This document shows, piece by piece, positions 1-64,000 of a DNA stretch of 64,000 nucleotides. The DNA comes from Escherichia phage OSYSP. Below the pieces are notes generated by a model. That model was not told the DNA's origin, made no database searches, and saw nothing but the letters and a program-made list of their open reading frames with translations. The stretch lies in the sequence record MF402939; one strand, 5' to 3'. Within the stretch, counting starts at the first letter, position 1. The number at the start of each line of letters is the position of its first letter. The position numbers were made by a program, and so were the translations under genes.

Positions 1-6
1 TCTGCT

Positions 7-207
7 ATGGGTTTAATTGTTGCCCTAAATTTCTCTTTGTTCCATCCACGTGGTTTGGCTATATGTCGTATGCCTGATGATGGTTGTTCACCCCATCTTT
101 TACAGGTGGAAGATGATATTTGGGAGTACACTCCAGATATTCTCAAAGAAGCTAAAGAACAGTTAAACCATGTTGGGATCTATGTTCCAGGCTTGAATGA
201 TGAATGA
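7..207 (+). CDS. Small hypothetical protein, possibly the 3' end of a gene that starts upstream of the window (frame is open from position 1)
   Basis: ORF track; frame open to window edge; followed by a hairpin terminator. Confidence 0.3.
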   Translation: MGLIVALNFSLFHPRGLAICRMPDDGCSPHLLQVEDDIWEYTPDILKEAKEQLNHVGIYVPGLNDE

Positions 208-230
208 TTTTTATTAGCTGAACTCTGATT

Positions 231-256
231 ACCGAGTCATTTTGGCTCGGTTTTAT
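231..256 (+). terminator. Rho-independent terminator (ACCGAG ... CTCGGT stem followed by TTTT)
   Basis: Inverted repeat plus T-run read directly from the sequence. Confidence 0.5.
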
Positions 257-289
257 CCGTACTCAAGACCAATGATAGCACCATCCGGA

Positions 290-345
290 AAATTTTACTT
301 GCAGGATGCCCAAAATCTTGATATAATATTTATATTGAATTGAGA
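290..345 (+). promoter_or_regulatory. Early sigma70-type promoter (TATAAT at about 322-327) with the conserved downstream ATTGAGAGA leader module
   Basis: Match to the promoter module that recurs across the early region. Confidence 0.5.
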
Positions 346-826
346 GACATTAGTAAAAATTGATTTTGCTAATTTTTCTTGTTTACAATCCGCGATACGG
401 AACAGTTAGGCTGCCCCATTAAGGGTTGTTTTAACTGTTACGTGTTAGTTTTTAAACAAATAATTAATAGAATACTTAGCGATCTGCGTCCCGTAGGAAC
501 CCTGGTAAGGCCTCGAAGCAACCTAGATAGAGGTGGTTGTGAAGTGAGACGGGAGGAGTGAAAAACTCCGAGACGTGATTCTGTAAGTTATATTGCATCT
601 AGTATGAGCTAGTATATGAAGCATTAGGTGAGCAAATCTGGCTTAGCGGCCATCCTCAAGGATTTGTGCGGTATAGCAAAGCAGCAGCGCAGCGTGAAAG
701 TGGAAGTTGCCACCCCACTTCAGTATTTGCGATTAATTTGTTGAGAAATTGACAGTAACAGTTGTTCTATTCTTTCTGAATAGTCCTAAAGAAAACTTAT
801 TTCATTTCCAATACAGGAGTATTGTT

Positions 827-3616
827 GTGTTTTCAATCCTACAAGGTCATGCAGGATTTCATCGCGATTTAGCCACAGGCAATTGGCGAGAAGTTAAGGC
901 AGAAGATTATCTTTTTGCTAAAAGATTTTCCTCAAAGCATCCTGAAGGTAAACCAGCTTCAATGCCCTTCAAGTTTGATGTAATTGACGAAGTTGATCCT
1001 CAAACCCTAGTAGAAATGCTTCCTCTTATGAGACGTTTAACGTCTGATCCTCATATCGTTGCGGTACGAGGTAGATGTCTTGCACCTAAAAATAATGTGC
1101 GACGTAAGAAGGGCAACTTTAATGTATCTAATCCAAGTCATATAATCGCAATGGATGTGGATGGTATTGTAGATACAGGAGGTTGTAACAAGTTTGATCT
1201 TGTTGGCATGGCGCGTCATATTATTAGGATGTTGAATAGTATTAGTGAGGATATGTTTCCTCTTGATGCAGGGTTTATTGCTCATGCATCGTCTTCGGCT
1301 GGACTAAAACCAGGTATCCGAATGCATTTAATACTAGAATCTAATGTTAAAGTTACACAGGGTCAGATCAAGTTCTTATTTACATCTATCAACGAAAGTA
1401 GTAGACAAAAGTATGGTTTTGATATTGCCGACTTAGCTTATTACTCTTCAGTACAGCTCCACTATTTTGCAGATCCTTTATTTATTGATGGTATAGTTGA
1501 TCCGTTTAAAGCGGAGGATGCTTCACGTCTGGTATTTGTTAAGGGTTCTAAAGTAAATTTACCTAATAATCTAGTTGACTATGAAACAACTAGAGGGGAG
1601 TTTAAAGAGGAATTCTACTCTTTACTCGATCAAATTAAAGGTAAAAAAGCTGCCTCTGATAAAGTAGAAGAAACCATCAGCGAGTTAGAGGAAGCTGAGG
1701 ATGGTGTATATCTACGTATTATTCCTAAACTCTATCACCGAGCACTAGAGGATGGTGTAGATTTTGGTTGGCTAGAGAAGGAGATCCGCCCAGCTTTATC
1801 TGAGTATATTGCAACTAAAGATAATAGTCGTAATATTCAGGATTATTTTAATAACGGTCGAAAACAGGCTCTGAAAGCATTTGTTAATAATTCTAAACGT
1901 GATATACCTGATGTTTTAAAAGGTATTCCACTTAAAAAGCTAGAAACTAACTCTCTAGAAACAGATAATTTCTTGAAATTAAACACTGTGCCACCAGAAG
2001 GTTATATGACTTTTGTAAAAGCAAGTCTAGGTACAGGTAAAACCACGGCGGTTGTGCGTTGGTTAGATTCAGGAGTTATTAAAGGTAATTTCTTAGCAAT
2101 TACCAATACTAGGGCACTGGTGTCTTCAAATGCCAAGAAATTTAGTGCAGGACAATATGATAAGTCTGTAGATATGCTTAATTTTAAGCGTGGTGCTATT
2201 GACCGTATGTCCACAACTATCCACTCTTTACATAAGTTTAAGAGTTTTATTGGTCAAATTGATGCAATCTTTATCGATGAATGTGATGCAGTAATGAATG
2301 ACCTATTATTCGCCCCGGTTGTTAAGCAACGTCGTGAGTGTATTCAGGTTCTTCGTGATATTCTTGCAACTGCAAAAATCATTATACTATCCGATGGTGA
2401 TATTAGTGCGGAAACAATTGAAGCATATGGTTCTTTGATTGAGTTCGATAAACCAGTTGCATTCTATAATCATCACCGTAAGATGCTGTCAAAAGCCCAC
2501 GCTTATGAGTTTCCAGATGAATCCAGTATTTGGGTTGCACTTCAGACTTCTCTAGAGATGGGGGAGAAATCTATTCTAGTATCTGATTGTGGCCCTGATG
2601 AGCTGAATGAGAAGGGTATGGCACTGCGTCGTAACACGGGTGCGTTAGTTAAGGAAATCCATTCAAACTCTACCTCAGATGTGGATATTCGACGTATTCT
2701 GGATTATACAACTAATGAGCTAATTGATCAACAAATTGATTGCTTATTATGTAGTCCATCCGTAACGAGCGGTGTTGACTTCAACTATTTTGATAACGTA
2801 TTCGTTATTACTAGAACCAGTAATCAAGCGCCAAACATGCGTTTTCAAGCAATCAGGCGCGACCGTGGTGCTCAGAATATCTATTATTTTATTGATAAAT
2901 CCACTAGTGGGTTCTCTGCAGGTTCTGAACAATATAATATTGATGAAGGTTGGCTGGAGTTAGCACAGCAATTATACGCACGTCGTAGAGAGCTGGAATC
3001 TAGAAACTATACTAGTACCTTACGGTATTACTTGCTTGATCAGGGTGCAACTATTGATATTTTCAGCGAAAGCTGGGGAACTATTGAAGGTGCTGGTAAA
3101 GAATATACAGAAGAGCGAATCAAAGCTATTCTGCATTCAACTCCAGATTATTGTGCCCCACGTCATGCAGATGCATATGAAGCTAAACTACTTCTTGTTC
3201 GCTATTATCATCTTGAGTCTATTAAAGATGTAACAGTTGAGCATGTTGAACAATATATCAAAGATAAACCGAATGATCGAGCTGCATTCTTCCATAAGAT
3301 GCACGAGATGTTCTGGGAAGATATTAAAAAGTGTTCAAATGTGACCATTAAACCATTCATAGAGGCTCTGAAAGGTAAGAAGAAAGACTTCTTCCTTAAA
3401 ACAGGTCAGAGTGCTAACCCAAAATATGCTAGAATGTATCTTGGTATGATGGGTATTGGTAAGGATATGAACACTGAAAATATCGTAGACTGGTATAGAA
3501 CCTATTGTAAAATCGAGTGTATGCCAATTCCATATAAGTTCATGACTGACGAGGAAAAACATATGCACGATGAAGCAATGTCAGAGCTAGGTGCTAGAAA
3601 TGACAGTGAAGAATAA
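827..3616 (+). CDS. Large P-loop NTPase, putative replication-associated helicase or initiator; probable GTG start at 827 after an AGGAG Shine-Dalgarno
   Basis: Walker A (GTGKTT) and Walker B-like (IFIDECD) motifs in the ORF translation; position at the head of the replication module; ORF-track start at 749 looks like translated leader. Confidence 0.6.
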   Translation: MFSILQGHAGFHRDLATGNWREVKAEDYLFAKRFSSKHPEGKPASMPFKFDVIDEVDPQTLVEMLPLMRRLTSDPHIVAVRGRCLAPKNNVRRKKGNFNVSNPSHIIAMDVDGIVDTGGCNKFDLVGMARHIIRMLNSISEDMFPLDAGFIAHASSSAGLKPGIRMHLILESNVKVTQGQIKFLFTSINESSRQKYGFDIADLAYYSSVQLHYFADPLFIDGIVDPFKAEDASRLVFVKGSKVNLPNNLVDYETTRGEFKEEFYSLLDQIKGKKAASDKVEETISELEEAEDGVYLRIIPKLYHRALEDGVDFGWLEKEIRPALSEYIATKDNSRNIQDYFNNGRKQALKAFVNNSKRDIPDVLKGIPLKKLETNSLETDNFLKLNTVPPEGYMTFVKASLGTGKTTAVVRWLDSGVIKGNFLAITNTRALVSSNAKKFSAGQYDKSVDMLNFKRGAIDRMSTTIHSLHKFKSFIGQIDAIFIDECDAVMNDLLFAPVVKQRRECIQVLRDILATAKIIILSDGDISAETIEAYGSLIEFDKPVAFYNHHRKMLSKAHAYEFPDESSIWVALQTSLEMGEKSILVSDCGPDELNEKGMALRRNTGALVKEIHSNSTSDVDIRRILDYTTNELIDQQIDCLLCSPSVTSGVDFNYFDNVFVITRTSNQAPNMRFQAIRRDRGAQNIYYFIDKSTSGFSAGSEQYNIDEGWLELAQQLYARRRELESRNYTSTLRYYLLDQGATIDIFSESWGTIEGAGKEYTEERIKAILHSTPDYCAPRHADAYEAKLLLVRYYHLESIKDVTVEHVEQYIKDKPNDRAAFFHKMHEMFWEDIKKCSNVTIKPFIEALKGKKKDFFLKTGQSANPKYARMYLGMMGIGKDMNTENIVDWYRTYCKIECMPIPYKFMTDEEKHMHDEAMSELGARNDSEE

Positions 3617-3833
3617 AAAATGGGAAACAAGGAAGTTTCCAGTAAAAGAACGTAAAGTTCCTGTTTATGATACTTCGGAAAAGCTATGTAGGGTGGTACC
3701 GCACAGATTAGCTGGCATCCCTAACATATCCGAATGGTTACTTAAACAACGGAGGACTAACGTATCTCTTCGCATAGGGTTTGAGTTAGATAAAGTATAT
3801 GCTGAACTTTCTTCTTTGCTCAAAGAATCATAA
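3600..3833 (+). CDS. Small basic hypothetical protein overlapping the 3' end of the ATPase gene
   Basis: ORF track (3591..3833); ATG at 3600. Confidence 0.3.
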   Translation: MTVKNKKWETRKFPVKERKVPVYDTSEKLCRVVPHRLAGIPNISEWLLKQRRTNVSLRIGFELDKVYAELSSLLKES

Positions 3834-3900
3834 AAAATTTATTTGCTTTCAGGAAAATTTTTCTGTATAATAGATTCATAAATTTGAGAGAGGAGTTTAA
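3830..3900 (+). promoter_or_regulatory. T5 P-N25-like strong early promoter (TTGCTT -35, TATAAT -10, ATAAATTTGAGAGAGGAG leader)
   Basis: Sequence TTTATTTGCTTTCAGGAAAATTTTTCTGTATAATAGATTCATAAATTTGAGAGAGGAGTT matches the classical T5 N25 promoter as I recall it. Confidence 0.8.
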
Positions 3901-3902
3901 AT

Positions 3903-4607
3903 ATGGCTGGTTCTCACAGAAAGAAACATATCCATGAAATCCCGGATGAAGTCTTTAAAAAAGTTATAGAGCATCTGGAGAACGGTGGTACTAAGAAAGC
4001 AGCATGTGAAATGCTAGGCGTATCATCCAATCCAACTATGGAAAGGATGATTGAAGAGTGGCAAGACCGCCAGATTCAAGTTGCCGAAATGAAGAAAAAG
4101 AAACGTGGTACACTCATTGAAGGTATTGAGTTGGCCAACGTTATTGAACAGTATCTATCTGGCGATTCTTTTGAAGAGATTGCCGATCGTAATTACCGCT
4201 CTGTAGCAATGGTTAAATCTGTTCTGGAACGCTATGGTGCTCTGCTTCGTTTGAATGATATTGTAGATCCATTGAGTCCTCCAATTATTCCTGACGATGC
4301 TGTGGCAGAAGAATTTGAGGTAGGTGAGCTTGTTTGGGTTCCTGGATACCAGTGTATCGGTGAAATCAAAAAAGCAATGGATAACCCTGTTGGTTGTTAC
4401 CGTGTATGGCTCTTATCAGAAGGCAAACAACAGAACGTTCATTATATGAATTATGAGCTGGCTTCTGTTAAACACCTGGAAAAGCTAGGGGTTGATGTAA
4501 AGTCTCTGGGGTACAAATGGTCCCGGGAAGAAGTTATCACACTGATTAACGAAGCTGTTAAGGCTGCCTTGAAACTTGATAAAGATAAAGGAAAACGCCG
4601 TGAGTAG
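3903..4607 (+). CDS. Hypothetical early protein (234 aa)
   Basis: ORF directly downstream of the P-N25-like promoter and leader. Confidence 0.6.
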   Translation: MAGSHRKKHIHEIPDEVFKKVIEHLENGGTKKAACEMLGVSSNPTMERMIEEWQDRQIQVAEMKKKKRGTLIEGIELANVIEQYLSGDSFEEIADRNYRSVAMVKSVLERYGALLRLNDIVDPLSPPIIPDDAVAEEFEVGELVWVPGYQCIGEIKKAMDNPVGCYRVWLLSEGKQQNVHYMNYELASVKHLEKLGVDVKSLGYKWSREEVITLINEAVKAALKLDKDKGKRRE

Positions 4608-4851
4608 ACTAACTGATTTACTTAAAGATGGGGAAGTAAAAACGCTATATCGTAGAAGCTGGGATAACGATAATTACGGCTTAGTGTTACTAACTTTAGA
4701 TGCTGACTCGGATGTAGCTACTCAACATACCTGGGTAGCCGGTAACTATCCATATAGCGAGGCTGTTTCATTAACAGTATGCGAAGCTATTGCAGATGAT
4801 TGGGAGGTTGCCAGCATCGATGATATGCGTGCTGTTGGCCTGCTGGAGTAA
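4576..4851 (+). CDS. Hypothetical protein (91 aa)
   Basis: ORF track; start overlaps the upstream gene. Confidence 0.45.
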   Translation: MIKIKENAVSRLTDLLKDGEVKTLYRRSWDNDNYGLVLLTLDADSDVATQHTWVAGNYPYSEAVSLTVCEAIADDWEVASIDDMRAVGLLE

Positions 4852-4865
4852 CTACTTAAAAATTT

Positions 4866-4900
4866 CAGTTGCTTAATCCTACAATTCTTGATATAATATT
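4866..4900 (+). promoter_or_regulatory. Early promoter (TTGCTT ... TATAAT)
   Basis: Consensus -35/-10 hexamers read from the sequence. Confidence 0.55.
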
Positions 4901-4954
4901 CTCATAGTTTGAAAGAACTATTCTGTTTAATTCTTAATTAAGGAAATATAAAAT

Positions 4955-5365
4955 ATGACTACTCCAACTCAGTGGACTGATGAACTGTTCGAAAAAATGT
5001 CTTCCGAATACGTTGCTCGTATGGAGCAATTCCCAGAGGATGAACGTCCGGGTGTTAGCATGGAAATTGTTAGCGAAATTGCCCAGGAAAATGGTGTAAC
5101 TCCGAACGGTTTTCGTATGAAGCTGACTAAAGCAGGTTTGTATATCAAGAAAGCTGCTGGTTCTACTTCTAAATCTAGCGCATCTACTGGAGAAAAAGCT
5201 TCCGGTGGTTCTCGTACCTCCAAAGCCCAAGCTCATGCTGATCTTCGTTCAGCATTCTCTGATGCTGGCTTAGCGCCAGATTTTCTGGATGATGCAATTA
5301 TCGACAAACTGACCGGTAAAGCGGCTGCTCATCTGGCAGAAGCAATCCGAGCTATCACTAAGTAA
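4955..5365 (+). CDS. Hypothetical early protein with Ser/Ala-rich low-complexity C-terminal half
   Basis: ORF track; promoter upstream. Confidence 0.55.
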   Translation: MTTPTQWTDELFEKMSSEYVARMEQFPEDERPGVSMEIVSEIAQENGVTPNGFRMKLTKAGLYIKKAAGSTSKSSASTGEKASGGSRTSKAQAHADLRSAFSDAGLAPDFLDDAIIDKLTGKAAAHLAEAIRAITK

Positions 5366-5401
5366 TTTTAGATAAATCCACCAACAAAAGGAACTATAGC
5401 T

Positions 5402-5698
5402 ATGACTAAAGCTGAAATTATTGCACAGTGCGAAAAATTTGGTGAGTTTTATCTTCATTACGAGAAACTTCGTCAGAAAGGAACCACGTATCTTCAGGGT
5501 ACAATGGAATTTGATCCGGCCCAAGATAAATATCTGGCTGAGCGTATTAAACGCGAACGTATTCGTAAAGCGAAAGATGATGAAATCCTTGTCTTCTCTC
5601 GTACTAATGATAGCTTCCGTTTTATTCCTGTCGAGAAAGTTCGTCGTGTGACTAGCCTCCAATCAGAGTTAGATCGTGCTTCTCCAGTAGGCCGATAA
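5402..5698 (+). CDS. Hypothetical basic protein (98 aa)
   Basis: ORF track; terminator immediately downstream. Confidence 0.55.
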   Translation: MTKAEIIAQCEKFGEFYLHYEKLRQKGTTYLQGTMEFDPAQDKYLAERIKRERIRKAKDDEILVFSRTNDSFRFIPVEKVRRVTSLQSELDRASPVGR

Positions 5699-5708
5699 GA
5701 AAACAATT

Positions 5709-5731
5709 AGCCCCTATATGGGGCTTTTTGT
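5709..5731 (+). terminator. Rho-independent terminator (AGCCCC-TATAT-GGGGCT-TTTTT)
   Basis: Hairpin plus T-run. Confidence 0.7.
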
Positions 5732-5748
5732 GTATTTGGGATATGTAA

Positions 5749-6057
5749 ATGAGCGAACAGGTAAATCAAAACTATGAAGGACACGTTGATGACCAGTCCA
5801 TCATACTTTGGGAGAAGGAGGGGGAACAAGTAAGATTAACAGTATCTGAATTTCGTGGGAATCTATACATGGGTATTCGTTACTGGCTTCTTGATATTAA
5901 TGATGAGTGGTTTCCAACGAAATCTGGCTTCTCTTTTCCTTACACCCTAGAAACAACATCACAGCTTTTCTATGCGTTTACACAGATTCTTAGCGAATCT
6001 GAGGTTTTACATGAAGTACAGAAACGAGCTGAAGAACTCAAAGCCAAGAATGCCTAG
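5749..6057 (+). CDS. Hypothetical protein (102 aa)
   Basis: ORF track. Confidence 0.5.
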   Translation: MSEQVNQNYEGHVDDQSIILWEKEGEQVRLTVSEFRGNLYMGIRYWLLDINDEWFPTKSGFSFPYTLETTSQLFYAFTQILSESEVLHEVQKRAEELKAKNA

Positions 6058-6071
6058 TTCTTGGCTTTTTC
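6043..6071 (+). terminator. Rho-independent terminator (GCCAAGAA ... TTCTTGGC + TTTTTC)
   Basis: Hairpin plus T-run overlapping the stop codon. Confidence 0.65.
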
Positions 6072-6082
6072 TTTATAAATGT

Positions 6083-6125
6083 ATTTGCTTTCAACTCAGT
6101 TTTGTTATATAATATTTATATAAAT
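6083..6125 (+). promoter_or_regulatory. Early promoter with ATAAATT leader
   Basis: TTGCTT ... TATAAT consensus. Confidence 0.6.
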
Positions 6126-6144
6126 TAATGAGAGATATAAATAA

Positions 6145-7116
6145 ATGACTAATGTAAAAGAATTTATTAAACGCTGTCAAGAAGCATATTATCAAGGCAT
6201 GTCTTTAATCTCTGATGAGGAGTATGATCGCCTGGTAAAACGCTTCCCGTTAGAGGAAGAGATCGGGCCTAAGGGTGATATTCCACATCTATATCGTATG
6301 TATTCTTTACAGAAAGTTTACTATAACCGTGGAGATAAACCACCATTCAATCCTTTAGGTCAGGTGGAAACCGATAAGTTAGATGGTTGTGCAATTTCTC
6401 TGCTATATATTAATGGCGAATTTGTTCAAGCACTAACTCGTGGTAATGGTATTCTGGGGAATGATGTCACAAGCAACGTAAGATTGCTGAACATTCCTAA
6501 AAAGATTTCCCAAAAAGTACCTACTCAAATCACTGGTGAAGTTCTAATTACAAAAGAAGTAGAAAATAAACGTAACTTTGCCTCTGGTGCTATTAACCTC
6601 AAAGATAGCGATGCTTTCGTACAACGCATTGGAGAAGGCGGTTTAATCTTTGTTGCTTATGGTATCCAGTGTTCTGCTGAATCTGTAGGTATTACAGAAG
6701 CATATTTAAAAGATATGCTTTGGCTAGAGAATGAGAACTTCTTAACAGTCGTTAATGTGCGTTCCTTTTTTAAATGGATTCCGACGGACGGTAAAGTTGT
6801 TCGTATTAATGACAACAACAAATTCTTCCGCGAAGGCTGGACTAATAAATTCCCTCGTGGAGCATTCGCTATTAAAGAGGATGAAGAAGGCGAGATTACA
6901 ACTCTTACTAAAGTTGAATGGCAGGTAGGGGCTTCTGGTAAAGTAACTCCAGTTGGTTATTTCGAACCGGTAATTATTGATGATGCTACGATTGTTAAAG
7001 CGACTCTTAATAACGTTGATTATATTAACTCTCTCGATCTAGAGATCGGTTGCCAGATTCGAGTGATTCGTGCTGGTGGTGTAATCCCGTGCATAGTAGA
7101 GCGAGTATATGATTAA
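6145..7116 (+). CDS. NAD-dependent DNA ligase, N-terminal subunit (adenylation plus OB domains)
   Basis: KxDG adenylation motif (ETDKLDGCAISLLY) and LigA-like architecture in the translation. Confidence 0.8.
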   Translation: MTNVKEFIKRCQEAYYQGMSLISDEEYDRLVKRFPLEEEIGPKGDIPHLYRMYSLQKVYYNRGDKPPFNPLGQVETDKLDGCAISLLYINGEFVQALTRGNGILGNDVTSNVRLLNIPKKISQKVPTQITGEVLITKEVENKRNFASGAINLKDSDAFVQRIGEGGLIFVAYGIQCSAESVGITEAYLKDMLWLENENFLTVVNVRSFFKWIPTDGKVVRINDNNKFFREGWTNKFPRGAFAIKEDEEGEITTLTKVEWQVGASGKVTPVGYFEPVIIDDATIVKATLNNVDYINSLDLEIGCQIRVIRAGGVIPCIVERVYD

Positions 7117-7256
7117 TACATAACCCTTTGCTACCCATCTACCATATCGGAATTATAAAGTGGTTATTGACATTTTCGCCGCTTAGGTATATACTATTAT
7201 CATTCAGTTGAGGGATAGAAAGTTATGGCGAGGGTAAGCAAAGTTAGTTAAAATTG

Positions 7257-7300
7257 TAGTTGCTAAATGCTTAAATACTTGCTATAATATTTATATAAAT
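7257..7300 (+). promoter_or_regulatory. Early promoter sitting between the two ligase ORFs
   Basis: TTGCTA ... TATAAT plus ATAAATTGATAAGGAAG leader. Confidence 0.55.
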
Positions 7301-7318
7301 TGATAAGGAAGAAATTTG

Positions 7319-8095
7319 ATGAAAATCGAAATTCCAACACAATGTCCCTCTTGTGGTTCTAAGCTAGATCTTGTCAACGGACAATTATTCTGTCGTAATA
7401 AGTCCAACTGTCCAGCGCAATCAAGTAAGTTAATTGAGAACTTCTGTACAAAAATGAAGTTAAAGGGCTTTGGCCCGAAAACTATTGAAAAGCTGGAGCT
7501 GACTAAGATTTCAGAACTATTTTACCTAACCGAAGAAGATTTGGTTAGAGCCGTGGGTAGCAAGGTTGCCGCTAAGTTAATTAGCGAATTAAATACTAAA
7601 GTTCGTGGAGACATTGACTTTGGTTCAGTTCTCGGTTCTTTAGGAATCCCTCTAATTGGAGAGGTTGCAGCAAAGAAATTGTCCCAAAATTGCACCAGTT
7701 TTCAAGATGTGAGAGCTGATGGCAAAGCTGGAGAAAACTATAAAGCCTGGCTAAATTCCCCACAAGGCAAGGATGTTATCGAATTACCGTGGAAATTCTC
7801 AAATGGTATTAAGGGTGCTAAAGCTGACATCATTACTGATGGTCTAGTAGCCCAACCAAACGGAATAACGGTGTGTATTACCGGATCTTTGCAAGATTTT
7901 GCAAATCGAACGGATGCAACAAACTATTTAGAAGGTCTAGGATACACGGTTAAGAAATCCGTTACCAAAGACGTCAAATACCTAATCTGTGAGGATGAAT
8001 CGAAGCGTTCTTCCTCATCTTATAAGAAAGCCGAAACGAATGGGATAGAAATCCTGTCGATTAAAGAACTATTGGAGAAAAATAATAATGTCTAA
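7319..8095 (+). CDS. NAD-dependent DNA ligase, C-terminal subunit (Zn finger, HhH, BRCT-like)
   Basis: Cys4 motif CPSCGS...CRNKSNCPAQ; C-terminal BRCT-like region (ITGSL...KYLICEDE). Confidence 0.75.
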   Translation: MKIEIPTQCPSCGSKLDLVNGQLFCRNKSNCPAQSSKLIENFCTKMKLKGFGPKTIEKLELTKISELFYLTEEDLVRAVGSKVAAKLISELNTKVRGDIDFGSVLGSLGIPLIGEVAAKKLSQNCTSFQDVRADGKAGENYKAWLNSPQGKDVIELPWKFSNGIKGAKADIITDGLVAQPNGITVCITGSLQDFANRTDATNYLEGLGYTVKKSVTKDVKYLICEDESKRSSSSYKKAETNGIEILSIKELLEKNNNV

Positions 8096-8855
8096 ACTGA
8101 ACTGGAACGTAGAAGGTGTAACCGAGTCTCTGAAAGCAAAAGCCACTGCTCTGGGTGTTGCTGTAATCTCTCAAGAACAAGTAGCTGCTATCGCTGCTGA
8201 ACTGGCTGCTGAAACTGGCAAAGACGTTACCGCTCGCTCTGTTGGCTCTAAGCTGCGTAAAGAAGGTTTCGAAGTACAGAAAGCTAACGAAGTACAGAAA
8301 TCTCCGTGGACTCCTGAGCAGGAAGCTGAACTGGTTGATTTCCTGAACGCTCATGCTGGTCAGTATACCTATGCTGAAATCGCTGCTGCTGTAGCTGGTG
8401 GTCAATTTGGTGCTAGGCAGGTACAGGGTAAGATCCTGAGTCTGGAAATGACCGCTTCTGTTAAACCAACTGAAAAAGCAGCTGCTGTTCGTTCCTTCAC
8501 TCCTGATGAAGAAACTGATTTTGTTAATCAGGTTGTTGCTGGTGCTACTATTGAAGCTATCGCTGCTCACTTCGGTCGTAATATCAAGCAGATCCGTGGT
8601 AAAGCTCTGAGCCTGCTTCGTGAAGGTCGTATCGCTGCTATGCCGGTACAGGAAACTTCAAGTGCTAAAACTCGTGAAGATCTGCTAGAAGGTCTGGATC
8701 TGGTTAACATGACCGTTGCTGAGATCGCTGAGAAAACTGGTAAGTCTGAGCGTGGTGTTAAATCTATGTTGTCTCGTCGTGGTCTGGTTGCTAAGGACTA
8801 TGATGGTGCCGCTAAGCGTGCTAAACTGGATGCAAAAGCTGCGGCTGCTGAATAA
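8088..8855 (+). CDS. Ala-rich protein with internally duplicated helical modules; possible DNA-binding regulator
   Basis: ORF track; repeated AIAA...G(K/R) modules in the translation. Confidence 0.5.
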   Translation: MSKLNWNVEGVTESLKAKATALGVAVISQEQVAAIAAELAAETGKDVTARSVGSKLRKEGFEVQKANEVQKSPWTPEQEAELVDFLNAHAGQYTYAEIAAAVAGGQFGARQVQGKILSLEMTASVKPTEKAAAVRSFTPDEETDFVNQVVAGATIEAIAAHFGRNIKQIRGKALSLLREGRIAAMPVQETSSAKTREDLLEGLDLVNMTVAEIAEKTGKSERGVKSMLSRRGLVAKDYDGAAKRAKLDAKAAAAE

Positions 8856-8871
8856 TCTGGTAAATTAAACC

Positions 8872-8905
8872 TAAGGGGAGGGGGCTATGCTCCTTCCCCT
8901 TTTTG
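8872..8905 (+). terminator. Rho-independent terminator (AAGGGGA ... TCCCCTT + TTTT)
   Basis: Hairpin plus T-run. Confidence 0.7.
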
Positions 8906-8937
8906 CATTTAGAAGGCACGAAAGCGTGCAAAGGAGA

Positions 8938-10410
8938 ATGACCTTGTTTAACGTGCAAGCTGTAGTGTTGAAGATGCTTCTAGCTTCCGAACAGAAGCAA
9001 ATAGCATTGGAAACATTCTCAAAACTGCATAAAGATCATTTTAATGACGCTTTCTCCTCAATTTACCAAGCCGTCCAGAATTATTATAAAAAATATAACA
9101 CAATGCCGTCCATTGACGCACTGATGCTTGAGGCTAATAGGAACGCCCGCCTTTCTCAAGCTCTAGTCGTTTTAGCTAACACTCAAATTCCAGAAGTTAG
9201 CATGGAACAGGCACTTGAAGTCCTAGAGGCCGAGTATACACAGGATTTATTCCTGAAGCTTCTAGAAACAGACGTGCTTCAAGATTTAACAATGCTGGAT
9301 CAGGGAGAAATTCTTAACCGAGTTGCCTCCCTTCACTTAAAATTAGAAGAGAAAGTAACGAATACTGGAAAAGTATTCAACGCAGATAATATGCGTATTT
9401 TCCAGAGAGAAGAAGATACCAAACTGAACTTAATCGCTCTTGGTATTTGTAATGAGTTCGACGCTCAAATTGGTTTAGCTCGCACAGAAACGTTACTGCT
9501 TGGTGGTTGGCGTGGTACTGGTAAATCCATTATCTGTTCAAACATACAGGTTCAGCAATATTTGAATGGGGATATTGCTCCATACTTCTCAATTGAGATG
9601 AAAGAACATGAAGTATTTAGACGTAATCTAGCCATGTTAGCTGGTGTATCAGCACTAGCAATGCGTAATAATACTCTAGAAGGTGCAGCTCTGTTGAGAT
9701 TAGCCAGAACTAGAGCTAGGATGTTTAACGGTGGTGAAGAGCTCTTCGATAACTTCGTTAAACAGTATACAATGGCTAAGATGAGTGATTTCTACGACAT
9801 GGAGAGTAAGCTAATAGAAGGGTATGAGCTACATACTCCTATGATTATTGTTTATGACCCTGAGCTGTCTATTACAACAGTTGACGTAGAATTAAATAAA
9901 TTAGTTGCTAGATATGGGGATAAAGTTACAGTAGCTTTACTGGACTATATTAACCAAACCCGACTTCCAGACTCTAAAACCATTGATATGTATGACTGGA
10001 AAGAACAGATGGTTGTTAGCTCGTCTTTCAAATCTATCTGCCAGAAACATAACGTGGCTGGTGTAGCTCCTTACCAGATTGATCAAGATGGTAGAACACG
10101 TATGTCAAAAGGGATTCTTGATTCCGCAGACATGGCTGCTAATCTTAATGCTGCAAAAGCTGATAATGGTCAAGGTGCTATTATGTTTGACTTCGTTAAG
10201 ACTCGTTCTTCTGATAGCGTGAAGTTTATGCCTAAAATGAACTGGGAAACCCTGCGGATGGATAACACTACCAACCTAGCAATGGAAGATATATCTCAAA
10301 TGGAAGCTGAGTTCGTTATCCCTATTGAGAAGGATAAGCCGGCTCAATCTAAACGTGCTAAGAAAGACAAAGCTGAAAATTCAACAGGTGAACAGGCCAG
10401 CGATATATGA
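8938..10410 (+). CDS. Putative DnaB-like/RecA-fold replicative helicase
   Basis: Walker A GWRGTGKS; AAGGAG Shine-Dalgarno before ATG at 8938; lies directly upstream of primase. Confidence 0.55.
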   Translation: MTLFNVQAVVLKMLLASEQKQIALETFSKLHKDHFNDAFSSIYQAVQNYYKKYNTMPSIDALMLEANRNARLSQALVVLANTQIPEVSMEQALEVLEAEYTQDLFLKLLETDVLQDLTMLDQGEILNRVASLHLKLEEKVTNTGKVFNADNMRIFQREEDTKLNLIALGICNEFDAQIGLARTETLLLGGWRGTGKSIICSNIQVQQYLNGDIAPYFSIEMKEHEVFRRNLAMLAGVSALAMRNNTLEGAALLRLARTRARMFNGGEELFDNFVKQYTMAKMSDFYDMESKLIEGYELHTPMIIVYDPELSITTVDVELNKLVARYGDKVTVALLDYINQTRLPDSKTIDMYDWKEQMVVSSSFKSICQKHNVAGVAPYQIDQDGRTRMSKGILDSADMAANLNAAKADNGQGAIMFDFVKTRSSDSVKFMPKMNWETLRMDNTTNLAMEDISQMEAEFVIPIEKDKPAQSKRAKKDKAENSTGEQASDI

Positions 10411-11297
10411 GTAGAATAACAGAACTACTTGATCTGAAAGGCATTGAATATAAAGACACAGGTGGGGACATCCTCATCTGTTGTCTCAATCCAGATCATG
10501 ACGATAAACACCCAAGTTTGCGTATTGACCCTGAAACAGGTATTATGCACTGCTTGAGTTGTGGCTTCGGTAAAGGTATACCGAGCATTTACCATTATTT
10601 TAATGAGACTCAGTACCGACAGTCCCCAAGGCTATCGCAAGTACGTAAAAAGATTTCAGAGATTAGGAATGGATCAACGAATCTTGCAATTCCTGAATCT
10701 GCTTACCTTTTCGAAGGTGATTTCCGAGGTATAAGTTCTAAGACCTTGAAGAAATATTTTGCTTTCCAACACCAAGCAGACTGGGAAGGCAGAATTGTAT
10801 TCCCAATCACAGATGCTGTTGGACGCAATATCCTATTTTTGGGTCGTTCTATAAACAGTTCTGCCCCTCCTAAATACTTAGTAAAACCAAAACAAGTTTC
10901 ACCGCCAATTTTTCCTGTACGATATAATACTCCAGTCCTTATTCTAGTTGAAGGCATCTTTGATATGCTGAACCTAGAGGATAATGGTATAGACTATGCT
11001 TCTTGCTGCTTTGGTACACATCAGTTTACTTCGGATAACATTGCAGATAAGTTCAGTCCTTATATTATCGCCGGTGTAAAAGTTGTTGTTATCTTACTAG
11101 ATAATGATGCTTCTGGTAATAAAGCTGCCCAGGCTCTAGCAAAATTAATTCGTACAAAAACACGTTTAACACCTGTAGTTGCTAACTTCTTACTTCCAGA
11201 GGGTAAGGATCCTGGTGATTTAAATAAAGAAGAAGTCGATACGTTAGCAAAACGTATTGAAATTTTAGTTGCTGAATCACTTAAAGATTTGGTATAA
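10407..11297 (+). CDS. DNA primase (zinc-ribbon plus TOPRIM)
   Basis: CxxxxH...CxxC zinc motif and TOPRIM-like EGIFD / LLDNDASG motifs. Confidence 0.75.
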   Translation: MSRITELLDLKGIEYKDTGGDILICCLNPDHDDKHPSLRIDPETGIMHCLSCGFGKGIPSIYHYFNETQYRQSPRLSQVRKKISEIRNGSTNLAIPESAYLFEGDFRGISSKTLKKYFAFQHQADWEGRIVFPITDAVGRNILFLGRSINSSAPPKYLVKPKQVSPPIFPVRYNTPVLILVEGIFDMLNLEDNGIDYASCCFGTHQFTSDNIADKFSPYIIAGVKVVVILLDNDASGNKAAQALAKLIRTKTRLTPVVANFLLPEGKDPGDLNKEEVDTLAKRIEILVAESLKDLV

Positions 11298-11300
11298 TAT
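11285..11300 (+). promoter_or_regulatory. Extended -10 promoter (TGGTATAAT)
   Basis: TGnTATAAT motif. Confidence 0.4.
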
Positions 11301-11359
11301 ATTGGTAAGTTAGAGAAGAAACACTGAAGTTATACTTACTTACCAAGAGGAGATTAAAT

Positions 11360-13927
11360 TTGAAAATCGCAGTAGTTGATAAAGCTCTAAATAACACTCG
11401 TTACGATAAACATTTCCAGCTATACGGCGAGGAAGTTGATGTATTCCATATGTGTAACGAGAAGTTGTCCGGTCGTTTGCTCAAAAAGCATATTACTATC
11501 GGGACTCCGGAAAACCCATTTGACCCGAATGATTATGATTTTGTTATACTGGTAGGTGCCGAACCTTTTCTGTACTTTGCAGGTAAGAAAGGTATTGGTG
11601 ATTATACCGGTAAACGTGTAGAGTATAATGGATATGCTAACTGGATTGCTAGTATCAGCCCAGCCCAGTTACACTTTAAACCTGAAATGAAACCAGTTTT
11701 TGATGCAACAGTAGAGAATATCCACGATATTATCAATGGTCGTGAGAAGATTGCAAAAGCTGGTGATTACCGTCCTATTACTGACCCTGACGAGGCAGAA
11801 GAATATATCAAGATGGTGTATAATATGGTTATCGGACCTGTCGCATTCGACTCCGAAACCTCAGCACTATACTGTCGAGATGGTTATCTGCTTGGTGTTT
11901 CTATATCTCACCAAGAGTATCAGGGTGTATATATTGATTCTGATTGTCTCACAGAGGTTGCAGTATATTATCTCCAGAAAATTCTAGATAGTGAAAACCA
12001 CACTATTGTTTTTCACAACTTGAAGTTTGATATGCACTTTTATAAGTACCATCTGGGACTTACTTTTGATAAAGCACATAAAGAACGCAGGCTCCATGAT
12101 ACCATGTTGCAGCACTATGTTCTAGATGAACGTCGTGGTACTCATGGCTTGAAATCTCTAGCAATGAAGTATACCGATATGGGTGACTATGACTTCGAAC
12201 TAGATAAGTTCAAAGATGATTACTGCAAAGCACATAAAATCAAGAAAGAAGATTTCACCTATGATTTAATTCCATTTGATATTATGTGGCCGTATGCTGC
12301 GAAAGATACAGATGCTACTATACGTTTGCACAACTTCTTTTTACCAAAAATTGAGAAGAATGAAAAACTTTGCAGTCTGTACTATGATGTTTTGATGCCT
12401 GGTTGCGTATTCTTGCAACGTGTTGAGGATCGTGGAGTACCTATCTCTATTGATCGTTTGAAAGAAGCTCAGTATCAATTGACCCATAATTTGAATAAAG
12501 CCCGTGAGAAACTGTACACTTATCCAGAAGTTAAACAGCTAGAACAAGGTCAGAATGAAGCATTTAACCCGAACTCTGTTAAGCAACTTCGTGTTCTTCT
12601 GTTCGATTATGTTGGTTTGACTCCAACTGGTAAGTTAACAGATACGGGTGCAGATTCTACAAACGCAGAAGCTCTGAATGAGTTGGCAACCCAGCATCCT
12701 ATTGCTAAAACTCTTCTAGAGATTCGTAAGCTGACTAAGCTGATCTCTACTTATGTTGAGAAGATTCTACTGAGTATTGATGCAGATGGTTGCATTCGTA
12801 CTGGTTTCCATGAACATATGACTACTTCTGGTCGTCTGAGTTCTTCTGGTAAACTGAACCTGCAACAGCTACCTCGTGATGAATCTATTATTAAGGGTTG
12901 TGTAGTTGCACCACCTGGATACCGTGTAATCGCGTGGGACTTAACAACTGCGGAAGTTTACTATGCTGCTGTTCTATCTGGTGATAGAAATATGCAACAA
13001 GTATTTATCAACATGAGAAATGAACCCGATAAATACCCTGACTTCCACTCTAACATCGCCCACATGGTATTTAAATTGCAATGTGAACCTCGTGATGTTA
13101 AGAAGCTGTTCCCAGCTCTACGTCAGGCAGCTAAGGCAATTACCTTTGGTATTTTGTATGGTTCTGGCCCGGCTAAAGTAGCACATTCTGTTAACGAAGC
13201 ATTGCTAGAGCAAGCAGCCAAAACTGGTGAACCGTTTGTTGAATGTACTGTTGCAGATGCTAAAGAGTACATTGAGACTTACTTTAGTCAATTCCCACAG
13301 CTTAAGCGTTGGATTGATAAGTGCCACGATCAGATCAAGAATCATGGGTTTATCTATAGTCACTTTGGTCGTAAACGTCGTCTGCATAATATCCATTCCG
13401 AAGACCGTGGCGTTCAGGGTGAAGAAATTCGTTCTGGATTTAACGCAATCATTCAGTCTGCTTCTTCTGATAGTCTCCTTTTAGGTGCTGTAGATGCAGA
13501 TAATGAGATCATTTCTCTTGGCTTAGAACAAGAGATGAAGATTGTTATGCTGGTTCATGACTCCGTAGTTGCTATTGTTCGCGAGGATTTGATCGACCAG
13601 TACAATGAAATCCTGATTCGTAATATTCAGAAAGACCGTGGTATCAGTATTCCTGGCTGTCCTATTGGTATTGATTCAGATTCTGAAGCTGGAGGTTCTC
13701 GTGACTATTCTTGTGGTAAGATGAAGAAACAGCATCCATCAATTGCTTGTATTGATGATGACGAATATACTCGTTACGTTAAAGAAATGCTACTTGATGC
13801 AGATTTCGAGTATAAGAAATTAGCTGCAATGGATAAAGAACATCCAGACCACAGCAAGTACAAGGATGATAAGTTTATTGCTGTATGTAAAGATCTGGAT
13901 AACGTGAAAAGGATTCTCGGTGCTTAA
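11360..13927 (+). CDS. Family A DNA polymerase with 3'-5' exonuclease domain (855 aa, TTG start)
   Basis: Exo motif FDSETS, pol motif A (DLTTAE), motif B (KAITFGILYGSG), motif C (VHDS); length matches the T5 polymerase. Confidence 0.95.
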   Translation: MKIAVVDKALNNTRYDKHFQLYGEEVDVFHMCNEKLSGRLLKKHITIGTPENPFDPNDYDFVILVGAEPFLYFAGKKGIGDYTGKRVEYNGYANWIASISPAQLHFKPEMKPVFDATVENIHDIINGREKIAKAGDYRPITDPDEAEEYIKMVYNMVIGPVAFDSETSALYCRDGYLLGVSISHQEYQGVYIDSDCLTEVAVYYLQKILDSENHTIVFHNLKFDMHFYKYHLGLTFDKAHKERRLHDTMLQHYVLDERRGTHGLKSLAMKYTDMGDYDFELDKFKDDYCKAHKIKKEDFTYDLIPFDIMWPYAAKDTDATIRLHNFFLPKIEKNEKLCSLYYDVLMPGCVFLQRVEDRGVPISIDRLKEAQYQLTHNLNKAREKLYTYPEVKQLEQGQNEAFNPNSVKQLRVLLFDYVGLTPTGKLTDTGADSTNAEALNELATQHPIAKTLLEIRKLTKLISTYVEKILLSIDADGCIRTGFHEHMTTSGRLSSSGKLNLQQLPRDESIIKGCVVAPPGYRVIAWDLTTAEVYYAAVLSGDRNMQQVFINMRNEPDKYPDFHSNIAHMVFKLQCEPRDVKKLFPALRQAAKAITFGILYGSGPAKVAHSVNEALLEQAAKTGEPFVECTVADAKEYIETYFSQFPQLKRWIDKCHDQIKNHGFIYSHFGRKRRLHNIHSEDRGVQGEEIRSGFNAIIQSASSDSLLLGAVDADNEIISLGLEQEMKIVMLVHDSVVAIVREDLIDQYNEILIRNIQKDRGISIPGCPIGIDSDSEAGGSRDYSCGKMKKQHPSIACIDDDEYTRYVKEMLLDADFEYKKLAAMDKEHPDHSKYKDDKFIAVCKDLDNVKRILGA

Positions 13928-14417
13928 TTTCAAATTGCCCGTCTATGCGTTACGGGCGTTTGTATCAATTGAGCAAGAAGGTGATTATTCCGTAATTACA
14001 ACAAGGTATAATAAATATGTGCTAGATAACAGGAAGTTGCCTGGCACGTTTTCTCAACGTAGGCTTATTCTATTTGAGAAACGGAAAGAATTACCATACA
14101 AGCTCTACCCTATTAGAGGTAGAATATCAATGTTGTCTCAATTAGTTGGGTCAAAGCGTAGCCAATTTATAGATTCTGATGGAAATCTTATTAACTGGAA
14201 GAAAACTACGTTCTATGATGTTGTCACCTCTAAAGTTTTGCATTCAGCTAGAATTTATAATGGAAAATACCAATGCTATGTGGCTAAAGTCCCTTATCCA
14301 TTTGTATTATCCTATGTTCCAGCTTATATAAGCTATATTCTGGTAAATAATAGCCATGTTATTTATCAAGTCCATCAAGAGGAGCCTGAAATTCCTAGAC
14401 TTAGAATAAAATTATGA
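13920..14417 (+). CDS. Hypothetical protein (165 aa)
   Basis: ORF track; translationally coupled to neighbours. Confidence 0.5.
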   Translation: MLNFKLPVYALRAFVSIEQEGDYSVITTRYNKYVLDNRKLPGTFSQRRLILFEKRKELPYKLYPIRGRISMLSQLVGSKRSQFIDSDGNLINWKKTTFYDVVTSKVLHSARIYNGKYQCYVAKVPYPFVLSYVPAYISYILVNNSHVIYQVHQEEPEIPRLRIKL

Positions 14418-15766
14418 AGGTTGTTATATCTAATAAAGCCTATTTCAAGCCCGATGATGAACTTTGGGATTATTGTAGTAAGCAAACCACTTATCACATA
14501 GAGACAATGACTAGTAAATACCCTATTATGTATAAGAATAGTGGTGTTGTTGCCAAAGAGATTAAGTGGATTCCTATTACGCGTCTGGACTTACTAGATG
14601 CTAAAGGAGTAAAATACGAATTAGTCGATAAACGTACATTAGCTCCGGTAGACATACCAAAACCTAAGTTCAAATTGCGCGAAGAAGATCAACTTCCAAT
14701 ATACGAAGAGTGCGATGATACCTGTATTATTAATGGTAAGCCTGGATTTGGTAAAACTATCCTAGCCCTTGCACTTGCGTATAAATTTGGTCAGAAAACT
14801 TTGGTAATCTGTACGAATACATCCATTCGTGAAATGTGGGCGGCAGAAGTTCGTAAATGGTTTGGGTTTGAACCAGGCATCATAGGTTCTGGGAAATACA
14901 ATATTGATCCACCAATTGTAGTCAGTAATATTCAAACAGTGAATAAACACGCGAATAATCTTTCTAAAGTATTCGGTACTGTTATAGTTGATGAAGTTCA
15001 CCATTGTGTGGCTACAACTTTCACTAACTTCCTAGAAATATCATGTGCTCGCTATAAAATTGGACTATCCGGTACACTAAAACGAAAAGATGGTTTACAA
15101 GTTATGTTCAAAGATTTCTTTGGATATAAGATATTTAGCCCGCCGGTTAATAATACTGTTGCACCTACAATCCATAGGTACTCCGTGCCTGTTGAGCTAT
15201 CAGGAAACCAAAACGTGCCGTGGGCATTACGTGCTAACGATGTGTATAATCATCCTGAATATCGAGAGACTATTATAAACCTAGCACATTTATATGTGAA
15301 TATGGGACATAAAGTACTCATTGTAAGTGATAGAACAGAGTTAATCCAAACAGTACTAGAAGCACTATCTCAGAGAGGAGTCACAACCTATGAGATTATT
15401 GGCGCAACTCACTTAGATGACCGATTAAAAATTCAGGAAGATATAGCAAAAGGTGGGCCTTGTGTGCTTGCAGCAGCTCAAAGTATCTTCTCTGAGGGTA
15501 TTTCCCTTAATGAGCTATCTTGTTTAATAATGGGAAGCCTTATTAATAATGAATCTCTCATTGAACAGCTTGCAGGCCGTGTTCAACGTATTGTCGATGG
15601 TAAACTCGACCCTATTGTTGTAGATCTAATTATGAAAGGTGGCACTGGACTAAGACAGGCTTCTGGACGTATGGCAGTATATCGTAACAACGGGTGGAAA
15701 ACTATTACTATGACTCCGGAGAAAGCAGTTCAATTAGCTAAAATTGCATTTGGCAACAGCTCATAA
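14414..15766 (+). CDS. SF2 DNA helicase (D10-like)
   Basis: Walker A GKPGFGKT and DEVHH box. Confidence 0.85.
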   Translation: MKVVISNKAYFKPDDELWDYCSKQTTYHIETMTSKYPIMYKNSGVVAKEIKWIPITRLDLLDAKGVKYELVDKRTLAPVDIPKPKFKLREEDQLPIYEECDDTCIINGKPGFGKTILALALAYKFGQKTLVICTNTSIREMWAAEVRKWFGFEPGIIGSGKYNIDPPIVVSNIQTVNKHANNLSKVFGTVIVDEVHHCVATTFTNFLEISCARYKIGLSGTLKRKDGLQVMFKDFFGYKIFSPPVNNTVAPTIHRYSVPVELSGNQNVPWALRANDVYNHPEYRETIINLAHLYVNMGHKVLIVSDRTELIQTVLEALSQRGVTTYEIIGATHLDDRLKIQEDIAKGGPCVLAAAQSIFSEGISLNELSCLIMGSLINNESLIEQLAGRVQRIVDGKLDPIVVDLIMKGGTGLRQASGRMAVYRNNGWKTITMTPEKAVQLAKIAFGNSS

Positions 15767-15769
15767 ATG

Positions 15770-15800
15770 ATGTATAATATATACATAAATTTGAGAGAGA
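15770..15800 (+). promoter_or_regulatory. Early promoter (TATAAT + CATAAATTTGAGAGAGAG leader)
   Basis: Match to the recurring promoter module. Confidence 0.5.
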
Positions 15801-15849
15801 GAAAGTTTCGGATTGATAAGAAAGTCCGAAGCAGAAAAATAAAAATTTT

Positions 15850-15895
15850 AGTTGCTAAATTCTCTCGAAATCTAGTATAATATATACATAAATTC
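15850..15895 (+). promoter_or_regulatory. Early promoter (TTGCTA ... TATAAT + CATAAATTCGAGGAG leader)
   Basis: Consensus hexamers. Confidence 0.6.
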
Positions 15896-15988
15896 GAGGA
15901 GAAAACAAAAATTAAATTCTTCGATTATGAAAAGCTATACTTACTAGCTAGAGGAAATTCCGACCTAATTATTAAGCTATTCAAAAGA

Positions 15989-16273
15989 ATGCTTACGGAG
16001 CCTGATGCTCACCAATTATTGGTCGGTTCCTCATTCATTTTGAATGAATCAACAATAGTTGATAATCCAAATAAATTGTCTAATAGACAACTGGCAGAAT
16101 ATCTAGGAATTTTAAGTCTACGAAATTATGCCGAATACAAGTTTACAAACGATCCTAGTTTGGACATACAATATGTTCCAGTATGGATACCACGTTTAGT
16201 AATCGACACTAACCCACTAATCGCAATTAACAAATCGAAATTAATCTTTAAAGAGGAAATAAAATATGGCTAA
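15989..16273 (+). CDS. Hypothetical protein (94 aa)
   Basis: ORF track. Confidence 0.4.
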   Translation: MLTEPDAHQLLVGSSFILNESTIVDNPNKLSNRQLAEYLGILSLRNYAEYKFTNDPSLDIQYVPVWIPRLVIDTNPLIAINKSKLIFKEEIKYG

Positions 16274-17039
16274 GTCTTGGGGCGAAACTACTGGCGGTTC
16301 TAACGATAAAATCGAATTCCTGAAGTTCAACAACGGTATCACTCGTGTTCGTATCGTTTCTGGTGTTCTTCCACGTTATGTCTATTGGCTGACTAATAAA
16401 GAGGGTAGCGTAGCTCCTTTCGAATGTCTCCGTTTTAACCGTGACAAAGAGAGTTTTGTTCGTGGTAAAGCTGATCCGGTTCATGAGATGGGCTTCTTTG
16501 AGAAAGAGCTGGATAAAGATGGTAATCGCGTTCCGCTGAAACCGAAGAAAAACTATATCGCTTTTGTTATCGACCGTTCTGATAACAAACTGAAAGTAAT
16601 GGAAGTCAAAGCTACTATTCTGAAAGGCATCCAGTCTATCATGAAGCAGTTGAATCTGGCAACTCCGTTTGATATTGATATTTCTATCGAGAAAAAAGGT
16701 AAAGGTTTCGATACTGAGTATGATGTACAGCAGATTGCTGCTATGCAGTTCCAGATTAAGCTGCAAGATCCTAACAGTGCAGAATCTAAGCAATATGCTG
16801 CGGATGTAGATCTGATTGGTGAAGCTATGTGTGACGAAGATGGCGACATCATTAAGTTCGAAAAAGTTCCTTCTCTGGAACAAACTTATCCGGTTCCTAC
16901 CTATGAAGAGCAGAAAGAAGCAATTCAAGCCTTCATGGAAGGTCGTGAGAATAAAGATGATGATGCCAAGTCTGGTAACAGCACTGCTGGTTCCCAGAAA
17001 GGTATTGATCACGAAGCTGCAAGCGATCTGGATGACTAA
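16266..17039 (+). CDS. Putative ssDNA-binding or other DNA-binding protein with acidic C-terminal tail
   Basis: Acidic C-terminus (…DHEAASDLDD); location inside the replication/recombination module. Confidence 0.35.
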   Translation: MAKSWGETTGGSNDKIEFLKFNNGITRVRIVSGVLPRYVYWLTNKEGSVAPFECLRFNRDKESFVRGKADPVHEMGFFEKELDKDGNRVPLKPKKNYIAFVIDRSDNKLKVMEVKATILKGIQSIMKQLNLATPFDIDISIEKKGKGFDTEYDVQQIAAMQFQIKLQDPNSAESKQYAADVDLIGEAMCDEDGDIIKFEKVPSLEQTYPVPTYEEQKEAIQAFMEGRENKDDDAKSGNSTAGSQKGIDHEAASDLDD

Positions 17040-17044
17040 TAAAT

Positions 17045-17070
17045 AGAGGGGCTTCGGCCCCTTTCTTTTT
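17045..17070 (+). terminator. Rho-independent terminator (GGGGC-TTCG-GCCCC + TTTCTTTTT)
   Basis: Hairpin plus T-run. Confidence 0.75.
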
Positions 17071-17075
17071 AACCA

Positions 17076-18053
17076 ATGAGAATATTATTTAGTGCTGATC
17101 ATCATATCAAACTAGGACAGGATAAAGTTCCAAAGGAATGGCAGAAGCGTCGCTTCCTGATGCTAGGAGAACGGTTAAATGATATATTCCATAATCATAA
17201 CTGTGATCTTCATATTGCTGGTGGTGATATACTTGATGTTGCCGACCCGTCGTCAGAAGAAATAGAACTGCTTGAACAGTTCATGTCAAGACTTGACCAT
17301 CCAGGCAAAATCTTTACTGGAAATCATGAAATGTTAACTAAAACCATTTCGTGTCTATATCATTATGCGGGGGTTATTAATAAAGTAACTAGTGGGAAGT
17401 GGGAAGTAATTACCAAACCATATCGTTCCCCTGAATTTGATATTGTTCCGTATGATGAAATCCATAAGTCTAAGTGGAAACCATCTGAATCAAAACTATG
17501 TTTCACGCATGTTCGTGGTGAAATCCCTCCACATGTAAAACCAGAAATTGATCTAACTAAGTACAACTGTTATGATACTGTAATTGCTGGCGATTTACAT
17601 TCTTATACTAATAGCCAGACTATCGGATCTACTAGACTCCTCTACCCAGGGTCTCCATTAACTACATCGTTCCATAGAGAACGCACAAAAGGTACAAATG
17701 GTTGCTTTATCATTGATACCGACACATTAAAAGTAGAATGGATTGAACTAGGTGATTTACCACAACTGATCCGTAAAACAATCGGAGCAGGTGAAGAGAT
17801 GGAACCTAGTGATTATGATCGTGTAGTCTACGAAGTTACTGGTGACGTTGTTCAATTAAAGTCTATCAAAGACTCTGATTTATTAGATAAGAAGATTAAC
17901 CATCGAGTTACTAAAGATGCTAAGTTAAATCTTGTTGATCTTGATATGTTGGGCGAACTTGAACTTTACTTCCGTGAAGTCGAGAAGCTATCTCAAGGCG
18001 ACATTGATAGAATCTTGGCTAGAGCTGCGAAATATGTCAAAGATTACAATTAA
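17076..18053 (+). CDS. SbcD/Mre11-like metallophosphoesterase nuclease
   Basis: Calcineurin-like phosphoesterase motifs (SADHH, GGD, GNHE). Confidence 0.8.
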   Translation: MRILFSADHHIKLGQDKVPKEWQKRRFLMLGERLNDIFHNHNCDLHIAGGDILDVADPSSEEIELLEQFMSRLDHPGKIFTGNHEMLTKTISCLYHYAGVINKVTSGKWEVITKPYRSPEFDIVPYDEIHKSKWKPSESKLCFTHVRGEIPPHVKPEIDLTKYNCYDTVIAGDLHSYTNSQTIGSTRLLYPGSPLTTSFHRERTKGTNGCFIIDTDTLKVEWIELGDLPQLIRKTIGAGEEMEPSDYDRVVYEVTGDVVQLKSIKDSDLLDKKINHRVTKDAKLNLVDLDMLGELELYFREVEKLSQGDIDRILARAAKYVKDYN

Positions 18054-19872
18054 GACACTAAAATTTAGTAACGTTATGTCTTACGGTAAGGACATCGTAA
18101 TTCATTTCGATAAGAATCCAGTTACTCAACTAATCGGTGGCAATGGGCTAGGGAAATCTACTATCGCCACGGTTATAGAAGAGCTGTTCTATAATAAGAA
18201 CTCACGTGGTATTAAGAAAGATGCTCTGTTCTCTTGGTCTTCTCCGAAAAAAGAGTATGATATGCACGCTTACTTCTCAAAAGATGAAGATGAGTATGAA
18301 TTGCATAAAGTAGTTAAATCAACTGCTAAGGTTACACTCATTAAGAATGGAGAAGATATTAGTGGGCATACGGCAACCCAAACATATAAGATGATTGAAG
18401 AAATTATGGGGGGTGACTTTCAAACATTCACCAAACTGATTTATCAATCAGTGGGTTCTAATCTAGACTTCCTAAAAGCAACAGATGCAACACGTAAGGC
18501 TTTTCTTGTTAACTTGTTCAATCAAGAGCAATACAAAGAAATGTCAGAAACTATTAAGGCTGACCGTAAAGAAATAGCAAATACCTTAAATAATTTGCAG
18601 GGCCAGATGGCTGTAATTACGAAAATCCTTAATGGAAAAAATAATCTAGGAACTTTGCAGGAACCTGTAGAGGTGCCGGAGTTTGATGAAGAGCCATTAG
18701 CACAAGAACTTACTGAATCGAAAATTAAGGCGGCATTAGCCAAGTCTCAAGAGGCTAATATTACTAAGTTGCGTAATTTGGACAAAGCTGTACAAGTTGC
18801 CGAACAATCTTTCGAACCTTTCAAAAATTTGCCCGCGCCCACCGACCAAAGTGAAGAGATCTCGAGTGTTACGCGTGACCTAACGATTGTGACCTCACGT
18901 GCGAGCGAAGTTAAGAAACGTTATCAGAAGTTCAAGCAAGAGGCTTCAAATACTGAATGCCCTACTTGCGGTACTCATCTGGATACAACTGCTGCCCAAA
19001 AAGCAATGGATATGGCTAGAACAGAATATGATCCTCTGTTCAAAGAGAAGCAATCTCTTGAAGCTAAGCTAGAACAGTTGAAGAAAGAACAACTTGAGTA
19101 CGTTGCGTATACTAGAGCAAAGGATGCTTTGGATAAAGCGGTGGTAGCTAGAGACGAGTTCAAAAATTCAATGAGTGATGCTTCTTTTGAAGAACTCAAT
19201 GTGCAAATCCTACAGGTGCAAATCCGACAATTAGAACAGGAAATCGCTGATGGCCGCTCTAAGGTTGCAATTGCCAAAGAGCATAATGCAAATGTCGAAT
19301 TAGCCAACGCAAAATATAAAGCGAAACTAGAACAGATTGAGAAAGCTGAAGCAGAAATGTCTGAGATTACTTCCAAACTTGATGGAGTAGCCGAAGCTGT
19401 AGCTGATCTTGATATTCTAATTGCTGCTTTGAAAAATCTGGTGGGATATAAACTAGAGCATAGTGTGAAAGTATTCGAAGAATTAATTAATAAATACCTT
19501 TCTATTATGACTGGAGGTAAATTCGCACTTGGATTTGAACTTGATGAAACGAAGTTACAAGTAGTAATCTTCAATGATGGAAATCGTACCAGTATGGAGA
19601 ACTGCTCTACTGGTCAGCAAAGTAGAATTAATCTAGCAACCCTGTTAGCTATTCGTATGCTGTTAACATCTATTAGTAAAGTTAATATTAATCTTCTATT
19701 CCTTGATGAAGTAATTAGCTTTATTGATACGAAAGGACTTGATACTCTCGTTGAACTATTAAATGAGGAAGAAAGTCTAAATTCTATCATTGTTTCTCAT
19801 GGGCATACGCATCCATTAGCTCATAAGATTACTGTCAAAAAAGATGCAGAAGGATTTTCCTACTTAGAATAA
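18034..19872 (+). CDS. SbcC/Rad50-like ATPase
   Basis: Walker A GGNGLGKST, coiled-coil middle with CPTCG zinc hook, C-terminal ABC signature/D-loop (LLFLDEV). Confidence 0.85.
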   Translation: MSKITIKTLKFSNVMSYGKDIVIHFDKNPVTQLIGGNGLGKSTIATVIEELFYNKNSRGIKKDALFSWSSPKKEYDMHAYFSKDEDEYELHKVVKSTAKVTLIKNGEDISGHTATQTYKMIEEIMGGDFQTFTKLIYQSVGSNLDFLKATDATRKAFLVNLFNQEQYKEMSETIKADRKEIANTLNNLQGQMAVITKILNGKNNLGTLQEPVEVPEFDEEPLAQELTESKIKAALAKSQEANITKLRNLDKAVQVAEQSFEPFKNLPAPTDQSEEISSVTRDLTIVTSRASEVKKRYQKFKQEASNTECPTCGTHLDTTAAQKAMDMARTEYDPLFKEKQSLEAKLEQLKKEQLEYVAYTRAKDALDKAVVARDEFKNSMSDASFEELNVQILQVQIRQLEQEIADGRSKVAIAKEHNANVELANAKYKAKLEQIEKAEAEMSEITSKLDGVAEAVADLDILIAALKNLVGYKLEHSVKVFEELINKYLSIMTGGKFALGFELDETKLQVVIFNDGNRTSMENCSTGQQSRINLATLLAIRMLLTSISKVNINLLFLDEVISFIDTKGLDTLVELLNEEESLNSIIVSHGHTHPLAHKITVKKDAEGFSYLE

Positions 19873-19875
19873 AAC

Positions 19876-20358
19876 ATGGCTGTAGATAGTAGAGAGAAAG
19901 GTAAACGTGGTGAATATCAGGTAAGGGATATTCTACGTGAGCGTACAGGTCTTGAGTGGGAACGTGTTCCTGGCTCTGGTGCTTTTGGCCAGAGCCACGG
20001 ACTGAAGGGTGACATCTACCTTCCACCACAAAGCGGACACATTAGTAAATACTGCTTCGAAGTTAAGTGGTATAAAGATGATAATATATCAAGTAATTTA
20101 TTTAATGTTGGTGAATCCACTCTAGAGAAGTGGTGGCAGCAGTGCTCACGTGAAGGTGAGCAGATGAACTCCAAACCTGCATTAATATTCAAAAAAGACA
20201 GAGGACAGTGGTTAATAGCTTTGGATAGCTCAGACCCGATGGTTGACAACTTAATGAGTCGTACCCATATGGTGTTAAATAAGAAAGGCATGGAAATCGT
20301 AATCGGTTTATTTGAGCCGTGGCTACATAATGCATCTGTTGAGGACTTAATTAAATAA
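19876..20358 (+). CDS. Holliday junction resolvase-like PD-(D/E)xK nuclease
   Basis: Hjc-like pattern EKGKRGE ... GDIY ... FEVK. Confidence 0.6.
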   Translation: MAVDSREKGKRGEYQVRDILRERTGLEWERVPGSGAFGQSHGLKGDIYLPPQSGHISKYCFEVKWYKDDNISSNLFNVGESTLEKWWQQCSREGEQMNSKPALIFKKDRGQWLIALDSSDPMVDNLMSRTHMVLNKKGMEIVIGLFEPWLHNASVEDLIK

Positions 20359-21233
20359 TGAGTAAATCCTGGGGAAAATTTATTGAAGAAGAGGAAGCTG
20401 AAATGGCTTCCCGTCGTAACCTAATGATTGTCGATGGAACTAACTTAGGCTTTCGCTTCAAACATAACAACAGTAAAAAACCATTTGCCTCAAGTTATGT
20501 TTCCACTATTCAATCTTTAGCAAAATCCTACTCCGCAAGAACTACGATTGTTCTAGGTGATAAGGGGAAATCTGTATTTCGTCTAGAACATCTACCAGAG
20601 TATAAAGGTAATCGTGATGAAAAGTATGCACAACGTACAGAAGAAGAGAAAGCACTGGATGAACAGTTCTTTGAGTATTTGAAAGATGCTTTCGAGTTGT
20701 GTGAAACTACATTCCCAACTTTTACCATTCGTGGTGTAGAAGCAGATGATATGGCAGCTTATATTGTTAAACTCATCGGGCATCTTTATGATCACGTTTG
20801 GTTGATTTCTACCGATGGTGACTGGGATACGTTATTAACGGATAAAGTTTCTCGATTTTCTTTTACTACACGTCGTGAGTATCATCTTCGTGATATGTAT
20901 GAACATCATAATGTTGATGATGTTGAGCAGTTTATCTCCCTGAAAGCAATTATGGGTGATCTAGGGGATAATATTCGCGGCGTTGAAGGTATTGGGGCAA
21001 AACGCGGATATAATATTATTCGTGAGTTTGGTAACGTACTAGATATTATTGATCAGCTTCCACTGCCTGGAAAACAGAAATATATACAGAATCTGAATGC
21101 ATCGGAAGAACTGCTTTTCCGAAACTTGATTCTGGTTGATTTACCGACGTATTGTGTAGATGCTATTGCTGCCGCAGGGCAAGATGTATTAGATAAATTT
21201 ACAAAAGATATTTTGGAGATTGCAGGACAATGA
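20358..21233 (+). CDS. Flap endonuclease / 5'-3' exonuclease (D15-like, 291 aa)
   Basis: N-terminal LMIVDGTNLGFR motif typical of 5' nucleases; size and position. Confidence 0.85.
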   Translation: MSKSWGKFIEEEEAEMASRRNLMIVDGTNLGFRFKHNNSKKPFASSYVSTIQSLAKSYSARTTIVLGDKGKSVFRLEHLPEYKGNRDEKYAQRTEEEKALDEQFFEYLKDAFELCETTFPTFTIRGVEADDMAAYIVKLIGHLYDHVWLISTDGDWDTLLTDKVSRFSFTTRREYHLRDMYEHHNVDDVEQFISLKAIMGDLGDNIRGVEGIGAKRGYNIIREFGNVLDIIDQLPLPGKQKYIQNLNASEELLFRNLILVDLPTYCVDAIAAAGQDVLDKFTKDILEIAGQ

Positions 21234-21676
21234 TTAAAATTAAATTAACTCACCCAGATTGTATGCCTAAGATTGGTTCCGAAGATGCCGCAGGTATGGA
21301 TCTGCGAGCATTCTTTGGTACTAACCCTGCCGCAGATTTACGTGCTATTGCACCAGGCAAATCCTTAATGATTGACACCGGTGTCGCGGTGTCAATTCCG
21401 CGAGGCTGGTTCGGTTTGGTGGTTCCTCGTAGCTCTTTAGGTAAGCGCCATTTGATGATTGCAAACACCGCAGGGGTGATCGACTCAGACTATCGTGGTA
21501 CTATTAAGATGAACCTCTATAATTACGGTTCTGAAATGCAAACTCTGGAGAATTTCGAGAGACTTTGTCAGCTAGTAGTGCTACCACACTATTCAACTCG
21601 TAATTTTGAAATAGTTGACGAACTAGAGGAGACTATTCGTGGAGAAGGTGGATTTGGAAGCTCAGGAAGCAAATAA
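21230..21676 (+). CDS. dut: dUTP diphosphatase
   Basis: dUTPase motifs AAGMDLRA, RSSLG, GVIDSDYRG, GGFGSSG. Confidence 0.9.
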   Translation: MIKIKLTHPDCMPKIGSEDAAGMDLRAFFGTNPAADLRAIAPGKSLMIDTGVAVSIPRGWFGLVVPRSSLGKRHLMIANTAGVIDSDYRGTIKMNLYNYGSEMQTLENFERLCQLVVLPHYSTRNFEIVDELEETIRGEGGFGSSGSK

Positions 21677-21692
21677 TTTTACTGATCCTAAT

Positions 21693-21896
21693 ATGGTAGG
21701 TATTGATACTAATATGTCGGCTTATCAGATTAAAACTGAACCAGAAAAGTATGTACTGAAAACAGACAAAGAAGGTAATGTTACTTTCTGGGATCCTGAA
21801 GGTTTTGTGGAGCTTTGTACTAATAGTGACAACGAGCATTTAAAAATACTATTAACCATTTATAATCTTGGTATTATAGAAGGTTGTAGAAGCTAG
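21693..21896 (+). CDS. Small hypothetical protein (start uncertain)
   Basis: ORF track (21639..21896), trimmed to the first ATG after the dut stop. Confidence 0.3.
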   Translation: MVGIDTNMSAYQIKTEPEKYVLKTDKEGNVTFWDPEGFVELCTNSDNEHLKILLTIYNLGIIEGCRS

Positions 21897-21901
21897 TTAT
21901 A

Positions 21902-21940
21902 GAAAAACCCCAGCGGATTTTGTCCGCTGGGGTTTCTTTT
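21902..21940. terminator. Bidirectional rho-independent terminator between convergent early and late transcription units
   Basis: CCCCAGCGGA-TTTTG-TCCGCTGGGG flanked by an A-run and a T-run. Confidence 0.8.
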
Positions 21941-21953
21941 TACTATGTATACA

Positions 21954-24863
21954 TTATGAGTTATCTGGCTTAATGAGCTCACTCACAAGTTTTTTCAGTT
22001 CGGTTAATTCTTGCTCAAGTTTGTTAACTTTATCAGCTTGATAACGAAATGCACAAGCTAAATCCGCCATAATTACGTTATTATCAAGAGCTAATGTATC
22101 GTCCGCTTTATCAACAACAATTTGACGGTCTACATATTCTTCACCTTCTTCATTAACACCTATAACATCTGCAAAAATATCCCCGCCAGGAATTAATTTT
22201 ACATATTCCGGGTCTATTTTTAGTAGGTCTTGGGCTATTAAACCAAATCGCTGGATGTTGCTTCCATTGTATTTAAACATTGTAGGCAGCCACTGCATAA
22301 CGCGATCATAGCTTTCTTTTCCATCTGTATAAATTATATCATGCTTTAAATCTCTGTCAGAGTTGGCGGCCTTTTGAAAAATGAAATTTCCACTTGATGA
22401 CCATGTAGTTATATCGTTTGATGCTGGCTGAAACTGGAAGTTACAGAAAAAATTGCCATCACCACGAAGCCTTAACGAGCAAAAAGGCCAAGCATTATTT
22501 CCCTGTGGGATAAGACCCCAAGTTGCACGAATTGGATAACCACCAGTTGATTGTGTACCCCATGAAAGTCCAGGCGCCCATCCACCATCATTGTTAGGAA
22601 TAATCTCGCCCCAAACAAGAGCATTACCCCAATAGTTAGGATCATCCCAGCCCATTTGTTGGGTTTTGCCAGTGTATTGGGCGGAATGAGTTCTGCCGTC
22701 AGGGTAAAACTTGTGCATATAGGCCTGTATCCCTGCTTGATACAATTCTATTCCAAAAGATTCAATGTGTGTGTCGCCTCTTCTGATTAAACCAGCGATA
22801 GCGTAATCGTCATACCAATTGTAACGACTTACACCAGTCCATGTGTTTATGGGTGGATTCATGGTTGAAAATAGTTGTGACGCATTGCGTTCATTCCCGT
22901 CTGCATAAATACCAGCCCCCGGAGCTAATGAGATTGATTTTGCTCCTGAAAAAGTACCATTTTCATTAAATTGATAATAGTGAAACAAGTTATTATGAAA
23001 CACACCTATTGTATGTTTTCCTACGCCTACTTGAGTTTCGAAATAAGACTGAGAAGAACCAATATCCTCGCCTTGTGTGTTCTTTAATTTTGAATGGTAT
23101 ATACCTGCGTTTGCAGTATTTGCATTTTCCGTTTCATTTTCAACATTAAGGCTTAGAAATTTTGGTGCATGTTTTTCGCCAAGTCCTATATTGTTTCTAA
23201 TACCATTCGCATCCTTAGCACCCGTACCACCAAATTGAATACCTAGTGGTAGCCATTGATTGGTTGTAGCATCATAAACGCCCCAATGATCCCCACCATC
23301 TGGAATGGTTAGATACTTGTTTTTATTTGGGGAATATAAAACTGTTTCACCAGAAGTCTGAAACAGCCTATCAACTCCTAAATTATATCTAGCACCTTCA
23401 AGTGTATCCGCTCCAGTACCACCAGCAATAATTGATAATGGAAGAGATTCCCATGAGATACCATCACCATTTATGTTTTTCTGGAGTACAATAAGCCCAT
23501 CATCTCGCATAACAAATCTATATAATCTATTATGCGAGTATAAAAAAGTATGAACCCCATCCTGCACAAGTGAGTCTATAAGGAGCGTCTGACGAGAAGC
23601 ATTAATATCCGACAGATCTGAAAGATTATTTTCTTTTAGTAACGATTTACCAATAATACCTTCAGCTTTTCCAGCAGCCACTTCTGCACGTCCAGCGTCG
23701 GTAGATGCGCTTTGTGCGCTACTAGCAGCATTACTAGCTTGTTGCCCGGCCTCAACAGCACTGTTACCCGCTTGTGTAGCGGAAATAGCAGCGGCGTCTT
23801 TTAGCACGGTAGTTTCGGACACAGCGGCATCCTTAATTGCTTGCGTCTCGCTTACTGCACTATCCTTAATAGTCTGTGTGTCAGACTTTAATTTTTCAAC
23901 ATCTGCTTTTAAAGCTGTTGTTTCACCTACAGCGGCATCCTTAATTGCTTGCGTCTCGCTTACTGCACTATCCTTAATAGTCTGTGTGTCAGACTTTAAT
24001 TTTTCAACATCTGCTTTTAAAGCTGTTGTTTCACCTACAGCGCTATCTTTAATTAGTTGAGTATCTGATTTTAGTTGCTCAACATCTGATTTTAAGCCTT
24101 GAATAGTGGTTACTGACTGACTAGCTGAGGTTGCAGAACTAGCTGCGTTAGTCTCACTATCTTTGGCTTTAGTCTCACTAGTTTTAGCATTTGTTTCACT
24201 AGTTTTAGCATTTGTTTCAGAGGTTTTTGCAGCAGACGCTGATGTAGCAGCTTGTGTAGAGAATGTTTCCGCCTCATTCCTAAAACCACTGGAATCCGCA
24301 GCGGAAGCGGCAGCATTAGTCTCACTGATTTTTGCTTTATCTTCACTAATTTTTGCAACAGCAGCAGATGCAGCAGCATTAGTCTCACTGATTTTTGCTT
24401 TATCTTCACTAGCCTTTGCATTAATTTCGCTAGTTTTAGCTTTATCTTCACTAGCCTTTGCATTAATTTCGCTAGTTTTAGCTTTATCTTCACTAGTCTT
24501 TGCATTAGTTTCGGATATTTTAGCTGCTGCAGCGGATTCTGCAGACTTATTGGCTGACGTTGCGGACTGAGTAGCAGAAGTAGCTGATTGGGTAGCCGAT
24601 GCTTCAGAAGCTTCCGCGGAAATCGCAGCTTCCTGTTCAGAATTCTTAGCATTAAGCTCTGAAGTCTTAGCAGCTATTTCAGAATCTTTTGCAGCCGCAG
24701 CAGATTTAGCAGTGGCCTCTATAGAAGATACTAACTCATTAGCAGTAATAGAGCTAATAGAATTTCCAAGAGTTACTGTGTATCTAGGAAATTTACTAGC
24801 AGTAGCTTTAGTATCATCAATATTTAATATTTGTTGTACAATAATCTTAGTAGTTATTGCCAT
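21954..24863 (-). CDS. L-shaped tail fibre (pb1-like) with Ala/Ser/Thr/Lys-rich repetitive shaft and C-terminal intramolecular chaperone (peptidase S74-like)
   Basis: Tandem repeats in the translation; C-terminal SDRDLKHD ... GLIAQDL motif; position after dut as in T5-like phages. Confidence 0.8.
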   Translation of the reverse strand: MAITTKIIVQQILNIDDTKATASKFPRYTVTLGNSISSITANELVSSIEATAKSAAAAKDSEIAAKTSELNAKNSEQEAAISAEASEASATQSATSATQSATSANKSAESAAAAKISETNAKTSEDKAKTSEINAKASEDKAKTSEINAKASEDKAKISETNAAASAAVAKISEDKAKISETNAAASAADSSGFRNEAETFSTQAATSASAAKTSETNAKTSETNAKTSETKAKDSETNAASSATSASQSVTTIQGLKSDVEQLKSDTQLIKDSAVGETTALKADVEKLKSDTQTIKDSAVSETQAIKDAAVGETTALKADVEKLKSDTQTIKDSAVSETQAIKDAAVSETTVLKDAAAISATQAGNSAVEAGQQASNAASSAQSASTDAGRAEVAAGKAEGIIGKSLLKENNLSDLSDINASRQTLLIDSLVQDGVHTFLYSHNRLYRFVMRDDGLIVLQKNINGDGISWESLPLSIIAGGTGADTLEGARYNLGVDRLFQTSGETVLYSPNKNKYLTIPDGGDHWGVYDATTNQWLPLGIQFGGTGAKDANGIRNNIGLGEKHAPKFLSLNVENETENANTANAGIYHSKLKNTQGEDIGSSQSYFETQVGVGKHTIGVFHNNLFHYYQFNENGTFSGAKSISLAPGAGIYADGNERNASQLFSTMNPPINTWTGVSRYNWYDDYAIAGLIRRGDTHIESFGIELYQAGIQAYMHKFYPDGRTHSAQYTGKTQQMGWDDPNYWGNALVWGEIIPNNDGGWAPGLSWGTQSTGGYPIRATWGLIPQGNNAWPFCSLRLRGDGNFFCNFQFQPASNDITTWSSSGNFIFQKAANSDRDLKHDIIYTDGKESYDRVMQWLPTMFKYNGSNIQRFGLIAQDLLKIDPEYVKLIPGGDIFADVIGVNEEGEEYVDRQIVVDKADDTLALDNNVIMADLACAFRYQADKVNKLEQELTELKKLVSELIKPDNS
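23850..24560. repeat. Tandem direct DNA repeats inside the tail-fibre gene (roughly 40-60 bp units, several copies)
   Basis: Repeated blocks such as GCATTAGTCTCACTGATTTTTGCTTTATCTTCACTA and CTTTGCATTAATTTCGCTAGTTTTAGCTTTATCTTCACTAGC. Confidence 0.8.
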
Positions 24864-25285
24864 TATCTAGTTACCCCATCACTGATAAATACTTTACCCT
24901 CCATTATACGAAAAGAACTAATAGCTGATCCTATGACGTCTCGTGTCATAATTATATCATAGTATCCTGCAAAACGTTGGCGAGGGTTATACTTATCTCT
25001 CTCTTTGGTAGCTTTTTCGCCAATATTATCTACTGCCTCTACAGGTAAACTTATAGCTATAGCACCTTGAGCAGCATCAGTAATTTTAGTAGTAAAAGAT
25101 GCCAAAGTTTCCGCATTCTCATCAAGCCCGGCCTTTATAGTACCCCTTAGGGAATACCCTGTTAAGTTAACAGGGGTATTTGTAGGTGGATAAGTACTAT
25201 CATCAACATCTAAGAATTGCATCATTAGACCATAAGGTACTTTCTCATCTATCACTAAGTCTATAACTCTATTTTCAGTACTCAT
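24863..25285 (-). CDS. Tail collar protein (p132-like, 140 aa)
   Basis: Size and synteny with the T5-like tail tip module. Confidence 0.55.
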
Positions 25286-25291
25286 TATTTA

Positions 25292-27364
25292 TTACCTTAT
25301 ATGGATATACCCACTATTTAGGTCTATCTTCATCTTGTAGTATGCCTCAGGATTTCCTGATAACGCAGCGTTCCTATCATAAATGATGTTAACACCGATC
25401 TGAGATAAGAAAGCATTTCCTGCTACAATTTTATCTGCCGTCACCGTCCCGTTAACAATCATGTTTCCGTGGAGAACCATTGCAGGGTTAACCCAACCAG
25501 ACCCGTTCCATTGCCTTGTAAATGCTGATTGTGGGGCATTACTGTTAAATTCAGTTAATACATCATATTTAACTGGAGGAGAACCGAAGTTACTTTGAAA
25601 GAAGGAATTAGCTTGTCCATCATCCCAACCACCTAAACCTGCTATACCTACAGAGTACATCCCAGGACCACGTTGTCCATCATGCCCTATAGTACCTTCA
25701 GTACCACTCCACTGAACCACATCTGACCAGCTAGTACCCTCTAATAACCTATTAGTAACTGGATCAAGTGTACCCGTAGTCGCATAGATATTTTGTGTCA
25801 TATCTGTACGGTTAGGTGGAGTTTTTGACCAACCAGGAGGTGGATAATCTTGTTCTAGTGGTTTAGCAGGTAGAGATGTTGCTAACTTATAAACAAATAC
25901 TGTCTGTTTACCTTGTAAACCAGTTTCAATATCTACGTCACCATTTGGTGTCCCAATTACTACACCACTAGAGATACGCAAGGTAGTACCATCATAACGT
26001 ATCCATTGTGTAGCGTTACCAATGTCTAATTTAGCTTTGGCAGAGGTATTATCCATACCCATCCAAATACCGGAGTTATTATCCCCCCAAGATTTACCTT
26101 GAGTGTAAATTGCTGGGTTATCCTTACCAGATAAGTTAGTCATAATAAAGTTCGCAGCATTAATATCTCTAGTAATTACTTTACCATCAACGTTAACAAC
26201 ACGGTTTATAGGGTCGAAAGAAATAGGTGCTTTTCCTTCTTCATCCAGTAGACCAATGTTAATAGCACCAGTAGCTGCGTCGATTAAGAATGTCTGTCTC
26301 CAGATTTCTCCATCTTTCATGCTACCCTTAATAAAGGCATAATTAACGTCAATACCTGTCTCATTGACAAAGCTATTGTCTAGAGGAGTATCTTCATTCA
26401 ATATAAATGTTACAGGAGCTGATTCTGTTATATCTTGCTTATTTGGTCCCCAGGCAATTGATGATACCTTAAAAGTATGCTCAACTTTCCATGGGAATGA
26501 TATAATCGTTGCAGCTCTAGCAGCCCCAACGTTTATCTTTTGAGCTTTATCCCAGCCAGTCTTAGCGTATTCTTCAGAGTTTATATAAGTAACCAGAAAT
26601 TCACGGACATTAGCACCCGCACCACGTTCCCAGTCCCACTCTATTCTGACATCATATCGTTCCTTACCATCTGCAATTCGTGCAGCTTTAAAGGCAATGT
26701 TAGTAGGTGCAGTAGGTGGTACAAAATTATAAGCTACAGTGAAAACGCTAGGATATTCATAATAACCAGATGAGTCAACTGTAACACCATCTGGCATCGT
26801 AACTTGACCAGATATTCTGATCTTATAGTCGCCAACGGGAACACCACCAAATTTGATAGTAGGTCCCAGCGCGCCTATATAGTATTTAACCCATTCACTA
26901 TCTTCTGATGCAGTACTTTTTAATTCAATAGTGCAGTAACTAGCTTCACCAGTAGTCTCTACAACAACTATTGGAGCACCAACACCAACGTCAACGGGTT
27001 CTGATTCAGATCTTGCTGCAGTAATTATTGGCTTTTCCTTTGTTCTAAAGTTAGTTTCATTAGAGAGGTTTATACCAATTTTTGCATTTAAAAGTTCTGA
27101 GTCGATAATTGAATCATAGAAAGCCCCCTGAACCTGGTAGGTGGTTGAGGGGGTTAAATTATTAATCATTACGAAGAAAGTATCTATACCGGTATAATCA
27201 CGTCTATCTATACTTTCTCCTATTTTTAACCAAAAAGATCTACCAATAACATCATAATCAGTATAAATGGAGTGCTGGACATAAGCCAAAGTATATCCAG
27301 TCATTATACTATTTAAGACCATTTTGGCTGGTGCATTATTTGAAATCATTAAATGGATGCCCAC
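25292..27364 (-). CDS. Tail tip / central fibre protein (pb4-like)
   Basis: Size (690 aa) and synteny. Confidence 0.6.
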   Translation of the reverse strand: MGIHLMISNNAPAKMVLNSIMTGYTLAYVQHSIYTDYDVIGRSFWLKIGESIDRRDYTGIDTFFVMINNLTPSTTYQVQGAFYDSIIDSELLNAKIGINLSNETNFRTKEKPIITAARSESEPVDVGVGAPIVVVETTGEASYCTIELKSTASEDSEWVKYYIGALGPTIKFGGVPVGDYKIRISGQVTMPDGVTVDSSGYYEYPSVFTVAYNFVPPTAPTNIAFKAARIADGKERYDVRIEWDWERGAGANVREFLVTYINSEEYAKTGWDKAQKINVGAARAATIISFPWKVEHTFKVSSIAWGPNKQDITESAPVTFILNEDTPLDNSFVNETGIDVNYAFIKGSMKDGEIWRQTFLIDAATGAINIGLLDEEGKAPISFDPINRVVNVDGKVITRDINAANFIMTNLSGKDNPAIYTQGKSWGDNNSGIWMGMDNTSAKAKLDIGNATQWIRYDGTTLRISSGVVIGTPNGDVDIETGLQGKQTVFVYKLATSLPAKPLEQDYPPPGWSKTPPNRTDMTQNIYATTGTLDPVTNRLLEGTSWSDVVQWSGTEGTIGHDGQRGPGMYSVGIAGLGGWDDGQANSFFQSNFGSPPVKYDVLTEFNSNAPQSAFTRQWNGSGWVNPAMVLHGNMIVNGTVTADKIVAGNAFLSQIGVNIIYDRNAALSGNPEAYYKMKIDLNSGYIHIR

Positions 27365-30198
27365 TCCACAGACTGTTCTCCATCATCCCCTTCTGCCCTA
27401 ATACGAAAATACAATTTTCTATTTATACCTAGAGCACCGCTGTTCTGGAGAGCAAAGTCTGCCTTATTATATGTTAATAAATAGTCATAAGTATACTGAT
27501 TTTCAATACGTACACTTCTTAACATCCTATTTTGTGAATCGTGTATTTCAAGGGTATAAAATATACTCTCTATTATATCTTCTTCAGGTATTCTATCCCA
27601 GGCTAGTTTCACATCTGGGCCAACAAACTCAGTTACATCTCCAGAAGCAGTATTAGTTACCCTAAAATTAGATACTACACTAAGGTTTTTAGCAGAGTTA
27701 AGTTCTATAGACAGAGTCACCGGGGAACTTCTTCTACCATTAATATCTACTGCCCTTATCTCAAATATAGCCAGACCTGCTGGTTCCCCAATTATTTCTT
27801 GGACCATACGTTCGTTAGGATTGGTCTCTAACTGTTGTATTATGTAAGGTTCGGCATGGCCTGAGTGCACAATAGAGTAGTAAACTACATTATTGGTTAG
27901 ACTCGGAAGCCAGGATAACTCACCATTTTTACCTATAGAGCCTACTAAACCGCCAGGAGTAGGAGTATATTTAAAGTCTCTAGGAGGAAGGACATTGTTA
28001 CTAATATCAGGAATATCATTACCGCTATTATCAACCTGCTCAGAGTTGATGAATACATCCTCTCCATACTCCTGTAAGGTAACATTTATCTTACCCTCTC
28101 TAGAGTTTTCAACCTCATCAACTAGGAAATACTTTTTGTTCCACCCGTAACGGTCATACGTGAATGCAATAGCATCATTGGGTTCAATCCCTATGAACTG
28201 GTATGGTAATGAGAAAGAAAGTGTTCTTGAGTATCTGGATTTCTTAAGTTCTCTATCCGCAAAACTTCTTGCAGTATAGTAGTTAGTAATATTAGCAAAA
28301 GATAGTTGTAATTTTTTATCTAGGTTCTTGTCCTGTTCCTTATACTTGGAATTATAGAATGTAATAGAATTAGTTTTCCAGCTAAGGGCGGGATCTACGA
28401 TAGATGCTTGAACTGAGTTGAATTTATTTCTACCAGTAGTATCTGATAGCTCCAAATCACCGTAAGTATCTAGAAAATTAATCTCTAAGGGAGTATTAGA
28501 GTATTTTTCTACAGTAACCCTATACTGACCAGATAAATTGTTAATAGCCCCACCATAGGACTCTAACAAACCTTGCACATTTTTAAATACTGATTCAGAT
28601 GTATCCAAAATAGTATTCATTTGTACTATTTGTCTATTTTCTGCTAGTGGATCAGTCCACCCAACGTATCTCCAATATGGCTGCCAAGATACCTGATAGG
28701 ATTCATCTATAATATCTAAAATAGCTGCCTCCTGTATTAATTGCTGAAGAGGGAACTGATCAATGGTAATATTAGCGCCATATCTATCAGAGGTTAAGTA
28801 ATCAAGTGTTTGCCAAATACCATTTAAACTAGTACTATTAGCAGTTACTCTACCATCAGAATGATAGACTTTTACTTTTTTACCTTGAATTTCAGCACTA
28901 ACTTCTGGAATCTCAGTCCTATTTTCATTAATAGTGAAGCGCACCACTGCGTATGCAGTATCTAGTAGCTTATATCTAGCATCCCAGTACTCCGGCCCAT
29001 TGCCATTCATATTCTGAAGGTAGAATCCACGTTCTTTAGCTATATCTACTAGTACTTCAGAGGCTGTTTGATCAGATTTTCCGTGATAAGTCCAAATCCT
29101 TATGTCACCATTTCCATCATTATACTTATACTCTTGACCATGGACGGATGGACTACTAGAAGAGGTTCCAGATGCTATCCTCTGCATTGTATCTCCTGCT
29201 ATTTTTTTAGTACCAAAGCAGGTTCTAGCGGAGCTATCATTAGCATCTACGCAGATCATAGGATTATCACCGAAGGAGAAATCAAGAAAACCATCAATCT
29301 CCCCCTCAGCAAAGGCGTATACGACATAAACTATGTTGGGATTGTGTAGTTCTGTATCAGCAAAAATAGGTATTCCAGGAATTTTTTGAACCCCATAAAC
29401 CACCGGTATGTATTTAGCAGCAAGGTTAAAATCTATATCCACTTCCTTAGTGACAGTTTCATAGTATTTTTTAAGGCTGTAGCTTCTAGATAAACCAAAT
29501 AATTTTTTCTTTGATTTTAGCTTGTATCTTTCTTCTTGAACCTGATATTTTGCTAGGATAGAGATACTTTTATTAGAGTGGAAGAAGCCGTAGTCTTCTT
29601 GATACTCTGGTCTTTTAGCACCATTAGATGGTACTAACTGTCCAGCTACAACTTCAAGCCCCCTATGGGAAGCGTCATCAGTATATCTACCATTAACTCT
29701 ATCAAAGTCATAGAATTGGTTAGAACAATTCCAGGTAATTGTAGAGGTTCCTACTCCAGAGGTACTAATGTTATCTTTAATACCCCCTCCAGTAATCCTC
29801 CCCCTAAAATATAGTAAAGGACCATTTGTATCTGGGTCTACTGGCAGAATAGAACCATCTTCAGTAATAATTGCTTGATGAATTGATACGGTTCTATCTA
29901 AGAAGGATACACCATTTTGTACTAGTTTTAGTACTTCATCCTGAGCTGTACCAGTAATAGTAAAAGATAGACTACCAATAGATAAATCTCTATTTTGTTT
30001 ATGTGAGCTAATAGACTTAACTTTACCCGCCTGGTATAAGATGCCATTATATAGTACATCCCTAAAATAATCAGTTAAATAAATAAAAGCAGTACTAGTA
30101 CCAGTAGAGCCAGGTAACTCTAGAGAAATTAGACTAGCAGTTTTTATTCTGCTATTATTTTTTAAGTAGTTTCTAGCACTATCTAGTATTTTTTTCAT
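27349..30198 (-). CDS. Baseplate hub / tail tip protein (pb3-like, 949 aa)
   Basis: Length and position match the T5-like baseplate hub. Confidence 0.65.
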   Translation of the reverse strand: MKKILDSARNYLKNNSRIKTASLISLELPGSTGTSTAFIYLTDYFRDVLYNGILYQAGKVKSISSHKQNRDLSIGSLSFTITGTAQDEVLKLVQNGVSFLDRTVSIHQAIITEDGSILPVDPDTNGPLLYFRGRITGGGIKDNISTSGVGTSTITWNCSNQFYDFDRVNGRYTDDASHRGLEVVAGQLVPSNGAKRPEYQEDYGFFHSNKSISILAKYQVQEERYKLKSKKKLFGLSRSYSLKKYYETVTKEVDIDFNLAAKYIPVVYGVQKIPGIPIFADTELHNPNIVYVVYAFAEGEIDGFLDFSFGDNPMICVDANDSSARTCFGTKKIAGDTMQRIASGTSSSSPSVHGQEYKYNDGNGDIRIWTYHGKSDQTASEVLVDIAKERGFYLQNMNGNGPEYWDARYKLLDTAYAVVRFTINENRTEIPEVSAEIQGKKVKVYHSDGRVTANSTSLNGIWQTLDYLTSDRYGANITIDQFPLQQLIQEAAILDIIDESYQVSWQPYWRYVGWTDPLAENRQIVQMNTILDTSESVFKNVQGLLESYGGAINNLSGQYRVTVEKYSNTPLEINFLDTYGDLELSDTTGRNKFNSVQASIVDPALSWKTNSITFYNSKYKEQDKNLDKKLQLSFANITNYYTARSFADRELKKSRYSRTLSFSLPYQFIGIEPNDAIAFTYDRYGWNKKYFLVDEVENSREGKINVTLQEYGEDVFINSEQVDNSGNDIPDISNNVLPPRDFKYTPTPGGLVGSIGKNGELSWLPSLTNNVVYYSIVHSGHAEPYIIQQLETNPNERMVQEIIGEPAGLAIFEIRAVDINGRRSSPVTLSIELNSAKNLSVVSNFRVTNTASGDVTEFVGPDVKLAWDRIPEEDIIESIFYTLEIHDSQNRMLRSVRIENQYTYDYLLTYNKADFALQNSGALGINRKLYFRIRAEGDDGEQSVEWASI

Positions 30199-30809
30199 AA
30201 ACTTTCCCGTAAATTTAATGAGATGCCGGAATATGTTCCGTTATTATTTAATGTAGATCCGAAAGCATCACCATTCATGAGTTTTGTTCTAAACAGTATC
30301 CCATTAAATACTGGTTTTTCAGCTCCAGTAGTCGTTACAAATAAATCAGGGTATACGTTAATAGACCATGAATTACCAGATCTATTAAATGATGTTATTT
30401 TATAAACTTTTGGGTGATTGGATAATTTAAATAAATCACCTGGTTTAGGGATGCCGGTAAGAACACCTTTTGTATCCATAGTAATATTGGAACCTTTTTG
30501 TCCTGCTGGTATATTTACTAAGTTAGTATTGCCCCTAACCCTAAAAGCCTCATACTGAGGTAATATAACATCAATGTAGCCTCCTGTCCTCTTATACTCT
30601 AGAATAAAGGAATCTAGAACACTATATTCATCAGGAAACAATTCTGGGTAAGAAATATTTATACCCCAGTACTGAGCAGATACCTTAACTTCGTTAACTT
30701 TACCATTAGGTAACTCATCACGAATTACTGGGTCATTATCAATCAGGTTAACACTTTCGAATCCTAATCCTGAAAGTTCTGGATTCGTGTATGGGTCTGG
30801 TAATCTCAT
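30195..30809 (-). CDS. Distal tail protein (Dit, pb9-like, 204 aa)
   Basis: Size and position immediately downstream of the tape measure gene. Confidence 0.65.
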   Translation of the reverse strand: MRLPDPYTNPELSGLGFESVNLIDNDPVIRDELPNGKVNEVKVSAQYWGINISYPELFPDEYSVLDSFILEYKRTGGYIDVILPQYEAFRVRGNTNLVNIPAGQKGSNITMDTKGVLTGIPKPGDLFKLSNHPKVYKITSFNRSGNSWSINVYPDLFVTTTGAEKPVFNGILFRTKLMNGDAFGSTLNNNGTYSGISLNLRESL

Positions 30810-30887
30810 AGTTAATTTCTCCTCTTAGATACAATTATTATAATAGTATTAGAAAATTTTATCAAGAAATTTTTATTTTTCCATATA

Positions 30888-30913
30888 GAAAAGGAGGACT
30901 CAAAGTCCTCCTC
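30888..30913 (-). terminator. Hairpin terminator after the tape measure gene (GGAGGAC ... GTCCTCC + T-run), followed by a TATGGAAAAATAAAAA element
   Basis: Read from the minus strand. Confidence 0.5.
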
Positions 30914-30918
30914 CAGTT

Positions 30919-33900
30919 TTAAGAATTTCCTAGTGTTTTTAGGCTAGCACCATTCTCATTCAGAGCTAGTTCTACTGCATCCCTCAGAGCACCGCTATTA
31001 CTAGAGGCGAACTCTCTAAAACTAGCAGCATCCATAGCACTAATATTCAGGATGATAGGTCTTCCTGAGATTGAATTAGAGGAATTTTTTAACTCATCAT
31101 TAGGTGTAGCTTTCATAGGAATCATAGGTGTAATTACTTCTGTACCATGTTCTCCCATCTGGTAGCTAACCCCTGGGTACATATTACCACCTTCGGCACG
31201 AGGCACAAATGAATTAGCATTACCAATACCTTGATCACCACGTATATAGGATAGTTCCCCAGCGTTAGCAGACATAGATACATCAATGTTCTTCTGACGC
31301 TCTCCAAGAGTTAAATAACTAGTAGTATCCGCTCCAGAATCTGCAATACTTGACATACTAGAGGCAGAGGATGCCTGCGCTAATGCCAGAGCACCTGCTA
31401 ATCCTGCCGCTACCATCAGAGGGATAGAGAACGGGTATGGTACAGCTGTTGCTGCCTGCATAACTGCTACTGCAGTTTGGATGATAATCTGCTTCTTAGC
31501 TGCATCTTGTTGAATCTTCAGCTTTTCAGCTTCTAGCTTCTTCAATTTAGCTTTAGATGCTTCTGATTTACCATCACGTTTCTGCTCCGCTGCGATAGCT
31601 GCATCAATAGCACTAACCTGCTGACTAGTACTGTATTGAATCATAGAAGCCACAGTTTGCATACCAGAAGCAATCAAGGAAGTAGTATCTAGAGATCCCT
31701 GAGAGAACTGAATCATAGCATTAGTTAAGTTACCCATACTTTGTGCTACTGCAGTTGCTTCAGAATTTAGCTCAGATAGCTTAGAGATTGCTTGGTCATA
31801 AGAAGCCATTCTATTTTGCATATCAGCAAAATCTTTATCTTCTCCAGATAATCCCGTTGTAGGAGTGTACACAGCACCTACAGAGGATCCTACCTGTTGT
31901 TGCATTTGAGCATTACGTTGCGCCGTTAAAGCAGACATTTGAGCCCTTGTCTTAGCTATTTCAGCATTCCAGCGCATTTGCTCGTTAGCATTACCTTTGG
32001 TAAGTTCTTTCATCTGAGTATAAAAATCTAACTGCATTTCCATTTTTTGCATTTCCCCTGCCAGAGGGAACATGGAAGTTAGAGTATTTTCAAAGGCTTC
32101 TTGCCTTTTACTGGTCATTTCAGCTTGCTGATCCTGACGGAATTTCCATATTTCACGTTCAATTTGAGCTTGAGAACGTCTAGACTGTTCAGCCTCTTTC
32201 TGTTTATCAGCCTGTTTTGTATACCATTCGTACTTCTCTTTTTCAATGGTCAATTCAAGATTTAACTGTGCTAGACGATACTGAGTATCTGTCATAGTAC
32301 GGTTATTTAAGAGAGCTATCTCACGATCTACACCAAGAATTTTATCTGTGTAATCCTTGACCTTCTTCTGAGCTTCCATACCCTGATTAGTAAGTTTAAG
32401 TTTCTCCAGCTGAATTTTTTCAATTTCTTTCTCAACAGCTTTATTTCCCTGGTTTGTTTGAAGAACACGGCGTAAAGCAGCTTCTTGCTCTTCTAACTGT
32501 TGGAGTTCTAAACGTCTACCAGCTTCCTGAGCCTTTTCCTTATCCTTAGTTTGATTATACACATCAGCTATTTTCTGTTGAACTGCTAACTGATTTTTAG
32601 TTTCATTACCAGTTAGTTTAACATACTCAGATAGAGCCTGAGATGCAGTTTTCATTTCAGACAGGGTGTTATAACCCAGGTTAAGGTTTTTAACATATTC
32701 ATCGGCACTCTTACCGGTACCTAAGGATAGAGATTCTATATTTTTTATAGCATCTGCCAAAGTAGCACTAGTTTTAGCAGCAGTATCTGTATTATGAGCA
32801 ACGTTCTGTATATCATTAGCTAAGTCACTAGCCGTTTTCTTAGTCTGATTGTACGCTTTCTGCTGCTCAGTTAGTCCTTTTAATACAGTAGAGTTAAAAT
32901 CGTATACAGCATCAGGATCAGTAGTATCTCTCTGTAGATTAATTTGCTTCTGAAACTCTGGACTAGCCTTTGCAGCAGCGGCACCAGCAGCTTGATACGC
33001 TGATTTCCAAGCATTGAGATTCTCTGTAGAATCCTCTACTTCCTTACCAAGTCTAGTTACTTGTAGACCCATAGCTGCAGTTTCTGCTACAAATTGCTTA
33101 TTGGCCTCCGAAGCACCTGCTGCTGCAAGACCAACAGGAATACCTTCACCAACTTGACGTATAGCTAATTTTGTATAGAAATCTGCTTGTTCCATTCGTT
33201 TATCAAACTCAGATTTTAGCTTATTACGCTTATCAAGAGATTCCTTATACATATCTAGAGCTTTATTATAGCCTTCTTCAGAAGCAGCTAAACTTAAAGC
33301 AACAGCACCAACGTTGGTAGGGTCTATCTGTCTATTAGTTTTTTCTTGGGCCCTAGCTGCTTCAGCAGATATAGAAGCCTGAGATGTATAAAATACTGTG
33401 TTGATAGCATCAATTACTGGCCCTAAATACTTAGCAGCAGCTTGTTGTATTTTTCTTAGTGCAGCATCTGCATTAGCAGCAAATTGCTCCCACGGAGTTG
33501 CACGTAGTACTTCATCTAGGTAGCCAAAACGCTTAGTAGATTCAGCAATTACCGCGTTAGCGTATGCTTGTTGCTTCTGGAAAGTGGTAAGACTATTAAC
33601 ATTATATGTTATACCTGTGTTTGCAGCATTTAACTGTTTAACATAATCAGCGTATGCATCATTAAGACGGATGGTGACACCCAGCTCATCCAGAAGTTCG
33701 ATTTCTTGTTTAGATACGCCCTTAATTACACGGTTAAGTGCATCAGTCATATCAACGCCAAGAACAGCAGCCGCACGACGAGCTACTAAACCAAATTTAT
33801 TAAGTTGTTCGGCATCAAATCCATAAGCAGATGCTGAAGATGCCTGTCTCATTGCTTCCTCAAAAGAAATAGCATATCCAGCAGCTTCTTGTAGTGATCT

Positions 33901-34602
33901 AGCAAGGGTCTGAACAGGAGTACCTGTCTGAGTACCTACTATAACACCAAATTTTTCTAGACGATTTAGCTGATCACCTAGTTTAAGTTGTTCAAATGCT
34001 GATTGCAAAACGAAGATGTTGGAAGCAAGAGCTGCGTACATAATAGGTAGACTACCACCGATCTTAGCCATTGCCGCAAAATCACGAGTTGCACCACGTG
34101 CTGAACCAGAAGTATTACCAATAGCTCTAGAAGCTCTACCAGCGGCACCAGCAGTATCATTAAAACCCCTAGCTGTGCCACCTAATGCTCTATTAGTATC
34201 ATATAATCTATCCTGGACTTTTTCTGTTGCAGCTGCAACATCATTACCCATTGTTTTAACAGATCTAGAAACTCCATCGAATCCAATTTCTAGTTTATCT
34301 GTTACTTCAATAAGCTGGATAGCTAGGTAATCTAGTTTATCACCAATATCATTAATAGATTTGGTGATACCAGCCATACCCCTACTAGCTTGCATTTTAG
34401 TAAGACTTTTTGCTGCTCTGTCTGCTGCCCTCTCAATGGAATAAAGAGTTTTGGGCATTTTACCTAACTGCTCATTTGTTAGTTCGGAAGCAGCAGCAGC
34501 ATTTTCCAACGCATCAGATACGTTTTCAATAGACTTTGCAGTACGAGTTGCCCCCTTCTGTTTAACGTCTATTAGTAATTCTCGTATTAGCTTATCAGTC
34601 AT
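30919..34602 (-). CDS. Tail tape measure protein (pb2-like, 1227 aa)
   Basis: Length; long coiled-coil regions; position between chaperone genes and Dit. Confidence 0.85.
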   Translation of the reverse strand: MTDKLIRELLIDVKQKGATRTAKSIENVSDALENAAAASELTNEQLGKMPKTLYSIERAADRAAKSLTKMQASRGMAGITKSINDIGDKLDYLAIQLIEVTDKLEIGFDGVSRSVKTMGNDVAAATEKVQDRLYDTNRALGGTARGFNDTAGAAGRASRAIGNTSGSARGATRDFAAMAKIGGSLPIMYAALASNIFVLQSAFEQLKLGDQLNRLEKFGVIVGTQTGTPVQTLARSLQEAAGYAISFEEAMRQASSASAYGFDAEQLNKFGLVARRAAAVLGVDMTDALNRVIKGVSKQEIELLDELGVTIRLNDAYADYVKQLNAANTGITYNVNSLTTFQKQQAYANAVIAESTKRFGYLDEVLRATPWEQFAANADAALRKIQQAAAKYLGPVIDAINTVFYTSQASISAEAARAQEKTNRQIDPTNVGAVALSLAASEEGYNKALDMYKESLDKRNKLKSEFDKRMEQADFYTKLAIRQVGEGIPVGLAAAGASEANKQFVAETAAMGLQVTRLGKEVEDSTENLNAWKSAYQAAGAAAAKASPEFQKQINLQRDTTDPDAVYDFNSTVLKGLTEQQKAYNQTKKTASDLANDIQNVAHNTDTAAKTSATLADAIKNIESLSLGTGKSADEYVKNLNLGYNTLSEMKTASQALSEYVKLTGNETKNQLAVQQKIADVYNQTKDKEKAQEAGRRLELQQLEEQEAALRRVLQTNQGNKAVEKEIEKIQLEKLKLTNQGMEAQKKVKDYTDKILGVDREIALLNNRTMTDTQYRLAQLNLELTIEKEKYEWYTKQADKQKEAEQSRRSQAQIEREIWKFRQDQQAEMTSKRQEAFENTLTSMFPLAGEMQKMEMQLDFYTQMKELTKGNANEQMRWNAEIAKTRAQMSALTAQRNAQMQQQVGSSVGAVYTPTTGLSGEDKDFADMQNRMASYDQAISKLSELNSEATAVAQSMGNLTNAMIQFSQGSLDTTSLIASGMQTVASMIQYSTSQQVSAIDAAIAAEQKRDGKSEASKAKLKKLEAEKLKIQQDAAKKQIIIQTAVAVMQAATAVPYPFSIPLMVAAGLAGALALAQASSASSMSSIADSGADTTSYLTLGERQKNIDVSMSANAGELSYIRGDQGIGNANSFVPRAEGGNMYPGVSYQMGEHGTEVITPMIPMKATPNDELKNSSNSISGRPIILNISAMDAASFREFASSNSGALRDAVELALNENGASLKTLGNS

Positions 34603-34614
34603 GTTTTATTTTTC

Positions 34615-34652
34615 CCAATAAAAAAGGCTCTGGGCAAATCACCCAGAGCCAA
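34615..34652 (-). terminator. Hairpin plus T-run (GGCTCTGGG ... CCCAGAGCC, TTTTTT) followed by ATTGGGAAAAATAAAAC and the tape measure start codon
   Basis: Read from the minus strand. Confidence 0.5.
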
Positions 34653-34685
34653 GCCTCATCGTGGAACGCCCATTGGAGGAAACTT

Positions 34686-35054
34686 TTACCGTGCACGAGA
34701 TCTAGCATGTGGCTTAACGTTAGGAATCCTTCCGTTTTGCGGTTTATGCTTCTCAGCACGCTTACGTGCAGCATCTACAGCTTTAGCATCAAATATATTG
34801 ATAATGTGTAGAACAAATTCTTTTTCTATAGGATCAGTAATCCCATAAATATCAAATAAAACACCTAATGCAGCCTTATCCTTACCTATAAAAATAGGAA
34901 AGTCACCCGGTATGAAACAGTCAATCAGACTGTTATAAATATTCATACTAATAGATACAATAGGTGGAAAATCTTCGAGTTCAACAGGCATAGCCTTTGG
35001 ATCAGGTTCTATACCCATTGACTCGCAAAGTATTAAATATTGTTGTTTAGTCAT
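34686..35054 (-). CDS. Tail assembly chaperone, downstream ORF (possible frameshift partner)
   Basis: Position between tail tube genes and tape measure; its frame is open upstream across the preceding stop. Confidence 0.45.
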   Translation of the reverse strand: MTKQQYLILCESMGIEPDPKAMPVELEDFPPIVSISMNIYNSLIDCFIPGDFPIFIGKDKAALGVLFDIYGITDPIEKEFVLHIINIFDAKAVDAARKRAEKHKPQNGRIPNVKPHARSRAR

Positions 35055-35115
35055 TTTAGATGCTGAGCTTTTAATACATTTGTCTGCAAAATCAGCAACA
35101 GCATCTAGGAGTTCT

Positions 35116-35520
35116 TTACGCTTTTGGGCTACGAAAAGTGTCTAAGTGGAACACTGTCTGGTTGATCCAAGAATCAAACGCAGCAGAGTTCTGCATGAGC
35201 ATTACAGCGTTATCGCGGCTAAAAGGAACTTCAGTAGCAGGATCAGCATCTGTTTCAATCAGCATCAGTTTTTCAACGTCACCAACAGTTAAGCCAGTCC
35301 AGCCTTTAATAGCTGCGTCAACAAAGGCTTCAATGAACTTATCGTCATCCTGTACCTGAATCAAAGTACCGTTAACCCATTCATCGCGTTTAGCAGAGGA
35401 AATAACACGTTTAGAAGTAGCACGAGACATGTAGTTAAGTTCTAATTTAAAGTTCGGCATACCTGGGTAGGAAAGAGTAATAGTACGAGTATCAAGAGTA
35501 ATATCTTTTAAATTAATCAT
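35116..35520 (-). CDS. Tail assembly chaperone (134 aa)
   Basis: Position; acidic small protein upstream of tape measure. Confidence 0.45.
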   Translation of the reverse strand: MINLKDITLDTRTITLSYPGMPNFKLELNYMSRATSKRVISSAKRDEWVNGTLIQVQDDDKFIEAFVDAAIKGWTGLTVGDVEKLMLIETDADPATEVPFSRDNAVMLMQNSAAFDSWINQTVFHLDTFRSPKA

Positions 35521-36416
35521 TTTTTAATTTCTCCAAAGAAATCTATTCTCACTGGGTCTGAAGAAGCAGTAGGTATAATATCCCACTCAACTCTATACAC
35601 ATCTGAGAACTCTAGGCGTTTTGTAATACGTGCTGAAGGAAAATCTATAGAAATATTATTATTTCTTATCGTTAAAGGTACATCTATCTCCGGTTCTATA
35701 TTATAAACCATATCTCCTGCAAAACGTTTTAAGTAGTACAGAGAAATGGTTGCCGAAGCATTCATTTCAGTTACATAGGCTCTTTTATTATTATAAATTT
35801 TATTTATATCAAAAACACTCTTATCCTCTCTCCAGGAGCACTGCTGCTGGAAAGATAAAGAGGCAGAAATAAGACCGGGTAAGATGCTGCCATTAGTAGA
35901 AGCTATTACTGGGCTGTAAGACATTACTTCACCCTGTATAATAGAAGCTGCTTCTCTATACGTAGATACTTCTGAGAATTTCCCAGACTCAATACCAACA
36001 TTAAGAATTGGTATGTTCTTATCTAAAGAAAAATCTACCGTAGATACATAACAGTTTTCAAAATATACACAGTTATTATCTTTGTTTACTATATAGATAT
36101 TGAACATAATAGGTTCAATATTACTACTATATAGTGGGAGTAAGAAAGTATTACCTTTTCTATCAAAACCTAACCATTCAAAGAAGTTAGCTTCAGTAAG
36201 AGTATTACTAAAATTTACTGCTAGAGAGATAGAAGAGGGGGTTTGAGCATTTATAATAGAGTCTGCATAGTTAGTTCTACGATGAACAGTCCTACGAAGA
36301 GTCTTGAATTCCTCGTAGGAAGTCTGTATATCATAGTTTGATAGGGCATCAAAATGAAATGCCCTACCATCATACTCAACTATAACTTTTGACTCTCTCA
36401 TTAGAGAGTAGTACAT
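35517..36416 (-). CDS. Tail protein (p140-like, 299 aa)
   Basis: Size and synteny. Confidence 0.5.
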   Translation of the reverse strand: MYYSLMRESKVIVEYDGRAFHFDALSNYDIQTSYEEFKTLRRTVHRRTNYADSIINAQTPSSISLAVNFSNTLTEANFFEWLGFDRKGNTFLLPLYSSNIEPIMFNIYIVNKDNNCVYFENCYVSTVDFSLDKNIPILNVGIESGKFSEVSTYREAASIIQGEVMSYSPVIASTNGSILPGLISASLSFQQQCSWREDKSVFDINKIYNNKRAYVTEMNASATISLYYLKRFAGDMVYNIEPEIDVPLTIRNNNISIDFPSARITKRLEFSDVYRVEWDIIPTASSDPVRIDFFGEIKK

Positions 36417-36420
36417 TTAA

Positions 36421-37818
36421 TTAGCCACCTGCTGTTACAGTAATCTGTTTAGTACCTTTAACTCCAGAACCATCTTTAGCAGTAGCTTCTACAGTTACTT
36501 CACCAGTTTTAGTGGTGTCCGCAGTTAATAGGCCAGATTCTGGATCAATTGTAGCTGCATCACCGGCAGTGATAGCCCAAGTAACTTCCTTATTCTTTGC
36601 GGAAGAAGGAGTAACTTCAACACTCATTTGAAGAGTAGCCGAGTTATTTACTGTAGTAGCATCACCAGCAGATTTAACAGTAATTGCGGTTACAGCATTA
36701 GTAGCACCATCACCATTAACAATCAAGTTATTAATAGTTGTTTTGGTATATTTACTAGAGAAGCCTAAGTAACCTTCGTCACCAGCATCCAGATCAGATG
36801 GAATAGCTTTAAACTCTACTGAAGTACCAAGTACATCATCAGTTTCAATAGTAGGAATATTAACGTGTGCTTGTTTAGCTACCAGAATAGCCGCAGGACG
36901 TTCTTCATCGTATTCACCACCAAGTACTAGAGCAATTTCGAAGCGGTTAACTACCTTCAGAGTTTTGATAAGATCTTTATACAGCTCCATAGAACCAAGA
37001 GACTTATCATTCAGATAAGCAGTTAATGAACCAGTTAATTCAAAAGCACCAGTAAATGAACCAATTGGAATATTAACACGAGACATAATATTCGGGGTTA
37101 GGTACGTGATGTTGTTATTAATAGTGAAAGTACCACCAGTAATAGGAATATCATAAGACTTATTGGTATCCATGTCTTTGATCTTCAAGATCGTTAGTTT
37201 GTTCTTAATATAAGAACCCTGGATAGTCATATAAGTTTCATCATCAATACCTAACTCATCTGGGTCAAATGGTTGCGCATCCAGAGGAATGAGCTGATTA
37301 CCATTACCAGACCAAGTTACACGGCCAATATCTTCGATATCAACGTTAACTTCTGCCTGATTAATCTGACAGGAATCGATATAACTCCATGCTTTATCAG
37401 TCAGAATATAAATATGTAACATTGCTAACTCATGGTAGGAGTTATCTTTGAAGTTAACCATGAAGTTAGCTTCGTTATTGTGTGCCCCTGTATTACCTTC
37501 TAAGTTAATAGCTTTACCACTAGAAAGTGCATGCCATAACATATAGTCAGGAACGATTTGCTTCTGATCATCTTTATTGATATAGGGCAGGATGTAAGTA
37601 GAGAAACTCCACTCAGCCGCGTTTAAAGAGTCATTAAAACGTTTAGAACCACGAGTTGGACGCGGACCAGCTTCATTAACAGTAATATCTGTTGAGTTAC
37701 TGTCCTGACCCCAAGAAATATCATCCTGAACTAGAATCTCTTGCGTGTTGGTCTTATTATGACCAGTCTTAACCGTAGACACGAAGATTCGAGTATTACG
37801 TAATAGTTGTAAAGACAT
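36421..37818 (-). CDS. Major tail tube protein (pb6-like, 465 aa) with C-terminal Ig-like domain
   Basis: Length; C-terminal Ig-like (Big_2-type) segment; position. Confidence 0.75.
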   Translation of the reverse strand: MSLQLLRNTRIFVSTVKTGHNKTNTQEILVQDDISWGQDSNSTDITVNEAGPRPTRGSKRFNDSLNAAEWSFSTYILPYINKDDQKQIVPDYMLWHALSSGKAINLEGNTGAHNNEANFMVNFKDNSYHELAMLHIYILTDKAWSYIDSCQINQAEVNVDIEDIGRVTWSGNGNQLIPLDAQPFDPDELGIDDETYMTIQGSYIKNKLTILKIKDMDTNKSYDIPITGGTFTINNNITYLTPNIMSRVNIPIGSFTGAFELTGSLTAYLNDKSLGSMELYKDLIKTLKVVNRFEIALVLGGEYDEERPAAILVAKQAHVNIPTIETDDVLGTSVEFKAIPSDLDAGDEGYLGFSSKYTKTTINNLIVNGDGATNAVTAITVKSAGDATTVNNSATLQMSVEVTPSSAKNKEVTWAITAGDAATIDPESGLLTADTTKTGEVTVEATAKDGSGVKGTKQITVTAGG

Positions 37819-37844
37819 TTAATTATTTTCTCCTAATCTGTAAC

Positions 37845-38330
37845 TTATCTGCGAAGTGACCTACGTGGAGGCTGATACCTCACTGTTACATTTATTTCTG
37901 CTAAACCATATGGGGCCAGTAGACCCTCATCTGTACTAACTGATGTAATGCTCATATCAGTCGCCTCACATGGGAAGGTCGATCCATTAGGTTTACTAAC
38001 AGTATATTCTAAATTTCCACCTGTGTCAATAACGGTTTTTATATCCGCTACGAGTTTTTCAAGTTGCTCTTGAATGTCTGTTTTCTCTTTATCATACACC
38101 AGGATAGGAAGTTCTAAAAACATCCATTGTTGACCTGAGGGAAGATACTGCCCAGTTTCAGTTCCGATATGAACTGCAACATAAGGAAACTCTCGTATCT
38201 CCTCAAACTTATAAGTTTGACGTGAGACGTTTCCATACAAGTTATTAAAATATTCATCTGGTTGAGAGCCATCCATTTGTTTGGCTATTCGGTCAACCAG
38301 AGCTTGTGCTATACTTGTTCTGTGATCCAT
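37845..38330 (-). CDS. Tail terminator / completion protein (161 aa)
   Basis: Synteny between connector genes and tail tube. Confidence 0.45.
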   Translation of the reverse strand: MDHRTSIAQALVDRIAKQMDGSQPDEYFNNLYGNVSRQTYKFEEIREFPYVAVHIGTETGQYLPSGQQWMFLELPILVYDKEKTDIQEQLEKLVADIKTVIDTGGNLEYTVSKPNGSTFPCEATDMSITSVSTDEGLLAPYGLAEINVTVRYQPPRRSLRR

Positions 38331-38333
38331 TTA

Positions 38334-39101
38334 TTAGGTTCCTTGATTAACCTTAATTTTGTACCTGGAGTGAATTAAGTCTCTTGCAGCTTTAGCTATC
38401 GCCTCTCCAATTAGTCTTTGGGGGTTTCTAGCACCTGGGTAGGGTCGTAATGACAATCTTCGATATGTAGATACTGCAGGATTAAATACTGAATATGGAC
38501 GTACCATATAATTATATGTAACATTTAATTCAGGAGAACCTTTGCTAGTTCCAGCATCTCTAAGCATAACATCTTTAACTTTTAGAGAATTTGCAAAACG
38601 ACCTGTTCTAAATTTAAGTGGAGCTCCTGCTTTTTTCATATCCTTTATTAAGTATTCTTTAGCAACCAACTCCAGAATAACCTTCATATTACTATTTGAT
38701 ACAAAACGACCAGAGGCACCTGTTACTGCACCAGAATATCCATCTTCTACGTCTCTAGGATCCCCAAAGTTTACTTGAACTCTACCAGTAGAACGTTTTT
38801 TACCTACAGAGGATTTTTTACCAGCGGTTGCTTGAATAAGACTTTCTAAAGCACCTAAGTCTCCTGTTAGATCTAAGCTAGAAGAAACTGCTTTTAGAAT
38901 AGAAGCGGTCCTAACATTAAGGAGATCTTGGGATACAGGTTTTGAGAACTTAAAAGATACCTGAGCAACAGTACCATCCCTAGTAGGATCTTTTAGTCCT
39001 GTTTCAACAGAGTATACAACAGTATTCTTATTGTTCTCGGAACGCCCAACATTATCTAGCTGCTCCTTAATAATTTGTGTAGCTAAATCAGAAAGAGACA
39101 T
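38334..39101 (-). CDS. Head-tail connector / tail completion protein (255 aa)
   Basis: Synteny. Confidence 0.4.
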   Translation of the reverse strand: MSLSDLATQIIKEQLDNVGRSENNKNTVVYSVETGLKDPTRDGTVAQVSFKFSKPVSQDLLNVRTASILKAVSSSLDLTGDLGALESLIQATAGKKSSVGKKRSTGRVQVNFGDPRDVEDGYSGAVTGASGRFVSNSNMKVILELVAKEYLIKDMKKAGAPLKFRTGRFANSLKVKDVMLRDAGTSKGSPELNVTYNYMVRPYSVFNPAVSTYRRLSLRPYPGARNPQRLIGEAIAKAARDLIHSRYKIKVNQGT

Positions 39102-39613
39102 TATACTCTCCTGTAAACTTCAATAATAGTACGAATATGCTCTGGAATACCAGATTTAGTATTATTAAATGTAACCGTTTCCCCACCAATTGTTTTAGCT
39201 TGACGGTAATCCTGTTTATGCCAATGATCTACTAGCATACATGCTGCAAGTTTGAGATCCTCAGGAATTGGGTTAAATCCACCTTGTGTGTACTCTACAT
39301 CCATATAACCTTCTGGAGGACTAAATTTAAGAAGTATAACCCCATCAGAGTACAGCCTATATTGCTCAGGGTCTATCTCCTTATCATTAATAGTCATTTT
39401 GGTCACTGAAGTAGCCGAGGGAGAGCTTAAAAAGTATTTTTTACGAGTAGGTTTTGTATTGATTAACTGGTCTACCGCATCAGCATCATCCATACCTAAA
39501 AGGCTAGTAATCAGCGCATTGGCAGCAGTAATCATCATTTCTACTCCAGACTCTAGTTCAGGTCGTTTTAACCCGCCGTATAATCTATAGTCTTCAGCTG
39601 TGATTATTTGCAT
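39101..39613 (-). CDS. Head completion / head-tail adaptor protein (170 aa)
   Basis: Synteny directly downstream of the capsid gene. Confidence 0.4.
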   Translation of the reverse strand: MQIITAEDYRLYGGLKRPELESGVEMMITAANALITSLLGMDDADAVDQLINTKPTRKKYFLSSPSATSVTKMTINDKEIDPEQYRLYSDGVILLKFSPPEGYMDVEYTQGGFNPIPEDLKLAACMLVDHWHKQDYRQAKTIGGETVTFNNTKSGIPEHIRTIIEVYRRV

Positions 39614-39625
39614 TTATTTTTCCCA

Positions 39626-39650
39626 ATAAAAAAGAGAGCCGAAGCTCTCC
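39626..39650 (-). terminator. Terminator after the capsid gene (GAGAGC-TTCG-GCTCTC + TTTTTT) followed by ATTGGGAAAAATAA and a start codon
   Basis: Read from the minus strand. Confidence 0.6.
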
Positions 39651-39671
39651 TTATCGGCTGAAAAGCCTGTA

Positions 39672-41048
39672 TTAAGATGCAGCGTAAGCACCAGATACAA
39701 CGCCATTTGCAAAGTAACGTTGCAGGTTAACACGCTGAGTAACGTAGTATGCGTCACGCTGTTTACCAGCTTGGCGCTCACGTTCAACAGTAACAGCACG
39801 CTGGCGTGGCATTACGAAGTTATCTTTATAAACAATAACTGCGAACTCTGCGGAAGTAGCTTTAGCTGGGAAGTATTCTGAAACTACAACCGGCAGACCA
39901 TAAATACGACCAACCTGACCCTGCAGTTTAACAGCATCATTACCAACTTGGGCAACATCCTGCCATTCTTCATCTTCCAGCAGATCGTAGTAAGCATCCA
40001 TAGATACAATCAGTACCAGTTTGGACAGTTTCAGACCATGGCGGCCCAGTTTACGACGCAGTTTAGAGATAGTTTTAGCAGTTACCAGTACGGAACCATC
40101 AGCTTTAGCTTCAGTAATAACTTTAGCACTATCTTCACTAGCAAGAGTCAGCAGACCTTTCGGCTTACCGGAACCATCACCAGTCATGAAGGCTTCTTCA
40201 ATAGAAACAGCGTGTGCTTCAATCAGACGCTTACGAAGCAGTGGCAGCAGGGAGAAGATTGCATCTTCTTCAGTTTCATCAGTAATGAAGGATTTAGCAG
40301 CCAGTTTGTAAGTACTGAAGTGGATCTCTTTAAGAGCTCCTTTAACTTCCTCACCAGTAGTTGTATCGGTACCATAAGTAGAAGCAGCAACCCAAGTAGC
40401 TTTACCAGCATCCGGTTCAACCAGCATAGTAAGAATCTTACTGGACATCGGCAGTTCTTCGAACAGTGCGCCAACTACCAGCTCTTTCTGCAGGTCACGG
40501 ATAATACGCTGAGAGAAAATAGTTTCATAGCTTTCACTAGAAACTTCTACAGAAGAAGACTGATTCACTGCTTTCAGGTGTCTCTGACCATGCTCGGTCT
40601 CGAATACGCCTTTTTCCATTACATAAGATAACAGAACCAGTTTTTCAACTTCATCTTCAAAGTTTTCCTGAGTACCGTACAGTGCTTTAGCAACACTATC
40701 ACCAACGAAGGAACGACCTTCACGAGCTGTTAGCAGAGATTTGATTTCGTCTTGAAGACCGACAATAGTTTCCTGTTGTTTTTCTACAGTTTGTGCAAAC
40801 AGTTCTGCGCTCTTCTTAGATTTCTCATCCAGAGACTTAACCAGATCCAGAGCCTCTTCCAGACGCTTACGGTCTTCACCAACAGCTTTAGAAACCAGGT
40901 CATTCATACGAGCCAGTTCTTTTTCTTCCTGCTCTTTACGCATACGTTCAGCTTCCTGAGCTTTCTGAGCAGCGGTCAGACCTTCCAGAGATTTAGCCAG
41001 ATCACCCAGACCAAGTTCTTCTTTCAGCTTATTAATATCAATAGTCAT
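39672..41048 (-). CDS. Major capsid protein (pb8-like, 458 aa) with N-terminal coiled-coil scaffold (delta) domain
   Basis: Length; charged coiled-coil N-terminal ~150 aa; downstream of prohead protease. Confidence 0.85.
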   Translation of the reverse strand: MTIDINKLKEELGLGDLAKSLEGLTAAQKAQEAERMRKEQEEKELARMNDLVSKAVGEDRKRLEEALDLVKSLDEKSKKSAELFAQTVEKQQETIVGLQDEIKSLLTAREGRSFVGDSVAKALYGTQENFEDEVEKLVLLSYVMEKGVFETEHGQRHLKAVNQSSSVEVSSESYETIFSQRIIRDLQKELVVGALFEELPMSSKILTMLVEPDAGKATWVAASTYGTDTTTGEEVKGALKEIHFSTYKLAAKSFITDETEEDAIFSLLPLLRKRLIEAHAVSIEEAFMTGDGSGKPKGLLTLASEDSAKVITEAKADGSVLVTAKTISKLRRKLGRHGLKLSKLVLIVSMDAYYDLLEDEEWQDVAQVGNDAVKLQGQVGRIYGLPVVVSEYFPAKATSAEFAVIVYKDNFVMPRQRAVTVERERQAGKQRDAYYVTQRVNLQRYFANGVVSGAYAAS

Positions 41049-41065
41049 TTTTAAATAATTCTCCG

Positions 41066-41698
41066 TTATTCTTTAACGTAGCCTAAAGCTATCGCAAGTT
41101 TTTCTAGTTCAGAAAGATTACGTTCTTGAGCTGGGACAGCTTTAGAACTTATTGCAGTAAAAGATTTACGCCATTCAGTATAATCATGACCATTCATGCT
41201 CTTAGCGAGATTGAATGTTGAGTCCTGATTACAAGGTACAGAAACTACCGAAACTTCGTATAGTTCTAAATCTTTAATAATAAATATATCAGTAGCTTCA
41301 TCCCACTCTGCATCTAGGCAGCGGAATCCGATACTAAAAGTTTTCAGTACACCGTTTTTAATTAGTGAAAAGATAGCCGGGTCAGAACTTTCATAGATCT
41401 CGCATTCGATTTCGAGACCCATTTCAGTAGGGTTAAGATCAATACACTTACCGATTGGACGACGATGATCGTGTCCGAAAAGAATAATCGGGTTTTTCAT
41501 ATAGTTAGTAAGTGCATTAGATGTTTTCCACGCAGAAGCAGGAATTACATCACCAGCGCGATCTTTACTAATTGTATTAGCGAATCCACGGATTTTTACA
41601 ACGCCCTCTTTGGATTCGCTATCAATAGATTTAATATAAGCATCTAAATGAACGGGTGCTGATTTTAACTTGTTATAGTCAATAGCAGCTTGTGTCAT
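41066..41698 (-). CDS. Prohead maturation protease (210 aa)
   Basis: Size and position between decoration and capsid genes. Confidence 0.65.
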   Translation of the reverse strand: MTQAAIDYNKLKSAPVHLDAYIKSIDSESKEGVVKIRGFANTISKDRAGDVIPASAWKTSNALTNYMKNPIILFGHDHRRPIGKCIDLNPTEMGLEIECEIYESSDPAIFSLIKNGVLKTFSIGFRCLDAEWDEATDIFIIKDLELYEVSVVSVPCNQDSTFNLAKSMNGHDYTEWRKSFTAISSKAVPAQERNLSELEKLAIALGYVKE

Positions 41699-41701
41699 TT
41701 A

Positions 41702-42196
41702 TTAGCCTCCAGGAACAGTAGGATTAACTGTCACAGCACATGCAGTAGAATCCTTACTTACTTGCTTACTATCTGTTACAGTTACTTTATAAGAACCGGC
41801 ATCCCCAGCTGCTGCTGTAGGCTTAGTATAGGTAGCTCCTGAAGCATCCGGAATAGGAGAACCATCTTTAGTCCATGCATAAGTATATGGACCAGTACCA
41901 CCAGTTGCAGTAACAGAAAGTGTTAATGCTGCTCCCTCTTCAACTGACATGCTAGCAGTTAAATCTTTAGAAAGAGTTAACGGTGGGGCCGGTGGAGTAG
42001 GAGGAACTGCTTTACCATAAGCCTCTACAAATTTCTTCCATACTTTACGGTTAGTATGCGCAGATGAAAGCCCTAGTTCTCTACGCAGAAAAGCATAGCT
42101 AGGAACATATTTATGCGCAGCAACCGTAGCAAAGAAGATATGAGATTCTGGCAGTTTTTCACCAAAAATGGTCTTTAGACCATTATAATCAATCAT
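41702..42196 (-). CDS. Capsid decoration protein with C-terminal Ig-like domain (pb10-like, 164 aa)
   Basis: Ig-like motif (GPYTYAW ... GSYKVTVTD); size. Confidence 0.65.
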   Translation of the reverse strand: MIDYNGLKTIFGEKLPESHIFFATVAAHKYVPSYAFLRRELGLSSAHTNRKVWKKFVEAYGKAVPPTPPAPPLTLSKDLTASMSVEEGAALTLSVTATGGTGPYTYAWTKDGSPIPDASGATYTKPTAAAGDAGSYKVTVTDSKQVSKDSTACAVTVNPTVPGG

Positions 42197-43410
42197 TCTT
42201 TATCTCCCTCGGTGGAACCTTGAGGTCTACCACCTTCTTGACCAGATACACCTGTTGCAGAACCAGCAACGTTAGCAGGAATACGAATCCTATCCATCTG
42301 CTCATCATCTAAAGGTTCCAGGTTCAGCTCTAAACGAGCTTCGTTACCAGTCATAATACCATTATTAACCAATGAGGTTAAATGTTTAGCCTCAGCTTCT
42401 TTATCTGGTGTTAATGCAGCTACCTCCTTAGTATTAGGGGTAATCTTATAACCAAAAAAGAAAGTAAGAGAACTAGTCAGTTTGTTCAGCATAGGAATGA
42501 TAGTCATATAATAGAACAATTCGATGTTTGGTCGAATATTCGCATTATTACCACCATCAAGCAGTACTTGCGGAACTCCAAAGGCTAGACAAATAGATTT
42601 ATTAAATCCTTCGATGTCTTCCTTAAAGTCTAGATCTTTAAAAGAGGATATTTGGGAGTACGGTTTAGCTTTCATACCACCATCTAGAATCAGGACAGAA
42701 GACTGACCAGTACTAGGATTATAATCGAGTTGTAATTCTTCTTGTTTACGCTCACGCAATTTCTTGTTCAGGATTTCATCCGTCTCAAGAATAAGACCAA
42801 TCACGGTTCCATTATCTAGGAATTTCTCTTTAAAGTTAAGCATCTTGGAACGCTTCTCAAGAGAATCAATAACAGTAGCAACACGAGATTGTCCAGAAAT
42901 TTGAGAATTTGTGCCGCACACGTAACTGTTATCCTTTATAAAGATAATCTCATCTACGCGATAGTCTATCTGATTATTAAATATAAATTTTTTGATAAAC
43001 TTATTGGCATCTGCCTCGACCTGCATAAGAGCAGCCGGGACATGGTAAAGCGATGTGCCATCCCAATAGATGTATGCACAACCTTCAAAAAGTAGGTCAG
43101 TGACTACAAGTCTACGGAATGTGCTTATATCCATGAATGGATTAGGTCGTACATTTAAGAGAGTGTCTAGAGTCTTTGTTTTGACGCCATTAGCGTACGT
43201 AACAATATTATATTTATCTCCGACAGTATAAGAACACTCCGCCGCACTATCTATAACCATATTGGCAGTTCGATTGAGAATCTCAATCTTGCTATAGGCT
43301 TGTCCAGTGGTAAAAGGCTTACGGTTAGTGCGATGACTAACTGGTTCCATGTCTCTTATAATACGTTGACCCGGATTTAACTTTTCAGTAATCCAGCTTT
43401 TTAAACCCAT
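42193..43410 (-). CDS. Portal protein (405 aa)
   Basis: Size and position between terminase and protease. Confidence 0.75.
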   Translation of the reverse strand: MGLKSWITEKLNPGQRIIRDMEPVSHRTNRKPFTTGQAYSKIEILNRTANMVIDSAAECSYTVGDKYNIVTYANGVKTKTLDTLLNVRPNPFMDISTFRRLVVTDLLFEGCAYIYWDGTSLYHVPAALMQVEADANKFIKKFIFNNQIDYRVDEIIFIKDNSYVCGTNSQISGQSRVATVIDSLEKRSKMLNFKEKFLDNGTVIGLILETDEILNKKLRERKQEELQLDYNPSTGQSSVLILDGGMKAKPYSQISSFKDLDFKEDIEGFNKSICLAFGVPQVLLDGGNNANIRPNIELFYYMTIIPMLNKLTSSLTFFFGYKITPNTKEVAALTPDKEAEAKHLTSLVNNGIMTGNEARLELNLEPLDDEQMDRIRIPANVAGSATGVSGQEGGRPQGSTEGDKE

Positions 43411-43847
43411 TATAAGAACCTTGCGAATCCTGATTTTATTTCAGTCTTGACTTGTGTCTTTTCTTGAGGATTCTGTAATTTGTCTTTCTGCTTTTGAACC
43501 CATGCTTTCTGTTTATTAGCAGAAAATAATGGAGGTTCTTTCGTGTAAACCTTATGTAATAGTTGGTGATGGTGTACACAAAGGGTAACAGTGTCTTCTA
43601 CTAGCTCATGCCTATATCGATCATAGAATGCCGTCCTATTTGAAAGGACTGTTTCTTCGTCAGTGAAATCCAATTGGAGTTCTTTAGCAAATTTTTTAAC
43701 TAGTAGAGACACCGTATGGTAATGATGAAGCTCTAATTCTTCAGCACAACCGCAGATAGCACATTGAGAGTCTTTTTTATATTGACTTTTTATTCCGTCT
43801 CTCATAAGGGATATAGCATCGCGTTTATATTTTATATTGCTTGCCAT
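43410..43847 (-). CDS. HNH-type endonuclease / zinc-binding protein; start taken at the ATG preceded by GAGGAG
   Basis: CAICGC ... HHYH ... CVHHHQLLH motif pattern. Confidence 0.55.
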   Translation of the reverse strand: MASNIKYKRDAISLMRDGIKSQYKKDSQCAICGCAEELELHHYHTVSLLVKKFAKELQLDFTDEETVLSNRTAFYDRYRHELVEDTVTLCVHHHQLLHKVYTKEPPLFSANKQKAWVQKQKDKLQNPQEKTQVKTEIKSGFARFL

Positions 43848-43961
43848 AGTGTTCTCCTCAACTGTATGAATATAGTATACATAATCGTATCGAATTTGTA
43901 AAGGGGATTTTAAAATACAGGAATGGGATACCAACTGAGTAGTATCCCATCCTATACTTAT

Positions 43962-45278
43962 TTATTTACCACGGGAAATAGAGTAAATTCCATAGCGGAG
44001 CGCATCACAAAGGTGAGAGTTAGCATCATGACGTGGTTTTTCACGTGATAATTTCTCTTCACCTTCTTGGAAGTCCCACTTATAGTTCTGCAATGCATGA
44101 ATTAGGGAGGAACATGAGGCATCTACAATAATCTTGCCCTGCTGAAATAACGCTTGCAAACATGCTAGGCCATCTAGAACAGATTTTTTAGCTGGAGCTG
44201 ATGCAATTTCATGCTCATAAGCTAAGTCCTGGCGGAACTGAGCAGCGGCAGAGTCAACAAAAATACGATCAACTTTATAACGATCTATACAGTGCTGAAT
44301 ATAAGCAGCATGCTGAGCTGTAGTTTTCTCCACCTGCTGGTACTCTTCTAATACATAGTAAGTATCCGTATCGTAATGATATTTAATAGTAAGAACTGCT
44401 GTAGGATCACGATAACCAACGTCAATACCAAGCAACGTTTCGAATGCTTCATCATCTTTAAAGAAGTGGCGCATACCTTTGAGGTCTTTAACATGATCGA
44501 TAGCATTAAAAGTATCAAAGATCTGGCCTTCAAATACAGAGAAGTCAGCCTCGTATTCCTGGCGGAAGTAGTTTTTACTAACTGTACGACGTGCTTCCTC
44601 AATGTCATTCAAATCAGCACGTGGGTTATCACGATATGTACCATGAATAGATACCCAGTTAGGCAACGTATCATCAAATCCGTAGGCGTAAAACTCTTTA
44701 AACCAGTTACCCCCACGAGGGGTGGAAATAAATAGAGCCTTAGAATTAGGTTTATCTAGAGTAGGACGCAGCTGAACCCTGAAGGCATCACCACCCACAT
44801 CGGAAATTGCCGCCTCGTCAAAGATGATAAAATCATATGAACGTCCAACTGCGGAGTCAGCCTGAGCCGCGGAAGCTAGTTTAAATAGGGAACCATTTGC
44901 CAGTTCAATCTCTTTATCTTTAGCGTTTTCACGTTCGGTTTGTAGGCCGTACTTCTTAATAAGACCACGAATCTGAGACCACCCGATATTGGCCAGTGAG
45001 TAGTTAGGGGCAACTACTAGTACCTTCACATTAGGTTCCAGCAATTTTAGGAACCCAAGAGTATATGCGATGAAGGATTTACCTACACGGCGTGATACAC
45101 ACGCCGTTACAAAACGATGTCTAGGGTCCTCTAGAGCATTAATAATCGCTATTTGAGGGCCATTAGGTGTAATACCCTCTTGTGCTAGTATTCCCGAAAC
45201 AGGTAGACGGAAGAAACGTTTGTCTATTCCGAAATCAATAACATCTACTGTGTTAACGTAGGGTCTTGATACTTCCAT
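43962..45278 (-). CDS. Terminase large subunit (438 aa)
   Basis: Walker A-like RRVGKS near the N-terminus; size; position. Confidence 0.85.
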   Translation of the reverse strand: MEVSRPYVNTVDVIDFGIDKRFFRLPVSGILAQEGITPNGPQIAIINALEDPRHRFVTACVSRRVGKSFIAYTLGFLKLLEPNVKVLVVAPNYSLANIGWSQIRGLIKKYGLQTERENAKDKEIELANGSLFKLASAAQADSAVGRSYDFIIFDEAAISDVGGDAFRVQLRPTLDKPNSKALFISTPRGGNWFKEFYAYGFDDTLPNWVSIHGTYRDNPRADLNDIEEARRTVSKNYFRQEYEADFSVFEGQIFDTFNAIDHVKDLKGMRHFFKDDEAFETLLGIDVGYRDPTAVLTIKYHYDTDTYYVLEEYQQVEKTTAQHAAYIQHCIDRYKVDRIFVDSAAAQFRQDLAYEHEIASAPAKKSVLDGLACLQALFQQGKIIVDASCSSLIHALQNYKWDFQEGEEKLSREKPRHDANSHLCDALRYGIYSISRGK

Positions 45279-45760
45279 TACTTCTTACCTCCAGTAGCTA
45301 GGGAAGTAATTAAGTCCATGTAGTTTTGATCCCCAGCTCCAGCAATAATATTATTCTGGATGTTGGTCTGATTGGCTGGAGTACGGGCTGCTGCCTTCAC
45401 TTTCTCCAGTTCTACCATCATTTTCATTTCTTCCATCTTCATCTTGTGTGCCTTCCAGAGAATGTTCATAATATCCTGGTCAGAACCCATGCCGGTTTCT
45501 TCTAGTTCCTCCAGCTTACGCTTGATAACTTCATCCAGAACACCAAATAAACGATCCCTATTACGGAAACCACTCTCCATAAAAATATCATTTAAGTAGT
45601 TCTTAACTTCACTACGATTCATAATATCTCGGAAAGCAATTTCTGACATTCCAAGACTACGTGCGGCAGAAGGCACATCGCTGCCACACTGTAAATAAGC
45701 TTCAATCACATCCATCCCCTCAGGGGACATAAGATCTGGTACTAATACATCATTTGCCAT
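45278..45760 (-). CDS. Terminase small subunit (160 aa)
   Basis: Position immediately upstream of and coupled to the large subunit gene. Confidence 0.6.
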
Positions 45761-45770
45761 ATTTCCTCCT

Positions 45771-47558
45771 TTAGGTAAGGCGTTGAACTGTTACTCTTAA
45801 TCTCGGTAGGAAAATAGCTGCAGCCTCATCAGCGTGAATAATTACGCCCAATTCAGCATTACCATTTCCTAGATTTTTAATAGTATAAATATATCCGTTT
45901 CTTCTAAATGTTAACTCATCAGGTCTACTTGCCCAAGTTTGAGTATAGCTGTATGCAGTAGTGGAGTGATAAGGGACTAAGTATCCAGGAGGTAAGGTTA
46001 ATATTTGATGGAATATTCCATCACCTTCCGTGTAACTATGCTGTCTTCTTCCTTGTACTTGCCAAGCAACACCACCATATGTGCGTATAGCTCCTCCTGC
46101 GGTATTAATATTCCCCATGATAACTTCAGTAGTTAATATTACTGTTGCGTTAGCGTTAGGCAATCCTAATCCTATGGTGGCCAAAGCTCTATAGTAGTTA
46201 CCTGCTCCAGGATATGTTGGAGTTATATCATCGCCAACGTAAGTGCTAGCAACATTATTAGGAAATAGTCTTAAGGGTACAGTACTAGGACTCCACACAG
46301 CTCCATGCTCATTACCTATAGTGTTATTACTTGAGTTTACGTACCATTGCTTACCCGCTCCGAATTTGTAAATACTAATTTGAGACTTAGCCCCTCCATA
46401 ATCTACGGGAGACCATAAAGATCCATTACTAGATCCTACAATTTCACAGCGCGCAGTAGTATCCCCGAAGGCTCCAGTGTACGCTGCGTTATTTCCAATG
46501 TACTCCATATCTGGCCTATAGCCTAAGTTACCAAAAGCATTTTGGTTGATAAACTTATATCCAGTATTTGGTAAACTAACCCCTTTTATAGTAAAATTAG
46601 ATGGAGTTATAAGTATATCTGACCCAGTAAATGGATTACCGGATACGCCCATATTACCATTAGAGTACCTTAGATTAAGTACATACCAAATAACTTTGGT
46701 AGGTGTAATATTATAACCATCCTGCACATATACTTTCTTAGCGGCCTGTGCTGCTAGATTAGATGTTGAACCTTTACATATATAAACCTTATCAGGGTAA
46801 GTAGGAGATTGGTACAATAAGTTAACATTATCGGGTACTGTGCCTTTTTTACCTACGTAACTTCGTATATTAGAGTTACAAACGTAAAAACAATTATGCC
46901 CTCTATGGGCGGCCCCTATAGGAGCTTGCCAGTTAGGATGCCAGTAGTCAGCATTACCACCGTCTATAGGTACTGTAGACGCTCCCGCTGGAAATCCTGC
47001 TAAAGTCCATGCCCTACCTATAGCCTCACCAGCATATGCTCCTCCCGGCCTATATAAATTAAACCCGGAGGCTTGAGATATAGTACCTCCTGTACCTTGC
47101 CTAGCAATTGATTCTTCATGGCCTAAACCAGAGTTATAAATATAGGTGCCATGTGCTAAACTATTACCTGATGCAAAAGCTGACGTAAGACCTACTTCTG
47201 CACCTGCCCTACCAATAGGCGGATCTTCAAAAAATGTAGTAAATTGACCAACTTGAGATTGAGTACCATTAAGAAAAGCCCTATGAGTACCATTAATCTC
47301 AATAGCAGTTAGTATAACTCTACCTGGGTCATTGGATTTAATATTTATTATGTCAGAAGGCATCTGACATACAAAAAACCCATTTCCGGCATTACCTAGC
47401 CCAGCCTCGTAAGTACCATCAACTAGGACAAATGGCATATCACTATGAAAAATACTATTGGCATTTGGACTATAGTGACGATTAATGTCACCCCCAGATT
47501 CAGTATTTAAAGATAGTACGGTCTTACCATCGCTATACTTTCCAGCGAAAAAACCCAT
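45771..47558 (-). CDS. Receptor-binding protein (pb5/Oad-like, 595 aa)
   Basis: Position after terminase and divergent to the lipoprotein gene, as in T5-like phages; Gly/Asn/Tyr-rich. Confidence 0.65.
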
Positions 47559-47583
47559 ATAATCTCCTATTATAAAAATGTAT

Positions 47584-47625
47584 TTGCTTTTATCCCTCTA
47601 TTTTGCTATAATAGACTCATAAATT
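47584..47625 (+). promoter_or_regulatory. Strong early-type promoter for the lipoprotein gene
   Basis: TTGCTT - 17 bp - TATAAT followed by CATAAATTAGAAATGGAGAG leader. Confidence 0.65.
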
Positions 47626-47643
47626 AGAAATGGAGAGATAAAT

Positions 47644-47910
47644 ATGAAAAAGTTTGTGATTGCACTAGTTGCCGCAGTTATGTTGTCTGGTTGTGCACCT
47701 GCCCCCAAACCATTTTGTACGGGATTTGTAAAATCTTTTGGCGGTGCGGGAGAGGAGCATTACGGCCTCAAGGTTCAAAAAGTTCGTATTAAGGGAGATC
47801 GCTTTCCAGTAGTACAGCTCCGTACTAAGTTTGGGTGGTGGGATCTCAGTCAGTTTGACCTTAAATACGGTGATTGTAAATTTAAACTAGAGCAATCTAA
47901 CTACCTGTAA
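47644..47910 (+). CDS. llp: Lytic-conversion lipoprotein (Llp-like receptor-blocking lipoprotein, 88 aa)
   Basis: Signal peptide with lipobox LSGC; divergent from the receptor-binding protein gene. Confidence 0.75.
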   Translation: MKKFVIALVAAVMLSGCAPAPKPFCTGFVKSFGGAGEEHYGLKVQKVRIKGDRFPVVQLRTKFGWWDLSQFDLKYGDCKFKLEQSNYL

Positions 47911-48023
47911 TTAGTATAAAGCAAAAAGACATCCAAGTAAACTAAATTTTTTATTTCTTGGACGGTATACTGGCAGAAACCACTATATAAGAAAAGTAGA
48001 AGTCCTTCTAGGAAGTCGCAAGC

Positions 48024-48215
48024 ATGGTTGGTTATGCACAAACTATAAAATATTTTAAATACCACACTTATAGGAGCATGAAAGATATGTCAAACAAAAG
48101 AAAGAGTAGGCGCGGAGAAGTGTACGATAGTTGGATTAATAGTTTTGGATTCGGAACTATCCTATTCTTTATTTTCGTAGGTTTTTGGTTAGCAGCTATG
48201 GCGGGGTGGATTTAA
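48024..48215 (+). CDS. Small membrane protein with C-terminal transmembrane helix
   Basis: ORF track; hydrophobic C-terminus (ILFFIFVGFWLAAMAGW). Confidence 0.45.
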   Translation: MVGYAQTIKYFKYHTYRSMKDMSNKRKSRRGEVYDSWINSFGFGTILFFIFVGFWLAAMAGWI

Positions 48216-48322
48216 TGGAATGGGTAATTATTGCGTTGCTAGGGATTGTGATTATTGGGCAATGTATTTTAGATAATCACTTAGCTAGAATTGAAACTTT
48301 ACTAACGGAGAAACGTAAATGA
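48215..48322 (+). CDS. Unannotated micro-ORF (about 35 aa, MEWVIIALLGIVIIGQCIL...), single transmembrane helix
   Basis: Hand translation; start overlaps the previous stop (TAATG) and its stop overlaps the next start (ATGA). Confidence 0.35.
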   Translation: MEWVIIALLGIVIIGQCILDNHLARIETLLTEKRK

Positions 48323-48513
48323 TGGAAGTAGTAGCTACACTAATAGTAATACTAGTCTGGGCAACTTTCATTGTTTCTTATAACGCGTATGTTCGCCTAA
48401 AAACTCTAGAGGCCCAGGTAAAGCAGCAACAATTTGCACTAGAAAAATTAGTAGAGCTTCAACGCTGTGATAGTACCCGTATTCTGCAAATTGAGAGGGA
48501 ATTAGATGTTTAG
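48319..48513 (+). CDS. Small membrane protein (transmembrane helix plus coiled coil)
   Basis: ORF track; hydrophobic N-terminus. Confidence 0.45.
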   Translation: MMEVVATLIVILVWATFIVSYNAYVRLKTLEAQVKQQQFALEKLVELQRCDSTRILQIERELDV

Positions 48514-48751
48514 TATTATAATTGCTTTTATTATCGGGATACTCACGGGAGTTTTCGGAATGACTGCGGCAATCAACAAGCATCGTAAATATATTGCGGA
48601 AGTATCGCGGGAGATTGCGGAAAGGGAGCGGAAGTTTGATGAGAAACGTGCGGAGTTCGAACGAGAGTGGTCGGACGGTTCTCGGGCGTCGCGGAAGAGA
48701 TTCCGTGAGTTCAGACCAGAATACAGGTTTGATGACCCTTCTATGCGCTAA
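48506..48751 (+). CDS. Small membrane protein (N-terminal transmembrane helix, charged Arg/Glu-rich tail)
   Basis: ORF track. Confidence 0.45.
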   Translation: MFSIIIAFIIGILTGVFGMTAAINKHRKYIAEVSREIAERERKFDEKRAEFEREWSDGSRASRKRFREFRPEYRFDDPSMR

Positions 48752-48854
48752 TTTGACTTTTGCCAATTTCTTTGGATTACGTACGCGTGGGTGTGTCCAG
48801 TGGCCCCCCAGATGAGAATGAGTCTCATTACCGCCTGGTACTTAGCAGGCTAAT

Positions 48855-48887
48855 AGTCCCGGCATGTTATCATTACACACCGGGACT
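48855..48887. other. Stem-loop (AGTCCCGG ... CCGGGACT) next to the ATGAGAATGAGTCTCAT and TTAGCAGGCTAA motifs
   Basis: Inverted repeat read from the sequence. Confidence 0.4.
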
Positions 48888-48903
48888 ATTTCAACTTTAA
48901 TTA

Positions 48904-49680
48904 CTACGCAACTTTTAATTTCTCAATATATTGTTGCGGGCTGCAACTATATTCTGCGCGTTCTTCTTCGGTCATACCTTCCCAACATAATTGCAGGCGG
49001 TCGGCTAGGAACTGATAATCATTATCATCCTCAAGAGATTCATCGATAAAGGTTTCACCTATCAATGTAACCCCAATCGATAGAATATCGTTAACGGCTT
49101 GTGCGTCCAGCGTTTTAAATCCGTATGATGCCGCCGCTGATAGCACGCCTTTATGATCATCAATCATCGTGAAATCAGCGTTCGGATATAATTGTTTAAA
49201 TAACTCAAAGTAATGGCTTTTATAAATAGCGTCTTTGCTGTGGTATATTTCGCTAACTTTATCAGCCTCAAAATATTTGTGTAGTGTATCGCGGGAAAAT
49301 ACACGGATATTACTATCCCCACGCCCTCGCAATCCTTGTTTACGCAAATAATAATAATCCGACTTGCTCATCAGTCGAGCGGTGCAAATAATGTTTAATG
49401 TATTTGCGTCATTCATGCACTGGCGCATATATGTAACAAGGGGCAATAAAGTATCTTGCATTATTAAATCATGTTTGCAGGCTTCATTTTTATACTTATT
49501 TAAATCTAAATTGCCCTCGCTATCAAAGCAAGGCGCTACACGATGGAAAGAATTAATGATAGTGCCGTCCAGATCCCAAATCATGACGCGGGAAATATGC
49601 GGGAAATTACGGGTAATATTCATTTTAACTTGATTCATTTTGTTACGTTCTCCATTAAAGGGATTTAGTTTATCCAGCAT
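48904..49680 (-). CDS. dmp: HAD-family 5'-deoxyribonucleotidase (Dmp-like); true start possibly at 49638
   Basis: HAD motif I (IWDLDGTI); position next to the A1-like gene. Confidence 0.6.
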   Translation of the reverse strand: MLDKLNPFNGERNKMNQVKMNITRNFPHISRVMIWDLDGTIINSFHRVAPCFDSEGNLDLNKYKNEACKHDLIMQDTLLPLVTYMRQCMNDANTLNIICTARLMSKSDYYYLRKQGLRGRGDSNIRVFSRDTLHKYFEADKVSEIYHSKDAIYKSHYFELFKQLYPNADFTMIDDHKGVLSAAASYGFKTLDAQAVNDILSIGVTLIGETFIDESLEDDNDYQFLADRLQLCWEGMTEEERAEYSCSPQQYIEKLKVA

Positions 49681-49718
49681 TGCCCGCTATTTATCAGCGG
49701 GCAATAATAAATCAACTA

Positions 49719-50111
49719 TTAAAGACCATAAGCCAACGCATCAGCGATAAAACTAATATCTTCACCTGATACGCTGGAACGAATCCCCGCACAAGTATAT
49801 ACTTTTGCGCTGATCAATTGATCATCGAGGCAAGCGGGGCAAGGCGCGACAACTGCAAAGGCTAGGCCGGATTTTACGGCGTCGATGATAATCGTTTCTT
49901 GTTTCACAGTATCAACATAAACACCTTTTGCTTTAATATGGCTGGTTAGTTTACCTTGCATATATGCAAAGGTAGTAACCTGCAAAGCGTCATTAAAATC
50001 TAATAGGTCATCAATAACGTGCCCCGCCTCGACGTGGTAACGTTCACCATTAGAATAAACCAGAACAATTGAGGACTGAGCGCGATCGAATGGAATATTT
50101 TGCTTTTTCAT
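49719..50111 (-). CDS. Hypothetical pre-early protein (130 aa)
   Basis: ORF track. Confidence 0.5.
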   Translation of the reverse strand: MKKQNIPFDRAQSSIVLVYSNGERYHVEAGHVIDDLLDFNDALQVTTFAYMQGKLTSHIKAKGVYVDTVKQETIIIDAVKSGLAFAVVAPCPACLDDQLISAKVYTCAGIRSSVSGEDISFIADALAYGL

Positions 50112-50149
50112 ATTTATAAAACTCCAATTAGTTTAATAATGGATTTAAT

Positions 50150-50407
50150 TTATTTGATAATAATCTGCATCTGGTACGGCGTTAATTCACCGTTTACGGG
50201 TAAATTATTATCGCTCAGCCACTCATAAAAAGCGTCATCGTCATCAAAAGGAACAATATCGTTATCACGGGAATCGACGGAAATAATACCATCCGTATTA
50301 GTTTTGGCGGCTAGGATAGGCCCGAAGCTGTAAACTTTATCAGATTCCATTTCATCCGGTGAAATGAATACTTTTTCGTCTAATGTTTTGGGAAGAGTAA
50401 CTTTCAT
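50150..50407 (-). CDS. Small strongly acidic protein (85 aa); DNA-mimic / anti-defence candidate
   Basis: Large excess of Asp/Glu over Lys/Arg, including a DDDD run. Confidence 0.45.
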   Translation of the reverse strand: MKVTLPKTLDEKVFISPDEMESDKVYSFGPILAAKTNTDGIISVDSRDNDIVPFDDDDAFYEWLSDNNLPVNGELTPYQMQIIIK

Positions 50408-50462
50408 TTAATTTAGCTCCTATAATAGCGGCTATATTTCAAGCCGCTAGGGTATTAATTAT

Positions 50463-52127
50463 TTACGCGAAAAATTTACCGTTTTTAAAGTCGATCAAAG
50501 TGCGCTGACCGTTTGCATAGGTAATAACATGCGTTTGCGTCCAGCTTGACGCGCCAACGTTGTAACCCATGTCCAGACTACCAGCTACGCCAGCGGTATA
50601 TACCCCGCCGTAAATGCTTGCCGTATGAGTATGCCCCGTGTTTAATTTGCCCAATTTCTTAAACTGTTTAGGATTGCCACGGCTGCCGTTAATGCCATTG
50701 TGACCGTGTACGCCGCACTCGATGCCTGCAATTTTAAATGATTGGTCAGTTGTTAGGAAAATGGCGTTAAATTCACAACCTGCAACCTTACGCAGCGCAT
50801 AATCAAGCACGTTGAAAGTATCGTCATGATCACCGATTGCCGCGTAAATTGCAGCATTTAGGCGGTGATATAGTTCCGCGTTTGCGGGATCGTCTTTAAT
50901 GTTAGCATTACGATCATCAAGCCAACGGGATAGCGCTAAATCGTGGTTTGATTCCACGATGATTGTTTGAGAAAAATCGCGCTCCATTGACTCCAGCACG
51001 CGCCCCGTATCGATGAGATCATCCAGAACCTTATCACGTCCGGCGGCGTATTGTTTTGCTAGGAATACACCCGAAGCGCGGTTGTGATGGTTGCGGGATG
51101 TAAAATCATGCACGTCATGAATAAACTGATATTTAGGCTTGAGAATATCAAGCAAGCTATTTTCGCCAGCCCATGACGCAACGGCGCAATCGTCATCTAA
51201 TTTTTCGGCGTGAATATCGCCATATTGCAAGCCTAAAACATGCCCCGATGTTTCATAACATCCGGCGGGAGTGGCGCAAATATTCAAATCGTAAAACACG
51301 CCGCTTTCGTCCATCGTTTCAAGCTGGCGAACAAAAAATTCTCCGTCTTCGTCAAACTCAACAACAAGCGCACCGAAATTATGCAGCGCCTCGGCCTTTT
51401 GTCCTGCTTTCTGCTGGATGTAATTTTTTAGGGTTGCCGTTCCAGTTGAATACATACGACGCACTACTTCACCTTTTAAAGCTGGCACGCTTTCGGCGGT
51501 AATTTTAGCGTGACCAATTGCCAGACCTTCCAGATTAAGCGCCGTTGCAGTTTCAGCGAATCCAGAAAGCGGATAATCTGCGGTTGGCAAAACGTTAATT
51601 TCAGCCATGAAAGCAAAACGGCGGTTATTTAAAAACACGTTTTTATTGCAGATATATTTGTCAAATGCGGAATCATATTTTATTCCTTCTGCACCCTCGC
51701 CATTTTGAAAACCGTTTTTGTTATAAATAAACTTGCTAACCAGCAAATCAGCGCCGATATATTTAGCAAATTGCTCCAGTGAGGCTAAAAAGTTTTTATG
51801 CGGGAAAGTATTATTCTGAATCGACGTAATAATAAAGCGTTTACCCTGCTTTACTTCCCATTGCTCAACCGTGCTAGAAACAATCCCCGCCGCTTCTGGA
51901 CGCTCATCGTTTTTAATGGCTTTTGCTACTTTCGCCGCTTTCGGTTTAGCTGGTTTATTTGCTTCCAACCAGTCGCAGATAGCGGTCGAGTGTTTTGTTG
52001 TATCGTAGACCGCTTTTGATATATCGTCGCAGACCTCCAGTTTAGTAGCGCGCAGACGTTTACCATAGAAATTAAAGTCAGCGGCCATTTTCAGGATAAC
52101 GGTTTGTTTTTCTGCGGAAATAATCAT
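50463..52127 (-). CDS. A1: A1-like pre-early protein with metallophosphoesterase domain (554 aa)
   Basis: Phosphoesterase motifs (GDIH, SNHD, GHNG, GHTH) in the C-terminal half; size close to T5 A1; adjacent to the A2-like and dmp-like genes. Confidence 0.65.
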   Translation of the reverse strand: MIISAEKQTVILKMAADFNFYGKRLRATKLEVCDDISKAVYDTTKHSTAICDWLEANKPAKPKAAKVAKAIKNDERPEAAGIVSSTVEQWEVKQGKRFIITSIQNNTFPHKNFLASLEQFAKYIGADLLVSKFIYNKNGFQNGEGAEGIKYDSAFDKYICNKNVFLNNRRFAFMAEINVLPTADYPLSGFAETATALNLEGLAIGHAKITAESVPALKGEVVRRMYSTGTATLKNYIQQKAGQKAEALHNFGALVVEFDEDGEFFVRQLETMDESGVFYDLNICATPAGCYETSGHVLGLQYGDIHAEKLDDDCAVASWAGENSLLDILKPKYQFIHDVHDFTSRNHHNRASGVFLAKQYAAGRDKVLDDLIDTGRVLESMERDFSQTIIVESNHDLALSRWLDDRNANIKDDPANAELYHRLNAAIYAAIGDHDDTFNVLDYALRKVAGCEFNAIFLTTDQSFKIAGIECGVHGHNGINGSRGNPKQFKKLGKLNTGHTHTASIYGGVYTAGVAGSLDMGYNVGASSWTQTHVITYANGQRTLIDFKNGKFFA

Positions 52128-52223
52128 ATTAATAAAACTCCATTAAAGGGATTAAAAACGTTTGTTATTGGCAAATATTGCCAAATATAACGCCTTGAAT
52201 AATAGGCGTTATAATTTGCAACA

Positions 52224-52421
52224 TTAATTTAAAGGCATAAGGCTAGAACTAACACCACAAGCAACGGCGGCAATAAAACAAATCAGACCTAAACGCTTTG
52301 CCAATTTAGACTTACGTTTAAAATAATATGAGTCTAAATCATTTTGAAAATAAGCGAATAATAACGAGGCCGCCATAATAAATAAGCCTAGAATGAGGGA
52401 TTCAGTAGGGTAAAAGATCAT
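52224..52421 (-). CDS. Small two-helix membrane protein (65 aa)
   Basis: ORF track; two hydrophobic segments. Confidence 0.4.
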   Translation of the reverse strand: MIFYPTESLILGLFIMAASLLFAYFQNDLDSYYFKRKSKLAKRLGLICFIAAVACGVSSSLMPLN

Positions 52422-52477
52422 TTTAAAACTCCAGTCAAAGGGAAATTATAGTGGGGAATATTCCCCACTAATTAAAT

Positions 52478-52885
52478 TTATTCGCCTGCGGCTTGTTTTA
52501 CTTCATCGGCAACGCCTAACAGTTGCGCCACGGCGTCCAGTGTTTCAAGTTTTGCACTTTCCAGACTTGCCAGATCATCGGCGTCTTTGATAATGCCGGA
52601 ATCAATAGCATGTTTAGCGATAACGCGTACATAGTGAGCTTTGCGGATTGAGCTACCGCCGCCAACTTTGCGCGGCTTATCGCTTTTCTGATACGCTTTC
52701 GCGCTGGTCAATTTTGACCGAACGGATACGGGAGAAGCCGCGCCCACTGCTTTTGCAATCTCTTTTAAACCGTAGCTATTTGCGAAATCTAAACCGTTTT
52801 CATTGATTAACTGCTGATACATGGAAACGGCTTTTTGGGTGTTTTCTTCATTCCAAGCAAATTTTGCGGTTTTAACGTTAGTCAT
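52478..52885 (-). CDS. A2: A2-like pre-early DNA-binding protein (135 aa)
   Basis: Size and position next to the A1-like gene; basic segment. Confidence 0.5.
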   Translation of the reverse strand: MTNVKTAKFAWNEENTQKAVSMYQQLINENGLDFANSYGLKEIAKAVGAASPVSVRSKLTSAKAYQKSDKPRKVGGGSSIRKAHYVRVIAKHAIDSGIIKDADDLASLESAKLETLDAVAQLLGVADEVKQAAGE

Positions 52886-52983
52886 GGTAAAAACTCCTAT
52901 TAGTTTAATTTAAGGGATAAGATTAACATAGTGTTAATCATTATATTCCCCATATTTCAGAGGAATATAAAGTTAACACTAAA

Positions 52984-53235
52984 TTATAACACAGCTTCCC
53001 ATTTTTCGTTACGCTGTACAACCTTTACAACGTCGCCGGATTTAACGCGAACGCTAAAAACGGTTTTGCCGTTGTTACTACGTTCATTTTCAGCGTATAC
53101 CGCGTCGATTGTATCAAACGGCATAAGCGCCGCACCTTTAATACGTTCGGCTTTTCCGGTTAGTTCATCCGTTTTAGTAACGAAAGGAATAAAAACGGAT
53201 TGACCAATTTTAGGCGCGGTAATAACGTTTTTCAT
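52984..53235 (-). CDS. Hypothetical pre-early protein (83 aa)
   Basis: ORF track. Confidence 0.45.
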   Translation of the reverse strand: MKNVITAPKIGQSVFIPFVTKTDELTGKAERIKGAALMPFDTIDAVYAENERSNNGKTVFSVRVKSGDVVKVVQRNEKWEAVL

Positions 53236-53462
53236 AATATAAACTCCTAGTTATTTGGGGATTGTTCCGCATTACCTGCTAGAAAGTAGCAGGTAATAAG
53301 CAACAATCCGCTCACCGCTATAATCAATTTAAAGAACTCCATGCAGGCCGCTATATCCCAGTTAGGGGGCGGGACACATTATGGTAAGTGCCGACCGTCA
53401 GATTTTATCAAGTTATCGCTCTTATCGAACTGAGTACATCTTAAAGCCTATCGGCTAGGTTG

Positions 53463-53666
53463 TCAAACAATTTTTTGCAGTTTTTTATAATTCTCTTTCA
53501 AGTCAATCATAATATTTCGCCAGATCATTTCTAAACCTTGCTGGCGGCCTTTCTTGTACTGCGTGAATCGGTATTTTACCGATCTTTGCGCTACTGTCAA
53601 CAAATTTTTTGTTTTGCTGTCCAGTGCCTTGCTAGGTTTACCAGTGATCAATAAAGTTTGTTTCAT
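53463..53666 (-). CDS. Small basic protein (67 aa), possibly DNA-binding
   Basis: ORF track; Lys/Arg-rich. Confidence 0.4.
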   Translation of the reverse strand: MKQTLLITGKPSKALDSKTKNLLTVAQRSVKYRFTQYKKGRQQGLEMIWRNIMIDLKENYKKLQKIV

Positions 53667-54091
53667 ATCTGCGATTCCTTATAATGTATAAGTTTACCGC
53701 CGATAGACTTTAAGATGTACCCAATTTTTAAAGAGCGCGGCGGTAAACTTCCCGCCGTGTAGTTCGTCATTGCCGCCCTACGAGATAAATAATAAGGGAT
53801 TCACAAAAATGGCGCAACCTTATTTTTGTAAAGAAACGTAAAGACAAATGCCACCGGACACCGTGCGGCGACCTGGGCGCGACGCACTAAAATTAAAAGA
53901 AACGGGCGCGCGAATACCACAAAACATAGCAGATAGGCAAGTAATTTTTTCATTTATATTTGCTTTGCCCTACTTGACAAAATCTAAAAAACTCGTGGTA
54001 GCGATAAACGAGGGTAGGCAATGCAATGGCATGGCTAAAAACTTCATCGCGTTCTAGGGCGTTTTAGGCGCATTCTAGCCTTGTTGATAAC

Positions 54092-54534
54092 TTATCCCCA
54101 GAAGCAAAAATGAAATTTTCCTAGTTATCCACTTGACTTTTATTTTCCAGTGGATAACTACTTATTTTATAAAATAAATTAATTGACTTTTATTTGTTAG
54201 TATGCGTCGGAAAGATAGCAGACTAATAATTGCTAGGATGATAATCATGCTGGTGGATTGTAACGGCTTAAATTATTAGCAGACTATTAATCACGGAAAA
54301 TCTCATTAGCCAACTAACTATTTCATGATATATAATATACTTATAAATTAAGGAGAAATAATAATTATAAGAAATAATAGCTACAGTAAATATTAACTAT
54401 AAGAAACTATCGGCCTAAGTGAGAACCACTATCATTTAAGTTATCCACAACGTTATCCACAGCACAAAATGATTTGACATAATAGGCGGTGATATAAGGA
54501 CTTTTACACAGACTTATCCACAGCTTATCCTACT
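54092..54534. promoter_or_regulatory. DnaA-box cluster in the divergent intergenic region (perfect TTATCCACA at 54441, 54453, 54514; variants at 54092, 54125, 54150 inverted, 54526)
   Basis: Direct match to the 9-mer DnaA box consensus. Confidence 0.7.
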
Positions 54535-54549
54535 GTATAAATATACAAG
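54508..54549 (+). repeat. Left arm of a 42-bp inverted repeat (ACAGACTTATCCACAG..TATCCTACTGTATAAATATACA), with DnaA box and -10-like TATAAAT
   Basis: Reverse complement of 58209-58250, identical except 2 central bases (hand-aligned). Confidence 0.8.
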
Positions 54550-54815
54550 GTAAAAAGGTAGTGTTAACAACTGCAATCAATTTTAAGCGGCCTAAAACGC
54601 TTTCTAACGAGCTAAATGCGGTGGGGTAATATTAAAGTAAAGTCTTCACCCGTCGCCCTGGTGGCTTCACTGTGTTTTGCTCTTTATTGCACCGCTGCGC
54701 GGTTAGCATAAAACTAGGCGCTAGGCAAGGAAAATAAAAAGGTAAAATAATATTTGCCCCTAGAAAGAAAATACCTTTATCATTCACTCACCGATTAACG
54801 AGGGAGGCCGAACAA

Positions 54816-55808
54816 ATGAGGCTTTATAAACCAGATAACGCAACCGTCTTAAAAGGTGCATTGCGCAACCTGCTGGATGGTAGCAGAACAACCAGCATTA
54901 AACATTTTGTTTTCAATATTGAAACACTTCATCGTAATTTTCTTGATGATTACGATGCTTATAATATGAATAGTTTTCTACCGTTATATAATCAAGGGGC
55001 AACGCTTGTTTTATATAATCAGGAATCTCACTTGCTTACTAGTCGAGGGCCAGATACTGATTTTATTATAGTGAAAGGCAGTACAGTAAAAGCCTATGAT
55101 GCGGGGGCGGGCTTAGAAGTTTTCACGATAGAAAATTATGAGCCTTATGATAAGGATCTTTATGACGTAGAAAATTTTCTCGATTCATTTTGGCGTTATT
55201 TATCAATTGGGTGGAATCGATCAGATTATCACGGGTATCGTTTTGCGGCTATAATGGCTTTTGATGATAACGGTAATTTTTTGCTACCGTCGGAATTATA
55301 CCCGTATGTATATAATGATTTAATAGAGGAGGCTGGTTTTACTTTCTGGAAAGATGAAGATCAGCCTATTGACAACACGGAAAAACATGCTGTAAATTCT
55401 AACACTCAAAGCGTTAACACTCAAACTACTGAAAATAAAGGGAAAAATACTATGACCAAGATCGCTAACATCGTTGCCGCTAATAAATCCGCTGTTGTAA
55501 ACGCTGCAAAACTGGAAGCGGGTAAAATTGCACTGACTCAAATCACGAAAGTAGCGGCTAAAAAACCGCCGTTTATTATCAAGGGTTATATTGATACGCC
55601 GATTGGTCGGGTAGTGATTGCCAACCTGCTGAGTGTAGCGGTTGACCAGTACGCCCCGAGTAACCAGAAAGCGAAAGCGGTAGCAGGAGCGGCTATGGAA
55701 GCGGCAATGCTAGAAATGGTGCAAAGTTTTAACATCGCTGAAATGATCGATGAAATGGTAAAAGGTATCGATATTTCTACTTTCACCGTTAACAACGAAA
55801 GCGAGTAA
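54816..55808 (+). CDS. Hypothetical pre-early protein (330 aa)
   Basis: ORF track; GGAGG Shine-Dalgarno upstream. Confidence 0.6.
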   Translation: MRLYKPDNATVLKGALRNLLDGSRTTSIKHFVFNIETLHRNFLDDYDAYNMNSFLPLYNQGATLVLYNQESHLLTSRGPDTDFIIVKGSTVKAYDAGAGLEVFTIENYEPYDKDLYDVENFLDSFWRYLSIGWNRSDYHGYRFAAIMAFDDNGNFLLPSELYPYVYNDLIEEAGFTFWKDEDQPIDNTEKHAVNSNTQSVNTQTTENKGKNTMTKIANIVAANKSAVVNAAKLEAGKIALTQITKVAAKKPPFIIKGYIDTPIGRVVIANLLSVAVDQYAPSNQKAKAVAGAAMEAAMLEMVQSFNIAEMIDEMVKGIDISTFTVNNESE

Positions 55809-55872
55809 TAATATTAAGCGGGGATTGTTACCCCGCTTTAATGTTCCCTTGTTAATTAATAGGAGGCTAATT

Positions 55873-56367
55873 ATGTCAGAAGAAAAATATGGCTTCTCAC
55901 TGGGAGAAGTGAGCACGGCTAAACACGATATGATCATTTTGGTCGATTGTCATACTGGCTATTGCGGAGAAGGCTGGACGGAGGAACATTTTGTTCCAGC
56001 TGGCTGTAATCTGGACGCTTTCGCTCAGGAAATGGCTGTTGATAATGCTTCTCGTTTCGGTAGCGATGGCTATGAAGACGAGGAAACTGGCGAATGGTAT
56101 GAAAATGAAAACGTATACGCTAGTCTTTATCATTATCAATTAAGTAAATCCGGCGCATATGTAAACGGCGGCGATCCTATTAATTCCATCATGAGATTAA
56201 TTATTAAACATGGTGGCGTCGAGATAATTGATAACAAAGCGGTAATATACGCAAACCGATTAAAACAGCTTGTTTATATTCCTGATAATACCCGATGGGA
56301 TGAATATGCTGTTTTGCATGACGAATTGAAACGATGTTTCAATATTGAATCCTTACAAGTAGTCTAA
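55873..56367 (+). CDS. Hypothetical acidic protein (about 164 aa, start at MSEEKYG)
   Basis: AGGAGG Shine-Dalgarno 6 nt before ATG at 55873. Confidence 0.55.
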   Translation: MSEEKYGFSLGEVSTAKHDMIILVDCHTGYCGEGWTEEHFVPAGCNLDAFAQEMAVDNASRFGSDGYEDEETGEWYENENVYASLYHYQLSKSGAYVNGGDPINSIMRLIIKHGGVEIIDNKAVIYANRLKQLVYIPDNTRWDEYAVLHDELKRCFNIESLQVV

Positions 56368-56472
56368 TGTAAAGTTTTGTAAAGGTCGCCTTTTATGGTG
56401 GCCTTTTTTGTTATAATGCTTTTACACCAAAACGGTGGATTGAAAATTTTCCCAAAAATTTGGAGGCTTAAA

Positions 56473-56703
56473 ATGGTTGCATACTCTTCTGCTAGTCATC
56501 TGTTTACCGCGCAAGGCTGGGTATCTAATCGCGTCATCATTCATGAAATGGTGCAGGAGTTCGGCATTGCTAAAACTTACACTACCATTCAGGAACTATA
56601 CAACGCCGATAAAATCGATCAGCAAACGGCTGGCTTTTTGCTGGATACCCTGAAGGCGGAACATTGCACCAAAAAACAAGCCGCTAAAATTGTTTTAATG
56701 TAA
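56473..56703 (+). CDS. Hypothetical protein (about 76 aa, start at MVAYSS)
   Basis: GGAGG Shine-Dalgarno before ATG at 56473. Confidence 0.5.
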   Translation: MVAYSSASHLFTAQGWVSNRVIIHEMVQEFGIAKTYTTIQELYNADKIDQQTAGFLLDTLKAEHCTKKQAAKIVLM

Positions 56704-56749
56704 TTAATAACGGGGCGTTATTTTCGCCCCGCTAACTAGGAGAATGAAA

Positions 56750-56899
56750 ATGGTTATTTTTCGAGCTATTCTGGCAGGTATCTTGGGCGCTATTTTATCG
56801 TTGTTTGCAATAGCTTTCGGTGTTCACGCCGTTATTGTCGGCGCGGGTATCGCCGTTTTTTCTTATCTGCTGGGCTGCATGATTAGTAAAGGAGAATAA
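56750..56899 (+). CDS. Unannotated hydrophobic micro-protein (49 aa, MVIFRAILAGILGAILSLFAIAFGVHAVIVGAGIAVFSYLLGCMISKGE)
   Basis: Hand translation; AGGAG Shine-Dalgarno; stop lies 2 nt before the next ATG. Confidence 0.5.
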   Translation: MVIFRAILAGILGAILSLFAIAFGVHAVIVGAGIAVFSYLLGCMISKGE

Positions 56900-56901
56900 A
56901 A

Positions 56902-57114
56902 ATGATCCGCAACGTTTCTCTTGCTCGTTCGAAAGGCTTTAAGCTGGTGGACGTTAACACGTTCGAGCGTGAAGATTGTAAAATCGAATATGTAGCGCGG
57001 AATAAAAACGCCTTTCGTGTTACCGAGAAAAAATTCGATAAGCGCGGCAACGTGGTCGCTGAAACGGTTAAACATTTTGCCACCTTTTACGCTGCGTTTC
57101 GTGGGGTACTATGA
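56902..57114 (+). CDS. Hypothetical basic protein (70 aa)
   Basis: ORF track. Confidence 0.5.
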   Translation: MIRNVSLARSKGFKLVDVNTFEREDCKIEYVARNKNAFRVTEKKFDKRGNVVAETVKHFATFYAAFRGVL

Positions 57115-57236
57115 AAAGCGTTATCATTATTAGCCTTGCAATGGTTGGCGGTTTTACCGCCACCTTATTTAAAAATGATCCCCTTTTACTGGGGATTTTT
57201 ATGCTTTTATCTGGCTATCTGATTGGGAGGTTATAA
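57111..57236 (+). CDS. Unannotated hydrophobic micro-protein (41 aa, MKSVIIISLAMVGGFTATLFKNDPLLLGIFMLLSGYLIGRL)
   Basis: Hand translation; ATGA start/stop overlap with the upstream gene. Confidence 0.5.
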   Translation: MKSVIIISLAMVGGFTATLFKNDPLLLGIFMLLSGYLIGRL

Positions 57237-57237
57237 A

Positions 57238-57582
57238 ATGGTAATTTATGAAGGCAATCGTTTTGTTGCTAATTGCCGTCCTGCATTGCTAGCAAATTAC
57301 TTAAATCAGCTTTCACCAGCTTATAAGGGCGTTATTAATATTTATGAGGGCAAAGTGCATTATAAGGTTAATGCGGTCGTTGCCCGTGAACTAGCGTTTC
57401 AATTTTTGACCTTTGCATCTTGTGACGTTCAGGTTATGGGTGAGGCGTTAATTGCAGAAAATGAAGATGATTTTATTAACATTTTTCGCAAGATATGCAC
57501 CGAGCGCCTGATCATGAAAGGCGCTTATATTCAATCCACTGCGGATAGTATTGAAACAGCGTTTCGAAAGGTGGCGCAATGA
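57238..57582 (+). CDS. Hypothetical protein (about 114 aa, start at MVIYEG)
   Basis: GGGAGG Shine-Dalgarno before ATG at 57238. Confidence 0.5.
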   Translation: MVIYEGNRFVANCRPALLANYLNQLSPAYKGVINIYEGKVHYKVNAVVARELAFQFLTFASCDVQVMGEALIAENEDDFINIFRKICTERLIMKGAYIQSTADSIETAFRKVAQ

Positions 57583-57737
57583 AAAAGTTTTTAATAGCTG
57601 GCATGTTTCCGTTGTTGCCTTATGTAATTTGCTGGGCTTTATATGCTCATGGTGCTAGTGTTCCCGGTGTGGCTTCATTTGGTGTATCGGCGGGCTTTCT
57701 AGCTGGACTATTGGCAAGCGTATATTTACGCAAATAA
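57579..57737 (+). CDS. Unannotated hydrophobic micro-protein (52 aa, MKKFLIAGMFPLLPYVICWALYAHGASVPGVASFGVSAGFLAGLLASVYLRK)
   Basis: Hand translation; ATGA overlap with the upstream gene. Confidence 0.5.
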   Translation: MKKFLIAGMFPLLPYVICWALYAHGASVPGVASFGVSAGFLAGLLASVYLRK

Positions 57738-57756
57738 TTAATAACGGAGCGTTATT

Positions 57757-57951
57757 ATGAGCAATAAAATTGTTGTAACCAAAATCAGTACAATGGTTGA
57801 TGTTTTTTACGTGCCCGATACGCCGGAGAATCGGCGAGCGGTCGAGCGTGGCGAGTATGATAAAGTGATTTATGATCACGATGGTTACTATCAACATTTG
57901 GTGGATTCCTACGGGGAGGAGGAAAAAATCACGCATCGACTACCAGACTAA
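57757..57951 (+). CDS. Small acidic protein (64 aa)
   Basis: ORF track. Confidence 0.5.
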   Translation: MSNKIVVTKISTMVDVFYVPDTPENRRAVERGEYDKVIYDHDGYYQHLVDSYGEEEKITHRLPD

Positions 57952-57992
57952 TAATCACGGGGCGCAACTACCAGGGAGTGCCCCCAATTCTC

Positions 57993-58087
57993 AAATGAGA
58001 ATCATTCTCATTTGACTGCGCCCGCGATGGTTAGCCTGCTAATGATTAGGGTGTTACGTGTCGCCTTGTGTGATCGTTAGCAGGCTA
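57993..58087. repeat. Palindromic elements: AAATGAGAATCATTCTCATTT and a 12-bp inverted pair TTAGCCTGCTAA / TTAGCAGGCTAA
   Basis: Read from the sequence; related motifs occur at 48812-48853. Confidence 0.7.
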
Positions 58088-58208
58088 ACTAATTTTTAAG
58101 CCTCCTCCAATTTTGCCCTTGTTTTAGTACCCCCACCAAAATTAAACGCGTTAGAATGCGATCTAGGACGTTTTAGCGGTATACTAGAATTATTCACTAC
58201 ATAGGAAT

Positions 58209-58250
58209 ACTGTATATTTATACAGTAGGATATCCTGTGGATAAGTCTGT
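58209..58250 (-). repeat. Right arm of the 42-bp inverted repeat (reverse orientation), includes DnaA box TGTGGATAA at 58236; a second box at 58309
   Basis: Hand-computed reverse complement matches 54508-54549. Confidence 0.8.
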
Positions 58251-58334
58251 TAATAACGCCTCAAAATGGCTAGGATTCTGTCAAATCAAATCGTGCTGTT
58301 AATAAGTCTGTGGATAACTTAAATAACAGTGTTT

Positions 58335-58510
58335 CTCACTTCCATTCTTAAATGAGAATCATTATCATTCGCAGTCCACTGTCTAACCGATAATCATTTC
58401 CTTTCTTAAATGAGAATCATTTCACTTTTTGAATAGTTCTCATTTCCTTTCTTAAATGAGAATAATTATCATTCGCATTCCACTTCTTAAATGATAATGA
58501 TTCTCATTCA
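58335..58510. repeat. Cluster of at least 4 copies of TTCTTAAATGAGAAT(C/A)ATT in direct and inverted orientation
   Basis: Read from the sequence. Confidence 0.75.
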
Positions 58511-58515
58511 AAGTC

Positions 58516-58533
58516 GCAGGGCAATTGCCCTGC
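58516..58533. repeat. Perfect 18-bp palindrome GCAGGGCAATTGCCCTGC
   Basis: Self-complementary by inspection. Confidence 0.85.
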
Positions 58534-58538
58534 GCTTT

Positions 58539-59141
58539 TGTGCAAATCCGACATTGCTCCACGGGTGTTACGTGCGGGCATGTATGTGCGAATCCGACAA
58601 TTTTTGGTAGTGTGCGAATCCGACCCTAAAAACTTTTGTGATGTGCGAATCCAACAATGAATTTTCCCAAAAACTCCAGCAATCACGAACTGCGTTCGAA
58701 TCCTGTGGGATATGTGCAAATCCGACACGGTTTTTCTAGGATTAAGATGTGCAAATCCGACAAGATTTTTGTGACTTCGATGAGAGGGTGTGTGATTGTA
58801 TAGGTTTGAGGAGAAGATGAGAGAGCGAGAAAAGTTTGGGAGGCTAGAAGGATGCGGGCGCAGGATTGGTGCGGAGCACCTGATTTGCGGGGATTTTGGG
58901 GAAGAGTTGAGATAATTTGGGAAGATTTGAGATAGGTGCAGAAAAAGTAAAATTTTATTAGCAAAATGGGGCAAAATAGCTTGACAAGTGAAAATTTCTG
59001 TGGCTCTAAAAACTCAGGCAATCATGGGCCTTCGGCCCGAAATAATGCTGCCATTTTCAAGAGATTATATGTTCCTAAAAACTTAGGCGTTTGTGCAAAT
59101 CCGACCATAAATTTCTAGGAACACAATGTACAAATCCGACA
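58539..59141 (+). repeat. Iteron-like array: 8 same-orientation copies of 15-bp TGTGC(G/A)AATCCGAC(A/C) at 58539, 58585, 58611, 58642, 58713, 58748, 59092, 59127
   Basis: Direct repeats located by hand; copy 4 carries CCAACA and copy 8 TGTACA variants. Confidence 0.8.
58790..58945. repeat. Purine-rich (G/A) strand-asymmetric tract with short GAGATA / TTGGG repeats
   Basis: Read from the sequence. Confidence 0.6.
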
Positions 59142-59169
59142 GTAATTTCTGGAAATGTGTTTTCAAAAA

Positions 59170-59240
59170 ATGTCTCCTAGAAATAACCGCCCTCCCTATA
59201 ACCGCCCTGTATTAACCGCCCTGTATTAACCGCCTATTGC
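59170..59240. repeat. Short tandem repeats (A/T)TAACCGCC(CT), 4 copies, flanked by TTCTAGGAA / TTCCTAGAA inverted motifs
   Basis: Read from the sequence. Confidence 0.65.
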
Positions 59241-59662
59241 TAGAGTTTCTAGGAATATGAAAACCGCCTGAGTTGACTAGAGAAACAGATTTAAAGTTTA
59301 ATGTAAACTCTAGAGTTAGTGCTCAACTATTCCTAGAAACTTAGGAGTCTAGAAGAAAGTGTTGTGCCATCCTAGCAGATGAGCGGCAACAGGTGTATCA
59401 TCTTGAACACAAATATTGCCTTTAAATATTTTTAGTTATTTAAAAGTAAATATACCCCCATTTCATGAGAGCTTACTCGTGGGGCGCGTGAGTATTACGG
59501 AAGACTTAGTAATTAGATCTATACTCGTGCTGTCGCAACGTATAGACGTAATACTAAGTGTAATAATCATCGCCCCTAGAGTTCAAAACAAGAGTTGTTT
59601 TTAATCTATGAGATTATTATAACATGTGCCGCAATGAGTTGTCAAGAAGATTTTGTTAATGT

Positions 59663-60019
59663 TTATACATCTCCTTCGAAATTGGTATTGGGATCGTAAA
59701 TCTTTTTGGCTCCTGTATTTAATAGGAATCGTTCTGCAAGTTGTGGGTGAATATCAAAGAACTCTGTACATCCTTCGAATCCCTTTAAATTACAGCGGTA
59801 TTTCTTAAAGTAGATATGAGCAGCGGCTTCTAGATCTCTAGGGTTATGGGTTTCATAGATTCCATACACATATAAATCGTCAAAACCTCGATAGACTATC
59901 TTATCTAAGTTTAGAGTTTGAATCCTATTATGTGGATTCATGCTAATACCGATCTTTGTTCTCTTAGGGATCTTTGTCAGATCCCTGTTCGCAAGAATAT
60001 ATACTTTATATAGTGACAT
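59663..60019 (-). CDS. T5orf172 / GIY-YIG-like domain protein (118 aa)
   Basis: Pattern VYILAN ... KIGIS.NP..R resembles the T5orf172 (GIY-YIG superfamily) signature. Confidence 0.45.
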   Translation of the reverse strand: MSLYKVYILANRDLTKIPKRTKIGISMNPHNRIQTLNLDKIVYRGFDDLYVYGIYETHNPRDLEAAAHIYFKKYRCNLKGFEGCTEFFDIHPQLAERFLLNTGAKKIYDPNTNFEGDV

Positions 60020-60737
60020 TCTTTCTAGCCTTTAGATAGATTCCTTTAGATGCTAAATAAATATATGTAGCAAGGAATGAAGATGTAGATCCTGTTTCTT
60101 CAAGAGTAATAGATCCCTTTGCATAACGCTTGGTTCTAGGAGCCTGGTTAAGCACAAGCGCAGTGAGACTACCTAATCCTAGAGCATCCATTAGACGTTT
60201 GAAGGAGTCCTTTTCATCATGGATAGCGTATAGGATATAATCTTCCGCTGTAGTAAGTTCTATGTCACGATGATGTGCCACTGCAATCCGTGCTACTACA
60301 GCTCCAATCGTTCTATAAATATCTTCAAACGTGATACTAGTTTCAAATGCTAACGCTGGAAGATGATCGAACTTACATTTCTTAGGCGGAATGTATAATT
60401 GTTCTGGATATGCTTCTAATGCTTCTCTAGCGGATGTTTCTCTATAAGCCGGGAGAGGTTCATCAATGATAACATGGATATAGTTTCCCATGTGACCTTT
60501 AGCAGTGGGGTCTAAAGACTTGAGGAGTTTATTCATATCAACGTAAGAATAAGCAAGGTCGGCTTTTGCTGCTTTGTTATCATACTTAATCTTACCACCC
60601 TCCCATCTAGCTGGGAACATTTCGCAAACAAACATTACTGCATGTTTCTCTTCAGTGGTTAAATCAGAGAAACAGCGATGATCAGCCCCCTTAGCGAGGG
60701 CTAGAATATTCTTAAACTTTACAGCCAAATCTTTCAT
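60006..60737 (-). CDS. Hypothetical early protein (243 aa)
   Basis: ORF track; coupled to neighbours. Confidence 0.55.
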   Translation of the reverse strand: MKDLAVKFKNILALAKGADHRCFSDLTTEEKHAVMFVCEMFPARWEGGKIKYDNKAAKADLAYSYVDMNKLLKSLDPTAKGHMGNYIHVIIDEPLPAYRETSAREALEAYPEQLYIPPKKCKFDHLPALAFETSITFEDIYRTIGAVVARIAVAHHRDIELTTAEDYILYAIHDEKDSFKRLMDALGLGSLTALVLNQAPRTKRYAKGSITLEETGSTSSFLATYIYLASKGIYLKARKNVTI

Positions 60738-61357
60738 TAATTACCTCTCTTATCTTCATTAATGACAGCTCCCAACGCTTCCATAATTGCATCTTCTAAA
60801 CTTCCATGTTTACTAGGATTATTAAAATGAATAGTACAAACAGAACCCCTAGAAACTCCAGCATCCGCAGGTGCTACGCTTCGCATATCAGATTCAAAAG
60901 CTTCTTGGGTATGTTGCAACTGTACAGAAGGGCCGTAATCTTCACCAAACTTATATGACTTCGTACTACTTACCACACCCCCACAAGGAACATTGTGCAT
61001 ATCCGACATTAATCTTTTATCGGAGTTATTCAGCATTGAGATTGTCCCTGACTGCCATGGATCTCTAATAGTCACTGGAGTACTAGGGCGGTTCACCTCA
61101 GTCTTCACAAGTTTGTACCCTGCATCGATTAGTGCATTAATCAGGTTATCCGCCGGGATGCGAGCCGTACCAAAAATCTTACGAGCGTTGTTGAGCCTAC
61201 CTTCAAAATCTTTACATGCTTTAATATTAGTGTGTGCAAAGGTTAGCTTCATAGATTTGAACTGTACAGTGGCAGTTAAATCTTTAAAGCTATAATCCCA
61301 CGTATTCAGTTCATGATCTGGTACTACTTGAATAGATTGTTGTGCATATAAAGTCAT
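60737..61357 (-). CDS. Hypothetical early protein (206 aa)
   Basis: ORF track. Confidence 0.55.
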   Translation of the reverse strand: MTLYAQQSIQVVPDHELNTWDYSFKDLTATVQFKSMKLTFAHTNIKACKDFEGRLNNARKIFGTARIPADNLINALIDAGYKLVKTEVNRPSTPVTIRDPWQSGTISMLNNSDKRLMSDMHNVPCGGVVSSTKSYKFGEDYGPSVQLQHTQEAFESDMRSVAPADAGVSRGSVCTIHFNNPSKHGSLEDAIMEALGAVINEDKRGN

Positions 61358-61542
61358 TATTTATTCCCCAGTTTGTCTAACAGCTTATGAGCTGCTAGAT
61401 TATATTGTTTAAGTTCACGATTAAGAATTTGGTTCTCACACTTTAACTCTAAATTCTTATTATTAAGAATATTGCAGATTAGTAGAAGTGCTAGTATAAC
61501 TAGCAGAGAACCTACGAGCATTAAAAGAAAAAGAGTTTCCAT
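61357..61542 (-). CDS. Small membrane protein (transmembrane helix plus coiled coil, 61 aa)
   Basis: ORF track; hydrophobic N-terminus. Confidence 0.45.
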   Translation of the reverse strand: METLFLLMLVGSLLVILALLLICNILNNKNLELKCENQILNRELKQYNLAAHKLLDKLGNK

Positions 61543-61775
61543 TATTTAACTCCCATGTAACGTTTGAGATATATGATGAAGTCTTCTGCTGTATGCTCTA
61601 CGCTACCTTGAGCTACAAATAGCTTGAGGGCTTCACGTTGTAGTTTAAGAGCAGCCAACTCACCACGTAATTTTATTAGATCTTCTGCTAGTTCTCTAGC
61701 TCTACGCATAATAGCAAAAGATACAAGTACTACGATGAATAACATAACTACTAAAATAATTGCTATGATTTCCAT
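61542..61775 (-). CDS. Small membrane protein (transmembrane helix plus coiled coil, 77 aa)
   Basis: ORF track. Confidence 0.45.
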   Translation of the reverse strand: MEIIAIILVVMLFIVVLVSFAIMRRARELAEDLIKLRGELAALKLQREALKLFVAQGSVEHTAEDFIIYLKRYMGVK

Positions 61776-62053
61776 ATTAACATCCAGCTTTTATCACACA
61801 TTTGGGCATGATCTATCAGTTCATTCATTGATGTATTGTTATCATAAATGCACTCTAGTATATACCTTCTGTCAAATTCGTCAACCAAATATTCTACATT
61901 ATTTATTACTACTTTATACAGATCTGGGACTAGAGAGCATGTATTTGGTATGGGGCGACTGCTTAAGTCTATTTCATTATAGCCCCATGTTGTTTTAAAT
62001 AGTTTGTTACTAAGTGCTGCTAATGGATTTGACCATATAATATAGCTACTCAC
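61763..62053 (-). CDS. Hypothetical protein (96 aa)
   Basis: ORF track. Confidence 0.4.
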   Translation of the reverse strand: MSSYIIWSNPLAALSNKLFKTTWGYNEIDLSSRPIPNTCSLVPDLYKVVINNVEYLVDEFDRRYILECIYDNNTSMNELIDHAQMCDKSWMLIWKS

Positions 62054-62492
62054 TATTTATCTCCATTCTTAACTTTGAAAACTTATTATACCAAACTATA
62101 TGATTATCGTCAATTACAAATTTATGATAACATGCTGGTACGGTATAAGTTCCATAATCCGTGACACGCTGCACAACCTTGTGTACACACAGTCGACAAC
62201 CATGCCCTTCTAAATGAGATCTAGCAGTCTGCCAGTAATAACCATCATGATCTGGACAATAAATCTCGACTTGTTGCTGCATTGTTTTATAATTTACACG
62301 CTCATACCCAAAGAAAGCTCCATGAGCTGCAACGGCTTTCTTGATAAATATAAGGTTTAGTGCTTCTTGTTGAAAGTCGGGGTGTAGCTGCTTAATCTTA
62401 GTTCTATTAATAGACCCATCCGATTTTACGAATCTATTTATAGGGAAGTTGTTAGCTTCCTCGATTAATAATTCATTTACTTTTTCTCTCAT
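62046..62492 (-). CDS. Hypothetical Cys/His-containing protein (start taken at MREKVNELL)
   Basis: ORF track (62046..62594), trimmed to an internal ATG that removes the overlap with the upstream gene. Confidence 0.4.
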   Translation of the reverse strand: MREKVNELLIEEANNFPINRFVKSDGSINRTKIKQLHPDFQQEALNLIFIKKAVAAHGAFFGYERVNYKTMQQQVEIYCPDHDGYYWQTARSHLEGHGCRLCVHKVVQRVTDYGTYTVPACYHKFVIDDNHIVWYNKFSKLRMEINSE

Positions 62493-62493
62493 A

Positions 62494-62697
62494 CTAAATA
62501 GTCTCACAGCTAAGGTGGAAACATTCGTAAGCATCTCCAGTAAACTCTTTATCTTGTAGTATACACTTAGCCTGGTCTTCCGGTACTCCAACATCTAATA
62601 ATTGTTGTTTACTTGGCTTTTCAGCGAATACTTTTACAAAATACTCACCATCCTGATTATACTCATTTATATCTCTAGTAAGGACATACACTTGCAT
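62494..62697 (-). CDS. Hypothetical protein (67 aa)
   Basis: ORF track. Confidence 0.4.
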   Translation of the reverse strand: MQVYVLTRDINEYNQDGEYFVKVFAEKPSKQQLLDVGVPEDQAKCILQDKEFTGDAYECFHLSCETI

Positions 62698-62753
62698 TTG
62701 AAGTTCCTTGAAAACACAAAAGGCCAGAACAATTAAGTCCTGGCCTCCTAAAA

Positions 62754-63125
62754 TTAATGAAGTTGTTTACCACTTCTTAACATAGTGGCCGTTTCCATAA
62801 GACCTAGCGTAGCATCACGCTTATTGATCTGTTTACCAAGTTCATCAGTACGTTTACTGATGTAAGCATTAATAGCCATATTCATAGCTGTAGCGAGATC
62901 TTCTTTGGTTATCTCTTCATCGTCTAAAGCTAATTTAGCCAAAGAATCAAATGTGCTAGAGAGTCCTATAAGATCTGAGGTTTCTCCCGCCAAAATAGGA
63001 TTAATATTATCTACTGTTACTTCTAGCATGGAGTTGACAATATCTTCACCGTCTATTAGACCAGTTTCAATATTACTCTCCCACTCCTTCATCTGCTCCA
63101 ATAATGGATTTTTCTTTTCTGTCAT
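62754..63125 (-). CDS. Hypothetical acidic protein (start taken at MTEKKNPLL)
   Basis: ORF track (62754..63191), trimmed. Confidence 0.4.
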   Translation of the reverse strand: MTEKKNPLLEQMKEWESNIETGLIDGEDIVNSMLEVTVDNINPILAGETSDLIGLSSTFDSLAKLALDDEEITKEDLATAMNMAINAYISKRTDELGKQINKRDATLGLMETATMLRSGKQLH

Positions 63126-63534
63126 GGTAGAGGTTTCCTGTGTCAGTCGGTAAGAAGGATGATTGCGTTTTAGGTGGATGTTGCTTAGCAATCCAGTTAA
63201 GAATCAGCACGCGACTAGGAACAATATCGGTGTTATACCAAAAATCGTGAACCCATTGACGAGCATCTTCAAACTTACCAAATTTATATGCTTTCTTAAA
63301 CAATTCAAATCCAAAACAATCTGGTGTAAAGTCTACTTCGCGATATTGAATTACTTTAGAACCAGTTAGGTCTTGGATCGCTGCATTAATTTCTGTATGC
63401 GAGAATTTTGTTTCATGAAACTTATTAAAGAATCGGTAGTTGAAGCGTCCGTTCGTTTCGACAAACAACTGGATGAAGAGATCGTTAAATTGGTTATCAA
63501 ACCAGTAATTCTGTAGTTGTTGTAGTGCTGTCAT
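63073..63534 (-). CDS. Hypothetical protein (153 aa)
   Basis: ORF track. Confidence 0.45.
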   Translation of the reverse strand: MTALQQLQNYWFDNQFNDLFIQLFVETNGRFNYRFFNKFHETKFSHTEINAAIQDLTGSKVIQYREVDFTPDCFGFELFKKAYKFGKFEDARQWVHDFWYNTDIVPSRVLILNWIAKQHPPKTQSSFLPTDTGNLYHDRKEKSIIGADEGVGE

Positions 63535-63731
63535 TTACGAACTCCGTTAATTTCCACGATGATGCCTTCGTACATAAAAGGAAGTAGTTCAGAAGTGTAG
63601 AAGATATTTTCCGTTATTCCTAGATGTCGAAAAAGTATATTAAATAATGCTGTTAGAAATACAATCTGAGGCAGTAATACAAAATACTCAGTTATAATCT
63701 TTGGTGCCTGATAAACAAGACGTTTTACCAT
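63531..63731 (-). CDS. Small membrane protein (66 aa)
   Basis: ORF track; hydrophobic core. Confidence 0.4.
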   Translation of the reverse strand: MVKRLVYQAPKIITEYFVLLPQIVFLTALFNILFRHLGITENIFYTSELLPFMYEGIIVEINGVRK

Positions 63732-64000
63732 TGTTTTTAAGTCTCCTTATTACTTTGGCCTGCTCCACAATAATGAAAACTGCGAGCACTAATAGTGCTA
63801 TTAGTCCCGCAGTAATTGGTACTAAATCAATCATGGTAGACGCCATACGTAATTAGCTGTCTGTAGGATCTTAGGTGTGTCATTATGATACATTACTACA
63901 GACTTTGGTGAGTAGCTATCAGCTAGTTCTTTACGAATCATTTCACACTCTTCACCAGTATCAATATTTTTAACTATCACTTTCATATTAAGTGGTGTTA

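Follow-up and report, generated by a model that had tools for sequence, protein, structure and literature searches.

The BtuB-type hrs-llp cassette of phage BF23, which pairs a receptor-binding protein (RBP) with a lipoprotein (Llp), has been known since the 1990s-2000s. The BF23 hrs (oad)-llp module was reportedly described by Mondigler, Ayoub and Heller in 2006, and Kim and Ryu are said to have described BtuB as the receptor of SPC35 in 2011. In BF23, BtuB serves as the receptor, Hrs is able to stand in functionally for pb5, and Llp blocks the receptor (PMC10644984). BtuB is blocked by the cognate BF23 Llp; the Llp of DT57C lowers plating more than 100-fold for BF23 and for DT57C itself and leaves T5 unaffected, and resistant mutants carried lesions in btuB (PMC4728585). 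SPC35, EPS7, DT57C and BF23 all use BtuB (PMC8624392), and according to the BASEL work the RBPs of Markadamsvirinae can be sorted into three clusters, from which the receptor (BtuB, FepA or FhuA) is predicted, the vast majority belonging to the BtuB cluster (PMC8594841). The corresponding T5 proteins act on FhuA: T5 Llp, a lipidated periplasmic protein with a Cys11-Cys58 disulphide, binds the FhuA plug in a non-native conformation and causes EL7 and EL8 to fold over the site of pb5 (PMC9586334).

The locus analysed here lies in a stretch of 64,000 nucleotides from Escherichia phage OSYSP (MF402939), referred to below as the window. Its divergent gene pair is very probably a BF23/SPC35-type BtuB host-recognition module, made up of an RBP and a receptor-blocking Llp, of a T5-like Markadamsvirinae phage.

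Organization and relatives of the divergent gene pair

The positions of the pair, its control sequences and other genes named in the text are collected in Table 1. The gene order terL-terS-RBP, followed by the divergent llp, is the same in the window, BF23, SPC35, T5 and DT57C. Neither ORF of the pair is truncated or interrupted, each has a good Shine-Dalgarno site, and both are evidently real genes, with homologues in 536 (RBP) and 439 (Llp) phage records.

Table 1. Features of the receptor pair and other genes in the window
Feature	Position	Strand	Length	Basis or remark
RBP ORF	45771..47558	-	595 aa	ORF list; predicted receptor-binding tail-tip protein, pb5/Hrs family, BtuB-binding cluster
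Llp ORF	47644..47910	+	88-aa precursor	ORF list; predicted receptor-blocking superinfection-exclusion / lytic-conversion outer-membrane lipoprotein
Divergent intergenic control region	47559..47643	.	85 bp	Direct sequence reading
llp candidate promoter, T5 early type	47584..47614	+		Pattern match and alignment
RBP Shine-Dalgarno AGGAGA	47563-47568	-		Direct reading
llp Shine-Dalgarno GGAGAG	47632-47637			Direct reading; 6 nt before ATG
terS (terminase small subunit)	45278..45760	-	160 aa	99.4% identical to T5; left cassette border
terL	43962-45278		438-aa ORF	99.8% identical to T5 large terminase subunit
L-shaped lateral tail fibre	21954..24863	-	969 aa	
pb3	27349..30198		949 aa	
DNA polymerase	11360..13927		855 aa	

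The original prediction, made from the letters of the window, argued from protein lengths. The coordinates and lengths that it gave for the divergent pair are those found here, as are its window lengths for pb3, DNA polymerase and the tail fibre, and the T5 lengths given for comparison (640 aa for pb5 and 1396 aa for Ltf) are right; pb3 of T5 is likewise 949 aa long. The further statement that both members of the pair are shorter than their T5 counterparts applies to the RBP (595 versus 640 aa) but not to the lipoprotein, whose 88 aa exceed the 77 aa of T5 Llp. The length argument alone is insufficient, because the FepA-type phage H8 has an RBP of 637 aa, close to the 640 aa of T5 pb5.

Homologues of the 595-aa RBP were found by tblastn in 536 of the 50,697 phage records searched. 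Identity is at least 95% in 35 records, including SPC35, HdH2, NBSal003, NR01, Th1 and KPP2018, and 80-90% in about 200 records, BF23 among them. In pairwise comparisons, 588 of the 595 residues are identical to the SPC35 receptor-binding protein (99%) and 496 of the 595 to BF23 Hrs/Oad (83%), the 99 differences from the latter being dispersed along the protein; identity to the DT57C RBP is 65%, and to EPS7 it is about 80% over the C-terminal part, to which that comparison is confined. The EPS7 reference record contains no intact RBP ORF, the longest being of 296 aa. Homology to the pb5/Hrs family extends over the full length of the protein: PHROG 4815 ("receptor binding tail protein") matches residues 1-595 at E 8e-280, BLASTP aligns T5 pb5 end to end (E 2e-54; identity 30%, or 31% in a global alignment), and a sequence search of the PDB finds no relatives other than the T5 pb5 chains 8b14_B and 8a8c_B (E 6e-47). 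Pfam holds no family for the 595-aa RBP. The N- and C-termini are conserved with T5 pb5, and the N-terminal half is the most variable stretch across BtuB-type RBPs (see also PMC4728585).

The 88-aa lipoprotein starts MKKFVIALVAAVMLSGC and possesses a signal peptide of residues 1-16 with an LSGC lipobox. Cys17 is the predicted lipidated residue, with cleavage between MKKFVIALVAAVMLSG and C. The lipobox, already pointed out in the original prediction, is recognized by the Pfam model LPAM_1 at 23.9 bits (cut-off 20; E 5e-5), and a lipoprotein signal peptide of this kind, with its cysteine in the lipobox, is a property by which members of the Llp/Cor family are known. Homology points to the same family, as PHROG 1119 ("Cor superinfection exclusion protein") matches Llp at E 1.8e-26. 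Cysteines 17, 25 and 78 of the precursor parallel cysteines 16, 26 and 73 of T5 Llp, and Cys25 and Cys78 lie near the termini of the mature protein (mature positions 9 and 62, compared with 11 and 58 in T5); such a terminal cysteine pair is a further family property that the window Llp shares. The 88-aa sequence recurs unchanged (100% identity) in BF23 Llp and in the Llp of at least 74 records; identity is 99% to the Llps of both SPC35 (87 of 88 residues) and DT57C, and 66% to that of EPS7. Identity to T5 Llp ranges from 23% (global) to 30%, and one pairwise comparison, with E 1e-4, shows weak similarity. A sequence search of the PDB with Llp returned chance-level matches only (E >= 0.2).

The candidate llp promoter is composed of TTGCTT (47584-47589), a 17-nt spacer and the extended -10 element TGcTATAAT (47604-47612), followed by AG. 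The extended -10 element is perfect and the -35 hexamer matches at just three of six positions, which explains why a generic sigma-70 scan listed no promoter in 47559-47643; the generic scan listed no terminator after llp either. The pattern TTGCTN{16,18}TATAATAG occurs twice in the 64-kb window, compared with 0.04 matches expected. The second match, at 3843..3873, shares its full architecture with the llp site and falls in the stretch 3828-3897, which we take to be the strong T5 early promoter P_N25. When this stretch is aligned with the regions upstream of llp in the window, T5 and BF23, an A-rich block, TTGCTT, TATAATAG and ATAAATT are conserved. Divergent promoters are annotated at the equivalent intergenic place of BF23 and T5 in their sequence records, and on these grounds early and strong expression of llp is plausible.

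Exchange of the cassette relative to T5 and BF23

A region of about 9.8 kb around the pair was aligned with its equivalents in T5, BF23 and SPC35, and identity was calculated per 200-bp window. The flanks, which comprise the terminase, portal, dmp and A1 genes, show 92-98% DNA identity to all three phages. From about 45.77 to 48.0 kb, the match to T5 falls to approximately 30-45%, which is the level reached when unrelated sequences are forced into an alignment. The borders of this drop are sharp, at about 45.76 kb and at 48.0-48.1 kb; on the left, the T5 alignment improves from 38-62% to 86-97% DNA identity on passing from 45.9 to 45.6 kb. The module exchange relative to T5 that had been proposed from protein lengths is borne out by this fall from 92-98% to about 30-45%, and the whole cassette of about 45.77-48.0 kb is, by this comparison, a clean non-homologous replacement of oad-llp. 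High identity to T5 pb5 and Llp had been named beforehand as the observation that would speak against the proposal; over their full lengths, the two proteins are 30% and 23-30% identical to them.

A different picture emerges from the comparison with BF23, to which DNA identity is 97-98% over llp and its promoter and 70-87% inside the RBP gene, as against mostly 93-99% to SPC35 throughout the pair. SPC35 is without about 300 bp downstream of llp (48.29-48.59 kb of the window). Relative to BF23, there is, on the alignment, an extra recombination joint in the intergenic region, which connects an SPC35-type RBP allele to an llp whose product is identical to that of BF23. The same arrangement has been described for DT57C, in which hrs is separated from llp by a putative recombination point (PMC4728585, Golomidova et al.).

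The remainder of the virion is not uniformly T5-like. Head and terminase proteins are 98-99.8% identical to those of T5, and among the tail proteins identity is 69% for TMP, 77% for pb4 and 86% for pb3, the outliers being the RBP at 30% and the lateral tail fibre. The close match to T5 that had been noted for the rest of the tail therefore applies to protein lengths and only partly to sequence. In the 969-aa fibre, only residues 1-235 match T5 pb1, at 52%, whereas full-length matches are found in MET_P1_179_112 (95%) and VEc33 (93%), and residues ~255-965 are 67-71% identical to tail fibres of the ~50 kb phages atuna, slyngel and G29-2. The lateral tail fibre is a second host-range module, separate from the receptor pair and also unlike that of T5.

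Receptor assignment and proposed action of the pair

The RBP clusters by sequence with those of BtuB-dependent phages, apart from the FhuA and FepA types, and its 30% identity to T5 pb5 supports the expectation in the original prediction that the receptor would be other than FhuA. Two candidates had been offered there, BtuB and FepA. Identity to the RBPs of SPC35 (99%), BF23 (83%) and DT57C (65%) speaks for the first, and the low identity to the RBP of H8, a phage that depends on FepA (27.7% in tblastn, 29% in a global alignment), speaks against the second. Because the RBP groups with those of BtuB phages and the accompanying Llp is that with which BF23 blocks BtuB, the receptor can be narrowed to BtuB, an assignment that we infer from near-identity to characterized proteins of relatives.

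That the module might instead target FepA, as in H8 and S124, or FhuA, as in T5, is suggested by the earlier naming of FepA and by a coincidence in the literature: the RBP of vB_SenS_S124 is 98.5% identical to that of the window, and a phage called "S124" has been described as FepA-binding (PMC8594841). However, the FepA-binding S124 is NC_048013, whereas vB_SenS_S124 is OK108607, from chicken excrement in China, so that the two share merely a name. Since, in addition, the RBP shares just 28-29% of its residues with that of H8 and 30-31% with T5 pb5, and BF23 blocks BtuB with exactly the same Llp, a FepA or FhuA specificity is highly improbable. At the H8 locus, no Llp homologue was detected (best E 0.095).

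Some apparent exceptions among other phages were also considered. Cit2 had been reported to carry a T5-like RBP together with a BF23-type Llp, that is, a FhuA-type RBP mismatched with a BtuB-type Llp; this case was rejected, as its RBP shows 30.6% identity to T5 pb5 as against 67-73% to BtuB types. Where a figure legend ascribes lamB dependence to KurtStettler (Bas33), the name is a typographical error; the phage meant is Bas22, a small siphovirus of no relevance to this module. For SelmaRatti (Bas34), no receptor is stated explicitly in the BASEL main text, and this phage is not counted here among the experimental cases.

With BtuB as the probable receptor, infection may proceed as follows. 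The 595-aa protein, by homology and position, would sit at the tip of the straight central tail fibre and bind the outer-membrane vitamin B12 transporter BtuB irreversibly, committing the particle to DNA ejection. Inside the cell, llp would be transcribed divergently from its T5 early-type promoter, and the product, once exported and lipidated at Cys17, would be anchored in the outer membrane on its periplasmic side. Binding of Llp to BtuB would leave the transporter unable to bind the RBP, with the result that superinfecting BtuB-using phages would be excluded and progeny would not be lost on debris. Whereas gene anatomy, sequence identities and cassette borders are direct observations of this analysis, BtuB as the receptor and Llp-mediated exclusion are adopted from published work on near-identical proteins and probably apply here as well. 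The molecular details are extrapolated from the FhuA-pb5 and FhuA-Llp complexes, because the PDB search found only T5 pb5 for the RBP and nothing for Llp. By analogy with T5 Llp and FhuA, Llp may jam the plug of BtuB, with the extracellular loops folded inward. Such plug-jamming is a best guess, made because the window Llp keeps the lipobox cysteine and the cysteines at mature positions 9 and 62, and the analogy is drawn between proteins about 23-30% identical.

What is particular to the window is a set of four private RBP substitutions and a genome that is about 92% identical overall to the nearest records. The substitutions, A108T, W223C, G233S and A243D, are absent from SPC35, HdH2, OK108607, SelmaRatti and BF23; W223C is among the seven that separate the RBP from that of SPC35. 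They raise the question of whether a protein of the BtuB cluster could have shifted its specificity, toward the BtuB variant of another enterobacterial host or toward a different TonB-dependent transporter, in which case the BF23-type Llp would no longer fully match the RBP. The absence of all four from the five close relatives examined is in keeping with such a shift, as is the concentration of variability among BtuB-type RBPs in the N-terminal half. Furthermore, A108T stands beside the equivalent of the receptor-contact loop L1 of pb5, the tip of which is Gln115 in T5 (PMC9586334) and aligns to about residue 114 of the window RBP. However, RBPs as divergent as those of DT57C (65%) and BF23 (83%) keep both BtuB and exclusion by the same Llp; W223C could also be a sequencing error; and the codon changes in the RBP gene number 64 synonymous to 7 non-synonymous relative to SPC35 and 33 to 5 relative to HdH2, an excess that indicates purifying selection and a conserved function. 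Because RBPs at 65% identity still use BtuB, a shifted specificity is given only a small chance. If it were true, it would represent a natural and very recent retargeting to another receptor within the SPC35 allele, and it would partly uncouple the RBP from the BF23-type Llp.

The same codon changes, overwhelmingly synonymous relative to the relatives, bear on the proposal that the pair is a degenerate, non-functional remnant and that another tail protein recognizes the receptor. Nothing specific was found in favour of this proposal, and against it stand two full-length ORFs with good Shine-Dalgarno sites and a conserved llp promoter, so that it is scarcely credible. A functional BtuB module remains the preferred reading, and it is of use for annotation: the phage is predicted to need BtuB, and resistance would be expected through loss of btuB or shielding by O-antigen. 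Cross-exclusion with phages of the BF23, SPC35 and DT57C types is also predicted, and in cocktails the phage should therefore be combined with others that use different receptors. The block of BtuB by Llp is so far understood by analogy with FhuA only, a gap that is general and not specific to the window.

Comparison with described modules

Among the described systems, T5 oad (pb5)-llp shares with the window its site next to terS, the divergent arrangement and the promoter architecture, and also the families PHROG 4815 and PHROG 1119, the conserved RBP termini and the cysteine pattern of Llp. For this FhuA module, solved structures are available (8A8C, 8B14 and the FhuA-Llp complex). It differs in the proteins themselves, which are 30% (RBP) and 23-30% (Llp) identical and measure 640 and 77 aa as against 595 and 88 aa, in the receptor, FhuA as against the probable BtuB, and in the lack of DNA-level homology across the cassette.

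The rbp-llp pair of DT57C (Golomidova et al. 2016) has a BtuB-type RBP and an Llp that agrees with that of the window in all but one residue, and it provides a documented case of RBP allele exchange against a constant llp. The DT57C RBP is 586 aa long and 65% identical, and DT57C carries ltfA and ltfB, in contrast to the single gene for a 969-aa LTF in the window. Closer still in the RBP is SPC35 gp0143/gp0144 (HQ406778), with 588 of 595 RBP residues and 87 of 88 Llp residues identical in the same context; the SPC35-type RBP allele is also found in HdH2, NBSal003, NR01, Th1 and about 35 other records. SPC35 is distinguished from the window by the seven RBP substitutions and by an overall genome identity of about 92%.

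The BF23 hrs (oad)-llp module (OR083247), for which BtuB is the reported receptor, agrees with the window in gene order, in lengths of 595 and 88 aa and in the divergent promoter region, with Llp 100% identical and llp DNA 97-98% identical. It differs in an RBP that is only 83% identical and in the recombination joint between the two genes. BtuB-type modules of this kind are common, occurring in hundreds of deposited phages and in most sequenced T5-like phages. The feature in the window belongs to the pb5/Hrs and Llp/Cor families; it represents their BtuB-specific variant, of which BF23 provided the first description, and as such is already known.

The tail fibre, the distal tail and the receptor-binding protein

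Judged by its protein identities, the 969-aa L-shaped tail fibre is a chimera, in which residues 1-235 resemble T5 pb1 (52% identity) and residues ~255-965 are 67-71% identical to the fibres of atuna, slyngel and G29-2, which are siphoviruses with genomes of ~50 kb. A record under the name Aeromonas phage SD04 contains a protein with 86% identity to this second part. Over its whole length, the fibre is matched best by MET_P1_179_112 (95%) and VEc33 (93%). The fibre is a second host-range module, independent of the receptor pair, and its specificity is presumably for O-antigen.

Compared with T5, divergence is far greater in the distal tail proteins (69% identity for the tape measure, 70% for the 299-aa protein, 77% for pb4 and 86% for pb3) than in the head, portal and terminase proteins (98-99.8%). 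The attachment point of the receptor-binding protein (RBP) is pb4. The RBP itself carries four substitutions, A108T, W223C, G233S and A243D, none of which is found in SPC35, HdH2, OK108607, SelmaRatti or BF23. W223C (codon TGT) creates the fifth cysteine of the RBP, inside the conserved motif GHNWFYVC, and residue 108 lies ~6 residues before the position aligned to the tip of loop L1 of T5 pb5. These four substitutions could reflect either adaptation or sequencing error.

Positions of the features discussed, in window coordinates except for Cit2 and EPS7, which are numbered on their own loci or records
Feature	Position	Strand	Basis or context
P_N25-like promoter stretch TCATAAAAAATTTATTTGCTTTCAGGAAAATTTTTCTGTATAATAGATTCATAAATTTGAGAGAGGAGTT	3828-3897	+	match to T5 P_N25; upstream of ATG at 3904
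L-shaped tail fibre, 969 aa	21954-24863	-	chimera by protein identities
Distal tail proteins	25292-36416	-	protein identity to T5
Indel sites among relatives	43840-43866 and 48290-48589		comparison with T5, BF23 and SPC35
RBP substitutions at residues 108, 223, 233 and 243	within 45771-47558	-	comparison with five relatives
85-aa ORF	50150-50407	-	between A1 and 130-aa ORF; PHROG 8297
Region of Citrobacter phage Cit2 (OP745948.1; L010)	758-2867		alignment
terS-llp interval of EPS7 reference record (NC_010583; L007)	38139-40015		ORF check

Database records of related phages

Citrobacter phage Cit2 has been published as a user of FhuA on the basis of a stated 96.9% identity of its RBP to that of T5 (PMC12980165). 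In our alignment, the Cit2 RBP is 30.6% identical to T5 pb5 and 67-73% identical to BtuB-type RBPs, and its Llp, the receptor-blocking lipoprotein, is identical to that of BF23; taken together, these sequence comparisons make it more likely that Cit2 is a BtuB-type phage. In the EPS7 reference record, no RBP gene is annotated or intact in the terS-llp interval, where the longest ORF (296 aa) is equivalent to the C-terminal half of the RBP, and the gene has probably been broken by frameshift errors in the deposited sequence. BF23-type Llp also occurs at 100% identity in records named 'Listeria phage' or 'Campylobacter phage' (OR849067.1, OR846838.1 and others), the DNA of which is T5-like. Mislabelling of T5-like contigs, or contamination by them, is the probable explanation, and Listeria or Campylobacter hosts are not supported.

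An early promoter, the terminal repeat and differences among relatives

The plus-strand stretch upstream of the ATG is one that we take to be the T5 early promoter P_N25, used in expression vectors; a pattern search of the window and an alignment indicate that it shares a common architecture with the llp promoter. At 48850-64000, the window runs unbroken from llp across dmp and A1, both of which belong to the terminal repeat of T5 and BF23, and then continues for a further ~12 kb. Therefore, the source assembly probably either contains the terminal repeat collapsed to a single copy or is permuted.

The 85-aa ORF, which belongs to a family of unknown function, represents an accessory gene within the pre-early (first-step-transfer) region. 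It is found at 98.8% identity in phC11, VEc33, EC100 and ~80 more T5-like phages; T5, BF23 and SPC35 have no counterpart of the stretch that bears it. At the first indel site, terL and the nicking-endonuclease gene of T5 are separated by an additional endonuclease gene, T5.154; this additional gene is missing from the window, BF23 and SPC35. At the second, SPC35 lacks ~300 bp 3′ of llp containing small membrane-protein ORFs, whereas this segment is kept in the window, BF23 and T5.

Follow-up and report, generated by a model that had tools for sequence, protein, structure and literature searches.

Orthologues of T5.159–T5.162: a block of four small predicted membrane proteins between llp and the right terminal repeat of a T5-like phage

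Escherichia phage OSYSP (sequence record MF402939; the window, i.e., the whole stretch of DNA analyzed, is 64,000 nt) carries four very short plus-strand ORFs downstream of llp. These raise the questions of whether such short frames are genes, and whether a position beside the gene for a receptor-blocking lipoprotein says anything about what they do. A sequence-only reading described them as coupled single-helix membrane mini-proteins, and suggested superinfection exclusion, injection channel modulation or lysis control as functions. The source phage is T5-like, a Tequintavirus with a BtuB-type receptor module. The four ORFs are almost certainly orthologues of the phage T5 genes T5.159, T5.160, T5.161 and T5.162, that is, genuine protein-coding genes under purifying selection that form one translationally coupled block.

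Identity and genomic setting of the four genes

The four plus-strand ORFs of the sequence-only reading are all present, and its coordinates for the second to fourth are exact. The T5.159 orthologue (ORF1) is at positions 48087–48215, encodes 42 aa and is 97.6% identical to T5.159 (PHROG 8596, E 3e-32). The T5.160 orthologue (ORF2, positions 48215–48322) is 35 aa and 97% identical to its T5 counterpart (PHROG 6369, E 3e-26), and the T5.161 orthologue (ORF3, positions 48319–48513) is 64 aa with 84% identity (PHROG 5851, E 3e-35). The T5.162 orthologue (ORF4, positions 48506–48751) is 81 aa with 91% identity, and its family, PHROG 6447, is annotated as 'membrane protein' (E 3e-47). Protein identities to T5 range over 84–98%. 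Each PHROG family has the same length as its protein and is matched end to end (1–42 of 42, 1–35 of 35, 2–64 on 1–64 of 64, and 1–81 of 81).

The feature is already known and is not a new finding. The same four genes are orf1–orf4 of the 1994 llp entry X75922 and ORF148–151 of AY587007; they have been annotated since 1994 (X75922) and 2005, and the T5 RefSeq note on each reads "contains single transmembrane domain". The 35-aa ORF that had been described as unannotated is real, but it carries the name T5.160 in the T5 annotation and orf2 in X75922.

The start of ORF1 had been placed at position 48024, giving 63 aa. This is wrong by 63 nt, the true start being the ATG at 48087. Of 8 close relatives, 4 have ACG in place of the ATG at 48024, which is missing in T5, and this start was rejected. 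The ORF1 frame is open for just 39 nt upstream of 48087 in three relatives, and the alignment with T5 shows homology beginning only about 40 nt upstream of the same ATG. T5.159 is annotated in T5 from the equivalent ATG as a gene of 129 nt. A Shine-Dalgarno sequence, AGGAG, is at positions 48072–48076 of the plus strand, about 10 nt upstream of the ATG, and a GGAG-containing motif is found at the same distance in 17 of the 17 loci compared. ORF1 is assigned to 48087–48215 (42 aa) because of the T5 annotation, the conserved Shine-Dalgarno sequence and the lack of conservation of the 48024 ATG. The block had also been placed immediately after llp. The two are indeed neighbors, but the wording is loose, as 176 nt separate the llp stop (position 47910) from the start at 48087.

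The block is the rightmost part of the unique genome, between the module for receptor binding and blocking (pb5, llp) and the right terminal repeat. Running on the same strand as llp, the genes follow the order 159-160-161-162 and overlap at their junctions; llp is on one side of them and the right terminal repeat/dmp on the other. This layout is identical in T5, chee24, mar004NP2, SHSML-45 and DT57C, and it is alike in Epseptimavirus, where T5.160 or T5.161 is lost now and then. Compared with T5, the order, strand, lengths (42, 35, 64 and 81 aa), overlaps and position between llp and the right terminal repeat are the same and nothing of substance differs within the block. The differences are upstream: the source phage has a BtuB-type receptor/llp module where T5 has an FhuA-type one, and the spacer between llp and T5.159 differs in step with the type of receptor module. 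In Tequintavirus, Epseptimavirus, Erwinia phage KEY, the metagenomic contig L020 and Sugarlandvirus, no other unique sequence comes between the block and the right terminal repeat. In Sugarlandvirus, KEY and L020 small bitopic ORFs fill the same slot as positional analogues. HNH genes also gather at this genomic slot.

Coding evidence, coupling and transcription

Nucleotide substitution patterns show that the annotated frames are constrained. Among collinear tequintaviruses, pN/pS in the annotated frame is 0.09 for T5.159, 0.19 for T5.160, 0.26 for T5.161 and 0.23 for T5.162; across genera the values are 0.25, 0.30, 0.56 and 0.49, respectively. For each gene, no frame among the six has a lower pN/pS than the annotated one, and the mirror frame of T5.159 ties at 0.09. 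With the exception of that mirror frame, other frames give values of 0.34–9 in nearly all of 20 frame-by-gene comparisons. Stop codons or frameshifts common in relatives were looked for and none were seen. The sequence-only reading had named a lack of frame conservation in related phages as grounds for refutation; the frames are conserved in hundreds of phage genomes. T5.159 and T5.162 are present in about 440 T5-like genomes, which represents essentially every Tequintavirus and Epseptimavirus genome (446 and 442 phage records, respectively; for comparison, A1 at ≥80% identity is found in 441 records). T5.160 is present in at least 189 records; it is naturally missing from phiR2-01 and smaug and is truncated in Ob_P. 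T5.161 is found in 306 records and is naturally missing from L6jm, BUCT632, PECP14, mar003J3, ZJUN2 and smaug.

A contrary interpretation is that these are chance ORFs, or that the true gene is a 132-aa ORF on the minus strand at positions 48368–48766. The plus-strand ORFs are very short, no protein evidence was found for them, and the antisense frame is open over 58–132 codons in relatives. However, pN/pS is lowest in the annotated plus-strand frames, and the plus-strand ribosome-binding sites, starts, stops and lengths are conserved across hundreds of genomes. Where the antisense ORF has its third codon positions, the sense genes have their first and second ones, and pN/pS in frames of this kind is 0.8–3. 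The 132-aa ORF was rejected, its length being unconserved and its pN/pS near or above 1; runs of charged codons, rich in GAR, AAR and CGN, are expected to leave an antisense frame open as their shadow, as is the case here. It is extremely improbable that the plus-strand genes are spurious.

The overlaps of start and stop codons noted in the sequence-only reading (TAATG and ATGA) are real. At the T5.159/T5.160 junction, TAA and ATG share one base at position 48215 (TAATG), and at the T5.160/T5.161 junction ATG and TGA overlap at positions 48319–48322 (ATGA). The T5.161/T5.162 junction is an 8-nt overlap, ATGTTTAG, at positions 48506–48513; the stretch for the invariant C-terminus of T5.161 (...ERELDV) doubles as ribosome-binding site and start of T5.162. 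The junctions are conserved, and they are rebuilt precisely in phages that are without T5.160 or T5.161, e.g., in smaug, where T5.159 is joined directly to T5.162. Conservation of the overlaps and their re-formation upon gene loss bear out the view of the block as one translationally coupled unit.

The upstream gene llp (positions 47644–47910, plus strand) encodes an 88-aa lipoprotein with a lipobox, the receptor-blocking (lytic conversion) lipoprotein of BtuB/BF23 type. It is 100% identical to Llp of SHSML-45, L6jm and BUCT632 and 98.9% identical to that of DT57C, and it matches PHROG 1119, 'Cor superinfection exclusion protein' (E 1.8e-26), and Pfam LPAM_1 above cut-off. A probable llp promoter, read from the sequence, is at positions 47584–47612 of the plus strand and consists of TTGCTT, a 17-nt spacer and a TG-extended -10 (TGcTATAAT). 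The -10 ends 32 nt before the llp ATG, which fits the annotated promoter of X75922 (82–110, with the ATG at 142). A consensus scan did not list this promoter because its -35 matches at only 3 of 6 positions. The intergenic spacer (positions 47911–48086, plus strand), of which just the last ~40 nt are common with T5, shows no intrinsic terminator by terminator scan, no convincing sigma-70 promoter for the block alone, and no stable RNA structure (folding z = +0.22, no better than shuffled sequences). An Rfam search of spacers for an RNA element returned nothing near threshold. T5 itself has a plausible promoter of its own upstream of T5.159 (TTTACA-17-TAGAGT).

Downstream of T5.162, at positions 48852–48890, there is a hairpin with an 11-bp stem (AATAGTCCCGG / CCGGGACTATT) followed by a T-rich tail on the plus strand. 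The fold of positions 48745–48910 has a z of -2.8 relative to shuffled sequences, and the equivalent of the hairpin in X75922 is annotated as repeat_region 1312–1351. On the other strand the hairpin is just past the end of dmp. It coincides with the edge of the terminal repeat or falls just within it; in annotated relatives the repeat begins 42–166 nt past the T5.162 stop. The hairpin is a likely terminator of the operon, judged by its sequence, and the llp promoter is a candidate for serving the whole llp to T5.162 transcript. Read-through from the llp promoter is proposed because neither a terminator nor a conserved promoter is found between llp and T5.159. Most likely there would be one llp-159-160-161-162 transcript, which would extend from the llp promoter to the hairpin.

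Published RNA-seq data from the relative Bas33 (PMC13250531) show that this region is silent until second-step DNA transfer has occurred and then reaches transcript levels comparable to those of llp. At a single time point of 20 min, values are 219/127 TPM for llp, 462/408 for the T5.161 homologue and 162/137 for an extra paralogue, with genes of ≤141 nt being undercounted (cydX is ~0 beside cydAB at ~330 TPM); all three are at ~0 in an infection arrested after first-step transfer (PMC13250531 Dataset S1). There is a 20- to 30-fold drop at the T5.162 homologue (PMC13250531 Dataset S1).

Predicted topology and separation from the receptor module

Each of the four proteins has one strongly hydrophobic stretch of 17–24 uncharged residues, with a best 17-residue Kyte-Doolittle mean of 2.2–2.7, in agreement with the sequence-only reading of four single-helix membrane mini-proteins. 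T5.159 has a basic N-terminus (KRKSRR), a conserved motif RGEVY(D/E)SWINSFGFGT and a C-terminal transmembrane helix. Its homologues reach Erwinia phage KEY and contig L020; word-indexed searches with T5.159 and T5.162 returned T5-like sequences alone. T5.160 has an N-terminal transmembrane helix followed by a conserved GQC(I/V)LDNHLARIE motif. A 51-aa paralogue of T5.160 is confirmed in Bas31 and Bas33 (hhalign 95%; same PHROG, E 1.5e-16). In T5.161 the N-terminal transmembrane helix is followed by a heptad-like, leucine-rich helix, and identity between Tequintavirus and Epseptimavirus is only 44%. T5.160 and T5.161 share an ME(W/V)V start, the transmembrane helix and an R-I/L-x-x-L-E motif (hhalign 43.7%). 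The N-terminal transmembrane helix of T5.162 continues directly into a long, highly charged helix (18 K/R, 14 D/E); residues 1–67 are the conserved core and the tail is variable. An AlphaFold2 model of T5.162 is a single continuous helix over residues 2–69, with a mean pLDDT of 75. A profile search with T5.162 of 1.84 billion representative proteins gave five matches, all of the same family and none outside T5-like phages.

The charges around the helices suggest how the proteins are oriented, by the positive-inside rule only. In the 15 residues flanking the helix, T5.159 has five K+R on the N side and none on the C side; T5.160, T5.161 and T5.162 have none on the N side and 3, 3 and 4 on the C side, respectively. 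T5.159 is thus predicted to be a tail-anchored protein whose basic N-terminus is cytoplasmic. T5.160, T5.161 and T5.162 are predicted to insert N-out/C-in, with their conserved amphipathic or charged helices on the cytoplasmic face. The predicted periplasmic exposure of any of the four is at most three residues (0–3). No signal peptide or lipobox is found in the four ORFs, and none matches PHROG 1119 or LPAM_1, whereas the neighboring llp matches both. Beyond PHROGs, searches of Pfam, NCBIfam, PADLOC and PDB sequences gave sub-threshold matches or none. T5.162 scores 22.4 bits against Pfam LapA_dom, under the cut-off of 28, and T5.161 scores 13.4 against Pfam DivIC (E 0.07; cut-off 28.9 bits). 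A ZapG-like match (E 0.026) reaches 15.0 against a cut-off of 33.5, and a match to FtsL_COG5462 (E 0.011) reaches 15.4 against a cut-off of 50 bits.

A comparison of phages with different receptor types shows that the block does not follow llp. T5.159 is 98% identical between T5, with its FhuA-type llp, and the source phage, with a BtuB-type llp, while llp and the spacer are unrelated. The breakpoint is about 40 nt upstream of T5.159, and T5.159–T5.162 are 84–98% identical across FhuA-type and BtuB-type phages; co-inheritance with the cognate receptor-binding protein is not seen for the four genes. From these alignments the operon is judged to be a recombination module separate from the receptor/llp module. 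Since the two are separate modules, adjacency to llp is weak evidence on function.

Possible functions of the block

A search of the literature by locus tag (T5.159–162, T5p155–158) and by topic found no functional study of T5.159–162 and no reported phenotype. The products would be four bitopic inner-membrane micro-proteins that are made together through coupled translation. This coupling suggests joint production and a hetero-oligomeric membrane complex, in which T5.159 and T5.162 may form a constant core and T5.160 and T5.161 may be exchangeable subunits. The site of action would be within the inner membrane or at its cytoplasmic face and not at the outer-membrane receptor or in the periplasm. 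The favored reading, which is speculative and of low confidence, is that the block is a receptor-independent companion to Llp in a post-injection 'conversion' of the infected cell envelope. Possible actions would be shutting the membrane to further DNA entry or blunting membrane-acting defenses. The superinfection exclusion or channel modulation put forward in the sequence-only reading is not established, its basis being adjacency to llp. A direct link to the lipoprotein or its receptor is weakened by the separate recombination module and by the predicted periplasmic exposure. The near-universal and strongly constrained T5.159 and T5.162 would fit a role in the basic life cycle no less than one in competition or exclusion.

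Several known proteins bear comparison with the block. Llp carries a lipobox and, as a lipoprotein of the outer membrane, binds the receptor (PMC9586334). Like the Llp and Cor proteins (T5 Llp, BF23 Llp, and Cor of phi80 and N15), the four are small envelope proteins of lytic infection, here same-strand neighbors of llp that are probably co-expressed with it; they differ in having no lipobox, in their predicted inner-membrane and cytoplasm-facing disposition, and in not co-varying with receptor type. Inner-membrane superinfection-exclusion proteins such as T4 Imm and Sp, HK97 gp15 and P22 SieA are small, phage-encoded and expressed during infection, and they illustrate how the proposed function might operate. 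Each is encoded by one gene, most are larger, and periplasmic domains occur in some, whereas here there are four coupled micro-proteins with almost no predicted periplasmic exposure. No similarity to described exclusion proteins of the Imm, Sp, gp15 or SieA type is found in PHROGs, Pfam, NCBIfam or PADLOC.

A broader proposal concerns the slot that is flanked, in Demerecviridae, by the receptor module and the right terminal repeat. The slot may be a dedicated cassette array for inner-membrane micro-proteins, where T5.159 and T5.162 are constant and the other subunits are swapped, through recombination, exactly at the coupled stop/start junctions. The exchangeable subunits would be T5.160, its 51-aa paralogue, T5.161, and the unrelated analogues of 34–74 aa in KEY and Sugarlandvirus. 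The hetero-oligomer would then be a receptor-independent second layer of lytic conversion, sealing the inner membrane against the DNA of T5-like competitors or against membrane-acting defenses. In this full form the proposal is rather unlikely.

A rival reading, held just as tentatively, is that the four are host-takeover effectors, whose tethered cytoplasmic helices inhibit or redirect a host inner-membrane machine for phage replication and not for competition. Candidate targets include the divisome (FtsB/FtsL/FtsQ-like coiled coils), FtsH or other proteases, transporters and envelope-stress sensors. The conserved motifs are predicted to face the cytoplasm, and the very strong constraint on T5.159 and the near-universal presence of T5.159 and T5.162 (~440 genomes) fit a core life-cycle role. 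There is in addition a weak likeness, at the level of architecture, to bitopic host proteins (LapA_dom, ZapG-like, DivIC, FtsL), and the T5 early region has further runs of small transmembrane ORFs (T5.029–031). The architecture of LapA/YciS, ZapG/YhcB and FtsB/FtsL/DivIC is the same, but the proteins here are shorter and homology is not supported by the sub-threshold scores; all family matches are under curated cut-offs, as is typical of a generic transmembrane helix with a charged helix. No host partner is known, T5.160 and T5.161 are dispensable in nature, and the T5 pre-early genes already include a division inhibitor (cited in PMC13250531).

Control of lysis timing, by an antiholin, a holin modulator or an accessory membrane-disrupting peptide, is unlikely, and of the functions named in the sequence-only reading it is the least likely. 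The proteins are small and single-pass with charged tails, T5.159 resembles a small hydrophobic tail-anchored peptide, and the T5 holin is itself annotated as single-pass; small single-pass proteins can look similar to class III holins, and T5.161 and T5.162 are superficially like an i-spanin in having an N-terminal transmembrane helix and a charged helical domain. However, an apparently complete lysis cassette is about 90 kb away, namely the T5.040 endolysin, the T5.041 holin and the Rz-like spanins T5.044/045 (PMC4342426), with holin and endolysin at 19.9–21.0 kb of the T5 genome. The four have no PHROG or Pfam holin/spanin match. Their predicted topology (N-out/C-in) is opposite to that of i-spanins (N-in/C-out), and their soluble parts, of 16–58 aa, are too short for spanning the periplasm. 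No partner lipoprotein ORF is embedded or overlapping in the block, and the four genes are grouped with llp, reportedly an early gene. The position of the block, which invariably ends the unique sequence ahead of the right terminal repeat, could also point to a role at the genome end. The proteins would then anchor the right end or terminal repeat to the membrane, or process it, in the last stage of second-step transfer, in replication or in packaging; A1, the driver of DNA transfer, is membrane-associated (10.1101/866236). This is very unlikely. These genes enter the cell last, so they cannot aid the transfer of their own genome, DNA-binding features are missing from all four, and linkage to the receptor module and a permissive insertion site (HNH genes) account for the position just as well.

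Two-step DNA injection is studied with T5-like phages as models, and these phages are frequent components of cocktails for therapy and biocontrol. Should the block turn out to be a routine accessory of host takeover, its interest would be local to T5 biology. If receptor-independent exclusion or envelope conversion is its true role, the block would represent an added layer of T5 lytic conversion and would be relevant to the design of phage cocktails.

The four ORFs, their starts and their genomic setting

The 1.3 kb around the four ORFs has 94% identity to Tequintavirus genomes, e.g., chee24, mar004NP2 and VSe12; the window is from a T5-like phage. A pb5-type receptor-binding protein gene (45771..47558, minus strand) is followed by llp (47644..47910, plus strand), which encodes a receptor-blocking lipoprotein, then by the four ORFs and by two pre-early genes of the terminal repeat, dmp (48904..49680, minus strand) and A1 (50463..52127, minus strand). 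In a linear genome of the T5 type, this order makes the four ORFs the final unique genes ahead of the right terminal repeat. The llp gene is 100% identical to those of SHSML-45, L6jm and BUCT632 and 98.9% identical to that of DT57C, and thus the receptor module is of the BtuB/BF23 type. The start of dmp is ambiguous; its longest ORF is 258 aa, and in most relatives the gene is annotated as 244 aa (735 nt), with an ATG further downstream as its start.

The ORFs are on the plus strand and are orthologues of T5.159 (ORF1, 48087..48215, 42 aa), T5.160 (ORF2, 48215..48322, 35 aa), T5.161 (ORF3, 48319..48513, 64 aa) and T5.162 (ORF4, 48506..48751, 81 aa). They are joined by TAATG at 48215, ATGA at 48319–48322 and an 8 nt overlap, ATGTTTAG, at 48506–48513, and each product has one uncharged hydrophobic stretch of 17–24 residues. 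ORF2 to ORF4, the overlap of starts and stops (TAATG, ATGA) and the single hydrophobic stretches are as described in the sequence-only reading. Its start for ORF1 at 48024 is not borne out. Four of eight close relatives have ACG in place of the ATG at 48024, T5 cannot be aligned in this region, and in three relatives the frame stays open for just 39 nt upstream of the 48087 start. The ATG at 48087 has a conserved GGAG-type ribosome-binding site approximately 10 nt upstream in 17 of the 17 loci compared, and the T5.159 annotation in T5 begins at the equivalent ATG. ORF1 is therefore assigned to 48087..48215. The start of this family differs between gene callers, and database entries are 40 to 70 aa.

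These ORFs are already known and have been in public T5 annotation for decades. At the corresponding position, RefSeq T5 has T5.159 (129 nt), T5.160 (108 nt), T5.161 (195 nt) and T5.162 (246 nt), all with the note 'contains single transmembrane domain', and GenBank X75922 (1622 bp, 'Bacteriophage T5 llp, oad, dmp genes') lists them as orf1–orf4. The four window proteins match PHROG families phrog_8596, 6369, 5851 and 6447 end to end with identical lengths. The first three are labelled 'unknown function' and phrog_6447 'membrane protein'. A literature search on T5.159–T5.162 found no paper dealing with these genes.

Coding and transcription

In six collinear tequintaviruses, where the T5.159 start to T5.162 stop is an identical 665 nt, pN/pS in the annotated frames is 0.09, 0.19, 0.26 and 0.23 (T5.159 to T5.162). 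Each value is the minimum of the six frames, with a tie in the mirror frame of T5.159. When Tequintavirus and Epseptimavirus are pooled the values are 0.25, 0.30, 0.56 and 0.49, and most variation is at third codon positions. With matches in hundreds of phage records as well, the expected conservation of the frames in related phages is found, and comparative analysis indicates that the four ORFs are real genes. A 132-aa minus-strand ORF (48368..48766) is rejected as a shadow frame. Its third codon positions are the sense first or second positions, such frames show pN/pS of about 1 or >1, and among relatives it is open for anywhere between 58 and 132 codons.

The spacer between llp and T5.159 has no terminator-like site in a terminator scan, folds no better than shuffled sequence (z = +0.22) and gives nothing in an Rfam search. 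Reading by eye finds no convincing sigma-70 promoter in the window spacer; the T5 spacer, read from the alignment, has a plausible one, TTTACA-17-TAGAGT. Upstream of llp, TTGCTT-17-TGcTATAAT ends 32 nt before the ATG, a position that matches the llp promoter annotated in X75922. Downstream of T5.162 is a smaller hairpin (48811–48829) and then a strong one with an 11-bp stem and a T-rich tail (48852–48890), located where T5.162 and dmp converge and the terminal repeat has its edge. The equivalent of the latter is annotated as a repeat in X75922. The boundary of the terminal repeat in annotated relatives is 42 to 166 nt past the T5.162 stop, and the exact genome end in the window phage is uncertain. 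A single transcript from llp to T5.162 would be the simplest reading of these signals.

For the tequintavirus Bas33, a published RNA-seq data set with two replicates taken 20 min into infection (PMC13250531, Dataset S1) gives TPM values of 219/127 for llp, 162/137 for a paralogue of T5.160, 462/408 for the T5.161 homologue, 22/13 for the T5.162 homologue and about 1 for the T5.159 and T5.160 homologues. The near-zero values of these last two genes (129 and 108 nt) are a counting artefact, because host cydX (114 nt) also has about 0 TPM, against about 330 for cydA and cydB beside it, and a further two phage genes, of 96 and 141 nt, have about 1 or less (PMC13250531). Genes of up to about 141 nt are systematically undercounted in this table. 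The read count of the T5.162 homologue (246 nt) is lower by 20- to 30-fold than those of the genes flanking it (PMC13250531). When infection is arrested after first-step transfer, llp and the operon genes (bas33_0187 to bas33_0191) are at a TPM of about 0 (PMC13250531), and therefore llp and the four-gene block are not pre-early.

Gene loss, gain and distribution

Phages that lack members of the block have exactly rebuilt junctions: in smaug the stop codon of T5.159 overlaps the start codon of T5.162, and in PECP14, L6jm and BUCT632 a TAATG joins T5.160 directly to T5.162. These overlaps, rebuilt after gene loss, support the proposal that the block is one operon with coupled genes. T5.160 is absent from phiR2-01. 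Bas31 (bas31_0190, L016 2426–2581) and Bas33 (bas33_0190) have one more coupled ORF, of 51 aa, after the T5.159 homologue and ahead of that of T5.160. This fifth ORF is the T5.160 paralogue (hhalign 95%, 53% identity; phrog_6369 at E 1.5e-16) and has a longer linker than T5.160. T5.160 and T5.161 themselves both begin with ME(W/V)V and continue with a transmembrane helix and then an R-(I/L)-x-x-L-E motif; they may be paralogues, a relation that scores 43.7% when their profiles are compared.

Past residue 67 the T5.162 tail has at least three versions that are unrelated to one another (...EFRPEYRFDDPSMR, ...MSESGDKPVDRRSS and some that are shorter). Genes for HNH homing endonucleases recur just 3' of the T5.162 homologue (L010 2296–2835, L015 1980–2477, L018 8134–8601, L019 8361–8852 and bas33_0186), which together with the tail versions suggests repeated recombination at that point. 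In mar004NP2 (OR896837, L001 3712–3756) a second, partial copy of the final 15 T5.162 codons is located approximately 30 nt downstream, within an annotated 31-aa ORF. It may be an assembly artefact at a collapsed terminal-repeat junction or a real duplication.

By tblastn, T5.159 matches 446 phage records, T5.162 matches 442, T5.161 matches 306 and T5.160 at least 189, the last being a 35-aa query with divergent copies under threshold. Against the yardstick of 441 records with A1 at ≥80% identity for close T5-like genomes, practically all Tequintavirus and Epseptimavirus genomes have T5.159 and T5.162; losses of T5.160 and T5.161 are frequent. A T5.162 profile search of 1.84 billion representative proteins matched five representatives, all of the same family, and word-indexed searches with T5.162 and T5.159 found T5-like sequences only. 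Some T5-like sequences with this operon are recorded under the names of Listeria, Campylobacter and Corynebacterium phages, and one is a 461-nt contig assigned to Bilophila wadsworthia; contamination or mislabelling is the most likely cause.

The equivalent slot in distant Demerecviridae is between the receptor-binding protein and dmp. Erwinia phage KEY (key_181, MSNNNKRGEVLESWMNSFGFGT...; L019 8849–9092) and a metagenomic T5-like contig (L020 4445–4674; 40 aa) have a T5.159 homologue followed by a different, unrelated hydrophobic ORF of 34–39 aa in place of T5.160–162. In the Sugarlandvirus Klebsiella phage FZ41 (L018 8601–9289) the slot has two ORFs, unannotated in that record. One is 74 aa (MEVVI..., a transmembrane helix then a heptad-like helix), has its own PHROG, 37669, and recurs in 80 records of Klebsiella phages. 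In the second, of 153 aa, a transmembrane helix is followed by a charged helix and a Ser-rich tail. The slot is thus always occupied by tiny bitopic proteins, even without sequence similarity. Coupled arrays of membrane micro-proteins are not unique to this locus, since the early region of T5 also has small overlapping ORFs in a row (T5.029–T5.031; NC_005859, L021 301–988), whose annotation gives them one or two transmembrane domains.

The llp–T5.159 spacer is common to BtuB-type phages, and that of T5 (FhuA-type) is unrelated until approximately 40 nt before the T5.159 ATG; the four genes are 84–98% identical between T5 and the window. The block thus represents a recombination module separate from the receptor-binding/receptor-blocking module, which is inherited as a unit (PMC8624392, PMC10644984). 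Epseptimaviruses have an extra acidic 104-aa ORF between llp and T5.159 (BD13_23, L004 1285–1599; equivalents in L005, L006 and L008; L013 1403–1588). It overlaps the T5.159 start in a different frame, and where it is annotated T5.159 usually is not. One record calls a fragment of it 'receptor blocking protein'.

Predicted proteins and possible roles

In T5.159 the 15 residues ahead of the C-terminal helix include five K/R and no residue follows the helix, which predicts a tail-anchored, N-in protein. For T5.160, T5.161 and T5.162, 0–3 residues, none of them basic, come ahead of the helix and 3–4 K/R right behind it, and an N-out/C-in orientation is predicted. All conserved motifs are on the predicted cytoplasmic side: RGEVY(D/E)SWINSFGFGT in T5.159, GQC(I/V)LDNHLARIE in T5.160, a heptad-like helix in T5.161, and AINKHR.Y(I/V)A and FEREWSDGSRASR(K/R)RF in T5.162. 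The invariant end of T5.161, ...ERELDV, is doubly constrained because it coincides with the T5.162 ribosome-binding site and start. An AlphaFold2 model of T5.162 is one helix (residues 2–69, pLDDT 75). Pfam, NCBIfam and PDB searches with the four proteins gave sub-threshold matches only, to families that combine a transmembrane helix with a charged helix (LapA_dom, 22.4 vs 28 bits; DivIC, E 0.07; FtsL, E 0.011), and PADLOC gave nothing.

The independence of the block from the receptor module argues against any receptor-specific role. The preferred guess, a tentative one, is that the proteins would be receptor-independent companions of Llp that convert the infected envelope; they might bar further DNA entry or blunt a membrane-acting defence. 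Equal weight is given to a possible role in host takeover, directed at an inner-membrane machine, which the near-universal conservation of T5.159 and T5.162 fits well. Lysis control, which had also been suggested, is improbable. The T5 endolysin (T5.040), holin (T5.041) and Rz-like spanins (T5.044/045) are assigned elsewhere (PMC4342426). This assignment, soluble parts that are short and a topology predicted to be reversed make a holin or spanin role unlikely. A role at the genome end is very improbable, and the remaining weight is on something else.

The evidence overall supports a block of co-expressed inner-membrane micro-proteins that would act in the membrane or at its cytoplasmic face, independently of the outer-membrane receptor. 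Only the comparative points are mildly new: a constant core with exchangeable members, exact rebuilding of coupled junctions, a block that is independent of the receptor module, and analogues by position in further genera of Demerecviridae.

What the first reader, a model, noticed from the sequence alone, without database searches (positions are those of the whole stretch)
48800..58090. Similar motif sets bound the roughly 9.2-kb pre-early block; the window probably crosses a collapsed terminal repeat
At 48801-48853 (GGCCCCCCA, ATGAGAATGAGTCTCAT, TTAGCAGGCTAA) and at 57980-58087 (GTGCCCCCAA, AAATGAGAATCATTCTCATTT, TTAGCCTGCTAA and TTAGCAGGCTAA) the same short elements recur in the same order, bracketing the dmp/A1/A2-like genes and the plus-strand operon. 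T5-like genomes have a terminal direct repeat of about 10 kb holding the pre-early genes, placed after the receptor-binding and llp genes. The gene order here (late genes, llp, pre-early block, repeat-dense DNA, early genes) is what a collapsed terminal repeat would look like, so these motifs may mark repeat boundaries, nick sites or packaging signals.
Basis: partly seen in the sequence, partly recalled or inferred. Interest (0 to 1): 0.65.

Follow-up and report, generated by a model that had tools for sequence, protein, structure and literature searches.

The report
Collapsed T5-type terminal repeat, boundaries corrected
The window crosses one assembly-collapsed copy of the well-known ~10.2-kb terminal repeat of a T5-like phage (48794-59006); the left motif set sits at the physical left end, the right set lies about 0.9 kb inside the repeat, and their shared palindrome has the sequence of a host Fur (iron-regulator) binding site.

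Summary
The motifs are real and non-random. The 19-bp palindrome family has 5 sites in 64 kb (0.03 expected) and TTAGCAGGCTAA has 3 (0.5 expected). All lie in one 10-kb block. The C-run is no better than chance.

The collapsed-repeat reading is right. The window is collinear with both ends of phage T5 through a single copy of the repeat. T5 position 1 maps to 48794. The T5 repeat end maps to 59006. BF23 (PhageTerm termini) and eight two-repeat genomes agree to within 1 nt.

The repeat is therefore 10,213 bp, not about 9.2 kb. The left set occupies bases 8-60 of the repeat. The right set lies 0.92-1.03 kb inside the right boundary, at the start of the known non-coding Repeat Region 3 (injection-stop region). 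T5 and BF23 lack the right set and carry a canonical terminator there. The two sets assort independently among relatives, so they are not paired boundary markers.

The right set resolves into one palindrome of the injection-stop repeat family plus a long plus-strand hairpin with a T-run, probably the terminator of the rightward pre-early operon.

Three palindromes match the proven E. coli gpmA Fur operator at 18 of 18 specified bases. I found no paper reporting this.

Overall this is known biology with corrected coordinates.

The parts
48794..59006 (.). Single (collapsed) copy of the T5-type direct terminal repeat, 10,213 bp. It stands for both LTR and RTR.
   Evidence: T5 position 1 corresponds to 48794 and the T5 LTR end 10219 / genome end 121750 corresponds to 59006. 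BF23 PhageTerm termini map to 48795 and 59006. Eight two-repeat IMG/VR genomes end at the 59006 homologue and several start at 48794/48795. Kenya-K37 gives 48810-58977. The chee24 annotation gives 48888-58798 and is an outlier.
48752..48793 (.). Conserved ~45-nt stretch just outside the left boundary (from the conserved GCGCTAA stop to ...GGTGTG).
   Evidence: It is conserved in relatives even where the upstream gene differs.
48800..48853 (.). Left motif set, occupying bases 7-60 of the repeat: C-run 48800-48810, imperfect palindrome 48812-48828, TTAGCAGGCTAA 48842-48853.
   Evidence: It is one of two main haplotypes of the left terminus. T5, BF23 and others have TTAGTCTGCTAA...TTACCATGCTAA here instead.
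48852..48890 (.). Hairpin between the left motif set and the dmp stop codon; probably a bidirectional terminator.
   Evidence: Inverted repeat I22 and folds on both strands. Its function is inferred.
48904..49638 (-). dmp (deoxynucleoside-5'-monophosphatase).
   Evidence: Homologous to T5.001 and matches phrog_415.
50463..52127 (-). A1 DNA transfer protein.
   Evidence: phrog_1745 at 4e-244; homologous to T5.004.
52478..52885 (-). A2 DNA-binding protein.
   Evidence: phrog_1725 at 5e-51; homologous to T5.006.
54417..54547 (.). IRC-spacer-IRD (Repeat Region 2) with DnaA boxes; the inverted partner of 58211-58341.
   Evidence: Inverted repeats I1/I2, blastn to T5 and Davison's nomenclature.
54816..57951 (+). 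Rightward pre-early operon, from the T5.011 homologue to the last small ORF.
57993..58013 (.). Palindrome AAATGAGAATCATTCTCATTT of the right motif set. It is a member of the injection-stop repeat family and matches the gpmA Fur operator at 17 of 18 specified bases.
   Evidence: (family D2).
58027..58096 (+). Long hairpin whose arms include TTAGCCTGCTAA and TTAGCAGGCTAA, followed by TAATTTTT. It is the probable intrinsic terminator of the rightward operon.
   Evidence: The module folds with z = -7.45. In 16 of 16 relatives the + strand RNA is more stable than the - strand (means -32.4 and -18.2 kcal/mol). Stem pairs are G.U-tolerant with A-T to G-T to G-C changes. T5 and BF23 have annotated terminators at the same position.
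58211..58341 (.). IRD'-spacer-IRC' with DnaA boxes (TGTGGATAA at 58237 and 58310).
58333..58509 (.). Two ~73-nt direct repeats (DRE-like) carrying three palindromes identical to the gpmA Fur operator (58351-58369 +, 58455-58473 +, 58490-58508 -) and a half site at about 58409.
   Evidence: Family D5.
58515..58536 (-). Hairpin CGCAGGGCAATTGCCCTGCG and the homologue of the T5 major 7.9% nick (between 58535 and 58536, minus strand).
   Evidence: T5 annotates the nick at 9748/9749. The surrounding sequence is almost identical and fits the consensus R|GCGC(A/G)GG.
58538..59143 (.). Eight GTGC(A/G)AATCCGAC repeats (DRD). Six lie inside the repeat and two lie beyond its right boundary.
   Evidence: Family D1 and Davison's description.
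59184..59234 (.). Four TAACCGCC repeats, 177-228 nt outside the right boundary.
   Evidence: 5 hits in the window against 0.93 expected. The repeats sit at a fixed offset of +177/+192 in all relatives.

Best explanation
The window comes from a T5-like (Tequintavirus) genome in which the two ~10.2-kb direct terminal repeats of the virion DNA are represented once. This is what short-read assembly produces. The order is late/tail genes, receptor-binding protein, Cor/llp, [repeat 48794-59006], early genes.

The left motif set is the first ~60 bp of the repeat, which is the physical left end of the packaged DNA and the first DNA to enter the cell. It is one of two alternative terminal haplotypes found among T5-like phages. 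Any role in end formation is inferred only from its position and from conservation across the cut site.

The right motif set is not a boundary. It opens the long non-coding 'Repeat Region 3 / injection stop signal' region and has two functional parts:
(a) One copy of the TGA(G/T)AATnATT(C/A)TCA palindrome that recurs four more times in the injection-stop region. Its half-sites vary independently of each other, which fits a protein-binding site and not a hairpin, and its sequence is that of an E. coli Fur operator.
(b) A 60-nt plus-strand hairpin plus T-run that most likely terminates the rightward pre-early operon.

The resemblance between the two sets reflects re-use of a small vocabulary of short palindromic elements within the repeat's non-coding DNA.

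Shown here: the collapse, the boundaries by homology, motif enrichment, conservation, strand asymmetry of the hairpin, and sequence identity to a proven Fur operator. Inferred: terminator function, protein binding, and any role of the left set in end formation.
For: Identity and collapse:
- 496 phage records match, nearly all T5-like, with dmp/A1/A2/llp annotated under the match.
- The window is collinear with both T5 ends through one repeat copy. The T5 annotation gives the LTR as 1-10219, the RTR as 111532-121750 and iss as 9140-10149.
- PHROG assignments confirm the genes.

Boundaries:
- T5 starts TGTCCA..., equivalent to window 48794.
- T5 ends ...TTTCTGTGGCTC, equivalent to window 59006.
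- BF23, with PhageTerm termini, agrees within 1 nt at both ends.
- Eight two-repeat genomes end at the 59006 homologue, and several begin (T)GTCCAGTGGCCCCCCAGATGAGAATGAG....
- Kenya-K37 (PhageTerm, coverage and PFGE) is within 16 and 29 nt.

Motifs: enrichment. All copies lie inside the repeat.

Right set:
- The module is conserved in at least 16 relatives.
- T5 and BF23 have a canonical terminator at the same position.
- The module fold has z = -7.45.
- The + strand hairpin averages -32.4 kcal/mol against -18.2 for the - strand, in 16 of 16 sequences.
- Stem variation is G.U-tolerant and partly compensatory.

Palindromes:
- Mixed half-site combinations G/A (59) and T/C (20) are, taken together, as common as the matched G/C (78).
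- Three window sites equal the K-12 gpmA Fur operator at 18 of 18 specified bases. That operator is a 27.4-bit, gel-shift-confirmed site (PMC2189734).

Context: the repeat architecture matches the published description of the T5 injection-stop region (bioRxiv 10.1101/866236).
Against: - No reads are available, so the duplication and exact termini of this particular phage are inferred by homology. Some deposited genomes may themselves have been trimmed by analogy to T5.
- Deposited boundaries are not unanimous: chee24 gives 48888-58798 and K37 gives 48810-58977.
- The terminator-like hairpin was not picked up by the simple terminator scan, whose loop limit is 8 nt. Its U-run is short (3-5 U) and is separated from the stem by CUAA. 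Covariation evidence is thin because the sequences are about 95% identical.
- Fur binding is not tested.
- The left-set palindrome is a poor Fur match, with 3 of 18 positions mismatched.
Confidence: 0.85

Rival explanations
1. One reading: the two motif sets are the paired boundary markers (repeat ends, packaging signals or nick sites) of a ~9.2-kb terminal repeat spanning 48800-58090.
For: The left set does lie at the left terminus. The two sets are significantly similar and in the same order. Both are conserved in many relatives.
Against: - The right terminus maps to 59006, or 58977 in K37, in T5, BF23 and eight other genomes. None ends near 58090.
- T5 and BF23 have terminal repeats without the right set.
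- All combinations of left and right modules occur among relatives.
- The true junctions show no significant similarity.
- The major-nick homologue is at 58535|58536. The right set has only the minimal GCGC, which occurs 22 times in the region.
Confidence: 0.04
2. The shared palindromes are binding sites for host Fur (possibly acting together with DnaA at the adjacent DnaA boxes). They have a role in infection, for example arresting first-step DNA transfer or sensing iron status. The motif sets are then functionally Fur operators and not structural boundary elements.
For: - 18 of 18 identity to the gpmA operator at three sites and 17 of 18 at the right-set palindrome.
- The best E. coli matches of the repeat are the Fur-regulated gpmA and chuT promoters.
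- All 5 matches to the Fur 7-1-7 core in 64 kb lie in the repeat.
- Half-sites behave like protein sites.
- The cluster is conserved in T5 and BF23 and overlaps the estimated FST shear point at T5 9618.
- The FST stop needs no new protein synthesis; this last point is from my own knowledge of the T5 literature.
Against: - No binding or genetic data exist.
- The genome is AT-rich and repeats can mimic operators.
- The sites could instead serve a phage or virion protein.
- The left-terminal copy is degenerate.
- T5 is routinely grown under varied iron conditions with no reported dependence on fur; this is from my own knowledge and I did not check it.
Confidence: 0.25
3. The recurrences are chance matches of AT-rich low-complexity sequence, or simple relics of duplication, with no function.
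For: The C-run element is no better than chance. The left-set motifs are absent from about half of relatives, including T5.
Against: Shuffle controls. The right module and the injection-stop palindromes are about 95% conserved at fixed positions, while Davison reports that the neighbouring coding region is poorly conserved among T5-like phages.
Confidence: 0.07

Closest known systems
Terminal repeats (LTR/RTR, 10,219 bp) of bacteriophage T5 (NC_005859) and BF23 (OR083247, 9,743 bp)
   Same: Same gene content and order: dmp, A1, A2, a divergent promoter region, a rightward operon, then the non-coding injection-stop region. Same flanks: oad/llp on the left and early genes on the right. Terminal sequences are homologous at both ends, with 87-91% DNA identity over most of the block.
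   Different: - There is one copy here instead of two, because the assembly is collapsed.
- The T5 HNH endonuclease hegG is absent (T5 5419-6018 has no counterpart).
- The first 60 bp are the alternative haplotype.
- The T5/BF23 terminator at the start of Repeat Region 3 is replaced by the 140-nt palindrome-plus-long-hairpin module.
T5 injection stop signal / Repeat Region 3 (Heusterspreute 1987; Wang 2005; Davison bioRxiv 10.1101/866236)
   Same: IRD'-spacer-IRC' with paired DnaA boxes, DRE-like 73-nt repeats, palindromes, the major nick hairpin, and DRD repeats overrunning the repeat end.
   Different: The published descriptions I could read leave the function of the palindromes open and do not mention Fur. 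The right motif set lies at the left edge of this region and is not present in T5 itself.
E. coli Fur operator (19-bp Fur box; gpmA promoter site)
   Same: AATGAGAATnATTATCATT is identical at all 18 specified positions. It has the 7-1-7 inverted-repeat architecture, and several sites are clustered within 160 bp, as at strong chromosomal Fur clusters.
   Different: The sites are not in an obvious promoter of an iron-related gene. They sit in untranslated phage DNA next to DnaA boxes. Binding has not been tested.
Intrinsic (rho-independent) terminators
   Same: A stable plus-strand stem-loop followed by a T-run, immediately after the last ORF of an operon, at the same position as annotated terminators in T5 and BF23.
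   Different: The stem is unusually long (about 26 pairs with an internal loop). A 4-nt spacer precedes a short U-run. It was not detected by the simple scan.

Membership tests
T5-type long direct terminal repeat | Block carrying the pre-early genes dmp, A1 and A2 followed by a large non-coding repeat region. | tested here: met
   PHROG hits, collinearity with the T5 LTR and the repeat architecture.
T5-type long direct terminal repeat | In a one-copy assembly, the left flank equals the right-arm end (receptor-binding protein and llp) and the right flank equals the start of the early region. | tested here: met
   Window 48051-48793 aligns to T5 110790-111531, and window 59007-59407 aligns to T5 10220-10608. 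RBP and Cor/llp are identified.
T5-type long direct terminal repeat | Boundaries homologous to experimentally or PhageTerm-determined termini. | tested here: met
   48794/48795 and 59006 against T5, BF23 and eight two-repeat genomes. K37 is within 16 and 29 nt.
T5-type long direct terminal repeat | The block is physically present twice in virion DNA (about 2x read depth, read-start pile-ups at both boundaries). | not testable with these tools
   No reads or virion DNA are available for this phage.
T5 injection stop signal region (Repeat Region 3) | IRD'-spacer-IRC' inverted relative to IRC-spacer-IRD, with paired DnaA boxes, followed by DRE and DRD repeats. | tested here: met
   I1/I2 join 54417-54547 and 58211-58341. 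TGTGGATAA occurs at 58237 and 58310. See families D1, D5, D13 and D14.
T5 injection stop signal region (Repeat Region 3) | DNA transfer actually pauses here (FST shear point). | not testable with these tools
   This requires a blender-shear or infection experiment.
   The left set does: it occupies bases 7-60 of the repeat. The right set does not: it lies 918-1029 bp inside the boundary. As a pair, the feature is not met.
   T5 and BF23 lack the right set and the left palindrome. The modules assort independently.
T5 major nick site | Minus-strand consensus Pu|GCGC(A/G)GG, as at the four annotated T5 nicks. | tested here: not met
   The motif sets have only GCGCAGT, at 58021. The full consensus and the T5 homologue are at 58535|58536.
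E. coli Fur operator | 19-bp inverted repeat matching the Fur box or a proven operator. | tested here: met
   Three sites match the gpmA operator at 18 of 18 specified bases and the right-set site at 17 of 18, against a chance expectation of 0.02. The 7-1-7 core gives 5 hits against 0.94 expected.
E. coli Fur operator | Bound by Fur-Fe2+ and controlling an overlapping promoter. | not testable with these tools
No convincing promoter overlaps the sites; one search found only 9-of-12 matches.
Intrinsic terminator | Stable stem-loop followed by a U-run at the 3' end of an operon. | tested here: inconclusive
   The hairpin folds at -36.8 kcal/mol and is followed by CUAAUUUUU. Its position matches the T5 and BF23 terminators. 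The simple scan did not list it, and the U-run is short and offset.

The most novel reading that the evidence does not exclude
[quoted passage not shown] They match the gpmA operator at 18 of 18 specified bases. Pre-existing Fur, together with DnaA at the adjacent boxes, would bind the incoming first-step DNA and contribute to the long-unexplained pause of T5 DNA injection, or would couple infection to iron status. The second idea is suggested by the fact that these phages enter through Fur-regulated TonB-dependent receptors.
Probability: 0.2. Interest if true: 0.7.

Novelty: already known. Interest (0 to 1): 0.25.

Why it matters
For annotation: this genome record lacks one 10.2-kb repeat. 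The virion genome is about 10.2 kb longer than the assembly, and its ends should be placed at 48794 and 59006.

For biology: the terminal repeat and injection-stop region of T5-like phages are textbook features, so the finding adds little by itself.

What is not in the literature I could search is that the repeated palindromes equal one of the strongest proven E. coli Fur operators. If Fur binds them in vivo, there would be a concrete, testable host factor for the 60-year-old question of how T5 stops DNA transfer at 8% of the genome.

Tried and rejected
- Rfam scan of 47500-60000 at E <= 1 returned only two sub-threshold chance hits and nothing at either motif set.
- I looked for a common cut-site motif at the two true junctions and found no significant similarity (81-130 of 1000 shuffles score at least as well).
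- Nick-site reading of the motifs: rejected.
- Obligatory pairing of the left and right sets: rejected by co-occurrence counts.
- Hairpin or cruciform reading of the palindromes: disfavoured because the half-sites change independently.
- A DNA-level, strand-symmetric reading of the TTAGC...GCTAA pair: disfavoured by the consistent plus-strand advantage.
- The simple terminator scan did not list the long hairpin.
- Davison 2015 could not be retrieved by DOI. I did not try to retrieve Wang 2005. No supplementary text was held for the two papers I checked. I therefore could not check whether 'DRA copy 1' is the TAACCGCC element at the T5 left end, nor build a Fur weight matrix from the published site list.
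Full report
**1. Observation**

Exact coordinates are:
- Left set: GTGGCCCCCCA 48800-48810, ATGAGAATGAGTCTCAT 48812-48828, TTAGCAGGCTAA 48842-48853.
- Right set: GTGCCCCCAA 57978-57987, AAATGAGAATCATTCTCATTT 57993-58013, TTAGCCTGCTAA 58031-58042, TTAGCAGGCTAA 58077-58088.

Tests against dinucleotide-preserving shuffles of the whole window:
- The 12-mer (up to 1 mismatch) occurs 3 times against 0.50 expected.
- The 19-bp palindrome (up to 3 mismatches) occurs at 5 sites against 0.03 expected.
- The C-run is not better than chance, with 1 hit against 1.03 expected.
- A gapped local alignment of the two sets scores 28 against 14.0 +/- 2.2 for shuffles. It is the best non-self match of the left segment in the 64 kb.

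**2. What the region is**

Megablast of 47600-59600 finds 496 phage records, essentially all T5-like. The best are 90-93% identical, with dmp, A1, A2 and receptor-blocking/Cor annotated under the match. PHROG scans assign the following:

| Window coordinates | Strand | Assignment |
|---|---|---|
| 45771-47558 | - | receptor-binding tail protein |
| 47644-47910 | + | Cor/llp |
| 48904-49638 | - | dmp family |
| 50463-52127 | - | A1 |
| 52478-52885 | - | A2 |

In T5 (NC_005859) the left terminal repeat is annotated as 1-10219 and the right repeat as 111532-121750. The injection stop signal is at 9140-10149 and a major nick at 9748/9749.

BLASTN gives two collinear alignments:
- Window 48051-59006 aligns with the T5 right end, from unique llp-side DNA through the RTR to the last base.
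- Window 48885-59407 aligns with the T5 left end, from the LTR on into unique early DNA.

Two flanks that lie about 100 kb apart in the virion are thus joined here through one copy of the repeat. That is a collapsed terminal repeat.

**3. Boundaries**

Left end:
- T5 begins TGTCCACTGCC..., which aligns to window 48794 (TGTCCAGTGGCC...).
- BF23, whose termini were determined with PhageTerm (PMC10644984), starts at the homologue of 48795.
- Several IMG/VR genomes that carry both repeats start (T)GTCCAGTGGCCCCCCAGATGAGAATGAGTCTCATT..., which is the window's own left-set sequence.

Right end:
- T5 ends ...GAAAATTTCTGTGGCTC, which aligns to window 59006.
- BF23 ends its repeat at the homologue of 59006.
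- Eight two-repeat genomes end at the 59006 homologue.

Deviating records:
- Kenya-K37 (PhageTerm, 2x coverage and PFGE; PMC10783031) gives 48810-58977.
- The chee24 group is annotated at 48888-58798.

The repeat is therefore 48794-59006, or 10,213 bp. The left motif set occupies bases 7-60 of the repeat. The right set lies 0.92-1.03 kb inside the right boundary.

The sequence is conserved across both cut sites. About 45 nt outside the left boundary is conserved even where the upstream gene differs. The right junction and its flank are nearly invariant. The two junctions are not significantly similar to each other.

**4. The motif sets are not a pair**

- The first 60 bp of the repeat exist in two main haplotypes. 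One is the window type (palindrome plus TTAGCAGGCTAA). The other is the T5/BF23 type (TTAGTCTGCTAA ... TTACCATGCTAA). Recombinants also occur.
- The right module is about 95% conserved in at least 16 relatives. It is absent from T5 and BF23, which have a canonical hairpin plus TTTTT terminator at exactly that position. This is followed in all phages by the same ...GCCTCC...TTGTTTTAGTA(T/C)CCCC sequence.
- Across 30 genomes the left and right modules assort independently:

| Left end | Start of Repeat Region 3 | Genomes |
|---|---|---|
| Window type | Right module | 9 |
| T5 type | Right module | 7 |
| Window type | No right module detected | 5 |
| T5 type | T5-type terminator | 3 |

  The other six genomes could not be typed at one end or both.
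- The four annotated T5 major nicks share R|GCGC(A/G)GG on the minus strand. The window homologue is at 58535|58536, next to the hairpin 58515-58534. The motif sets contain only the minimal GCGC, at 58021.

**5. Anatomy of the right set**

As plus-strand RNA, 57952-58105 folds at -68.5 kcal/mol (z = -7.45) into two elements:
- A GC stem enclosing the palindrome.
- A long hairpin (58027-58088) whose arms include the two TTAGC..GCTAA 12-mers, followed by CTAATTTTT.

In 16 of 16 relatives the plus-strand hairpin is far more stable than its minus-strand complement. The means are -32.4 and -18.2 kcal/mol, and the difference comes from many G.U pairs. Variation in the stem runs A-T to G-T to G-C.

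Given this and the positional equivalence with the T5 and BF23 terminators, the most likely function is termination or 3'-end stabilisation of the rightward pre-early operon (54816-57951). This is an inference. The simple terminator scan did not list it, and the U-run is short.

**6. The palindrome family**

The repeat finder places the right-set palindrome in a five-member family (57979, 58336, 58394, 58440, 58475). This family is the DRE/DRC-type repeat of the injection-stop region. Davison describes this region as conserved in all T5-like phages and of unknown function.

Across the related loci the half-sites toggle between GAGAAT and GATAAT independently. Mixed combinations number 59 + 20, against 78 for the matched G/C combination. 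This fits a dimeric protein-binding site and not a hairpin.

The core matches the Fur 7-1-7 box TGATAATnATTATCA. There are 5 hits with up to 2 mismatches in the window, all inside the repeat, against 0.94 expected.

A BLAST of one repeat against 5,426 E. coli genomes returned mostly intergenic hits. Of the three loci I inspected, two are Fur-regulated promoters:
- the gpmA promoter, matched at 19 of 19 bases in some strains;
- the chuA-chuT (haem uptake) intergenic region, just upstream of chuT.

The third lies upstream of a plasmid autotransporter gene.

In K-12 the gpmA operator reads AATGAGAATTATTATCATT. Chen et al. 2007 (PMC2189734) rank it joint first among predicted E. coli Fur sites at 27.4 bits and confirmed it by gel shift.

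Matches to that operator, leaving the central base free:
- Window sites 58351(+), 58455(+) and 58490(-) are identical at all 18 specified positions.
- The right-set palindrome matches at 17 of 18.
- T5 has an exact copy at 9656.
- Chance expectation is 0.02.

The left-set palindrome is a poorer match, at 15 of 18 by my own count.

Searches of the held literature found nothing linking Fur to T5-like phages. Davison's text does not mention Fur. I could not read Wang 2005 or Heusterspreute 1987.

**7. Verdict**

So is the statement that the left motifs mark a repeat boundary. The claim that the right motifs mark the other boundary is wrong, and so is the 9.2-kb size.

The feature itself is textbook T5 biology. 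The one element with some novelty is the sequence identity of the repeated palindromes to a proven, top-ranked Fur operator. These palindromes are clustered where T5 first-step transfer is estimated to stop (T5 about 9618). That remains a lead that needs binding and infection experiments.

Noticed in passing
window 58351-58369, 58455-58473, 58490-58508 (also 57994-58012); L003 (T5) 9656-9674: The injection-stop-region palindromes AATGAGAATnATTATCATT match the E. coli K-12 gpmA Fur operator at all 18 specified bases. That operator scores 27.4 bits and is gel-shift confirmed. The cluster overlaps the estimated T5 first-step-transfer shear point. I found no paper linking Fur and T5-like phages.
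   Followed up: partly
window 49013-49027: A perfect Fur 7-1-7 core, TGATAATCATTATCA, lies inside the dmp coding sequence (peptide ..DDNDYQ..). It is conserved in 35 related loci. This may simply reflect the conserved peptide.
   Followed up: partly
window 59184-59234: Four tandem TAACCGCC repeats sit 177-228 nt outside the right repeat boundary. The first two are at a fixed offset (+177/+192) in every relative examined. T5-type left ends carry CTAACCGCCACCCCC at +33, and the window has ATTACCGCC there. This may be Wang's 'DRA' repeat, and it is a candidate terminase-related element.
   Followed up: partly
window 59440-59645 (minus strand): A 12-of-12 consensus sigma-70 promoter with an extended -10 (59645-59616) points leftwards into a highly structured ~170-nt stretch (z = -6.8). 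That stretch ends at a terminator-like hairpin (59472-59454). The stretch is conserved in 261 phage records, is not homologous to T5 at this position, has no Rfam match, and lies next to a homing-endonuclease ORF (59663-60019). It may be a small RNA gene.
   Followed up: partly
window 58515-58536: This is the homologue of the T5 major 7.9% nick (minus strand, between 58535 and 58536), immediately 3' of a perfect GC-rich hairpin. The four annotated T5 major nicks share the extended consensus R|GCGC(A/G)GG.
   Followed up: yes
window 58082-58083 (centre of the second TTAGCnnGCTAA): The two central bases of the second 12-mer vary widely among relatives (AG, GA, GT, GC, GG, TC) within an otherwise nearly invariant 140-nt module. 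Only some of the variants pair with the centre of the first copy.
   Followed up: partly
window 54187-54275 versus L003 (T5) 5419-6018: The T5 HNH homing endonuclease gene hegG, which splits Repeat Regions 1 and 2 in T5, is absent from this phage. This agrees with Davison's remark that most T5-like phages lack it.
   Followed up: no
L001 (chee24 MF431730) repeat_region; L042 (Kenya-K37) DTR: Deposited terminal-repeat annotations of close relatives disagree with the T5/BF23 termini. The chee24 group differs by 94 and 208 nt, and K37 by 16 and 29 nt. Some database boundaries are therefore approximate.
   Followed up: yes
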